64,000 nucleotides of DNA from Octopus vulgaris (Eukaryota). The first letter of the stretch is position 1, and every line of letters starts with the position of its first letter. Below are positions 1-64,000 of this stretch, in pieces. Location of the stretch: positions 69,874,001 to 69,938,000 of the forward strand of contig OX597832.1 in assembly GCA_951406725.2 (NCBI GenBank), given 5' to 3'. Both the position numbers and the translations under genes were made by a program. The notes beneath the pieces are model-generated. The model was not told the origin of the DNA. It searched no databases and saw only the letters and a program-made list of their open reading frames with translations.

Positions 1-225
1 TATATATATATATACATGTATACATGTATATATGTATACATATATATATATGTATATATGTATATATATACATGTATACATGTATATATGTATACATATA
101 TATATATGTATATATGTATATACATATATATATATATATGCATGTGTGTGTGTATACATACATATGCATATATATGTGTGTATATATACGTATATGCATA
201 CACACATTTACACATCTACGTATAT
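1..225. repeat. Compound (TA)n/(TATG)n/(TG)n microsatellite, representative of dozens of such tracts in the window
   Basis: Directly visible low-complexity repeats. The ORFs here (YIYI/HTHT/CVCV) are repeat translations. Confidence 0.95.
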
Positions 226-764
226 GGCGTTCAACAAAGCCCTCTTGAAATCACGAAATATCTCTTATTCATAGCGCACCATGGCTCTATAGCGATAGAA
301 CAGAGATAGTGTGAAAGCTACGGTGTTGGTGAGGTACATTTTAATGTATGCCTCTTACACGAAGCAGTCGTACCAGCTTCACAGCATTCACAATTTTTCT
401 GAGGAAATGTGCAAACACATTTCATAGAGAAGAGTATTATATTTCGTATAATACACCTTTCATATGCTGTATTATCTCATATTATTTTATTACCTCGATT
501 TGTAGTTAGGCTTTGATACTTATAAAATTCATAGAGTTTTATAGCATTTTATCATAGATTTACCGCATATGTATTAATACATTTATACATTCATACATTT
601 AACAGGCATTATATATTATCCTTAGAAACTCGTATAAAGAAGTGTATATAAACTATAAATTGCAATTTTAACACGATGTTTTATATATACATGCATGTGT
701 ATGTGTGCATCATATGTGTATGTGCATACGTACATACATATTTATGCCTTTTCAGCGAAGTTTC

Positions 765-805
<41 letters not shown>

Positions 806-3760
806 TATACACACACATACACGTATATACATGCATACATACATACATTTATATATGCATACATACCTACCTACCTACATACATACATGCATACAAACAT
901 ACATGCGTACGTACATGTATGTGTGTTTATATCTTTATTCATATATGAATATATGCATATGAGTGTTTGTGGTGATATAAAGAAAGAAAGAAAAGAAGAA
1001 AGAAAGAAAGAAAGAAGGAAAGAAACAAGGCAAGAATTTCTTGCCAAGATTCAAGATAGAATGTGATAAAGTGGGAGACGTTTACATAAAAAGGTGTTGT
1101 GCTGCATAAGAGAAATTGAATATCGTGTTGAAAAGGATATTTTACGTATTTAAATGGCTGTGCACCTTCCACTTTGCAGAACCCGAGGAAAAAAGGTGAT
1201 GGTATGAATCAGCAGCAAATTATTCTCCAAGAGTATTGGTAGAATTTTGGTTATTTCGATTGGCGTCGGGGAGAAAAAGAGTATGATTTGTTTTTCTTTA
1301 TTGTTAAGAGTTCATTGGTGAATAAAGTGAGTGAAAAATGCTGTTGGCCTAGTTATGGTGTATTGTGACGGGGGAATGTAGTGTTGGGTTGATGTTGTCA
1401 GCAAGGGTGATAAGACATAGAAGGGTTTATGTGTGAGTAGGAGGCATGGATGGGGGAAACAATGTTCAGAAAGATGTTGGTCAGAATATTGTAGAAATTG
1501 AATCAAATATCAATAAGATTAACTGTGTCGAATGCACGTGCAAAGTTGTAAACAACTCAGAATAATTACCGAAAGACGCCATCTGCAAGAAAAAGCTAAA
1601 GTTAAGTCAGCTGCCCTCTTGAAAGTGAAGTGTGCCTGAAGCAAACGAATGGATTAGGCATAATCTCGTTATATAATGACAGTTCCACTTGGCATAGTAC
1701 ACGGACGGTTAAGCTGAGTAATTTCTCAAAGGCTTTCATTTATGCTATCAAGCATTAAATATGCTCAGCTAATCCTTTCTGCAAAGTTATCGTACAGTGA
1801 CGTTATGTGAATGTCATAAAACATTCCCTGAGTAGCTATTAGTCCTATTGCAGATTTTATTGAAAACTCGGAATTACTGCTGCTATAGCAAAACCTATAC
1901 CATCGAACAATGGATTTTATAGTTAAGACGTTCACTTGGAAATGGTTCCGTCTATGATTGTATTATGACATAAACTTAGACATTTCTCATTCCTCTTAAC
2001 GAAATATTCACAGTATTAAATACTAAATTTACTGTTGTCTTTCATAATGACATCGCATTTAAGTAATTAGTTTCAATGATACCTTCTGATTTTAAGATTC
2101 TAATTTTCTTCCCATGACTATATAATTACGAAGTTTTGCATCGATTTAATGGATTCTCTCGTCACAGTTTCGACCTTTACCGAAAGAGCTAGTTCAGATT
2201 TATTTTCTACCTTTAACGAAATAACATTAAATTTTTGTACATGCTGTTGACTTTACCTTGCAGCACAGGTATTTCTTGTCGGGTAGTTAACATTCACTGA
2301 ATTATATTTTGTTTCTAACATAAGTACAAAGATAGAAAGTGTTTGGAAGGTTAACTTCACTCCACTTTTTGATCGACGCAGCAAGGTTGAGCGACATTGT
2401 TGAAAACTGCGAGAATTCAACGCTAAGCGTAAACGACCGGAGGTGAAAATGTTCAAACGATTTGTTTTGTCAGTCCAACACCTTTACTCACATCATTCAA
2501 TATGCTAATAATAAGTTACTTGTTTTGATGAACAAGCAATTAAAACAATTAAAGCAATTAAAACAAAATTAAGATTTTCAGATTTTTGAAATAAGCCAAT
2601 TTACGAAATTCTAAACTAATTTAAGCTTAACTAGTCCAAGATAATGTTAATGTCGTCACTAATATAATTAATGTAATAAACGAAAGCACTTCGATTAATT
2701 AAAACCACGACGAGGAGGGAAAATAATTTGATTAATTCTAAGTTGTGGTAAAGTAAAGCAAGGGAGACAACTTTTACTTTCTGATTGATTAAAATATAAT
2801 TGATTGAAACATAATTGATTAAAATATAATTCATTTGAATATTTAATGCAAACAATGTGCTTGGAAGTGAATTTGATCTTGTTACGTCACGGCGACAATT
2901 AACATCGCTGTGGCACGCGGATTCTACTTCGGCATTCATTAAGATTCTCAGTCATATTAGTACTCGTTAACAGTTAATGTTTCTTCTTCGTTTAGCTAAT
3001 CATGAGATGAACTCGGGATAAAACTAGGACCAGGTAATCCGAAAATCTATCATAAATTAACGTTAGTCGAATGTTAATAACGCTTTCAGTGAGTATCACT
3101 CAGATGGTATGTTTTATTGAATGCTCCACTCGGATTTGCTGCAATAGCTACAGAGAAAAAATATTCCCCCGTGTAATGGCGTTTACGTTGACGGTTTCCT
3201 CGTGGAAGGCACAAAGCTCTGATGGTGATACGTTGTTAACTTGGACATTTCTCATCTTCCTTTATTCCGAATTCATTAATGTGTTGCAAGTGAAATAAGG
3301 AAATATCGTTAACAAAGACCGAACATTTATATGTGTGTGTGTGTATCTTTACACATATCTACATACACATATATACGCCCACATACATATACATACAAAT
3401 ACACTCATACGCATATATATATATATATATATCCTTTAAATTCAATTATGGGAAACGTTTTTGAGTGTTTATATAAAAGCTCCCACTTTACTCTGTCGGT
3501 TTCAGCCTAATGATACCAACTTATAATAGCATTTTTATGGGGTTGTACAGAGTTGTGCCGATATAATGCAGGACATATATAGTAATAAAAGTAATAATCT
3601 ATAATCATTCCCTTCGCTCCTTCCATCACCTTCTCCTCACGAAATACACACAGAACTGCCCAAATAATAAGGAAATATCCTGTAAACATTTTCATAGGTG
3701 AAAATCGATAAACAACCTTCACCTTCAGTAATATATTCGCTGCTCTCAACGTTAATGCCA

Positions 3761-3885
3761 TATCGCCTGAGGAAATGAACACATGAATTATGATCCATGG
3801 ATACTATGTGCGGAACTGTAATCGTCCCGGAATACGGAGTATGATTGCAAGAAACGTCTGACCTTTGGAAACACGCGTAGCGATG
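3761..3885 (+). ncRNA. Candidate type I hammerhead ribozyme with a large branched stem II insert
   Basis: TATCGC-CTGAGGA (3767-3773)...GAAA-CACGCG-TA-GCGATG. Stem I TATCGC/GCGATG, GUA cleavage triplet, near-palindromic stem III. The stem II closing pairs are weak. Confidence 0.5.
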
Positions 3886-4665
3886 CATAAAATATTTATA
3901 AATTTCATCCATGTATTATTATTGCTATCACTCTGTGTATATATACATATATATATGTGTGTGTGTGTGTGTATATATATCCATATATATATATATATAT
4001 ATATATATATGGATATATATACATACACACACATGCGCAAAACACGCACACACATACATAATGTCAAATATATGAGCGGTCATGTAAAACTGTAACTGAA
4101 TCAGAGCCATCACTCAGAAGTGAGAATGGCTTTATATCATTCACCTTGCTTTCTCTCCAGCCACCTTTCACACTGAAGAGCATCGAGGATGTTATAGCCA
4201 GAGCATGGCAGTTTCACCAGTACTTGGCTGCTGCAGTCCTGCTGTGTAGACTGGAACAAGATGAAAAAGAGGGAGCTTTGCTCATAGAGAAAACGCAGTA
4301 TAGCGTTCAACAACTGAATGCCCGAACTGACGACTGGAAACCAAATATCTCCAGTACGCCATAAACATTTTCGGATCTACAAATCTGAGTGGTAAGAAAC
4401 TGAAATCGTGATATGAATATCACATTTGTATTAACTATCTATCCATTTATATATTCCTCCTCTCTCTCTCCCACTTTCTCTTTCTCTCTCTTTATATACA
4501 TATATATATGTATGTATGTACGTATATATGTATATACATATATACATATGTATGTATATATCTATATACATAGATACATATATATATATATATATATATA
4601 TAAACATACATGTATACGTACGTATGTATATGTGTGACTATGCATGTGTTTGTGCGAGTTCAGGC

Positions 4666-4711
<46 letters not shown>

Positions 4712-4815
4712 CCGGAGTAAACACATAAATGTGAAACAAGGTGGAAAAAAGAGTACTCAAATACCAGTGGTAGAGTAATATGCTTTATTTTAAGCAGCAG
4801 AAAATTCAACAAAAT

Positions 4816-4853
4816 CTGTTACTCTGAGTTTCTCGTTGCCGTTCATCAGACAG
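4816..4853 (-). ncRNA. Minimal type I hammerhead ribozyme in the PLE 3' pLTR (sense to the ORF)
   Basis: Reverse complement reads CTGT-CTGATGA-aCG(GCAA)CGa-GAAA-CTCAGAG-TA-ACAG: intact core, GNRA-capped stem II, palindromic stem III, GUA site. Confidence 0.85.
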
Positions 4854-5841
4854 TTTCTGCTAGAATGGAACATATATATTAATTCAATCTATACTCTTAC
4901 AAACGCTACATCTTTAAAAAGAAATGGACTTGTTTGATTGGCCCTTTAGAAAAAACGGTCAATCTTCGAGCGATAAACAAAAGGTCAAAAATATATGTAT
5001 ATATATATAAAAAAACTTATAAAAATTATAAAATCCGAGGAAAAAACCGAGGAAAAAACCTATTGCCGTTAATGAAGACAGTACAAATTAATGCATAGAA
5101 ATTAAACCTGTTATAAATACTGCAATACATATTTATATTAAAATCCACATATATATATCAACATACACAAAAGGATGCGCGTAAACGCCATACATACATA
5201 TACAGACGTATGAATATGAATCTAAATTATACACATAAAAGCATGTGTACATATATTCACGCAAACCGTCTCGCACGCAAGCTAAAATTCATCTATGTAG
5301 CAATTCTCATATACTGAGCAAGGAGGGGGAACGAAAGAAAGGGAAAGAGAGAAAAAGGAACGAAGGAGGGGTGGGGAAAAAACTTGTAGCGATATTATTG
5401 CCATCTATAGAGGCCAGTATACATACACAAGTTTGAATTGATACATATACATACCGTCGTGTGTATGCGTGCTTAAGCACAAGCATACTTTCACTTACAC
5501 ATACACAGATACGCATGCTTACAAATACATATGCTTTGCTATACACAAACTTATATAAACATTCTAAATTTGACAACATTGCTTTTAAAAAATGGGTGCA
5601 TTAATAAAAATATATACGAAAGACATATAAAATAAAATATAACATCCTATTTCGGGTCATTTATAAATAATCAAGGTTAAATATATAATCAAGGTAATCT
5701 TATGCAATACAATAACATGAAAACAAAGTTTGTAGGTTTTTCCTAATATATATGTAGAAACAATAAGACTTTGCTATAGGTCCGTCGTAGCGCTCAAAAG
5801 TCAAAATCAAAATCAAAAAATCAAAATACAAAATATATACT

Positions 5842-6925
5842 CTATCCATATGGTATATTTATATTCGACATTTTAAATTTAGCCGTGTGCCTACATAACT
5901 TCATTAATTCACTTCTTTGATTCAAAGAATTATTGTCTTTGAATAATATGTGCATTTTTTCTAATAAGCAAAGCCTGCACTTGAAATTATATTTGTAAGC
6001 TCCATGCCTGTATGGTGCCGCCCTGTCCAGAATGCTCCATGTCACGTTGAAAGGTGGGGTTTCCTTTTCTTTTAGTTCCCAGACATATTTTGCTAGGCTG
6101 GTTTTCTTTCTATTCTCTGGGTATTTAAAAGAATTCTTATGAGAATAAAATCTTGTTTTAAATGAATTTTCTGAACCCCTGTGTATGTCTTGTATTCCGA
6201 TGAGCCTTCCACTTGCACCTTGGCTCTATAAACTACTTCTTTCACTAGACATTTCCCTTCTAACGGACAGGAGCTTTCGTTTTTGAAATTACATTTCTTA
6301 ATGGGCTCGGCACCATGTCTAATCTCAATTAGCTTCCTATTATGTTGGCTAATGTAAGAGGCGAAATTTCTGCAACAAGAATAGCTAACCTTCAGGGTTC
6401 TTCTATTAAATATTCTGTAGAATTTATGACCCTGCCTAAAATGCTTAGAGACTAATCTCAAAAATTCCTTACCTATATTAGTCTTTACGGCCAAATTGAA
6501 AGCCGGGTTGAACCACAAAACTTTCCTGGTCCTAGTTCTTCGTGCAGCATTATTATTCGCATTAAGCTGGTTGAACTGGATCTTCTCCGAGAATCCACTA
6601 TTCTTTAATGCGCTATCGTAATAAGGTGCAGCATTATGGAATGCTGCCTCGTCCGAAGAAATTGAAGATATTCTTCTACCTACATTGCTGACTAAGTTGC
6701 TAAGGATAACTGGTGGATGGTTCGAATCTTTGCTAATATACGATAGCTTTTCATTGGGCTTACGGAAAGGTTTAAATCTATCCGATCTTACATTAAAATT
6801 TACGTCTAAAAAATCTACACTATTCAGGTTAGTATCTATCGTAATCCGTAAGCCCATCCTTTGAAAGAAAGCTATAAGGTCCTTCCTAAGTCTATCTGAT
6901 TCATGGCCGTTTAGATTATGCGTGG
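5842..6925 (-). pseudogene. PLE RT C-terminal part (FLDV, KP, SNHPP, WFNP, KVSYSC) plus GIY-YIG endonuclease, frameshifted
   Basis: ORFs 6093-7046 and 5842-6045: DFLDVNFN...FRKPNEKLSYISKDSNHPP, CN(F)x5CPLEGKC-x4-VVY...YTG, WSIL...CRLCLLEK...LNQRSEL...CRH. Residues encoded above ~6925 come from the inverted arm and are not RT. Confidence 0.88.
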
Positions 6926-7630
6926 CTATGTTGTCAAATTTAGAATGTTTATATAAGTTTGTGTATAGCAAAGCATATGTATTTGTAAGCATGCGTATCT
7001 GTGTATGTGTAAGTGAAAGTATGCTTACGGTATGTATATGTATCAATTCAAACTTGTGTATGTATACTGGCCTCTATAGATGGCAATAATATCGCTACAA
7101 GTTTTTTCCCCACCCCTCCTTCGTTCCTTTTTCTCTCTTTCCCTTTCTTTCGTTCCCCCTCCTTGCTCAGTATATGAGAATTGCTACATAGATGAATTTT
7201 AGCTTGCGTGCGAGACGGTTTGCGTGAATATATGTACACATGCTTTTATGTGTATAATTTAGATTCATATTCATACGTCTGTATATGTATGTATGGCGTT
7301 TACGCGCATCCTTTTGTGTATGTTGATATATATATGTGGATTTTAATATAAATATGTATTGCAGTATTTATAACAGGTTTAATTTCTATGCATTAATTTG
7401 TACTGTCTTCATTAACGGCAATAGGTTTTTTCCTCGGTTTTTTCCTCGGATTTTATAATTTTTATAAGTTTTTTTATATATATATACATATATTTTTGAC
7501 CTTTTGTTTATCGCTCGAAGATTGACCGTTTTTTCTAAAGGGCCAATCAAACAAGTCCATTTCTTTTTAAAGATGTAGCGTTTGTAAGAGTATAGATTGA
7601 ATTAATATATATGTTCCATTCTAGCAAAAA

Positions 7631-7668
7631 CTGTCTGATGAACGGCAACGAGAAACTCAGAGTAACAG
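7631..7668 (+). ncRNA. Minimal type I hammerhead ribozyme (copy in the inverted pLTR)
   Basis: ctgt ctgatga acggcaacga gaaa ctcagag ta acag, identical to the 4816-4853 copy. Confidence 0.85.
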
Positions 7669-7701
7669 ATTTTGTTGAATTTTCTGCTGCTTAAAATAAA
7701 G

Positions 7702-7732
<31 letters not shown>

Positions 7733-8047
7733 GTTTTGTAAGATTCTAACACACACACACACAAACATGCACGAAATTTCATTCACCTTGCTTTAAGAAC
7801 ACAACTAACAATGTCAGCAGCAGCGACGGTGCCAACGACGGCAATAACAGCAACAACTACCACGATAGCAACACCATGGGAGAAGGCACATATACAGAAG
7901 AATAGAGGAACTGTACCATATTTTTTTCGGGTCGTAGGACAGCCACTGCACAATGAGGTGAGAAGCTGGGGCTGAGGGGAAGACTATACTGCTACTAAAA
8001 ACTATATCATGCACACAAGCATACACACACATACACACACGCGCACG

Positions 8048-8111
<64 letters not shown>

Positions 8112-8443
8112 GAAGGACAAAAACGCATGCGCACATAAGGATAGACATCTTAGAAGAACAGAATGGAGTAAGTGGAACAAGAGCACAGGTGAAAAGTGTT
8201 TCTGAAGAAGTAACAGATATGTGATGAAAGATTTCCGGACAATGGACATGAGTTAAAATAATGAAATAAGGACAGTAATAAACGAGTGAAGAAAAATATA
8301 TATAGTGCGTGTGTTTGTTTAGAAAAAAATGACCATCCCGAAATACAACAATTTACATACATACATAGATACATACATATATATGTATATATATATATAT
8401 ATAAACACACACACACACTCACACGCACAAACACACACACACA

Positions 8444-8534
<91 letters not shown>

Positions 8535-9646
8535 TTGCATACATGCATAGTGTTATATTATATTTTGCGCTTCGAAATGATGCTATCACATCGATCGACC
8601 GATATTTCTAGAACTTTTCAGCTTTAGCTCCTGGCACAAGTGCTTATTGGTAGTTATTAAATGTTATTAGTGTTGTTTGATATCTCTGTTTCATCGTGAG
8701 GCGAAACTGGTTTGAATGAAGAAGCAATTTTCTCTAAATACAAAAGACCAGAGAGCAGAATGAAAATCAACAAAGCATGTATTAAAGGTTTATCCGAATC
8801 AAATGCATTTTGACTATAAATTAGATGAAGAGGACCTCGAAAAATGCTAACGCAGCATACATTATACCTAACCTTGAACAGTTATTGATAATATACTACA
8901 AACATATTGTAAATAGCTTATAGAAAATAAAAATCTTCCTATAAATAATGGAATGTTGAGGTAAAACTGCAACCTGTACAATTTTTCCAAGTTTACCTTG
9001 GATTATATGAGAGAGGACGATTTACAGACTCTAATTTTCGATGAAAGCCATACATTGTCGATCGATCTTCTTTATAAACCGATTCCAAACTGGCACTCGC
9101 AGAATTTATAAATGTGGGACGTATTGAGTAGCATGTTACTAGATATAAAATGCACTAAGGCGATGCTATGGTCACGATTGGAGTTCTCTAAGTAATCATA
9201 ATTTGCAATCATGACTGACCCTGTGTAAGAAATGGGTCTAAGTTAATGATGGATTTCTATTTTTTACTGATAATTGTCATTCGACTGAAGACCTGCTGTT
9301 TTAATGGATCATTTTCAATCATTAATGTGTTTATCTGATCAGAACTGGAACTGGAAATACACACGTTACTACCACAATAACCTTCCTGATCTCTGTCAGC
9401 TAAATAATACAATCATAGAGCAGTAGATGAGCAGGGTTAAATCAACTGCGTGCATTTGTCCCTTTGCACTATTAAGACAGGTAAAAAAAAAACACGAAGG
9501 TAAGGATCTTATAAATCACTGTTTTGCTGAGAATTCCGCGAAAGTGTTAGCATCCAGTGTTGACGGTCAAATAGCATTCAGCCACGTAAGTGATACTCAG
9601 TTCCACGTGACATTTCAGAGAGAGTCTCCTTTCAGCCTATTTCTGA

Positions 9647-9845
9647 GCACAAGCCCAGCAATTTCGAGGAAGGGGCTACGTCGAATTCATGGACCCTAGT
9701 ACTCAACTGGTACTTATTTTATCGACGTTGAAGGAAAAAAGGCAAAGTCGACCTCGGCGGAATTTGAACTCAGAATGTAATGAAGGGCGAAATATCACCA
9801 GGCATTTCATCCAGTGTGCTATCAATTCTGCCAGCTAGCTGCCTT
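9647..9845 (-). mobile_element. tRNA-derived SINE with a Nin-like central domain
   Basis: Reverse complement has box A (TGGCAGAATTG), box B (GAGTTCAAATTC), then GAGGTCGACTTTGCCTT...GTCGATAAAATAAGTACCAG. Homologous to the copies at 21640, 54590 and 63372. Confidence 0.8.
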
Positions 9846-12751
<2,906 letters not shown>

Positions 12752-12752
<1 letters not shown>

Positions 12753-12930
12753 GGTGCCCACCTGCAGGGTCACGCGCTGCTTATCTTGATACGCGATCAC
12801 CATGTTGCGCAGATATGGTTGTGCTGCATGTGTCTAGTGTACGCTTATCAGATAGTTGGGTATATTGGGCTTCGTATATTTGTACTCGAGTGTCGCTTTG
12901 ATGGCATGCGCTGCTCTCTCACTCACTCAC
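12752..12930 (+). mobile_element. Truncated, diverged copy of the ~530 bp (AAT)n-associated non-coding repeat
   Basis: Reverse-complement homology to 13590-13750. Ends ...GCTGCTCTCTCACTC followed by (AAT)n. Confidence 0.8.
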
Positions 12931-12977
<47 letters not shown>

Positions 12978-13316
12978 TCTATAAGGTTAATGACACCATA
13001 TACATGAATGTGTGCTACCTCGAAATGCAACAGATAGCAATAGGCCTCCAGTCGACCCAAAATATCTAAATTATTGAAGGACATACTGTAGAATATCGAT
13101 ATTAAATAGGTTATAAGAGATGGGGATGGCCATGGTGGAACAACTTATATCATAAATTTGGAAGCAAACGGATAATCAGACACAATAATAGCAATTATTA
13201 ATTCTACCAACACTAAACTACATCCCCTAAACACTCACCAAAACCATCATGACTGCCGTTACTACTGTTACTACTACAATTACTACAGGTCTCGCTGTTG
13301 TTGCTGTTGCTGCTAA

Positions 13317-13589
<273 letters not shown>

Positions 13590-14117
13590 GAGTGAGAGAG
13601 CAGTACATGCCATCAAAGTGAAGCCCAGTATACCCATCATGACTACCCGTCTGATAAGGTTACACTAAGCACATGCATTACAACCATATGTGCGCGACAT
13701 GGTGAACTCATATCAAGATAAACAGCGCATGACCTTGCAGGTTGGGCCCAGTTAAAATTTTCTTCTGGTCGAGTAACACATCCCGCTCAAAGGGTCCCTG
13801 AATAAGGATTGTTTAAGGATGTTGAACGAACCACACATGTTTCCAAAGGTGAATTATCCAAACCTCCAAGAATTCTTTTCAACACACGGCTATGATGCTA
13901 CCCCACTACTTCTGCTCACGGTCAGAGATGCACATATCATCAGCCACTAAGGGACATGGTCAACTGGTAAAGGTCAAACAACTGACAAGCAAATCTGTGG
14001 TATTGAGCAGAATATTTGCTGTAAGCCCTTCTTTTATACCAAGACAAAACAATGTACATGATAACACTTCCAATCAGTTTAGATCAGAAGCCATGAGAGC
14101 CACTGTCTGGTACTGCA
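13590..14117 (-). mobile_element. ~530 bp non-coding (AAT)n-associated retroposon, copy 1
   Basis: Similar over its full length to 14136-14667, bounded by (ATT)n on both sides, no meaningful ORF. Confidence 0.8.
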
Positions 14118-14135
14118 ATTATTATTATTATTATT

Positions 14136-14665
14136 GAGTGAGAGAGCAGTGTAAAATATACGAAGCCCAATATACCCATCATCACTACTCGTCTGATAAG
14201 GGTACACCAGGCACATGCATCACAACCAAATGTGCGCGACATAATGATCTCATATCAAGATAAACAGCACATGACCTTGCAGGTGGGGCCCAGTTAGAAT
14301 TTTCTTCAGGTTCAGTAGCCCATCCCGCTCAAACGGTCCCTGAATAAGGGTTGTTTAAGGATGTTGAAAAAACCACCCATGTTTCCAGAGGTGAATTATT
14401 CAAACCCCAAAGAATCCCTCTCAATACATGGCTATGATGCTCCCCCACTACTTCTGCTCGTGATCAGAGATGCACATATCATCAGCCACTAAGGGACATG
14501 CTCAACTGGTTAAGGTCAAACAACTGACAAGCAAATCTGTGGTATTGAGCAGAATATTTGCTGTAGCCCATCTTTTATACCAAGACAAAACAATGTACAT
14601 GATAACACTTCCAATCAGTTAAGATCAGAAGCCATGAGAGCCACTGCCTGGTACTGCATCAGGGC

Positions 14666-14667
<2 letters not shown>
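14136..14667 (-). mobile_element. ~530 bp non-coding (AAT)n-associated retroposon, copy 2
   Basis: Tandem partner of 13590-14117, separated from it and from the Dong-type LINE by (ATT)n. Confidence 0.8.
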
Positions 14668-17023
<2,356 letters not shown>

Positions 17024-17156
17024 ACAATAGTAGTTACAAATGCTACCAAAACATTAACAACACCATCGACAGCACGAGATTAACAATCACAATCACACAA
17101 TCAACTAGAGCTAAAAGAACAGAGATGTGCATCATTAAGAATAAAAAGGATAAAAC

Positions 17157-17208
<52 letters not shown>

Positions 17209-17477
17209 CGGAAGTGTTGGAGAGGAAGAAATATTTCAAAATATCTATAAAGATATATCAAGAAGATTGATATATTTTTATAGAATTTACTTCATAAACG
17301 AGTTCCGGCTAATAACAGAAAGAGAGAAAGAGAAAGAGAGAGAGAGACACGTAGACGGACAGAGAATAAAATCATAATGAATATATGTGTGTATGCGTGT
17401 ATATATATATATTGATAGATAGATAGACAGATAGATATATAATTATATGTGTGTGTGTGTGTGTGTGTGTATATACA

Positions 17478-17780
17478 TAAAAGAGATACCCGAAGAATAG
17501 GATATCTGACTCGCTAGAAAGAGCAGTTAAAACTCCAAGCCACCAATTGTTGTAATACCGAAAGTGATTGAAAAATAAAAACGTTTACCTTAATCCTTTT
17601 AACTGCTCTTTCTAGCGAGTCAGATATCCTATTCTTCGGGTATCTCTTTTGTTTTTGAACGAACACTGTATTCTTCTCTGAATAATATATAGTCTATTGA
17701 CTAATTTTTTCTCGCTAGTCCACTGGTAACTAAGAAGTTTTCGATAAATATTCTTGTTACCCTAAGATTTAATTAAGCAA
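17478..17780 (+). mobile_element. Short 5'-inverted pLTR-like element related to the 26037-26923 family
   Basis: Perfect ~53 bp inverted repeat (17479-17532 / 17597-17650). CTAGAAAGAGCAG(T/C)TAAA, the spacer and the tail (ATATAGTCT.TTGACTA...CCCT) align with the 26 kb element. Confidence 0.7.
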
Positions 17781-18254
17781 GTCTGCACAAACAGATGCTC
17801 TTATATATGCACAAGAGCGCGCGTTTTCCATTCAATAATGCAATTGCATGAAACACGCATAATCAGGCATACACAATTTACACACAGGTATACGTAGAAA
17901 TATGTATATATACACGTGTCAGTAGGTGTATTATTCATGTCCCTGTATAAACACATATGCACACATATATATTACTCGAAATGTGGAGTACAAGAAGAAC
18001 CGACAACCGATGAAGGGTCGTTCTTTATGTTACTTGCCTTGTTTTCCATTTGTTGCTCACGTTGTTCGTATATCCAAATTTGCCTTCGTATTTCATGTTG
18101 TTTACGTTTCGTGACGTCCTGTACCCATAAATACATATATACATATATTTTATCTATATTATTATATGTTTGAACCCCACGCATCCATTTCCATATAAGT
18201 ATACACACACACACACACACATATGTGTGCGTGGGCGTGTATGTATGTATGTAA

Positions 18255-18302
<48 letters not shown>

Positions 18303-18347
18303 TTACATACATACACGCCCACGCACACACATGTAAATGTATATATG

Positions 18348-18384
<37 letters not shown>

Positions 18385-18409
18385 CTGTGTCTGTGTCTGT
18401 GTTTGTCCC

Positions 18410-18585
18410 CCCGATGCTGGTGTGTTTATGTCCCCGTCACTTAGCGGTTCGGCAAAAGAGACCGATAGAATAAGTACTGGGCTTACAAAGAATAAGTCCC
18501 GGGGTCGATTTGATCGACTAAAGGCGGTGCTACAGCATGGCCGCAGTCAAATGACTGAAACAAGTAAAAGAGTAAAGAGTAAAGA
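18410..18585 (+). mobile_element. 3' part of a SINE
   Basis: GTCCCCGTCACTTAGCGGTTCGGCAAAAGAGACCGATAGAATAAGTAC...GGGGTCGATTTG...TGACTGAAACAAGTAAAAGA with a short-repeat tail. Shares the AATAAGTAC/GGGGTCGAT motifs with the other SINEs. Confidence 0.7.
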
Positions 18586-18933
18586 GTATATATATTTATA
18601 CAGAGAGTGAGAGTTATGATGTAGAATGAAAGCTGTAGACACGCTAATATGTACATATATATAATGTGTGGGTGAGCATGTGCGTGTTTCAAGTGAGGGT
18701 GGATGAGTATATACGTACAGGCGTATATACATATAGGCGTGGTTGCGCGGGCACGTATGTGTAGGTATGGACGTGTGCGCTTACACGATTATTATGAACA
18801 TTTTTACTCCCTTACCTTTACTCCCTCCCCTCACTTAGCGGTCATTCTAATAGCTCTTTTGTCTTAGTAACGGTCAATCACACAGTAATTTCCGTTTGTT
18901 TAACGGTCATTTTCATTGCATTTTTTTCAATGG

Positions 18934-19000
18934 CACGATAACTGAAGAGATGACGGCGTGGGTTTCCGCCCCGACATCCGAAGCTCGGAGTTTTATCATG
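18934..19000 (+). ncRNA. Degenerate type I hammerhead ribozyme in a pLTR-like remnant ending at (TA)n near 19100
   Basis: CACGATAA-CTGAAGA-GATG...CATC(C)-GAAG-CTCGGAG-TT-TTATCATG. Stems I, II and III are present, but GAAA is mutated to GAAG. Confidence 0.6.
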
Positions 19001-19096
19001 ACTAACGAATAATTGTCACATTATATTTATAGATAAATACCTCTATTTACATAACATCGAGGTCTCTTTCATTTTTTTGCTGTCTTGCCATTTCTA

Positions 19097-19139
<43 letters not shown>

Positions 19140-19837
19140 GTTTACATGTGTAAGTGTCTGTGTGCGTGCGCGCGTGCGTAGGTGTTTTGTGAAGTGAGCT
19201 TATACAGAAATCTATGCAAAATACAAATATATGAGCACCGTGTCAGATGTCTTGAGCACTACTATTCGAAGCAGCCAAGAAGTTTTATAGGATTTATCTG
19301 GAAATTTCTTGCATCAGTTAAAGTTTTCCAAAAAAATGATATGAAATATTTTCCCTTCTTTCTCCTTTATTTATCCAACAATATGTTTCCTGATATTAAA
19401 TGTCTACAATATTACATCAAATTTCACTCGAATTACTAATTTCTTTGATAATACTTCAATAGAAAAATTATTTTTCTTCTTTATTGCTAAGGCCCCACCA
19501 CCATCACCTTCAACACACACTAAAAAGAAAAAAAATGGACTGGAATTGATAAAAAAATGAAGCAACAAATTCCTAAATCAATCGAGCGATCGATAAAAAT
19601 ATAATTGAATAAGATTTCCTCAAAAATGTGTGATGCTATATATAAAACCTTGGCGGATATATATATATATATGTATGTATATATATATATATATGGAGAG
19701 AGATAGATATAGTTGTACATGTAATATATATATACATATTTACGTGTGTGTGTGTGTGTGTTTCTGTATATGTATATTAATATTAATCCTATTTCATATA
19801 TTCAAATAGACCGATGAGTGTCACTGAATGTCGGTGT

Positions 19838-19920
<83 letters not shown>

Positions 19921-20814
19921 TGTGTGTGTATGTGTTCATGACATGAAATTTTCTTTAAAAAGAAACTTCAAAATGTGTAGCTTTGTTATTCACGATTTAG
20001 TGATTTGTTAGAAGCAAAGCAAATACTTCAACAGAGCGGCGTTTGATTTGGTTGAATAGTGTAACATTATTGTGCAAGTCTGTTCGAGTTTCGCTCACTA
20101 AGTGTTCGAAATATTTGAACGAAAAATTCAGTTTTATCGTGACAAAGTATAAAACTTGAGATACAGGTTAAACGTAAATTTGTGGTTAGTCTCATGCTTG
20201 TAACAAGAAAAATACGGCGGTTGACTTGCGTTAACCATTTAGAATCTTTTAATAAATATTTCTGTGTTTGCCGTTTACAAGATGTTAAACTCAGAAGAAT
20301 TCCTATGAAACAATAGATAATTATTTTCATCGAAGTATCACAACCGTCGTCAATCCAAATGTATATTTGGAATATCTTAGCATCGTATCTTCTAGCATAG
20401 TGCCTATGTGGATTAAATAGTAGATATATTTCGAAAAATTAGTTTCTGTAGGTGTTTCAGGAATAATGCACGAGATTGATGGTAGAATCACTATTTAAAT
20501 GGATTCTCAGAAAGTGCAAATAAGATGTAGAGTTGTTATGTGTAAATATGTACTATGTATAAGTAACTATTGATTTCTAATTATAATTTATTAGAAAATG
20601 ATTAGACATCATAATTCATTAAATGTAAAATTTTATAAACCTACTCAAGAACGGTAAATGCCGAATTACGGTGTTTAAAAAATATATTTTTACTTTAATG
20701 ATTATTTCGGTAGTAAATGTTATAGTTAAAAATTAACTTGAAATATTATAAAATGGAAAGTACAATTTAATTTTACATGGTTTCTAAAGAATTATTACCA
20801 TTATTAATATTATC

Positions 20815-21635
20815 ATCTTCTTTCAGTTCTGTTTCCATTTCTTGCGAGTGTCTTCCTAACATCTAGGGCAGAGAATCTCACTCTATACATTGGTAGGCCA
20901 TTAAAATAAACACACCAGATTGATCGTCTGCAAAGTCATGTGACAAAGAACAGGGACAAGAAAGACAGAAAGAGAAAGAAAAGAAAGGAAAATGAAAAAA
21001 AAATAGTAAATTAATAAAATAAAGGGGAAAAAAGGGAAGAAAATTCACCGTGACAATATTCTTCCCCGTACGTGTGACGTACCAGTTATGACAATCTTTA
21101 CACTTCCTGCATGGATGGTAAGCCAGGCATAATTCTTAAATAATTTTCAGTTGTTTTTTAACCATTCCAGTTGCTCCTGCAATCACTGTTATAATAGCCA
21201 TCTAGAGATGCCATAGTTTTTCGATTTCAATCAATAAATCTTTATCTTTTCTGAGTTTATGAACTTCTTTTGCCGAGATATTATGGTCACAGGGTACGCT
21301 CATGTCAATCAATAAGCATTTATTGTTTTGGTCTTTCTCAACAATATCTGGTTTATTAGCTTTGATTGTCTAATATGTACACACTGGGAAGTCCCAAACA
21401 ATAGTTAAATTTTCTCCTTCAGTTACAGCCTCAGGGTGGTGCTTGTACTATTTGTCAGCAGTTTTGATTTTATAGTGCTGACACATTATCCAGTGTAGAT
21501 ATTAGCTAACCCTGTCATGTCTTGATTTGTTCTCTACAAATTATAAAAGCTTACATCCAGAGATTAAAAGGTCCGCTATTTCAATCCCATAGTTGCAGTA
21601 TCGGCAATTTGGGCCTCCATTTTTCATCACATTGG
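20815..21635 (-). mobile_element. Decayed R4/Dong-like LINE 3' fragment (CCHC, RLE, 3' UTR) of a different subfamily from the 14.7 kb copy
   Basis: Manual minus-strand translation: GPNCRYCN..LLISGCKL..SRHDR..IVWDFPV..IKANKPDIVEKD..CLLIDMSVP..LLIEI, with stops. Confidence 0.75.
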
Positions 21636-21639
21636 CTTA

Positions 21640-21815
21640 ACACTTCCGGGTCGGTAAGCTCATCGCTACGTTCCGAGTTCTAATTCAACCGAGGTCGACT
21701 TTGCCTTTCATCCTTTCGGAGTTGATAAATTAAAGACCAGTGAAACACTGGAGTCGATGTTATCGACTAGTCCTCTTCCCCAAAATTTCAGGTCTTGTGC
21801 CCTATAGTAAAAAGG
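21640..21815 (+). mobile_element. tRNA-derived SINE (Nin-like domain) followed by (ATT)n(AGT)n
   Basis: GAGTTCTAATTC..GAGGTCGACTTTGCCTTTCATCCTTTCGGAGTTGATAAA, homologous to 9647-9845. Confidence 0.8.
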
Positions 21816-21928
<113 letters not shown>

Positions 21929-22904
21929 CAGCAGTAGTAGTAGTAGTAGATCGGCTTGTCATCCACGCCGTTCGTCCTTCCTGGGGTGACAAGACAATCA
22001 CCTTAATTCAAAGGTCGATGTAATCGACTTAACCATATATTTATATGGCTTTGGGGCAATGGCAGGAATATTTGTGATTAGCGTGGTTTGGCAGAACCAT
22101 TATGGTATCCGGCCATATCTTTTACGATATTTCTTTTCCAGCTTCTTAAGTCTTCAGTTAAATTTCTTCCGCTGTCAACATCACTGTTCATCCTTCCACG
22201 GAAGGTAAAACTTTGAATGAGTCTATATTCTGGGGTCGATTAAATAATCTTAACTTCTCCAATAAATTTCTGCTTTGTACTTGAGTGAAATCTAATTGTC
22301 ATTATTCATAATTTTTATTTTTTTGATTTTTATAATTTCGCCATCAATACCATTTATGTTTTAAGGCTTCATTTTATTAAGGTGTAGCTTTTTTGAACGG
22401 TAATGCATCAAATGAAATATTGCAGAAATTTATACTATTATTTCAGACTAAGATACTGATGGTTTTGAAGCCCTATTTATCAATTTAACTTTTCATTTTG
22501 GTTCGAAGAATATTTTTTTATACTAAGAAAGTAAATATCTATAGTTTTGCCTCAACAGTTTTTTAAAACGAAATGCCTTAAATAAATCAATTTGATATTT
22601 GTCACACCAATTAACCATTGGGTAGCCATATTATGTAATTTCGTTGTAAACCTCACTGTTTATTATCAAATTAATAAATAAAATATATAAAAATACAGTA
22701 GAGATCAGTCCCGAAAATGGTGCTGAATCTACGCAATTAGTTACAAGCAACTGATTAGAACTTTTTTCTAATTTTATTGATCTTTACTGAAGTAGAACAA
22801 TGATTGATTTGCATGCAAGATTATTTTGATATGAAAAACAATTATCAAAACACCACTTTTTTTTTCCAAAAGAAGGATTTTTCTTAAAGCAACACTTAGT
22901 TACT

Positions 22905-23223
22905 TTTATCTCTCTTTTACATCATTCGGAAGTTATCTTTCTTAAAGTCTTGCACTCATTCCCTCTAACCTCTAAATTACAGGGATGTAAACAAGCAAAT
23001 ACCGGTTGTCAAGCGGTGTGATGTGCAACAAACGAAAGCAACATGAAACACAGAAGCACATGGCTAAACGCGGCAGGCTTCTACACCGTTTCGATATATT
23101 TCACAATGCATTAAGTGGCCAGGGGCAATTGTGACAAACACTTGCGAAAGTTCTATCCAGTGAAACTGAAGGTGAAACCACTGGCTGCGAAGCGAACTTC
23201 TTAACCAAATAACTATGCCTGCG
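22905..23223 (-). mobile_element. Diverged tRNA-derived SINE (second family)
   Basis: Reverse-complement head GCAGGCATAGTTATTTGGTTAAGAAGTTCGCTTC. Similar heads at 54215-54345 and 62030-62126. Confidence 0.55.
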
Positions 23224-24141
23224 ATAACACCACACTTGGCGTCCTGTCTGAAGTTTCTAAGAAATTCAATTGTAATTAAATTACAATAATCAATGATGGC
23301 TAAAATTTGTAGATTTATTCTAAATTATAATGCATAATACAAAACCTAATTTTCGCGGATGTGTAGAAAGTACTTTACAAAGTCAAAGATAATATCTAAA
23401 AGAGATTTGTTCTACTGTTTATAAAAGTATCCGTTTTAAAGTTATAGAAGTTTTGCACCACACTGATTTAAATGCTTCATCCTACAACAAAATACTGTTT
23501 TTAGTTATTAAAAAATTATAACTAATGGAGTCGGGATGAAGCTGCAAAGATATACAACTTAAAAGCAGTGTGCTGCCGCTTAAACATGGATAAGGACTGG
23601 AATATTTTCCTAGCAGATGTTATGGAGTTACACTCTAGAAATTCTTTCCTTGATTAGCCTACTCCATATATTTTTTTCATTACCATTCTTCAAATATTCG
23701 TGTTACGTTCGAAATTATTATCTGGGTGTTCTTATGTTTTTCGTCTTCTTTCTTATGTTTGTGTATGTGTATGTGTGTGTGTGTGGGTGGTGGGGAGTAA
23801 GTATTATGTTTATTATTATCATTTTATTTTTATTTTTTGCATTCAATCTTTTATCAAACTATCCTTTCATTGAGGACTAGAGGAATTGCCGTGTTTCCGA
23901 AATGCAATTTGGGGGAATAAATGAATAAATAAATAAATGAATAAATAAATAAAATAAATAAATAAAAACAACATAAAGGGGGAAAACAAGAGGACAATAA
24001 AATGTATCAAGAGATATTGAAAAGCGTCATGTGCCTGAAAAAGGCGGGAGTAGAAAAGATGAAAGAAGAAACATGAAAGGTGAATATACATGAACACACA
24101 CACACGCGCGCGTACACGCACACACACATACATAAGCATGT

Positions 24142-24199
<58 letters not shown>

Positions 24200-24367
24200 G
24201 TGTGTGTCTGTGTGTACGTTAGCGTGTGTGCTTGTGTGCGTGTTTATATGTGTATCAAAAGAAGGATGAAAGCGGTAACATCAAAGGTAAATATGGCGGA
24301 CAAATCTTCAACCCAAACGAAGGAAACAATATACATGACCGACATGCGATAAACCCAGAATTACCCA

Positions 24368-24437
<70 letters not shown>

Positions 24438-25873
24438 TGTGTGTGTATGTGTCCCTCTCTCTCTCACACACACACACACACATACACAAAGAAGACAAAA
24501 AAAAGGCTGGCAGTGCGGTTGGTTTTGGCGATGGTGGAATTGGAGAATGAAGGTTGGCATGCCTGATGCTAATTTGGGTAAATTTTGTTATTCTTAGTCA
24601 CATAAGTAAAAGGGAACTTTATCAAAGAGTTATTGAGATATCAGGAATTGGTACAGGTTAAGAGAAATCTGGAACTATTTTGATTAAGTTAAAGAAAAAA
24701 TATGGAAACAAAATGAAAAAAACCCAGTTATATATTTATATATATATATATATATATATACAAATATAAATATGTATATACAAATGTATGTATGTATCTG
24801 TATGTTTGTACGTACGTATGTATGTAGTTATGTATGTATGTATGCATGCATGTATGTATGTATGCATGCTTATGCATGTATACAAATGAGGGGAAGATTA
24901 CTGTTTATGTGTATAGAACCTGTTTACTGGTCGATCAAACTGCCCTAACAATAGATAAGACACGTGATAAAGAAAGAAAAAATATTAAAGTATATTGAAC
25001 TTATTTTAGCCTTCTTTAAGGACGGTGATGTAGAAGAAACGTGGTAATACAAACCTACATATATGCATGCATACGTTCGTGAATGCATACATAAATACAT
25101 ACATAGTCATCAGAGTAAACAAACGTACATACATACAAGCATACATATATATACATACAAAAATGCTTGTATGTATATAAATATACATGTAAATTATATC
25201 GCACAAGATCCTGGTACCAACTGTAACTATTCAGAGAAGTATAATATTGTCAGGAGATATCTGACAGGGATTATATACATAACAACACAAGGAATATTGG
25301 AGTAACATTCCATGGGCAATAATAACCAACCTTGATATAGTTATTTTGTTGGAGAAAAATGAAGGATAATCCTAAAAGCATGATTGCCCCAACATTTGAA
25401 CTACTCTTCCAAAATCATCAAGAAAAAGAATATTTATGGACTCGGGACTTGAAACACCCGTACACTGAATATGATCATAGACTTATACCAGCAATTATCG
25501 ATGCCCTGTATTATGTTTGCCAATATCTAAGTAACACTCTGGAAAGAGTGAGGCTTTTCAAGCAAAAAGACCGGACAATTGATGTATTCTCTAATTGGCT
25601 GAGCAAAAATGTGCAAGACTTACTTAAATATCGACGTATGGCATTATCGGTGCTGTTGGTCAAATTCCTTTGAATATGTCATCGGTTTCTTTGTTTCAAT
25701 TCACCGCCATCTTCAAAATAGGAATACAACTAAAGAATTAAACGCCTAGATGCATGCATGCATACATAAAAACACACACACATGCATATGTATCAAACTG
25801 TTTTGATCCACACATCTAACTCCCAATAAATTGGTTGAGTGCCTTTCTTTCGTTTGTCCACTCACTTGTGTAT

Positions 25874-25977
<104 letters not shown>

Positions 25978-26005
25978 CCATCTATCTATCTCTCTCTCTC
26001 TCTCT

Positions 26006-26036
<31 letters not shown>

Positions 26037-26039
<3 letters not shown>

Positions 26040-26918
26040 TCAACAATATTAAGGAATGGCCTTGATAGGCCATTCGACCCACTAGAAAGAGCAGCTAAAC
26101 TCAAACCGTTAAATAGTTGTAATTCAGAAACCAAAGGAAAATAAAAACATTTACCCCTATCATCTTTGGACTATGCATAGTTTCGACATACATATTGGCA
26201 AACCGATTTAATTAAGTTAAATTAAATCTATTTGCCACTGGCCTGTCTCGTATTTTCCTTTGGTTTCTGAATTACAACTAGTTAGCGGTTTGAGTTTAGC
26301 TGCTCTTTCGAGTGGGTCGAATGGCCTATCAAGGCCATTCCTTAATATTGTTGAATGTATATTATATAGTCTGTTGACTATTTTTTCTTTCTCACTGGAC
26401 CGCTGGTGGCGAAAAATTTCTCTTGAATTTTTTGCTACCCTGATATTGATTAATTAATGATTTTTTGGCTAATTCTGAAATTAAATCAGCAGATTGTATT
26501 TGCTGCTAATAAGTTGGCGCGGTGACGGTAGATTTTGAAAATTTAGAATATATATTCTCAAGGCGTCGATGCTGTCGCCTCGTTGATATATATTTCCCTG
26601 GCTTCTTTGCTGACGAGACAGGCCAGTGGCAAATAGATTTAATTTAATTTAATTAAATCGGTTTGCAAATATGTATGTCGAAACTATGCATAGTCCAAAG
26701 ATGATAAGGGTAAATGTTTTTATTTTCCTTTGGTTTCTGAATTACAACTATTTAGCGGTTTGAGTTTAGTTGCTCTTTCTAGTGGGGCGAATGGCCTATC
26801 AAGGCCATTCCCTAAAGTTTTTGAATGAATATTATATAGTCTGTTGACTATTTTTTCTTTCTCACTGGACCGCTGGTGGCGAAAAATTTCTCTTGAATTT
26901 TTTGCTACCCTGATATTG

Positions 26919-26923
<5 letters not shown>
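26037..26923 (+). mobile_element. HHR-bearing non-coding mini-element: inverted 5' copy plus ~1.4 tandem units of a ~470 nt monomer, in (TA)n
   Basis: 26037-26250 is the reverse complement of 26614-26828. 26251-26450 is directly repeated at 26721-26920 (period 470). HHR at 26604-26701. Confidence 0.85.
26604..26701 (+). ncRNA. Type I hammerhead ribozyme with extended stem II
   Basis: TCTTTG-CTGACGA-GACA..(insert with a GCAAA..TTTGC hairpin)..TGTC-GAAA-CTATGCATAG-TC-CAAAGA. GUC site, palindromic stem III, stem I extendable (CCCT/AGGG). Confidence 0.85.
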
Positions 26924-26962
<39 letters not shown>

Positions 26963-27049
26963 AAGGGTGGAAAGGAACACACGAGTTGATATATATGAAA
27001 AAACAAGTCAAAAATAGAAAATGCTAAGATGATTTTATAGTGAATCTTT

Positions 27050-27087
27050 CAGTACCGGTTTCGGTCATTTTGAGACCTTTTCAACTG
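27050..27087 (-). ncRNA. Minimal type I hammerhead ribozyme, U3-A8 core variant
   Basis: Reverse complement CAG-TTGAAAA-GGTC(TCAAAAT)GACC-GAAA-CCGG-TA-CTG. Confidence 0.75.
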
Positions 27088-27371
27088 TAACGATTAAATA
27101 ATTAAATTTTGAAAAATTTAGAAAAATTAGAAGAAAGGTTTTTTTAAAGGAATACTTCCATAGTAGTGTTCAGATATATGTGGCATTCTGCCTTTCTCTG
27201 ACTCCCTTGTTTGCACTTGTGTATTCGACCTCGAATACACAAGTGCAAACAAGGGAGTCAGAGAAAGGCAGAATGCCACATATATCTGAACACTACTATG
27301 GAAGTATTCCTTTAAAAAAACCTTTCTTCTAATTTTTCTAAATTTTTCAAAATTTAATTATTTAATCGTTA

Positions 27372-27409
27372 CAGTTGAAAAGGTCTCAAAATGATCGAAA
27401 CCGGTACTG
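27372..27409 (+). ncRNA. Minimal type I hammerhead ribozyme, U3-A8 variant (second arm)
   Basis: cag ttgaaaa ggtc tcaaaat gatc gaaa ccgg ta ctg, with one G-U pair in stem II. Confidence 0.72.
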
Positions 27410-27455
27410 AAAGATTCACTATAAAATCATCTTAGCATTTTCTATTTTTGACTTG

Positions 27456-27506
<51 letters not shown>

Positions 27507-27777
27507 GTCACCGAAAAGTAGGTTTACGGGAATTCGACTATCTTTTTCGCGTTCATATATTAACAGTTTCAATCACAATTATATAAGAAATATGAAATCA
27601 ATATTCTATGTGAATTTAATTAATTTTGTCAAGCACCCTTTTCAGTTTGTAAGATAGAAATTTAAATTTAATAAAATGTTTTAAAAGAAATTTTAAATGC
27701 CTACAATGATATCTGTGGGCCTCTTGTATATATACATTTATATATATATATATACTCATACACACACATATATATAC

Positions 27778-27855
<78 letters not shown>

Positions 27856-28638
27856 CACTTCCTAATTTCAGCGGAGGCAATGCGAGCAGGAACTAAAGAA
27901 ACATTACTAAGATCCACAAATAAAGATTAAATACATACATATATTTATACATACATAATTTCTGTTAGTAAATGATTTTCTCTTACGCGAACACCCAACA
28001 ACTTTAATTTCGAAGTATTTGAAAAATTACTTGGAAATTTTAAAGAGAAACGAATGGCAGAATCGGACAGTCCGTATTTTAAAACCGAAAGTTAAAAAGA
28101 ATAAAAAAATAAAAATATGTCGTTGTTTCTCGTATGCCGGGCTTTCCGGTGCTGGTCTGATATGCTTGACGTCTGCTATTTCAGTTGAGTTCTACGCATG
28201 CGAGAAACATCAGATGAAAGTGGAACATTGTGTCCCCAATCAATATCACATTCTGAGCACATTGTTCTATTTGACGTTCTACAGTCCTGATTTTCAAATA
28301 GGACAAAACATGTTCTCAGAGCTCGGAGATTGCTTGGGGACACAGTGCACGTCATAAAATCTGTGTAGCTATGCATCCTAATGGCAAGGAATAATAGTAT
28401 TAGTTCTTGTCTTAATATAGTTTTACAGCGTATATTAAATGGTATTGTGTATATATATATATATATATATATACAATGTACTGTTCCTCTCTCATTCAAT
28501 TTTTAGCTCATTATGCTATGTAGTTTGTGCTCGATGACTGTGCAGAGATGTTACACGCTGTAATTCGTTATTTGGATTGTTCTCCCCACCAGAAACTATT
28601 AGTAGCACATAAAACATGTATTGTGTCTATCAAATAAT

Positions 28639-29292
28639 ATCATCATCATCATCATCATCATCATCATCGTTTAACGTCCGCTTTTCTTGCTAGTATGGGT
28701 TGAACGATTTGAACCAGATGGCTGCACCAGGCTCCAATCTGATCTGTCAGGGTTTCTACAGCTAGATACCATTCCTAACGCCAACCACTCCGAGAGTATA
28801 GTGGATGCTTTTACGTGCCACCGGCACGAGGGCCAGTCAAGCGGTACTAGCTGCGGCCACTCTCAAATGGTGCTTTTTATGTGCCACCTGCACAGGAGCC
28901 AGTCCAGCGGTAATGGCAACGACCTCGCTCAAATGTTTTTTTTTCCCGTGGCACCAGCACAAGTGCCAGTAAGGCTACGCATGTAACGATCACGCTCGAA
29001 TGGTGCTTTTTACGTGCCACCGGCAGGGAAGCCAGTTTGTTGCTCTGGCAGCGATCACGCTCGGAAGGTGCTCTTAGGGCTCCACTTACTAGCACGGGTG
29101 CCAGTCATCGAATTTGATTTCGAACTCGATTTCACTTGCCTCAACAGTTCTTTGCAAGCAGAGTTTAGTGTCCAATGACGAAAAGGTACGCATAAGTGAA
29201 CTGGTTACACCCCAGGTATAGGCCATGAGGTTATGGTCTCACTTGGCTTGCTTAGTCTTCTCAAGCACAGCATATTTCCAAAGGTCCCGGCC
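28639..29292 (-). mobile_element. RTE-clade LINE 3' end with a (GAT)n tail and internal tandem repeats
   Basis: Minus strand encodes ..RDLWKYAVLEKTKQAK*, an RTE-like C-terminus. The UTR carries 3-4 copies of TTTTACGTGCCACCGGCAC, and the (CAT)n tail is on the + strand. Confidence 0.7.
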
Positions 29293-30833
29293 AAGAAGAG
29301 GAAAATCCAAGGATCAAGGTGTAGTACGACAGTAAGCGTCTAGGAGTCCGAAGAAGGTGTAAAAAAAAACTTTCAAGGACTATAGTGATTTATTGCGTAG
29401 AAGGCTGTAAATCCCGTATCGAAGTTCGATAAACTGAAAAAAACTGTTTCATAGCTTACGGTTAGCAGCAAAGGTTGCTGTACATGCGAGTAGAAATCTC
29501 CAAATTACGGAATGGAGTAAATACAATCAAGGCTACATACGTTTCGTGGCTAGCAGAAGCTCGAAAGTTGTAAGCTACCTACTCGACGAGTAATTAGTGG
29601 ATATCCTTGGCCCGACGAGTAGCAAGTGGATTATTCCTCCTTTGGATAAGTACCACTTCCAAAGTTCTGCTAGCTACTCCATTCCTTAAATTATATGTGC
29701 ACGCGTGTGTTTGTGTGTGATATTTGTATTGTGTCTGTGTGTCAGATACAATTTATATATAATAGCGATAAGTAATCACTTACATCTGAACTACAAAGTA
29801 TCCTTTATACAAGAAAAAATTTAAATCTGAGAAAACCTGTTATATTCTACCTTGAGAAAAACTAACACCAAGAGTTCAGCGGTAGAATAACACTGTTAAC
29901 GGTGCAAAACAAACTTGTAGGAAACGTCAAACATCTATATTTCTTCAGTATAAAATCTGTTTCAACGTTTGTATGTTGTGTACTTAACCTCCAAAATATA
30001 CATCCCTCAAATAACAGAGCCCATTAAGTTAAAAAGTTATATAATCTCTAATCTGAAAACATTTAGACAGATTTGTTAGTTCCCTAATTCCTTTTACTCC
30101 CCCTAAGCTAGCTCCGTCAGAATTGAAGTGTATTTTAACATGTCGCCGACAATCATACTGTTTATACATACCAGCTGTATTTTTATTGATTTTTATGTAA
30201 CCAGACGTTATTATATATCCAATTTATGTATGTTATATACTTTCGCCGCATTCTCTCCATCAAAGATGTATATTTTCCAATGTTTATGAACATGTGTTAT
30301 CTAACGACTACGGAATTATTTTAACATCACGCTTGGGAAGAAATCTGTACATTTCTTGTTGGTATGTGTGCAACAAATACTAAAATAAAACAACTCATAT
30401 TTATGATTTCTTACTGCTGTTGCTCCAGCTACGAATTCCTTAATTTTCTACATATGTCACAAATAAATATCAATTGCAATCTGCAATCCAAACAGCGGCA
30501 TTTAGTTTTAAAAGCCATTAGTCAATTCATTATATTACTCTGGACTTAATAAATTCGAGTTATGTGTACTTGAACGAGTTTACGTGTTCATACTATTTTT
30601 TGTGATACAAACTGTCAATATGGATGCTGAAGAGATTTTTCATAATTTTTCGTCAACGAATTTCTCCTCCGAACACTGTAATCCATTAGCAAGTCTCATA
30701 TAAATGATTTTAAAAGTGATAAACAAACAAAGTAACGTGGGCGCCAGTTTCCTTAAAAGCAATTCAATTACATTGTTTATTATATTCGCTCGGCGGTTGA
30801 AAGAGTCTGCAAACCCTATCAAGTACACACGCA

Positions 30834-30917
<84 letters not shown>

Positions 30918-31716
30918 CTCTCTCTCTCTCTCACACACAAACATGTAAATATATACATATAGATACACATACATAAATATTTATATGCGCATTTATATAT
31001 ATGTATGTATATATATATATTTATATATACGCATACGTAAATACACACACACACACACATATACCCATGTATATATGTTACATTTTGTATCTGTGCACCG
31101 TGTATATGTGTATGTGTGTAAGCCGTGTGTATGTATGTGACTGTGTCCACTTTGTGTGTGTGCGTGTCTGTGTCTATGTGTGTGGGTGTGTGTCTGTGTG
31201 CGCTGTAGTCAACGGGTGCTGGCCTATGTGTGTTTTATGTATGATGAAGTAATGGACGTTTGTTTACGAAGACATTACAAACTTGTTGCTTTGACGTATT
31301 AGGTTTAATGACAGATAAAAACCACCACATGTCTTCATCGCTAAACCTACTCCAGTCCTCTCTGCACTCTATAGTTTTCCCTGTATCCATTGCTCTCCAC
31401 TCCCCACCCTACCAATGTGTCTTTCTCTTTCTCTCTCTCTTTCTCTGTCTCTATCTCTCTCTCAGTATCTTTCTATCACTATCTCATTTCCACACCAGAA
31501 ATCTCCATGTTGACTTCTCTCTCTCTCTCCCTCTCACTCTCTCACTCACTCTCTGTCACTCACTCACTCTCTTTCTTTCTCTCCCTCCCTCTCTCTCTCT
31601 TCATCCCCTCTCTTTATCATTTTGCGATAATTTATTCTGTCTCTCTTTAGAATCTGTCTCTGAATGTGCGCGTGTGTGTGTGTGTATGTGTTTATGATTA
31701 TCTCCGTCCCCCATTA

Positions 31717-31778
<62 letters not shown>

Positions 31779-31958
31779 GTCTCACTTTCTCTCTCTTTAA
31801 TATTGTGCAGTTTCTTCTTTGTCTTTTACATATCTTCAGTCTCTCACTGTACATACATTTACTGATAAACAACTCTATATAAATACACGCGTCTTTACAT
31901 ATGTGTGTGTGGGTGTGTGTGTAAGTATGTATATATATATATATATGTATATATACAT

Positions 31959-31997
<39 letters not shown>

Positions 31998-32680
31998 AGT
32001 GTGTGTGTGCGTGTGTGAGAATGTATGTATATATATATATATATAAATATACATATAGTCATGCATCCATATGTATATATATATACACACACATGCACAC
32101 ACAAACGTGCATATAAAAGTGCGAGATAAATGGTTGTGTTTGTGTTTGATTGAATGTGTGTATGCGTTCGTGTGATCGTATATATACGTGTGTGTGTAAG
32201 TATGTGTGTATTTGGGCTTTTGTAGATGTGACTGTGTGTATGGTTGTAGGAGCAGAAGTAGATTACAAAATTCGATCTCATCAAATGATAGTCTCATACA
32301 CTGAGATCTCATAGAGAGTACATATGTAAATCTTGTATAACCACATATCTCCCCACTCGGTCGCTCGCTCGTTCACTCACTCACTCATTCAATTACTCTC
32401 TGTTTCTCTCACACTTACAGACACACATACACTTATGTGTGTATGTATATATATATATATATATATACATATGTGTGTGGTGGGATGTGTGGGCGTGTAT
32501 GTATATATATTAATGTTTGTTCTTATGTTCCGTTATAATAAAAACCATTTTACATTAATCTGATAGGTTATTCTATACATTTGTAAAGTACAAATTTATT
32601 ATCGTTAAACAAAAATCTTTTTTACAGTGATTTCGAAGTCACTGTCGGCATCATTCTTACTTAACAGTAATGTATATAAA

Positions 32681-32819
<139 letters not shown>

Positions 32820-32849
32820 ATATATTTATATATATGTATATATAACGGT

Positions 32850-33183
32850 TAGGGTAAAGGCCCCACCACCAGCACTTCAGTCATGAACGATCTGGGGGCT
32901 GCACCCAGAAAGTTCCCCTCCGCGGCACATGTCCAGGTAAAGCTGTTTTATGGAAGATCACTAGTTGTCGACGAGTATGAGTCTCCCCTTTCTACACCAC
33001 CGATGTTATACAAAGGAAAGACAGAAGCTGATAAAGCTTAGCACCCTCGACGTCACAATTCTTTTCTACAGTTGAATAACTGAAGCAATGCGAAATAAAA
33101 TATCTTGCTCAAGAACACAACACACATTCTGGTCCGGGAATTGAACTTATTAACTCAGGATTGTAAACCCAAAGCTGTAACCA
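32850..33183 (-). mobile_element. tRNA-derived SINE (third family), near full length
   Basis: Homologous to 34122-34385. Reverse-complement box B AGTTCAATTCC is followed by GTGTTCTTGAGCAAGA..TTTATTTC. Confidence 0.75.
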
Positions 33184-33326
33184 TATATTAATATTTCGTT
33201 TAGGCATAGTGAGACTAATAACCTCGTGTAGGACTCAATATGCGTATGGTCTGGAAGACAATATTATATGAGTATAGAACGGCAATAGAAACAGAGCTGA
33301 CGACGGAAAAAACAAATGTTATATAA

Positions 33327-33420
33327 AGAACTTTATCAGCTAATAGCTGTTTCTGCTATAAGATAGAGTGTGCTCTTAGTTGAGTACCAGGATAACTTCT
33401 TATAGCTTTATCAGAGTCTT
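33327..33420 (-). ncRNA. Degenerate hammerhead ribozyme with long stem II
   Basis: Reverse complement CTGATAA-a-GCTATAAGA...TCTTATAGC-a-GAAA-CAGCT(ATT)AGCTG-ATA. The core and cleavage positions are altered. Confidence 0.45.
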
Positions 33421-33688
33421 GAATATGAAGTGCACATTCTTTAGGGAAATTACATTTTCAGAACATACAAGCATAATAATATCAACAACAACAACAAAAA
33501 TAATGATAATACTATACACATTCTACATATTCTATATGTGTATATATATGATTCTAATCCAGAAACGTACGTCCATAATAAACCGAAAACTGTTTCATTT
33601 CATTATTTCCTTTTTTTTTTTGCCATATGTGAGTTACAAATATTGTTGTCTGTGGAGACATATTTTTGTGAAAAACAAAATACTAGTA

Positions 33689-34012
33689 ATTAATTGTTAT
33701 CGCCATATTAATATGGCAATCTTATAGATATAAGACTAAAAGCTGTCGCTGATTAGCTCCATGAGGCCATCGCCTTAAGATAGTTATTTGACACACAAAC
33801 TGTGTCCATTATAACCTTCGAAGGTTATAATGGACACAGTTTGTGTGTCAAATAGCTATCTTAAGGCGATGGCCTCATGGAGCTAATCAGCGACAGCTTT
33901 TAGTCTTATATCTATAAGACTGCCATATTAATATGGCGATAACAATTAATTTCCAGTAACGCTGCCGTAATCTCTTTTACAGAGACTTAGTAATTTTGAT
34001 ATTTCTATTATT
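33689..34012 (+). mobile_element. Palindromic mini-insertion with a 3' tail and 12 bp TSD
   Basis: Spacerless palindrome 33688-33951 centred on TTCGAA (about 2 mismatches), tail 33952-34012, AAAATACTAGTA repeated at 33677-33688 and 34013-34024. Confidence 0.8.
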
Positions 34013-34121
34013 AAAATACTAGTACTTTGACTGCTTTTTCTTAAATTTTCGGTATGTGGTCAAGCACCTTGTTGCAAAACCCTTTTTGTTATAATTATCT
34101 ATCTATATATCTATCTATATA

Positions 34122-34385
34122 AAGGGTAAAGACCCCCTTCGGTCATGAATGACCATGGGATTGCACCTAGAAAGTTACCCTCCTAGACACAAGTCCGGGC
34201 AAGGTTGTTTATGGAAGACCAGCAGTCGCCCATGCATACCAGCCTCCCCTCTCCACGCCACCAGTGTTTATCCAAGGGAAAGACAAAGGTCGATACAGCT
34301 TGGCACCTGTGACGTCGCAACTCATTTCTACAGCTGAGTGAACTGGAGCAACGTGAAATAAAGTGCTTTGCTCAAGAACACAACA
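34122..34385 (-). mobile_element. SINE (same family as 32850-33183), 5' head missing
   Basis: Direct sequence similarity to the 32850-33183 copy. Confidence 0.75.
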
Positions 34386-34405
34386 TATATATATATATAT
34401 ATATA

Positions 34406-34782
34406 CTAGCAGTATCGCCCGGCCTTGCTCGGGTTTGTTTCGACCCTTTAGAATTGGAATTAAAATTTTGAATTATGTAGCTTGTTATTCTCTTTAAGTG
34501 AACATTTTTCTGGTTGAAATACACCGAAAAATGGCGACACAGCAGTCAAAAAATCGTAAAAAAAAAATAGGGATTTTCATAGAAAAAAAAGCACTTTTTT
34601 GATGTAAATAATTTTTGGTCTTAACATGGTCCGATTTGAATTTTTTTCTTCTACGGAAGGAAGAGCAAGCCTTCTTCTATCATACTCTCAATTTTGGTCA
34701 ACTTGCGCCGCAGGGTCTCGGAGGAGATAGTGTTAGTTGAAGGCTACCAAACCTGCCATACACAGACAACTTCAGCTTTATA
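34406..34782 (-). mobile_element. Non-autonomous Helitron A
   Basis: Reverse-complement 3' end CCCGAGCAAGGCCGGGCGATACTGCTAG (hairpin plus CTAG). 5' end ..TATAAAGCTGAAGTTGTCTG. Confidence 0.8.
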
Positions 34783-35148
34783 CTAGCAGTATCGCCCGGC
34801 GTTGCTCGGGTTTGTAAGGGAAATAACTATAAAGCATTTTTAGATAGTTATAGCCAAAATATAGCAAAAAAATGGGGAAAAAATGATGGTAAATTTTTTT
34901 GAGAGTTAAAAAGGTGGAGTTGCGTCCCCTAGACAGTCTGTGGTTTGTGTTTCTGATTCTCGACCCCATGTCGAATTTATCGATTTTTTTCAGAACTGGG
35001 GGAACTTTTCAAAATTTTCGCTGCGTTAGTTTTGAATTATGACATTGGGCTATGTGTGTGTCAAGTTTCATCAGAATCGGTTGAAAGCCGTGGTCAGGGT
35101 GAGGGTACAACCAAACAGACACACAGAAACACACACAGACAAACTGCC

Positions 35149-35165
<17 letters not shown>
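34783..35165 (-). mobile_element. Non-autonomous Helitron B, sharing its 5' sequence with the autonomous Helitron
   Basis: Same 3' hairpin plus CTAG as element A. Its body is the reverse complement of 36384-36580 joined to 36955-37006. Confidence 0.88.
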
Positions 35166-35193
<28 letters not shown>

Positions 35194-35544
35194 TGAATAT
35201 ATATATATGTATTATGTATATGTAAATGTACGCATATATATATATATATATATGTATATATATGACTTAATATACATACACATAAATACATACATATACA
35301 GTTGCATTTATGAGTGCCTTTGAGCGTTCATTTTCATCGCTAGTTCTATTCTAAAGTTGAAAGGTAAATTTCAAGAGAAATATAATTTACCTGAGTGCTA
35401 AACGCTTTCATGTCGCTAATTTATGTATTAAATTTACAGTGCAGAATCAAATTACTTAAATACCGCCAATTATCCAATGTTTCCGATAACTTGCATCACA
35501 CAATTTTTGTTTATCATTATTTTTGTTGTTGTTGTCGTTGTTGA

Positions 35545-35595
<51 letters not shown>

Positions 35596-36377
35596 AATTA
35601 TTATTATTATTCCTATTGTTTTTGTCGTCGCATTCAGATTATCTGTCGCAAGAATCAACGTACATATCAAAGTTAGACATGAAATTATCACTAAATGCTG
35701 TTAAACAATCATCATTAATATAACCAAGGTTGTCATCATTGGAAACATTGTCGACATCCTCATCATCATCATCATCATCAACTTCGTCGTCTTCATCATT
35801 GTCATCAGTCATGATCACCATTACCCATTATCCCCAACTAATCTTCGAAAATATTACCAGACAAGGAACCCAAGAGAGTAAAAAGCAATGCAATGATTCT
35901 TTCTATCTGCTGAAATTAGTAAGAAAAATCAATCCCTTTTATATTATGAGGAGGCAAAGATGCCTGTAACTTGGAAAATCGAGCTTTAGATTACAGACAA
36001 ATGACAGTTTCATCCCATTAGATTCATCTTTAACATTTCGTGTTCTTAATTAATTTGACCTGTGGATAAACAACAACATCCTCACCGTTAACTATATCAA
36101 TCCCAAACAAGAGGCCGGGCCTTTATTGTTCTGCTAAGAATTGCAACCATATCAGCCATAAAAACAGCTTACTGAATCTCAAAGCTGAAGACCACATTAG
36201 CTGCTCTGTTCCTCATCCCAATGGTTCGCAATGAGGGAGGTGCAAGACCTTACCTAATATGTTTTATTATTTTCATGTCCTGAACGCTATTTATTTATCG
36301 ATACAATTTTATTTTTAATCCTTTTACAAAGCTTCTGAAGTATTTTAACAGCATATTTTAATTTAAATTTGTTTTCA

Positions 36378-39300
36378 TCTCTCTATATATAAACGGCAGT
36401 TTGTCTGTCTGTGTGTCTGTCAGGTTGTACCCTCACCCTGACCACGGCTTTCAATCGATTCTGATGAAACTTGACACACACATGGCCCAATGTCATAATT
36501 CAAAATTAACGCAGTGAAAATTTTGAAAAGTTCCCCCAGTTCTGAAAAAAATCGATAAATTCGACATGGAGTCGAGAATCTAAGCTTTTTATATGCAACA
36601 CATTTTCTGTCGTAGTTTTCGCAACTTGCAATCGATTTTCACCAAACTCATGGTGAAGCTTAATGTTACCCTAAGAAACTTAATTCTGACGTTAGTTTTC
36701 CATGCAATACCTTACCATCAGAAAAGATCGATAAAATCATGCCATTTTGGGAAATCGCGTTCGAATTCAAGATTACGTATTTTCGACAATATCTTTCACA
36801 AATTGCCAGGATTTTTTTTTTTAATTCACAGCGAGCATCACGTCTGCTCCAAGGAGCTATATGGCCCTTTTTATTCCAATAGGATACTTTATTACTGGAA
36901 AAAATCGGTTAATTAAATTATATGTGGCACACATAGCAAACCGATTTGTGTATTAAACACAAACCACAGACAGACTAGGGGACGCAACTCGACCTTTTTA
37001 ACTCTCTTACACTCCCAAATAACTATCAAACTGCTATCGATAATTCAACCCAACCAATTGCTACCAGGAAGAAATTACATTCGAGACTTTACCCCCAACA
37101 CCGCCACTTCTGCTAATAGCTGCTGCAGCCGCAAGTTATTCGAATACTTTTTTGTTTAAACTTTCTTTATAACTACCACCCCAAACGTTTTACCTTAAAT
37201 TTTTGACGTACCTTAAGGGTCCTCGGACACTACTTGCAAACTCTTGGTTTATTATAAGCCGCTTTTGTCGTGTGCACCAAAAAACCTTTTCCATTCGTTT
37301 GTTCAGTTTGGTCACTTTTGACTTTTTCGTTGTTGTTACTCACATTGGTGCCCGCTTTTTTTGCCGTTTTTGTACATTTTTATACATTTTGGGATACTTA
37401 CCCCACGTGTTCCTTTTTATTACACCTTTGCCAAACACATTGCTATCCACCAAAATGCCACCCAAGAAGACAAGGACCCTCCTCAGCCCTCGAACGGCCA
37501 AGGCATCGGCTGCTAGGGCTAGAAGGGCACGCGAGACCCACGAGGAAACCGCCTTGCGCCTCTCGCAAAAAACTTCCCGTTCTGCCGCTGCTCAGGCATC
37601 TGAAACTACTAGCGACCGTTCTACCCGAGTTGCAAGGGCCGCAGCGTACAGATCTTCCCTCCGCTCGAGGTTGACGAAAGAGCAACAGTCCAGCCAAAAC
37701 ATACGGGCTTCTTCCTGTGCTTCCATCCGCAGAGCTCGCAAGAAACCCGAACAAAGGGCCATTCGGAATGCGGCTAACGCCACTAGCACCGCCAGGACAC
37801 GATCTGTCGAAACCTCACAGCAGAGGCGAATTCGCCAAGCTGCTGACGCCGCAAACACAGCCATGGCCCGATCTGCCGAAACACCTCAACAGAGGAGAGT
37901 TCGCCAAGCTGCTAACGCCGCAAACACAGCCATGGCTCGATCTGCCGAAACTCCAGACCAACGAACTATTCGGATATCCAGAGATGCCATTAACACTGCT
38001 TCTGCTAGGGCTTCAGAGGGTGCTGAGGCGAGAGCTGAAAGGCTTTCAAGGGATGCCACTGTACCGCTGTCGCACGCGCATCTCAATCTGCTGAGGCACG
38101 GCGCACTCGACTTGAGAGTATCAACCAACGTCGGGATATCATTCGTGGTGTACGTACCCCTGCCCCCGCTTTCTGGTCGTCACTAGCATTCAACTACGAC
38201 GCCACAATTAACTTCTCCTTGCGTGACGACATCAAGATAGGGTCAATGACAATTGTATGCCAGTTTTGCAAAGCCAAGAAATGGCCCGGAGAGCCACCTG
38301 GTTTGTGCTGCTCTGGTGGCAAAATAGACCTGCCACCCCTACGGGAACCACCTCAACCACTGAAGGATCTCGAGGCGGGTTTAACCCCCGAATCGTCACA
38401 ATTCCTTGAACTCAACCGAAAGTACAACTGCTCATTCCAAATGACCTCTTTCGGGGCCAAAATTCCTCCTAGAGAAGGCTGGATGCCTACTTTCAAAGTG
38501 CAGGGACAAGTCTACCATCTTATTGTGTCACTTCTGCCAGACGAGATTCAGCAGTCTTCTATCCTCCAAATCTACTTCATTGCCGACTACAACCAGCAGG
38601 TTGATGCACGCCTTGGAATAATACCGGGTACATGCTATGTTCCCCGCAAAGACGTTCTTCTCCGTCTCCAAACCATGCTTCATGATATCAACAGCTACGT
38701 CTGCAGCTTCAGGTATGCCTTGGACAGTGCTCCGTCTCCAACCTTCACCGTTGTCATTGATGCTGATAAACGACCCCACGGGGAGCACGAACGCCGTTTT
38801 CAACGCATCTGCGTGCAACGAAATTGCCGCAGTCATACACGGAGAGCAACACAACAGCCGTGACATAATCATTTCCTCCCGTGGTAACAGCCTACGCAGG
38901 ATCAGCGAGACTCACAGATCTTATGACGCGCTTCAGTATCCATTGCTTTTCCCTGATGGGAAGACGGCTACTACTTCGGAATTCCTTTACGGCAGCCCTC
39001 CAATCAAACTACTGCGGCATCAAAGACGGTTTCCTGCAGGGCGTTCTACTCATACCGGTTCATGGTTAGGGAGGGTGAGTTCAACTTATTGCCCCGTTGT
39101 CGTCAGCTATTCAACCAGTTCGCCGTCGTCATGGCCGCCAAAATGGAATCGGAAAGGCTGCTATACATTAAGCTTAATCAGACCAAACTTCGCTCCGTCT
39201 CCTACATTCATCTCCGTGACGGCTTGCAACAAGAAAATGACCCTCGCAACATTGGAAAGCCATGCATTCTACCCTCCACCTTCACGGGAGGACCGCGATA

Positions 39301-42300
39301 TATGCGTGAAAGGACCCAAGACGCCTTGACCTACGTGCGCATTTACGGCCGGCCGGACCTCTTTATCACCTACACGTGCAATCCCAACTGCGACGAAATC
39401 ACTCGCGAACTCCTCCCGGGTCAGTCTCACACCCATCGACACGACATCGTTGTTAGGGTTTTCCGTCTGAATTTGGGCAAAATAATGGATTTGATAGTTA
39501 AGGGTCACATTTTCGGGCATGTCACGTGCAAAAGAGGGGCTTGCCACATGCTCACATCTTAATTTGGCTAACTAACAAAATCGAGACGAATGACATTGAC
39601 AAATTCATTTCCGCCGAGATTCCTGACCCCGATGAGGACCCCGAACTGTACGAAATTGTCCGCACTACCATGGTACATGGGCCCTGTGGACAAAATTACG
39701 CCAACACACCATGCTGCAAAAACGGATTAGCCTGCTCAAAGGGATTCCCTAAATGGTTCACTTTGGAGACTCAAACAGGCGGCGATGGGTATCTGCTGTA
39801 CAAACGAAGGAGTCCAGCCAATGGAGGCCGCACGATTACGGTTGGGCGACATCAAGTGGACAACAGCTACATTGTCCCCTACTGTCCTCTCCTGTCGAAG
39901 ATATTCAAATCCCACGTCAACGTTGAGTTCTGCAGCTCCATCAGGTCAATACAATATGTCTGCAAATATAACAACAAGGGCAGCGATGCTGCCATGTTCA
40001 GCATCCAGAGGACCACCAGTCGCGACGAAGTGTCCAACTACTTGGCAGGCCGGTACCTCAGCAGCAACGAAGCGTTTTGGCGCATTTACGGCTTCCCGCT
40101 CCATCAGAGACACCCGGCTGTGGTGCAGCTTGCCGTACACTTGGAAAATGGACAGCGGATTTACTTCACAGAGAAAACTGCTGCGCAGGTATCCACCAAC
40201 CCTAAAGACACAACGTTGACCGGTTTCTTCAAATTATGCCAACGTGATGACTTCGCTCGAACGCTTTTGTACCCCCAGGTTCCATCGTACTTCGTGTGGT
40301 ATAACAACACCTGGGTTCGACGGAAATCCGGCAAAAACGTCGAAGGCTTCCCAGGTGTCAAGTTTGACTCCTGACTGGGTCGAGTTTACAACATCCCGCC
40401 AAACCAGCAAGAATGCTTCTACCTCCGTCTCCTTCTACTTGAGGTTACTGGTCAACAGGTTTCGGCAATATACGTACCGTCAATGGGGTTCTGTGCGACA
40501 CCTTCAGGGAAGCATGTCTGAGACTTGGCCTTCTAGAGGATGACTCCCAGTGGGACGCCACTATGGCAGAGGGCGCTTAACTGCAAACGCCTTCGGCCAT
40601 ACGACATCTTTTCGCAATCCTTCTTCAAAAATGTCAGCTTAGTGACCCACTAAGTCTCTGGATGAAATACAGGGATGACAAGTCGCAGGACTTCTTACGT
40701 ACGGCTCAGCAACACTGCCCTTCCGTCGATATCACATTCACCAACTTCATTTACAATTTTGAGCTTATTCAACTCGAAGACGCAGTCATCGATATGGGTG
40801 GCTCTGCTTTAACGGAGTACGGCCTTCCACCATCCACACGTGAACACTCCAATGTTATGTCTGCTGAATTGTTACGCGAAACTTCCTACTGCATTGAGGA
40901 ACTGCACCAGTACGTCCAAGCTAATGAACCACGACTGCTTCCAGACCAGCGCATAGCCTACAACACCATCGTAGACTCTGTCAGACAGCAACGTAGGGGG
41001 ATTTACCTCTTGACGCACCTAGCGGCACTGGCAAAACCTTCGTCACGAAACTAATTCTGGCGGAGGTCAGACGCAACACGGACATTGCCCTGACTGTAGC
41101 TTCCTCTGGTATCGCGGCCACGTTGCTTCCGGGTGGCAGAACCGCCCACTCTGCCTTCAGACTCCCGCTCGATCTGACAAAGTCCGAGTCACCTATCTGC
41201 AACATCGCCAAGAACTCAGAACAGGCCGACATTCTGCGCAGATGCAAACTCATCGTATGGGACGAGTGCACTATGGCACACAAAGGCGCCCTTGAGGCAC
41301 TGGACAGGTCCCTGCAAGACATCAGAGACTCTACGGGCCCCATGGGAGGATTGACTTTACTTCTTTCAGGAGACTTCAGGCAGACTCTACCTGTTATTCC
41401 AAAAGGAACCCGTGTCGATGCCGTGCGCGCGTGCCTTAAGTCGTCAGCTCTTTGGGCACATGTGCGGCCCTTGCACCTCCAAACTAACATGCGCACGCAG
41501 TTGATTGGTGACAGCGGATCCGCTGCATTCTCCAGGGACCTTTTATCGCTCGGTGAAAATAGGATGCCGTTGATGCGGATGGCTGCGTTCAATTGGACTC
41601 ACTTTGCACCACTGTCGACACCCCTGCTAGCCTCCGGGACGCTGTCTTCCACAACCTACAAAACAATTTACGCGACCTAAAATGGCTGGCAGGCAGAGTT
41701 ATTCTCGCACCCAAAAATACAACCGTCAACTCCATCAATATCCAGTTACTTGAAGTTATTCCTGGTGATGTCCACGTCTACAAATCTATAGATAGGACAG
41801 CAGACCCCGCCGAGCTTGCCGATTATCCTGTTGAATTCCTGAATTCACTTGAACCGCCAGGCCTGCCGCCACACATCCTGAAGTTAAAAGTCGGTGCGCC
41901 CATTATGCTCATCAGGAATTTGGTTCCACCTAAACAGTGCAACGGCACACGTCTGGTTGTGAAACATTTGGCACCACATTTAATAACGGCCACAATACTT
42001 ACCGGTTGTGGGAAAGGAGAGGACGTCTTCATTCCACGCATGCATCTTCAACCGTCGGGCGCTGACCTACCAATCCACTTCAGGCGTTCTCAGTTTCCTG
42101 TTAAACTCTGCTTCGCAATGTCCATCAATAAATCCCAAGGCCAAACGCTACAAGTCGCTGGGTTACATTTGGGCGAACAGTGCTTCGCCCACGGTCAACT
42201 CTACGTGGGCTGTTCACTTGTTGGGAGGCGCAATGATGTTTTCATGTTTTTGCTCAAAGGGACAGCTAGGAACATCGTATACACAGAAGTATTCGAGTGA

Positions 42301-42422
42301 AGAGAAGACATTGCAACCTACACATGCGCCTTCGTTCCCTAGAGGGAAAGGACTAGATTGAGATTAGTCGTTGCCTACTAGGTGCTCTTACATACCCGGG
42401 GATCGCCGGGCTATGCTGCTAG
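36378..42422 (+). mobile_element. Full-length Helitron (RepHel), disabled
   Basis: Starts A|TC at 36378. Ends with hairpin CCCGG-GGATCG-CCGGG and CTAG|T at 42419-42422. No TSD, RepHel coding region inside. Confidence 0.93.
37455..42300 (+). pseudogene. Helitron Rep-helicase: N-terminal 23-aa repeats, zinc finger, HUH Rep and PIF1-family helicase, with multiple frameshifts and stops
   Basis: CQFCKAKKW..CCSGG, YDALQYPLLF, LPSTFTGGPRYM, GRPDLFITYTCNP, QKRGLPHAHIL, YVCKY, GGRTAHSAF, IVWDECTM, GDFRQTLP, QFPVKLCFAMSINKSQGQTL. Confidence 0.95.
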
Positions 42423-42769
42423 TTATGAATTAAATGGTAGATTTACCAAGCATGAGATGATTTTTTTAAAAACAAGAGCAAAACAAATGAAAAAAGATTT
42501 TATAATATAAGGCGTAGAGGTGGGTATTGATACGGAAGTCATGGCCATTCCAAATGAAAGCGATATCTTTAAAATGTTTGGAATCGCTGATTTATACAGA
42601 AAACACATATACAGTGAAAGCAGGTGAGAGGTGAAACGCGTCTGTTCAGCGACCCGTTCGATTAGGAGTGGTCTGTCTTTGGTAGATTTACATACATATG
42701 GCGTTGATTTCTTTTCACGATGTTCCATTTAATTAAATGTGCTATGAAGTTGGTCTTCAGATCTTACAT

Positions 42770-42950
42770 ATGGCTAGCCAACTTTGTGGCTTTATTTTCG
42801 TCCATGTTTCAGAAAGAAGTCTTGTGGTTTGCATAACTGCTTTTAAAATTGCCTTCACATAAACTGACGTAATTCTAAAAGAATAAACGCCAGGCACCAG
42901 TCTTTTTCCGATATGTAGACAAAAATAAAGCCACAAAGTTGGCTAGCCAT
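42770..42950. repeat. Inverted repeat (29 bp perfect, ~50 bp imperfect arms), probable 5'-inverted mini-element
   Basis: ATGGCTAGCCAACTTTGTGGCTTTATTTT at 42770-42798 and its reverse complement at 42922-42950. Confidence 0.75.
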
Positions 42951-43370
42951 TTATGGGATCGATGCATGAAAATACATCGTGAGCATATTTAAGAAATCAT
43001 TTCGAAGAGTTAAATGTCAGAATAACAAGCGACGAATATAATATGACAATATATTTTGGAATACCACAGTTAAACATTTCCATTTGTCAACTTGTTTATT
43101 CCCGGTTTATTTTGGAAATCAAATTCTCAACATTTTCGTGTGGAAATCAATTATATATTGGCGCTTCCTCTCTACCATCGTTTCATACGCTACCACGCAC
43201 ATATATATTCACACTTAAAGATATATACACGTAAAGATCTCTCAGAAACACACACACACACATAAACACGCACACAGACACACACACACAAACACATACA
43301 CACGCACACACATGTATATATATATATATACATATATACATGCATGCATACACACATACATGCACATACA

Positions 43371-43925
43371 TGGTGGCTGCCCCCTCGTTACCGAGTATGG
43401 CCATTGCACGAAGCTTAATCAATGCTGTTATCGTGCAATACCTGTGCAAGAAGATTTTTTTAAAGTGAGGAAAGGCTGTGCACTGAGTCAATCCCACTCA
43501 CTAATCAACAGCAGCCATAATCCGAAAAGAAGAACAAGTCAACATCATCGGTAACCACTGAGCCGCAGGTTTTATGTCGGAGTTATCCCAGTTACCTGAG
43601 TTACCTTCTCCTAGAAGGATACCCTAACGAAGGCTAGGAGTCCTTCACTCCCAATGGTTTAACCGCGCGATCGGGTATTCAGTCCGATTATTTCTATGTC
43701 CCTGCGCATGATACATCCTTAAGATATTTATTGGATGGTCGTTCACTCTCAAGAGTTCCTCCGCCCTTTGACGAGTTTTGTTTTTCATCCCGCACGGTGT
43801 CCAATAAACACCCTCCTCACCAAGCAAGCTTGGCGGGGTTGCCGGTTTAGTCGCCGACGACCCGACCATGCAATAGGTTGTACTGGGTTACATGTTACCA
43901 GTAGCACTCGAAAGTGGCCTGACAT
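43371..43925 (-). mobile_element. Non-coding element resembling an RTE 5' UTR-derived non-autonomous retroposon, embedded in (CATA)n
   Basis: GC-richer island bounded by ATAC repeats. Reverse-complement motif TAGCCTTCGTTAGGGTATCCTTCTAGGAGAAGGTAACTC resembles RTE 5' regions (from memory, not searched). Confidence 0.45.
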
Positions 43926-44149
43926 AAACATGCACATACATACATACATACATACATACATACATACATACATACATACATACATACATACATACACACA
44001 TACGTACATACGTACATACATACATACAAATTCAATAGATTATAGTTTCAAGCCATGAACGAAACTGTAAAACCTTCTAAAACTTTCAAGCAGATTAGCA
44101 TTTAAGTATATATGTTCATTTCTAGACATGCAACTATATGTCTACATAC

Positions 44150-46090
44150 AAGAGAAAACCAGTATTCTGCAGTATTCCTGAATTTGATAAGCCTACCATT
44201 TGCAACATAAATGCACGTGACTGTTGAGGGCAGAAGACCGAGGTGTCACCTGTGCATGGTGACATTCATGCCAAAATCATCACTACCTCCAGCGCCGCCG
44301 CCGCCACCACTACCATCACCACCACTACTAGCAAAACCTAATCCACACTCACACAACAGTTTGGTCAGAAACCCTAACACGAACAACATTTAAACATCAT
44401 CAACTACATTGCCACGAACACAGCTATGAAAGAACTAATGGAATACATACACAACTATACTCATCACATTTCATCATATCGCAACCTACGCACAAAAATC
44501 ACACAAATAGCATAAAACACAGAGAACACATTAAGAAAAGAAATAACCGGACAGGGAAGAAAATTTTGTGAAAAACGTTGAGAGAAAAACTTGCAAAGAA
44601 CTACTTGTGGAAAAGCTAATATATAACCAGAGGGTTGTAACGCCTATCCCCGTTCCTCATAAAACTGCTCTATGTATCTCTCTCCTCTTCTCCCACTATT
44701 TCATTGTCCAACATGACCTTGCTCAGAAAAGGCAATATAGCTATACGTAGCACGGGTCACCTTGAAGTCACCTACTCAGTGACCTCGGGCCACAAAGTTT
44801 AGATTTCGTGGCTATCAGTGATGTCATACTCTCCAACCGACAATTTTTCATACTCATTTCTGCGGGATACGAGATTTACATATCTCCATGATAACGCGGA
44901 ATGGGTGGTGTAGTACTGGAGTGGTCTTAATCAATATAAGGGTCATCGTCCTGTATCGAAAAGGTAAGTTACTGGTCCTGCGCTTGAACAGTAGCGCCGG
45001 GCGAGCTTTCAGACGAGTGACTCTTTATGTTCCGACAGAAAGAGAAGAGCTGGATTTTTTCAGATATCTGGAAGTTCTCCTGAGAACGTCTCGACCTTTA
45101 GTGTTAATGGGTGACCGGGATGCCATCTTGAGCGCACGCTTAGATTGGTGGGCATCGACAAAACACATCGGGCACTCTTAGTTGTATGAAGATAGATGAA
45201 CCTATAGGCCACCAGCTAAGGATAGTATAATTAGTCCAATTTTTAAAACCTACTGCTACATAGAACACGAATTTGCGAACTTCACAGTCGACTTCGATAG
45301 ATTTAGTACGCAGGAACCCGGTTACTGGAAGCTGCACGCATCAGGCCCAGCGTGCCAAATTTACAGAGACCAAATTAGCAAATTAGATGGGGTCCATCAA
45401 CAACAAATGGAGTTCTGCTTGAAAAGGGCAATTAGAATAGAATCAGTAAGTTTTATAAATGAATATTCTGCAAGTCCATAAAATGAGAATGGATAATTGG
45501 TCAGAATTCAAATTTTAGCCTAGGTTGATAGTAGAAATTGTGGTGTTAGTAATCGAAGAAATGATTGGTGATGCAGAAATGAGCGCCACCCCAAGCAGAC
45601 ACAAAACAACAACATCCACCTCATGCGGTACAAGATGGTCAAAGAAGTTAGCATAGGTTGGGATCCGATCAGTCTAACGCTTTCGACAAGGTCAACTATA
45701 ATACTTGATGGCCGTTCTCCTGCCGGCCGGCAATATACAGCGATATCTGCTCGGTAGTTCCGGTGAATGTTTATCGACCATAACCATTCGGCATCTTGCT
45801 CTGGGTCGGTGAAGGGTGTCTTTTCTCGTCTCTTTTGTATGTACTGGTTCTATAGCCACTGCTGCGGAAATTGGAGGCATTGAGAGGCGTCCTGTGTAAA
45901 GTAGGATGTGGAAGAACTCTGCTGCCATACGCAGACGGCCTCTCCGTTAATATGTCGAATGCCAGTTACTTAGACCTGGTTGGTACTTCTCTAAAAACAC
46001 ATGAGGTAGCAACAGGACCAATACTTAACCAAGGAAAATTAGGGGGTTTGAGGCACGGGACATGGAGAGGCATATCCACGCCGTCCAATA
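44150..46090 (+). mobile_element. Heavily decayed Tx1/L1-clade LINE
   Basis: Colinear fragments matching the 46.7 kb element: VTVEGRRPRCHLC (ORF1), GKLLVL..LVLMGD (APE), PGYWKL, DQSNAFDKV, LLYVLVL*PLLRKLE, YADG, GLRHGTWR. Confidence 0.8.
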
Positions 46091-46435
46091 ACGACATTAT
46101 ATATATATACATAATTCTTATACAAGTAAAAAAATGTTGTTCACAGTGTACTGTATAATTCGTATACAGTACAAGAATATTGTTCACAAATTTTCGGTCA
46201 GCTAAGCAACAGTCAACAATATTCTTGTATAAGAATGATAAATTTGTACGCTACTAAACTATATAGTAACCCATCGGATTGATGTAAAATTGTTTTATTA
46301 TAACGTAAAGTGTACTAGCCATCTGAATGTGGCTAGCCACTGGGGGTGGAATGTTACTGATGCTTTTAGCCCCAGGAGATCAACGTCACCAGCTGGCCTT
46401 AGACAGGTCATCCTCCCTCGAAAACCTAAGTGATA

Positions 46436-46480
46436 CATACGGACTATAGTTTCAAGGTAATTGCCTCTCGTCAACGCATG
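46436..46480 (-). ncRNA. Type I hammerhead ribozyme (inverted, uninterrupted copy)
   Basis: Reverse complement CATGCG-TTGACGA-GAGG(CAATTA)CCTT-GAAA-CTATAG-TC-CGTATG, with a long stem I extension spanning 46405-46510. Confidence 0.8.
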
Positions 46481-46978
46481 GTAAACACCGGTTTTCGATG
46501 AAGGAGACTTTTACAAATTTAGAAAAACTGATGGCTAGTACACTTTACGTTGTCGAGCGGTTACTGTTTATATCTCGTTCAAGGATTTATTAATGCTTTC
46601 AGACAATTTTTCTAAATCAGTGACAGTGGTTGCTGTGAAAAACGTTAAATATTATTATTTGTAAAGGTCTCCTTCATCGAAAACCGGTGACTTTTGAATT
46701 TTTCCTCGGAAGTATACCAAATATTTTTCTGTTGCTGCAAATCGTTGTGCGAGTTCGTTTCCGTTTGTCTACTTTGTCGTGTTACACGTAATATCATTGT
46801 TGAACTGTTTTTGACCCAGTAAATTTCGCCCTTCCGGGTAGAAAATTTCTGTGTGTTTTTTTGTGTGAACTCTTAACCTGTATAGGTTATTTTTGAAAAA
46901 AATTCTCTTGTCATTTGTGACAAGTTTGTGTTGTCTAATATGGAATTAGACTTAAGTTCATAAAAAGACTTTCCCGAC

Positions 46979-48458
46979 ATGGGAGAAAGTATAACAACTG
47001 TTAAACAAAAGGAAACACAGGCAAAACCCAGTTTTTCAGACGCCGTAGGTGGCGAAGTCGAAGAAATGGAAGTGTCAATGGAAAGACTATTCAAGTTCAG
47101 ACCGCTGGTGCAAAAAAGTGGTGAAGAAACACGATTGGTACCGCCCCCCGAAACTATACAGGCAATAAAGTAAAAAATGGTCACCTACAAGGTGTACAAT
47201 ATTAAAGAAAAACGAATGACCGACGTAAAAAACGAAATGGTCGAAAAGTGTATGGCTCCAATATGGAGTAAAGTTAGTCATGTCAACCGAGGTGCAAGAA
47301 GCGCTACAGTGGAGGCGCATTTTGAGACGGTGGAAGTAGCAAGGCAAATTTCGACACAAACGTTGAAAAACGAGAATATAATACTGCTACCCTTATATTT
47401 AGGATGCAGAACCGCAAAAGTGTCCCTAGAAGATATACCAACGGGCTACGACGTGATGTGGGCGGCAACAGCGGTCATTTTTGATGTTGAATCAAAATTG
47501 ACAATGTTGAGTATGAAGAGGAAAATTGCAAAACACTGGAGAGGCCAGCAGCTGGAGATGATAATCCAGGCGGAAAATGCGACGTTGGAAAGCCTACCAG
47601 ACAGAGTCTTCGTGGGGGAGGGGCAATCCATACGAGTTTCGGTGGAAGGACGCAGGCCCAGATGTTTTAAGTGCGGGCAAAAGGGCCAAGTTCGCTCCGT
47701 TTGCACAAAAAAAAATAATACGGGCAACGCCCCCCCACACACACACACAAAACGCTGTGAAGAACGCAGAAAGCAGCAAAGTGGAGAACAAAGTAACGGC
47801 TGGCGAAAGCAAAGAGGAAAAAATAAACAGGTCGAACTCCAAAAAGGAGGAAGACAAGAACGAAAAGCAAAATGAGAAAGGAAAGGAGGAGGAAATTAAT
47901 GCAACAAAAACAAATATACAAGAGGACATGGAATTCACGAACGTGTCGAATAAAAGGAAAAAATCCATCACCCCTGACTCCCCACCCGTATCAAAAAAAA
48001 AAAACAACGCAGTCGAACAAATTAAAAATATTCTCCAATCCCACTCCGGCGGTACTACACTTATAGGCCAGCACTTTAACAAACCCCACCCCCCAACTGT
48101 AAAAGGGTTTAAACCCAATGAAAAAATTATTGCATACACCACAAAGAACGTGAGAGTATCAACATGGGTGCAAGTAAGTACGCTGATCAGGTGCTACAAA
48201 GCGACCGAGAAGGAAGCGGAGTGGCGATATGGAAGGGTCGGCGAAGAAGGATGGAAAGACAAAACCTTACAAAGCCACGTAAAAGCTGGCTTCATTAAGG
48301 ATGTCACCCATGAGGTGATAACTGGGAAGTTACACGTCAGCCCGGCAGCCACACCAACCCAGAGCCCGGTGGCAACGCCGGTGAAACACCCAGCAGCAAC
48401 GGCGAGTGGGGGGGAGACAGGCAGAAAGAATCTGTCAGGCTCCCTCTCGCAACCGTGA
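46979..48458 (+). pseudogene. LINE ORF1 (gag-like, zinc knuckle) with an in-frame stop at 47171 and a frameshift near 47710-47750
   Basis: ORFs 46979-47173, 47177-47875 and 47577-48458. IRVSVEGRRPRCFKCGQKGQVRSVC is a CCHC motif with H changed to Q. Confidence 0.85.
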
Positions 48459-48480
48459 GTAAATAATTTTCTTTTTCTCG

Positions 48481-51400
48481 ATGATTAAGTTAGGTTGTAT
48501 AAATGTGCGTGGAATGGGATCGAAATGGAAACAGGCTTGTTTTCGGGACGACCTCATTTCACATAGAATCGATGTGGCTATTGTTACCGAGTCCAAGATG
48601 AAAGGACCCCAAGCGTTCTCACCACTTCTCAATGGTTACGAGAAATTTATTTCTCCTAGCCGGGAGGGAGGTGCAGGCGTGGCAGTTCTTTTCAGGAAGA
48701 ACTTGGACTTACAGGTAAGTACTGTCTTTTTGGACCCAGAAGGTAGGCTGGTTGTCCTAGATGTGACGCACGTGAGTAAGCAGTCTTTCAGGTTTGTGGC
48801 TGTCTACGCTCCTAATGGACGTGGGCAGACCGGTTTTTTCGGGAACTGGAGCACTTTCTAGTGACGTCCAAAACGGTAGTCTTGGTAGGGGATTTCAACA
48901 CCATTTTCGATGCGCGGGTGGATGGTGTAGGCTCGAGCGATAGGAAGGGGAATCCTGGCCTCAAGGCTCTACTAGCGAGCTTTAATCTAGTAGACCGTTT
49001 TCGACTGGATGAGCCGAACGTTCCACAGTGGACGTGGAGTAATAACGACGGCTCACGCAGATCGTACATAGATAGAATATTTGTTAAGGAACGAGATAGG
49101 AATAGTGTTAGCTGTCCACAATTCTCTGTTGTGCCTTACACGGATCACAAACTTGTAACGTGTGAGGTACATGTAGATAAATGCCATAGACAAGGTCCCG
49201 GGTACTGGAAGATGAACAAGTCTATTTTGACCTGTGAAGCTTTCCGTACCCGGATTAAGGAATTAGTACAGAGGGCATTATGTGGCACCATCATTAATAA
49301 TAGATGGTGGCTCGCCCTCAAAAGAGCCATCCGTGTGGAGTCCATTAGATTTAGCAAGCAGCTAAGTTTAGATAGGACTAGAATAGAGGGCGAATTAGTT
49401 AAGAACTTAGACGAGGCTATGGAATCTGGCTGTGCATCCGGAGTGTTGGCAGCGAGAGCGGTATTGTACCGTCACCTCAACGCCAAGCACGAGGGGTGTA
49501 GAGTCAGAGCTAAGTTACGTGCAGGAAAACGAGAAGGTATTAACGTTGCCGGATGGGCCCGTCGTGAGGAGAGTCAGAAGGGCAAAAAGTCCTGTATTAT
49601 GTCCTTAACTGACGAACAGGACCGCAAGATCTATGGACAGGAGGAGATGCAGAAGGTCCTTCACCAGCATTTCGCACGGCTGTTTGGGGACGGTGGTCCG
49701 CTCGAGCGTGGGGAGACCTTAAAGGACTTCCTAGCTGGTGGGCCTCGGCTCTCGACAGGTGAGGCGGAGTGCTGTGAAGGATCGATCTCTCCCGCAGAGG
49801 TAAGAGGGGTTATGGCCGAGTGCGCCGGGGAAAAGTCGCCGGGATTGGATGGTCTACCCTATGAATTTTATTGTTGTATGCCGGACTTGTTCGGGGACAT
49901 ACTGGCAAGCGTCTATGCAAACTGGCAACAGAATGGGAGGATTCCCAGCTCTGTGAGTCGGGGAGTTGTGACGCTGGTCCAGAAAGACCCGAGCAAGGGG
50001 GACAGTATTAGTAATTACAGGCCCATAACTCTACTTAATGTAGAGTTTAAGATTTAGGCCAAGGTGTTAGCAAAAAGGTTGACGGCTGTCGTGGAGAAAC
50101 TTGTCGGGAAGGCACAGACATGTGCAATCCCAGGCAGGTCGATCCAGGATAATCTTCACCTTCTCCGCTACACTATAGATAGGGTCGGGAAATTAGACGG
50201 CAAAGGAGGGACATTGGTCCATTTAGACCAAAGTAAAGCGTTTGATAGGGTAGACCATCGGTACTTGGCGGCGGTTCTCGAAGCGGCTGGGCTGGGCCCT
50301 GGCTTCTGCGGGTGGATCTCAGCTATGTACAGCGGCATCAAGTCCACAGTCCAGATAAACGGTTACCTAACGGAGCCGTTTTCGATCAAGCGTTCAGTTC
50401 GTCAAGGGTGCCCCTTGTCCCCGCTCCTGTATGTTTTGGCTCTTGAGCCATTGCTGCGGAAGCTGGAGAAGTTGGGAGGCAACCCTAATGAAATCGGATG
50501 CGGTAAGTCTGTTTCTGCCTATGTGGATGACGTCACCCTCATCGTGTCCAACGGAACACAGCTACCTCGGGTAGTAGGTGCTCTCCATAGATACGAAGCG
50601 GTGGCAGGGGCAAAAGTTAACAGGGACAAGTCCATCGGTTTGCGCCTCGGCACCTGGAGGAACAAGCCGATACCGCCCAGTGTTGTTGGACACTGGACGG
50701 ATGGTCCTGTTAAATTGCTCGGAGTCTGGTTTGGTCCAGACTCCCAGACGGAGAAGAATTGGAGCGAGGTAACGAGCAAGGTGGATGCCATAGTACGGAA
50801 GTGGTCCGGAAGGCATCTTTCCTTGAAAGGGAGGGCGGAGGTGGCACAGATGTTTATAGCCTCTGTCGTCACCTACCGCCTGACCGTCGTGCCTTGCCCC
50901 GATTCGTGGTTAAACAAGTTGGAACGACTCCTTTTCCGCTTTTTGTGGAAAGGAGGAAAGCCACTTGTGAGACGCTCCGTGTGTTGCCAGGAACCGCTAA
51001 AGGGTGGACTGGGGATGCCTTGGCTAATGATGCGCAAGCATGCGTTGAGGCTGAGACACCTCTGGTGTTACCTGGAGGATGATAAGGTGTGGAGTTCGCT
51101 GGCTGAGGAATTCTTCCCGCGACTGGCCTCTATGGAGGGATTTACACCCGGTCTCATTAAAGGACGTAAACTGACTTCATGGCAGAAGGAGTGCCGACAG
51201 GCACTCTGGCTGATCCACAAGATGGGTAAGGCCGGCAGCGGGAATACCACCTCGGTGTTCTATAAAGGGTTGGTAGAGTGAAAAAATGACGACGTCCTAG
51301 GAAGGGCTCTGGCGTTCGATGAGGATCAACTCTCCAACCTGTTTAAGAAGACTTTCAGGTCAGGGTATTTGGATAATTACCAAAAATCCCTGACCTGGCA

Positions 51401-51869
51401 GTGCTATAGGAATGCATTACCTGTGCGCGAGAAGTTATTCAGGCACGGAATGTCAGTGCCACCGACGTGTCCAAGATGTGGGTTGGACGATGAAACCGTT
51501 CAACACGCTTTTGTACAATGTCGGGAGCTGTCAGGCTTGATAAGTTACGTTGAACACGTGTTGTCGCATCTGGGACGAGTACAGCTGTCGGCTGGATCTA
51601 TGATTAAGATGATACCGCCAACTGGACTCTCAAAGGAAGGTAAGGCTTGTTTTTACTGTACGGTGGCAGTATTGAAAGAGTGTGTATGGAGAACTAGAGT
51701 GGAAGGTCTAGTGAAAGGGTCCTTTATCTCTGGCCCCGGTTTGTTAAAATACTTCGGATATCATCTGAAGAGCAAGATGGGGTTGGAGAAGAGGAGCCTG
51801 CCACAGCAAGAGTAAATGGAACGTTGGAAGGATGTGATGAGAAAGGTGGGTGAGAGTAACCCAGCTTAA
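48481..51869 (+). pseudogene. LINE ORF2: APE endonuclease, reverse transcriptase and zf-RVT, with one frameshift and three premature stops
   Basis: CINVRG, GVAVLF, VYAP, VGDFN, SYIDRIFV, TDHK, GYWK, KSPGLDGLPYEFY, NYRPITLLN, LDQSKAFDRV, VRQGCPLSPLLY, AYVDD, CPRC..ETVQHAFVQC. Confidence 0.95.
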
Positions 51870-52247
51870 TCATCGAGGAAAGGAAAAATCAGCTGCTGGG
51901 ATTTATAGGCTGCCGGGTTCAAAATTGAAACTGGTACCTCCCATTACCTTTCACTGTACATAACTGTTTAAAATAAAGAATTAATATTAAAAAAATAAAA
52001 GAAAAGAAAAGAAAACATACGCACTAAAAGTTCTCGTGATAAAGGCAAAAGTAAGCCAAGGTTTCGTTTCAAGGCAAAGTAAGCCAAGTTTTCGTTCAAG
52101 TTACATAAAATTTTATTTTTGTAATTTTTATAATTTCATTCGAACTCGCATAGCATTTTTGTAATTGTTTTGTCCTGTAATGTACCCATTCTATGTTAGA
52201 TCTATTGATCATAATAAAGATAACCTTCATCGAAAACCTGTGTTTAC

Positions 52248-52292
52248 CATGCGTTGACGAGAGGCAATTACCTTGAAACTATAGTCCGTATG
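52248..52292 (+). ncRNA. Type I hammerhead ribozyme immediately 3' of the Tx1 LINE
   Basis: catgcg ttgacga gagg caatta cctt gaaa ctatag tc cgtatg. GUC site, palindromic stem III (ACTATAGT), stem I extends through the TSD (52224-52323). Confidence 0.8.
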
Positions 52293-54428
52293 TATCACTT
52301 GGGTTTTCGAGGGAGGATGACCTCCCTTTGCAAATAACACAAGGGCACTGAAATTTTGTGTCTAAGGCCAGCTGGTGACGTTGATCCCCTGGGGCTAAAA
52401 GCATCAGTAACATTCCACCCCCAATGGCTAGCCACATTCAGATGGCTAGAACACTTTACGTTGTCGAGCGGTTACTGTTTATACCTCGTTCAGAGATTTA
52501 TTAATGCTTTGTTTTATTATAATTGAACATAAAAACTAACATTGATATATGTATGTGTGTGAATGTATGTATTTATGAAGGGTTCTTTTCACTTCCTGTC
52601 TACTAGATTGACTCAAAATGCATTGGTCAGTCTGTGAGTGTATTAGAAGGACGTTTCTGAAGCTGCCAAAGGCTATGGGAATAAATCTGTAACCACACGG
52701 TTCCAATGCGAAAATTTTCTGCAGATTCAATGCAAAAATGCACAATATTTACTCCAGTATGTTTTGAACACAGAACGTGAAACCCTAGAATAAACACCAC
52801 CAGGCATTTTCCGATGCTTTAATGACCTGAAAGTAATTCGAAGAAAAACTCTGACAATACACAGAAAAAATTCATAAAATATTTGCGTCTATTATTGTTC
52901 ATGTTTTTGTATTTCTTCAAAGGATTCAATACTAAAACGTGTACAAAATAACAATTCAAAAACACTAACTCGATTATTTCTGCTAAAAAGAGATATAACA
53001 TGTTAGAAATCGCTCATGTTTTATGCATGTATATAAAATATAGGTTATTAAATAATATTAAGTGTTTCAATACTTGGCTTTTCACATTAGAAAACTGAAA
53101 ATGTCCATAGATATTATGGGAGTCATTTTCTCTCTTATTAAGCAGATAGCAACAGGTTTGTGACTATATACAAACATATGCAAATTATACTATCGGAACT
53201 GAGAATAGTAACGTTTACGAATGCAGATATGTACATACATACATACATACATACATACATACATACATACATACATACATACATACATACATACATACAT
53301 ACAAGTTCATTCCATCCCACATCCAAGGATATCTTTACGCAGTTCTGTTCAGGAAAAAGAAAAACTCTACAAATACCTACTGCACAAAAGAGGAAGGTCA
53401 ACAGTTCACATTAAATGTAGGCTGAGCAAAGATAGATTGAAAATGCTAGCCACATCACCTCCAACTGTGAAAGAATGTCTTCTCTTTATTAACTCCTCGT
53501 GAGACATGCTGAAACAATGAGATGCACAAGCAGAGAGGTAACCACAGCGATGACACTCTGCACACAGCCTCATGAAGTTCACAAGTAGTTCTCACTGCCA
53601 CGCAGCTGTGTGCTGCCATCTCTTGGCTCGATACAGAACTAGTCCGGGAACTTTATGATACTCTCTTGTACAATCAAGTAGAGGGGAATACTTTGAGACT
53701 GGTGAGCCAAATACATCCTAGTGGAACGTAAAACTAAAAACTCCCACCAAAATTAAACAAAATCGGTCTAATAGTGTTGTTTGGGATGAAACATTAAAAT
53801 CGTGCTCTGACATAAAAATCAGCTGCCAACAATGATGTCAGTGTGGTAAGAAAAATGCAAGAGAAGGAGGATGTCTAAAAAAACTATTGATTAGAAGTTT
53901 GCAGATCCAGCATCCAAGACACCTGTTAGAACTACATGTTATATACCAACCCGCAAGGACCAAGGCATAGATTTATGGAGAAAGGATATCGGCCCTTAAT
54001 TCATAACATATAAATGGCCGCCTACACAAGCAATAACAATTACCTTTTCTTTACAATCTTGCCGCTGGGAAGGCGGCCGATTGAAAATAAACTAGAATTT
54101 AAAATCGTGAACATGCATAAATACATACATACATACATACATACACACACACGCACACACGTATGCACAAATACACACGCAGACACCACACACACATATA
54201 TATGTATATATACATGACCGGACTCTTTCAGTGACAGGGCTTTGGTCGACCTGATGTTATCGTAGCCCAGAGTGACACGCTATGAGACCGAACCCGGAAA
54301 AATGTGGTTGTGAGGCAAACTTCTCCCCACACAACCGCGTCTGCGATTATACATAACGAATCTGCGTGTGTGTGTGTGTGTGTGAGTATGCATACTTTAT
54401 ATACTTCTACGAATGTGTGCACATGTAC

Positions 54429-54459
<31 letters not shown>

Positions 54460-54589
54460 TGTATGTATGTATGTATGTATGTATGTATGTATATGTTTTG
54501 ATGATTCTTCAAAATGTTTGATTCTACTAAACTCGTTTAATTACTTACAAGAGGGATTCGATCACATGAGAGTATATAGATTTCAAATT

Positions 54590-54762
54590 TTGGCACAAGG
54601 CCAGAAATTTCGTGGGTGAGGGTAAATCGATTACATCAACCCCTGTGACCAACTGGTGCTCATTTCATCGATCCAGAAAAGATGAAAGGTAAAGTTTACC
54701 TCTACTGAATTTGAACTGAGAGCCTAAAGACTGACGAACGTCGGTTAAGCATGTTGCCGCCT
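54590..54762 (-). mobile_element. Diverged tRNA-derived SINE (Nin-like family)
   Basis: Homologous to 9647-9845. Confidence 0.7.
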
Positions 54763-55007
54763 CACATAAAGGAATATATTGAGAACAAATTCGGAACTAG
54801 CTGGAATGCATGGGATTATATCTGCTGTTGGCTACCTTTCAGTAAGGTATTTGATTTTGGTTCTCTTTACGTAGATTTAAGAAGGAAAAAAAGCACTGTA
54901 AATAAAAGAAAGGAAGAAGACAGGTGAGAGAAGTAAATGCAAATTAATTGAAATATATGGTATCGGAAAAGGCGGGATAGACATGTAAGGATTGTTAAGG
55001 ACAATAA

Positions 55008-56167
55008 CACTGTGCAACAAATTTCAGGTTAGAAAAATTTACCAGTTAAGTAAGACTTGTTTCTGGGTCAAACGATTGTCCTGATTCTGATTCTAACCTT
55101 TATTTCTCCAGATTAGGCACAGTTTTCTGTACCATGAACCATTGCGTAGCAGAACAGCTTTGATGTTGTTCTTGGATGCATCTATGAAAAGTCGCCAGTT
55201 GATTTTATTATATGGTATTTCCAGTTGCTCAACAAGTTCAGTGATGTCATTACAAAAGCATAAGTCATCCTTCATGGCGAATAATGCAAACAGATCCTCT
55301 TTTCTCTTTCTGTACAGTGTTATCTTCACTCCTTTCTCAAGAAGATTACGTTCTTGAAACCTTGATGCCAGAAACTCACTTTTCTCTTTGGTTAAATAAA
55401 GATCCCTGCACAAGTCATTTAGAGCCTCTTGAGAAAATGGTATTGGTTTATTCTCGCTTTCTGGATCATTGGGCTCCACACATTCACCACTGGAATGTTC
55501 ATCAGCACTGCTGGAACTTTGTATTTCTTGATCTGGAGATTTGGGCACAGGTAAATTTTCTCAGTGCTCTACAGGGCGCATTGCTGATTGCAAATTTGGG
55601 TAAAAAATATGTTTCTTTTTCTTTGCTGTAGTACAGCCTGTAAAATCATGGTGACAGAAATAGCAATCATTAGAGTAATCTTTCTGCTGACACCAAATCA
55701 TTGGCACACCAAACATCATGTGAACATTTTTTCCTGTATACCAGGCACTCAATGCCTTCACACATGTAAGGTAACACACATGAGGAGCCCATGACTTATC
55801 CTGGTCTCCTAAATAACGATTGCAATTCGCCTTGTATATCTTCTTGATATGGCGTGTTTCTTTAGCAAAAGTCAATTCCCTACAGATATAAGAGAATCTG
55901 TTTGGATCATTTTTGCACTGTTTTGCACTCATTGTTGAAAACGAATAAGTTTTGAATCATATTGTAGGTGTTACTAAGATTGGTCTCTAGCCCTGGGTTG
56001 AAACCCATTTTACAATGCGGTATAATGACAAAAAGAGTATATAGTGACAATTCTGTAGAAACCATGCCTAATTCAACAAAAAGAAGGCCATAAATGGATT
56101 TCCCACGTCATTTTGCATATAAAAATGGCCATAGATCTCTTGTACTTCTTTTTAGTGTTGCACGGTG
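55008..56167 (-). mobile_element. Internally deleted Chapaev3 (CMC) DNA transposon
   Basis: Terminal inverted repeats CAC(T/C)GTGCAACA at both ends, 3 bp TAA TSD (55005-55007, 56168-56170), transposase N-terminal half inside. Confidence 0.82.
55093..55932 (-). pseudogene. Chapaev3 transposase N-terminal fragment, C-terminal catalytic part deleted
   Basis: CKNDPNRF(S)YIC, GDQDKSWAPHVC, VPMIW..DCYFC, YPNLQSAMRPVEH, FSQEALNDLCRDL, WRLFIDASK..KAVLL.NG. Confidence 0.8.
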
Positions 56168-56507
56168 TAATTAAGGCAGAAAAAGTAGAATAGTTCATAT
56201 ATTTATTAAGAAAAAACATTAATGATGGTCGATGATAGTTTACACGATTAAAGTGTATAAAGTACAAAAGTGTGATAATCAGGACATGACGTAGGAAAAG
56301 TGCGAACATATCAGGAGTAGAATTAGGTCTAAACCTAAATCATTAATATATGGAGTGAAGTATAAAGAGATTCCCCAGAGATAAGACATTTCTTACAAGA
56401 GTGCGTTTTATATTTATAACATAAAGTAAATGGAGAATGCATAACACTATCCGCAAATATGTTCATCGGAAATAGACCTGCATTGTACCGAAAAATAAAG
56501 GAAACGC

Positions 56508-56544
<37 letters not shown>

Positions 56545-59278
56545 ACATGCGTATGTACCTATGCGTGTACATACATATGCTCACATACAATCGCATACAC
56601 AGACACAGATATATGTTTACTTATGTTTGTGTAGAGGGGAAAATAAATCGATAAAAATTCTAAAAAAAACGAAATATAGAGTGAAAATCAGTTAAAGGTG
56701 AATTGAGAAGTTAGATAATAAAAATAATAATGATAAAATCTGAGCCAGGTAATCGTAATAATGATCAGCTATTGAAAAGAAAATTTAGAGTAACGTCTTT
56801 CCCATAGAAATAGTGTAATAAATCTAAAAATTGCTACTCTAGATGAATTAATAAACTGGAAAACTGGAAGGAATTTTTTTTTTAAATGAAATAATCTCTA
56901 GCATTAAAATAGAGGCAATAATATTGTAGTGGTTTCCGAAATCTAATAAAACTAAAAAGGCGAAGAAATCTGGCTAAGGAAGAGTTTATCGATAAGAATA
57001 TCTATGGAACTATTTTCAAATAAAACTTATTTGTTTGACTGTAAACATAGATAAGTAAGTTAGTATATAAGGAGAATTGTAGTGAAAGGGAAGGTGAGGT
57101 AGAGAAGTATATTGAAGCTGAGAAAAGGAGTGAGAGAGTGAGAGAGCGAAAGAGAAGAAGATATATGTAAGGGGGAAATGGAAATGAAACGATGTTTTGC
57201 TGTAACTAGGTGAAAGTGGAATCAATTGAATTTGAATAAATCGCAACAATGACCTTTTTTAGCAGAAACTAGAGTACCTGGAAAGGAGTGACCTGCCATC
57301 CTGTGATAGCCTCCAATCACACCTTACGGTCATATTGGTATCATGTCATCACATACTCATTTTAAGCATACAAAATGGTTTACAGAGATGCTTCTATATT
57401 GCAACATCTTCAAATTTAGTCGTCAGTTATAAAAAATATTCAGCTTGTCCTTTGAATGTTGTAGCAAAGTATGAACGCTTTTGGGATGGGGCATCAAATA
57501 GTGTATCTTTTCTAGTGTGTGTTGTTTACATTGCATATGGAGAGGGCATTTACTGCAAAGAGCTACTTGGAATCTGTTGAGAATTGTTAGCTGGAATATG
57601 TTACATCTAACCTCTTTATCACAAGAATAACGGTTCATATAACAGCACATCAACTCAAAAGGAGTATTTAAGTGTGGTATTTGAACATGAGTGTCGGCTT
57701 TAACTGAATATATTCCTGTGTTGGATAGAGAATGAAAGTGCAAGCAAAGGAAATGGTGATGTGAAGACCGTTTCAATACAGAATTAGGCAAGGATTGGCA
57801 TTGTTTCTGTGCATTTTACAAAGTAGGAAATTGATGCATCTAAATCATTAATTTGTAGTTATTGACGTAATTAAACGATGAAGCAACAAACATCTTGAAA
57901 CTTGTTTCAAGCCAAGATTTTGCACGCTTCAAAATTACAATACTGAAAATCACAGATATTAGCGTGATGACATCATATTTCCTCTATGTGCTCAATATAT
58001 TTGATGGAGAAAAGGGTTTCATCTGCAGAAACCTGTGCATTTAGTTGATCTACTATTCTAAAACCCAGAGTAAATACAAGGTTGTGTAATAGACCAATAT
58101 GCTTAATTTATAGGCAACAAACCGAAACGACGATCATGCCCAGTTCCAGCTATCCAACAAAATACGTCATTATGATAACAATTTGAGAGAATGCAAACTT
58201 GTTAATTGTTCTATAATTACTGGTAATTTCCAATAAGCTCCAAAATTAGTTCCACCGTCCTTTGCTTTCGAGTCAGTTGACACTTTTAGCCTTGAATCAC
58301 TAAAGCTAATTCCAGACATCACTCTAAGCCTCTGTTTAATGCGCAACTTGAGTTTATTGTACAGATGTTAATCTATAAAGAAAGCTGCGCATTTACTAGT
58401 ATTACCTAAATAAAATCGATGATTCATTACGAACAGTAGCATGTTTCGTGCCACTGATATAATCAAACTAGCCCTACATTCTGTGATCGGGTTTTACGTA
58501 TATGATATGTTAATCGAGATGTGTGCAAAATTGTGGTTAAAACATGTTTGTAACCATAATTATGAATGTAATGAAGAAATGTTTAAAATTTGCGTAATCA
58601 GAAATACAAATAACTAAGAATTGATTCCCTAAGAAAAATTTCTAAAATCTATCGAAGGTTACTTTATTTTATTAGTATGATGTCAAAAACACAAGGATAA
58701 AACAGAATAACATAAAATAATCACCAAAGTGAATGTGCAAATGGAAAAATAGTATCGCAATAACAGTGTGAGGATTTGAATAAAAGTAATTTAACGTTTA
58801 ACTAAAGAGATAAACCAATTTATATAGGAAGTGTGGAAGACGTTCTAGATCATAAAAATACGGAAAATATTAGGAGGGATCAAATGCGTAGGTCAGGGAC
58901 ATTGTGCTGAAAAATGAAAGGACAAACAAGAACAGGAAACAAGGTCGAGCTTAGGGTAAATGTAAACAGACAGACAGATAGATATATAGATATACATGTA
59001 TACATACACATTTGTATATATTTATATACATATATGTATAAATACATACTCACTCGTATTATCCTCTTAATTCACCATTCCTCTTTGAATAATACCTTTC
59101 TTTATATCTTATTTTCAATATCTGGAATTTCTTACGATTATCTGCAACAATATTTCATCACAAAATCTTTCACTAACCAACATCAGAATTTAGCGTTACT
59201 TTATTCTCCATTTCTAACTTAATGCTTCGGTTTTTCACATAAGTATCTTTATCGATTTTTTCAGATCGACACATTTTT

Positions 59279-59279
59279 A

Positions 59280-59374
<95 letters not shown>

Positions 59375-59546
59375 CTCTATCTGTTTGTCTGTTTTCTCTA
59401 TCTCTATATCTCTCCTTGTCTCTCCCTCAACGTATATGTGTGTGTGGTTATTAAGAGCAAGGGATAGATAGATTGATGCACAGACAGACAGATAAATAGA
59501 TAGATAGAGAGAGAGAGAGACAGACAGACAGATAGATAGACAGACG

Positions 59547-59578
<32 letters not shown>

Positions 59579-59579
59579 T

Positions 59580-59628
<49 letters not shown>
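59279..59628. repeat. (TCTG/TCTA)n and opposing (AGAC/AGAT)n tetranucleotide tracts
   Basis: Directly visible. The two tracts are complementary to each other. Confidence 0.9.
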
Positions 59629-59629
<1 letters not shown>

Positions 59630-60619
59630 GTTGATATTTATTTTCCGTTTCATCTAATCCTTTTAGTTTTAAACACTATGGAAATATATTTCAATGTATA
59701 TATTCGTTCTTAGTATCATACACCCTTTCTTTATTCAATCATAGAAATACCTATTGTAAACATCGTACACGTAAATACGTTTTATTACTTCTATAAAAAT
59801 CTCTCCAAACTTTAATTTGTTTTAAATTTCCATTTCGATACACGAAATTCCAGTAGTTTACTTTTTACCTTCAGACATAGTTCTCAACAGACGTCTTCCC
59901 ATTTTTTTCGGTACCTTTCAAGCTTTCCTATTGTTTTACGCATTTGAATTGTGAAAAACGAAGTCCGACATTCTTCAACGTTTTGTTACTACCTAAAACC
60001 CTTTGTTCTCTCTACCCTTTCGATTCCCTAGTTCTACATATTCATCTAATTTTCCCTCTTTCTATCTTTCTATCTTTCTTCTTAAACTTATTGCAAATAT
60101 CCTTTCTCTCCTGCTTCACCACCTTATAAACATGTATTTCAATTATTTCTACAATACTTAAAGTATAATAATTACACAATACATAATGCACAGAAATAGC
60201 ACTAACACCAGACTCTACCCTATGTATTTTTATAGCTCCTTAACTATCCACAATATATTTGCATTCTCAACCTAGTCACTTATTCGTTTGATGTGTCCAC
60301 TTGGACAAAACTGACTGGAGTTTATCAGCAATCAGTAACATTTGTAATTACCTACTCTGGACAACTTGGATATTTTAGTTCCCCTTTTCATAATGGTAAC
60401 GTCTTACAACAGTTACAAATTGAGGCGCTGAGCCTCTTACCAACCAAATCTCACAACATTTCAGCAAATATATTCAATCGTTCTTTAAACTTGAGACGCA
60501 AATCCTCTTACCAAAATCACCAAGTTCAAATCGAGGCACTAAGACATCTTACTCTGCCTCCCCGACTAAGTCTCCTGCCGCCTGCAGGCAAGCCTGCAGT
60601 CGCAACTCGAAGCCCCCAT

Positions 60620-61700
60620 AAGAAATAATTGTATTAATCCGTGGTAAAGGAGTCCATCACACTTTCAGTGCAGGACGGGACGGACTTTCAGTGCAAGACA
60701 GGACATACTCTTCCCGACTTTCCAAATTCCTCACAAAGTTCTCTACAGTCCCTCCCTTAAGAAAGAAGAAAGAAGATAAATTCCTCATTTATTCTACTGG
60801 GAGGGTCCACAGTTTCCTCCGTCTGTGGCACAATTCCCACCGACGAGGTTTCAGGACATACCGGTAGTGTACTTCTAACCACCGGCACTGTCCCATTCTT
60901 TTCTTCTTTTTCTCGTCTTTGATACGGGAGGGTGTAGTTCCTCCGCTTTAAGCGGAGGATCATCCCTAGCCTCCCGCAGCTTTGGGATCCATACTCTGGT
61001 CCTGGGGACATTTCTTTATAATGTAGCCTGGTTCTAGGCACAGGTAACACTTAGGGAGGGGCGTCCCTCAAGTATCTCTGGGTACCTGCAACCGGCCATT
61101 TTCAAAAAATCTGGAAAGATCAGATTCTTGGCTGATTGGGTCCACAGAGTCAAAACAGCTTTTGACCCAACCCAATCAGCCGCCGGCAAAATTTTAATAT
61201 TGAGCAGTTTGGATCCGCTGCCACCTAGACCCCGGCGGATAGTGTCTTCTATCCATTCGGGTTCTATCCCGGGTGGCAACCCGCAGATCCAAGGTCTTGT
61301 CAACTTCTTCCCACAATACGTGGGAAGAAACAAAATTTCTTTGCCCTCTTCGCAAATTTGTGCGCCTTCTCAGGGGTGTCAAATAGCAATAAGACCGTTT
61401 CATACTTGATCCCCACTGGAGATGAATTTTATAGTTGGCAAATACGCTGCCATATCTTTTTAAAGAGGGCGATGGTGTCGAGCGACTTTGAGTAAGTCTT
61501 TAACACCACTGTCCTCTCTTCAAAGTATTTTCATCCACTGTTTGGGTGGGACAATCTCCCACTTCAACGCAGTGTTGTTCATCTTCTTTTCCATGTTTTT
61601 TGAGGGGAAAAGTTCACAGAAAAACAAAAGTTGAAAGAGTTAAAAAAAAATGCAGGAAGGAAGGAAGAAAGAAACAGTTCAAAAACACAGCAATCTATTG
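60620..61700 (-). mobile_element. Decayed Tx1-like ORF1 region
   Basis: FLPTYCGKKLTRPWICGLPPGIEPEW..FPDFLKMAG..EGRPSL..TC parallels LLPLYLGCRTAKVSLEDIPTGYDVMW..LPDRV..EGRRPRC of ORF1 at 47 kb. Confidence 0.6.
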
Positions 61701-62123
61701 TTCTGGCTGTTCTGGTACTCCTAGCTATCTCGGTAATCCACTTGGTAATCCAGGGCACAAAACAGTCACACAACAATTTCACCAAATATTGGGTAAAAAA
61801 TAAGCACAATGTTCACAATTATAGGAAGAGGGACTTCCTATAACACACTTCTCACCGCTAAGTGAGACTTCTAAACACAAATACAGGCAGACAGCCTGCC
61901 CGGAACTCAGTGGAGATTTCTTGTTCGACAAAATAAATAAACACGAGCAAAAAGCCCCTACTGCATCCCCCCAAAACAAATGTCCTACCTTGCAGTTGTG
62001 CTTCACTTGTTCAATAATTGACGATGTTTGTGAACGATGCCGTGACTCCTAGCAGTGCAAAAGGAAACGCTGACCAACGCATGCGCGGGGAAGGGAGCTT
62101 CTTACCATACAGCCACGCCAGTG

Positions 62124-62172
<49 letters not shown>

Positions 62173-63371
62173 AATGTTCTGGACAAATATATAATGTGAG
62201 CATTGTGTCTTCTAAGATGCTTGAGAAATAAGTATCAAAAGTCAACAAGATACTTTTTTGCTGAAAATGTATGAATATTTTAAATATTCGATATTTCGGT
62301 CAGAGATTTATTGATGAAATTCATAAGAGAATACATTGACAAATTTACCAAATCAAAATCGATCTCGTAGAGCAGATAGATATATGATTATGGGCATCAT
62401 GGAAATCTATCGATCATACGAGGACATATACAACCGTCCAGGTGTCTTCTAAATGGTGAGTTAATGAGTTTTTTGATTGTGGAATATTGATTTATAATTA
62501 AGTCAATTAAGTTTATAATGAAAAACGAATATAAAAGATAATATCTTTTAAATGAAATGTATAAAACAGATATTTTGAATATATTTTAAACACCTTTTCT
62601 TATTATATCACAAGCATTGCACTGAACTCCCATTCCGTTTTTGAGTTATAAGAGAACTACTGGTAAGAAGGGCATAGAGTGTCTTGGTTACCTCATTCTG
62701 TCGGAATCCATCCCCCTCAAAACCTGACATTAGCTATCTCTTGTTGAGGGAAAGTAGGGAATCTGTCCAAGCACAAGAATGGTACCTTATATACTGACTT
62801 GCTAAGCATAAAATGTGAAGGATTTTTTAAGGAAGACGTAGAGAAGCAGATGAAATAACGTGAGGTATTTTAATCCGTTCGCCAATTCGCAAGCTCATGC
62901 CGTATTGTTGCCCCAGTCTTTCATCTCAAAGACCATTATCTTCTGTATATCTTATAATCCAGCAAGGGAATTTCTTTACGATCATTCAAACTTCTCGAAA
63001 TAGCAGTCAGTTCTTCCTGAACACATACACTATTAACTTCTTTGATAATGTCACACACACACAAACACACATGCACATATACGCGCACGCAAACGCACAC
63101 ACATACTCTGGGCAATGTAGTTCAGTACATGGAGATGATCATGCTTGGAATGAATTCGATCGTAGTTATGCTTGATAGCCAATACAATGAAGATGAATGT
63201 GGGCACTTTTATGAATATTCAATGACTGGACAATATTATAACACATTCATCACCTTTTTAAAGCTAAACATACTGAAAAAATAATTAAATTTAACTTTAC
63301 TTAGGCATGAATATGAATAACTAACGTAGTTCGTTGTGATTGCTATTTTTTCATCAATATTTGTTCGGTGC

Positions 63372-63572
63372 AGGGTGGTGAGCTAGCAAAATCGTTAGCA
63401 AGCCGGGCGAAGTACTTTTCTCTGTCTTTACGATCCGAGTTCAAATTCCCCCGGGATCGACTTTGCCTATCATCCTTTCAGGATCAATGAAATAAGTAAC
63501 AGTTGAGCACTGGAGCCGCTGTAATCAATTTCCTTCCCAGAGATCCTGGCCTTGTACCAAAATTTGGGACTA
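63372..63572 (+). mobile_element. tRNA-derived SINE (Nin-like family), full length
   Basis: Box A TAGCAAAATCG, box B GAGTTCAAATTC, GATCGACTTTGCCTATCATCCTTTC..AAATAAGTA. Confidence 0.8.
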
Positions 63573-64000
63573 ATATTTGTCCTGCACAAGGGATGAAGAT
63601 GCGTCCTGTGGTGACGCTCGAGTGGAGAGTTCAGATGCTTGGAGGTGTGTAAGGCTATTACGTTTTAATTTCTACAGTCTCTTGTGTTGTGGCCCTTAAT
63701 GTTTGTAACTATCGCAGATCCCACTAAACATGGATGAAATGGGAGATGACTCAGAAGAGGGTTGTCTCTTTGAGTGTGTCACACATACCCTGATGTCTCG
63801 TGAACTAATCCTCCTGCCTAAGGATCAAATAATACTTGTGCCTCAAGAGTAAACTTGTAAAATGTAGGAGACCACCATAGCAAACTCTAAAGAATGGACG
63901 GAAGGAAACGGCAACCAGTAGAATGGTACATAGTGAAAGAGAAAAAGAGAGAGACAAACTTTCATCGAATATGACCCGGCAAATTGGGTATTTGTCATCA

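Follow-up and report, generated by a model that had tools for sequence, protein, structure and literature searches.

A 358-bp hammerhead repeat of Octopus vulgaris, likely inserted by Penelope-like machinery and interrupted by a LINE

We describe a non-coding, hammerhead-bearing 358-bp repeat in a window of the Octopus vulgaris genome (the whole stretch of DNA analysed, 64,000 nucleotides). The repeat was inserted as an inverted partial copy and a forward copy of 1.2 units, flanked by an AT-rich duplication of 10–14 bp. On balance we favor an insertion made in trans by the reverse transcriptase/endonuclease of a Penelope-like element (PLE), copying an RNA longer than one unit, most likely an uncut tandem transcript. 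That the repeat is non-autonomous and PLE-mobilised, whatever the form of its template, we regard as highly probable, a linear tandem being somewhat preferred over a circle.

Anatomy of the locus

Once a full-length LINE and one copy of its target-site duplication (TSD) are removed (5,553 bp), a forward copy of 428 nt remains, about 1.2 units, in which 358 bp is the sole period. Its first 70 bp (46530–46599) recur at 52441–52510 with 66 of 70 positions identical, which bears out the terminally redundant 358-nt unit proposed in a preliminary description made from the sequence alone. This redundancy comprises a 22-bp partial tandem and a 48-bp tail, a division drawn from the endpoint of the inverted copy. 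Neither an ORF nor an ORF remnant was found when the doubled unit was scanned (longest ATG frame, 52 codons), in line with the same description.

Table 1. Features of the insertion and of the LINE within it (window positions)
Feature	Position	Strand	Remarks
Left outer TSD	46290..46303	+	10–14 bp; last 2 nt shared with the 3' end of the inverted copy
Inverted 5'-truncated unit copy	46302..46518	-	Unit positions 128–380; 36-bp deletion; 3' end outward
Type I hammerhead motif in inverted copy	46436..46480	-	Core same as in forward copy
Inter-copy junction	46517..46531	-	Further unit sequence (46607–46617, possibly 46599–46602) past a jump of ~41 bp
5' copy of 70-bp redundancy	46530..46599	+	22-bp partial tandem (46530–46551) and 48 bp matching the tail at the opposite end
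AT-rich unit part before LINE	46600..46689	+	Includes LINE left TSD (46671–46689)
LINE left TSD	46671–46689	+	In 5' arm of the helix closing the hammerhead
Full-length L1/Tx1-group LINE	46690..52223	+	5,534 bp; reading frames interrupted by stops and frameshifts
LINE right TSD	52224..52242	+	19 bp, 1 mismatch; 11 bp before hammerhead core
Second part of 358-bp unit	52243..52440	+	
Type I hammerhead motif, forward	52248..52292	+	Core at 52254; predicted cut after GUC at 52286
3' copy of redundancy	52441..52510	+	52463–52510 is the 48-bp tail, at this end only
Right outer TSD	52509..52522	+	

The outer duplication is exact and has no third copy within the 64-kb window. A 14-bp match has a chance of about 2e-6 by local composition, and 5,000 random pairs of positions yielded no match longer than 8 nt. 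Since the element, too, matches the innermost 2 nt on either side, the true length is 10–14 bp, where 14 bp had been given before. The inverted copy, also reported in the preliminary description, differs from the forward copy by 5 substitutions in 217 and by the loss of 52323–52358 (36 bp; previously put at ~35). The 11 bp between the copies (46519–46529) are likewise unit sequence: 46517–46527 is the reverse complement of 46607–46617, with a jump of ~41 bp at an AT microhomology.

It is very improbable that the entire 6.2-kb structure is a single LINE-made insertion in which the unit came along as a SINE-like passenger or as a 3' transduction of the L1/Tx1 element. The LINE does sit inside the structure, and LINE-to-unit joints recur in contigs from public sequencing runs. 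However, a separate 19-bp TSD flanks the LINE within the unit, and the LINE target site is unoccupied in the inverted copy and in other copies; these empty sites largely refute a LINE-made origin. Neither outer end carries an A tail. Moreover, twin priming by LINEs yields non-overlapping inversions, unlike the duplication of one sequence observed here.

The hammerhead motif

The forward hammerhead has a 6-bp stem I, a 4-bp stem II with a 6-nt loop, and a 2-bp stem III whose loop holds a perfect 8-nt palindrome (52278–52285). The predicted cut site lies at unit position 204 and is crossed by the forward copy. Both hammerheads depart from the consensus core at U3·G8 and G10.1·U11.1; because the inverted and forward copies share these changes, the template probably had both. 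A structural descriptor recovered these two motifs, one sense and one minus-strand, as the only ones in the 64 kb, with 0.13 hits per shuffle at loose settings and none in 30 shuffles at strict settings. The single hammerhead reported earlier is thus correct for the sense strand, with a further one in the inverted copy. Rfam gave no match at gathering score in the window, and relaxing E to as much as 10 brought up no hammerhead.

The long helix closing the hammerhead, whose 5' arm includes 46671–46689, has a z of -2.8, and the predicted circular fold of the unit is 60% paired (z -2.2, 60 shuffles). Free folding returned neither the catalytic core fold nor a dimeric stem III. Such folding commonly misses the catalytic fold where hammerhead stems are this weak, and the result was counted neither way. 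Because just one sense hammerhead is present, the locus cannot itself free a monomer by double cleavage. With that single hammerhead and a closing helix split by the LINE, it is a dead-end product.

Comparison with retrozymes

Metazoan non-LTR retrozymes (PMC7229834; bioRxiv 10.64898/2026.07.22.740005) have in common with the 358-bp family a non-coding unit, GC below 50%, a type I hammerhead with a short palindromic stem III, a TSD longer than 4 bp and many copies. Within their size class of 150–450 bp, the values here are 358 bp, 41.9% GC and a TSD of 10–14 bp, so that the fit in size stated in the preliminary description extends to GC, hammerhead type and TSD. The repeat is a further member of the retrozyme-like kind known from many animals. 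Unlike active retrozymes, the locus carries a single sense hammerhead in only 1.2 units, which the preprint would class as a 'monomer', and is likely an offspring rather than an active retrozyme. It also differs in its core variants U3·G8 and G10.1·U11.1, with hammerhead activity predicted, and in its inverted copy and one-sided tail, for which we found no description in the accessible text of PMC7229834 or bioRxiv 10.64898/2026.07.22.740005. According to that preprint, animal retrozymes derived from PLE pLTRs, and the terms 'retrozyme' and 'non-autonomous PLE' probably denote one kind of element; the choice between retrozyme and pLTR posed in the preliminary description is therefore weaker than it appears.

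The Penelope-like footprint

PLE insertions are described as having a partial tandem, an adjacent inverted 5'-truncated copy and a 30–40-bp tail at one end (PMC8557442). Here a partial tandem (pLTR) lies next to an inverted 5'-truncated copy, and a tail, slightly longer at 48 bp in this one locus, occurs at the forward end only. By analogy, this layout, with both 3' ends outward, is the published PLE signature. In vitro, a PLE protein acts on AT-rich DNA by cutting and extending its two strands, two internal start sites downstream of the hammerhead delimit the tail, and reverse transcription starts internally on uncut RNA, hammerhead cleavage being dispensable (PMC11167929). The partial tandem, the inverted copy, a one-sided tail downstream of the hammerhead and an AT-rich target are shared with endonuclease-containing PLEs and their non-autonomous derivatives (PMC8557442; PAc of Anolis, PMC11167929; PMC4209133), among them MRC1 of Chlamys (PMC8557442). 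Unlike PLEs, the locus lacks an RT/GIY-YIG ORF, the hallmark of autonomous elements, and its hammerhead is of canonical rather than minimal proportions. These proportions and the long closing helix, as in circle-forming retrozymes, count against our preferred explanation, as does a tail exceeding the 30–40 bp quoted for PLEs. Taken together, the comparison suggests that the repeat is likely a small parasite of Penelope-like elements.

A further PLE-like element of the host shows this inverted layout too. The unit does not match the single PLE in the window as an autonomous partner; a link to this element (4778–7706) was rejected on a best match of 11 nt (E 0.56).

Template and insertion

Both ends of the insertion fall downstream of the predicted cut, by 176 and 224 nt. 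The cDNA runs across the cut without an end there, so its template exceeded one unit. The preliminary description had proposed a circular or tandem RNA template; this part stands, while nothing singles out a circle specifically. Either a circle or an uncut tandem transcript would suffice, and the locus data do not tell them apart. The two 70-bp copies differ at 4 of 70 positions against 5 of 217 between inverted and forward copies (p = 0.23), no significant excess, so divergence neither demonstrates a tandem template nor separates it from a circle.

With the same PLE machinery, the template could instead have been circular: two hammerheads in an array transcript would both cleave and release a 358-nt RNA, whose ends would then be ligated. 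We regard this as possible though rather unlikely. A cDNA that exceeds one unit and crosses the cut site agrees with it, as do the predicted circular fold, the canonical-size stems and the 8-nt palindrome, which would permit a dimeric hammerhead. Size and GC fit expressed mussel circles, Mytilus retrozyme units of 350–390 nt being known to form them (PMC7229834), and PMC7151607 mentions a natural hammerhead that has U3 and G8 in its core. Yet both circle and cleavage are predictions here, from a core with two departures from consensus; of nine retrozyme dimers predicted in Xenopus, only one showed cleavage in vitro (bioRxiv 10.64898/2026.07.22.740005), and PLE insertion in vitro works on unprocessed RNA (PMC11167929).

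From the anatomy, which is plain, we infer five steps under our preferred explanation, a linear tandem template. A head-to-tail array elsewhere would have been transcribed, and a PLE protein would have cut both strands of AT-rich DNA some 10–14 bp apart. Each 3' end, aided by a 2-nt microhomology, would then have primed reverse transcription at one of two internal sites; starts at unit positions 380 and 428, 48 nt apart, would give the one-sided tail. One cDNA would have extended for 428 nt, traversing the hammerhead and passing the point where it began; its partner would have skipped 36 and ~41 nt, and the two would have been joined head to head. Later, an L1/Tx1-type LINE would have landed 11 bp ahead of the hammerhead core, where its family probably prefers to insert.

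Copies in public contigs

Public contigs hold a high-copy family of the unit, with both empty-site and unit-end-to-unit-start joints (four of the 20 listed holders taken in, joints read at 82% likeness with side lengths unstated, 24 of 2,666 loose ends listed). In X1 contigs the empty-site joint, without the LINE, has a depth of 83.5; end-to-start joints stand at 124 and 67 in X1 and 69 in X6. Such joints are also expected from single tailed copies, and no tandem array with a second full unit was seen in X1 or X6 contigs. Summed depth over the unit far exceeds that over the 5' part of the LINE. Another copy joins 46653 to 52224, and the AT-rich part thus precedes the hammerhead hairpin outside this locus.

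These data bear on an explanation that we hold to be improbable: that the repeat is merely the pLTR of an autonomous PLE, the locus being 5'-truncated or internally deleted and the 358-bp period a local rearrangement rather than a propagating unit. Depth in X1 is 9–14 thousand at 46657–46665 against 36–62 thousand at 52354–52367, as if many copies differ 5' of the hairpin, and ORF extensions could hide beyond the 24 of 2,666 loose ends listed. The drop in depth, however, also fits ordinary 5' truncation; the inverted copy too contains sequence of the AT-rich part, the 46653-to-52224 joint places that part before the hairpin in another copy, and the unit lacks an ORF remnant.

No RNA run was among the holders listed. 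Contigs of X14 and X11 cover the unit; their RNA nature is a guess, and they were not counted for expression or circles. Exact-pattern scans for the unit gave nothing in metagenome_contigs, viral_contigs or genome_contigs, as expected since the unit is animal DNA. We found no report of an octopus retrozyme in the literature searched, which comprised listings of openly available papers and passages of PMC4494074 and PMC13282606.

The inner LINE and its target

The LINE ends in a short A-rich tract, and its ORF2 combines AP endonuclease, RT and zf-RVT domains (Pfam PF03372, first piece under and second over the cut-off; PF00078; PF13966). From this domain order we take it to belong, putatively, to the L1/Tx1 group; no named Tx1 reference was among the matches listed. 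CCHC look-alikes in ORF1 (zf-CCHC 0.90, ZCCHC3-type 0.87) serve as a lead only.

In contigs of two differently organism-labelled runs, the LINE 3' end is joined to that same target at a position 2 nt farther along. This alternative joint makes up 21–24% (X1) and 8–15% (X6) of the depth at the LINE ends, as summed depth rather than copy count; the published criterion for target specificity is more than 20% of flanks in one repeat (PMC4494074). The second joint in two runs suggests an L1/Tx1-type family that targets the 358-bp repeat, and the inner LINE may land repeatedly at the same spot. Of 385 distant LINE relatives in metagenomes, the 80 best were checked (mostly 27–43% identity, best 54% over a short stretch); none matched the unit and four had weak descriptor matches, at a distance too great to bear on targeting.

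Target-specific LINEs of the Tx1 clade share with the inner LINE an APE-RT-zinc-finger ORF2, a 17–19-bp TSD and insertion into another repeat, here with signs of a second same-site insertion (PMC4494074). Their known targets include Tx1D for Tx1, Mariner-N4, Harbinger and LTR elements for crocodilian Tx1, and U2 for Keno (PMC4494074). In contrast, the target here is a hammerhead/PLE-type repeat, absent from the target list in the accessible text of PMC4494074, and the clade of our LINE is putative. In the literature searched, with the scope given above, we met no Tx1 family described as targeting a repeat of the hammerhead or PLE type.

Implications

PLEs are a strong candidate for moving animal retrozymes (PMC7229834), a role argued from co-occurrence and pLTR similarity (bioRxiv 10.64898/2026.07.22.740005). 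The autonomous mover has so far been proposed, and the insertion described here would be a mechanical footprint of a PLE on a retrozyme-type unit. It also names two predicted priming sites that can be counted in any assembly from the host group. We see about an even chance that an octopod L1/Tx1-type LINE family is specialised on a hammerhead retrozyme/mini-Penelope repeat, recurrently inserting 11 bp before its core in the closing-helix arm as a parasite of a Penelope parasite, and that the locus, with its tail, inverted copy and two primed ends, is direct anatomical evidence of PLE proteins inserting animal retrozyme units. If the LINE does target the repeat, a ribozyme-bearing retroelement would join the targets of Tx1-type elements, and a new endonuclease specificity would be added.

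Anatomy of the repeat insertion

All the elements named in the preliminary description (target-site duplication (TSD), 358-bp period, hammerhead, inverted copy and LINE) were found in the window, which has 36% GC and abundant microsatellites. The outer duplication is exact and occurs just twice in the window, with a chance expectation of ~2e-6; the best match among 5,000 random position pairs was 8 nt. The element shares 2 nt with each inner end, which sets the duplication length at 10-14 bp and gives microhomology at both 3' ends. Excision of 5,553 bp, comprising the LINE and one of its 19-bp TSDs (one mismatch), left 428 bp with a single period of 358 and 66/70 identity between the redundant ends. 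The unit has 41.9% GC and, in line with the earlier claim that it holds no ORF, its ATG frames are all <=52 codons.

The inverted copy differs from the unit by 5 changes in 217 positions, and its LINE insertion site is empty. The deletion of ~35 bp claimed for it measures 36 bp, and the short gap between inverted and forward copies is further unit sequence, reached via a ~41-bp jump. Within the inverted copy and junction (46302-46531), both deletions take out stretches with predicted hairpins. These losses may have arisen when the polymerase jumped, or the copy may stem from a shorter variant of the family. We conclude that the insertion is a real feature of a known kind.

Features of the 64-kb window
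Feature	Position	Strand	Description
Repeat insertion	46290-52522		forward unit copy split by LINE
Outer duplication	46290-46303, 52509-52522		identical
Inverted unit copy	46302-46518	minus	unit positions 128-380
LINE	46690-52223		AP endonuclease, RT and zf-RVT matches; reading frames broken
Older, degraded relative of same LINE group	44781-46088		28-41% amino-acid identity
PLE-like element	4778-7706		inverted arms ~805 bp, 96.8% identity; same inverted layout as unit insertion
ORF in PLE-like element	6093-7073	minus	HTH_animal/GIY-YIG/RT look-alikes, no Pfam hit
Minimal hammerhead core, both arms of PLE-like element	4849, 7635	minus, plus	
Another LINE RT	14919-16852	minus	with zf-RVT
Nested inverted repeats	26025-27502, 12757-14684, 33681-33958		120-600 bp
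Inverted arrangement	33681-37006		in front of Helitron-like run
Broken frames	37173-42300		presumably Helitron Rep/helicase, judged by eye
Trinucleotide microsatellite	9844-12833		nearly pure, ~3 kb

No sequence match was found between the 358-bp unit and the Penelope-like (PLE-like) element. The nested inverted repeats may be further PLE-type or MITE-like insertions.

Predicted hammerhead

A structural descriptor detected a single type I hammerhead motif in each copy and no other in the 64 kb, with 0 strict hits in 30 shuffles. The predicted stems comprise 6 bp (I), 4 bp (II) and 2 bp with a palindromic loop (III); stem I extends into a long helix (z -2.8), and the loops presumably resemble those of Schistosoma hammerheads. 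The stem III region includes a perfect 8-nt palindrome (52278-52285), an arrangement tied to dimeric cleavage in an excerpt of PMC4209133. Both unit copies carry U at position 3 with G8 retained and a G·U at 10.1-11.1, and Rfam gives the motif no score; we count these points against activity. According to section 8 of PMC3088659, C3-G8 is a pair that covaries to U3-A8, and conservation is high at 10.1-11.1; a natural core with U3/G8 is mentioned in part of PMC7151607.

Penelope-like layout and the RNA template

The inverted and forward copies are arranged head to head, so that each 3' end faces outward; the former stops at unit position 380 and the latter at 428. This layout matches PLE insertions as portrayed in a portion of PMC8557442: a partial tandem, an adjoining inverted 5'-truncated copy and a tail of 30-40 bp on one side. 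Read as a PLE, the 70-bp redundancy would consist of a 22-bp partial tandem and a 48-bp tail. Extracts of PMC11167929 show that AT-rich DNA is cut and extended on both strands by a PLE protein, whose two internal start sites on the RNA mark the limits of the tail; hammerhead cleavage is dispensable for this reaction.

Measured from the predicted hammerhead cut, the insertion ends lie 176 and 224 nt downstream. Since the forward cDNA crosses that cut and continues for another 204 nt, its template cannot have been a linear monomer released by cleavage; the circular or tandem RNA proposed previously is thus upheld, and either a circle or an uncut tandem can have served. The 70-bp copies show no excess divergence over the inverted and forward copies (p = 0.23), and the locus therefore favours neither template. 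We regard a circular RNA as a rather doubtful template for the unit.

Copies outside the locus

Logan contigs from 4 of 24 listed sequencing runs were compared with 46530-52440 at 82% likeness. Summed contig depth in two DNA-type runs reached 138 and 178 thousand on 52272-52440, versus 2-7 thousand on the LINE 5' part, which shows that the unit belongs to a very abundant family, summed depth not being copy number. Depth was several-fold lower at 46657-46665 than at 52354-52367; either 5' truncation or an autonomous partner with different sequence in that stretch would account for this. No ORF-bearing partner turned up in the 24 of 2,666 loose-end rows and the 15 of 257 plain joints that were listed.

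Among the joints with extra letters that were listed (12 of 53), run X1 contained an empty-site joint (46653 to 52224), and runs X1 and X6 both contained a unit-end-to-unit-start joint (52440 to 46532/3). Contig joints confirm the unit outside the locus; the end-to-start joints do not demonstrate arrays.

The LINE and its target site

LINE ORF1 shows CCHC-type look-alikes, and among named matches the best relative of the RT is from Argonauta hians (61%), which makes an octopod host likely. In one contig each of X1 and X6, two runs labelled as different organisms (A and C), a single A links the last LINE base (52223) to 46673. This is the same target with the entry point shifted 2 nt onward, implying a TSD of 17 bp versus 19 bp in the window; the sequence on each side of these joints is of unstated length and could be just 17 nt. 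Joint depth was 298 in X1 and 282 in X6, as against 65-111 and 29-53 for the long contigs listed, so several copies probably underlie this joint. Relative to depth at the LINE ends, it amounts to 21-24% (X1) and 8-15% (X6). Since the joint was placed on the left TSD, it may reflect tandems of the form LINE-TSD-LINE, or else a branch that follows the TSD.

Repeated insertion at a single site is typical of Tx1-clade elements, with other transposons among their known targets (PMC4494074, in part). Judged from sequence, the chances are evenly balanced that the LINE represents a target-specific family, putatively L1/Tx1, aimed at the hammerhead repeat. Duplication and mutation of a single ancestral insertion could also have given the 46673 joint; as a further caveat, the older relative just upstream of the insertion does not sit at the hammerhead target. 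For Octopus vulgaris, Table 1 of PMC13282606 gives 421 recent L1-Tx1 insertions averaging 5.4 kb, close to the length of this LINE; ribozymes go unmentioned beside them in the accompanying excerpt.

Comparison with known elements

The unit shares size, GC, non-coding character, hammerhead and TSD with non-LTR retrozymes as outlined in part of PMC7229834. By analogy, the insertion works like non-LTR retrozyme offspring that PLE machinery would have placed. An active retrozyme element requires two hammerheads, as stated in a section of bioRxiv 10.64898/2026.07.22.740005, whereas this locus has only one in sense and so cannot itself release a monomer; we therefore place it among non-autonomous PLE-type insertions, within a retrozyme-like family. 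An autonomous PLE was rejected as its class. What makes the locus valuable is that a retrozyme-type unit bears the PLE footprint, together with the probable LINE targeting.
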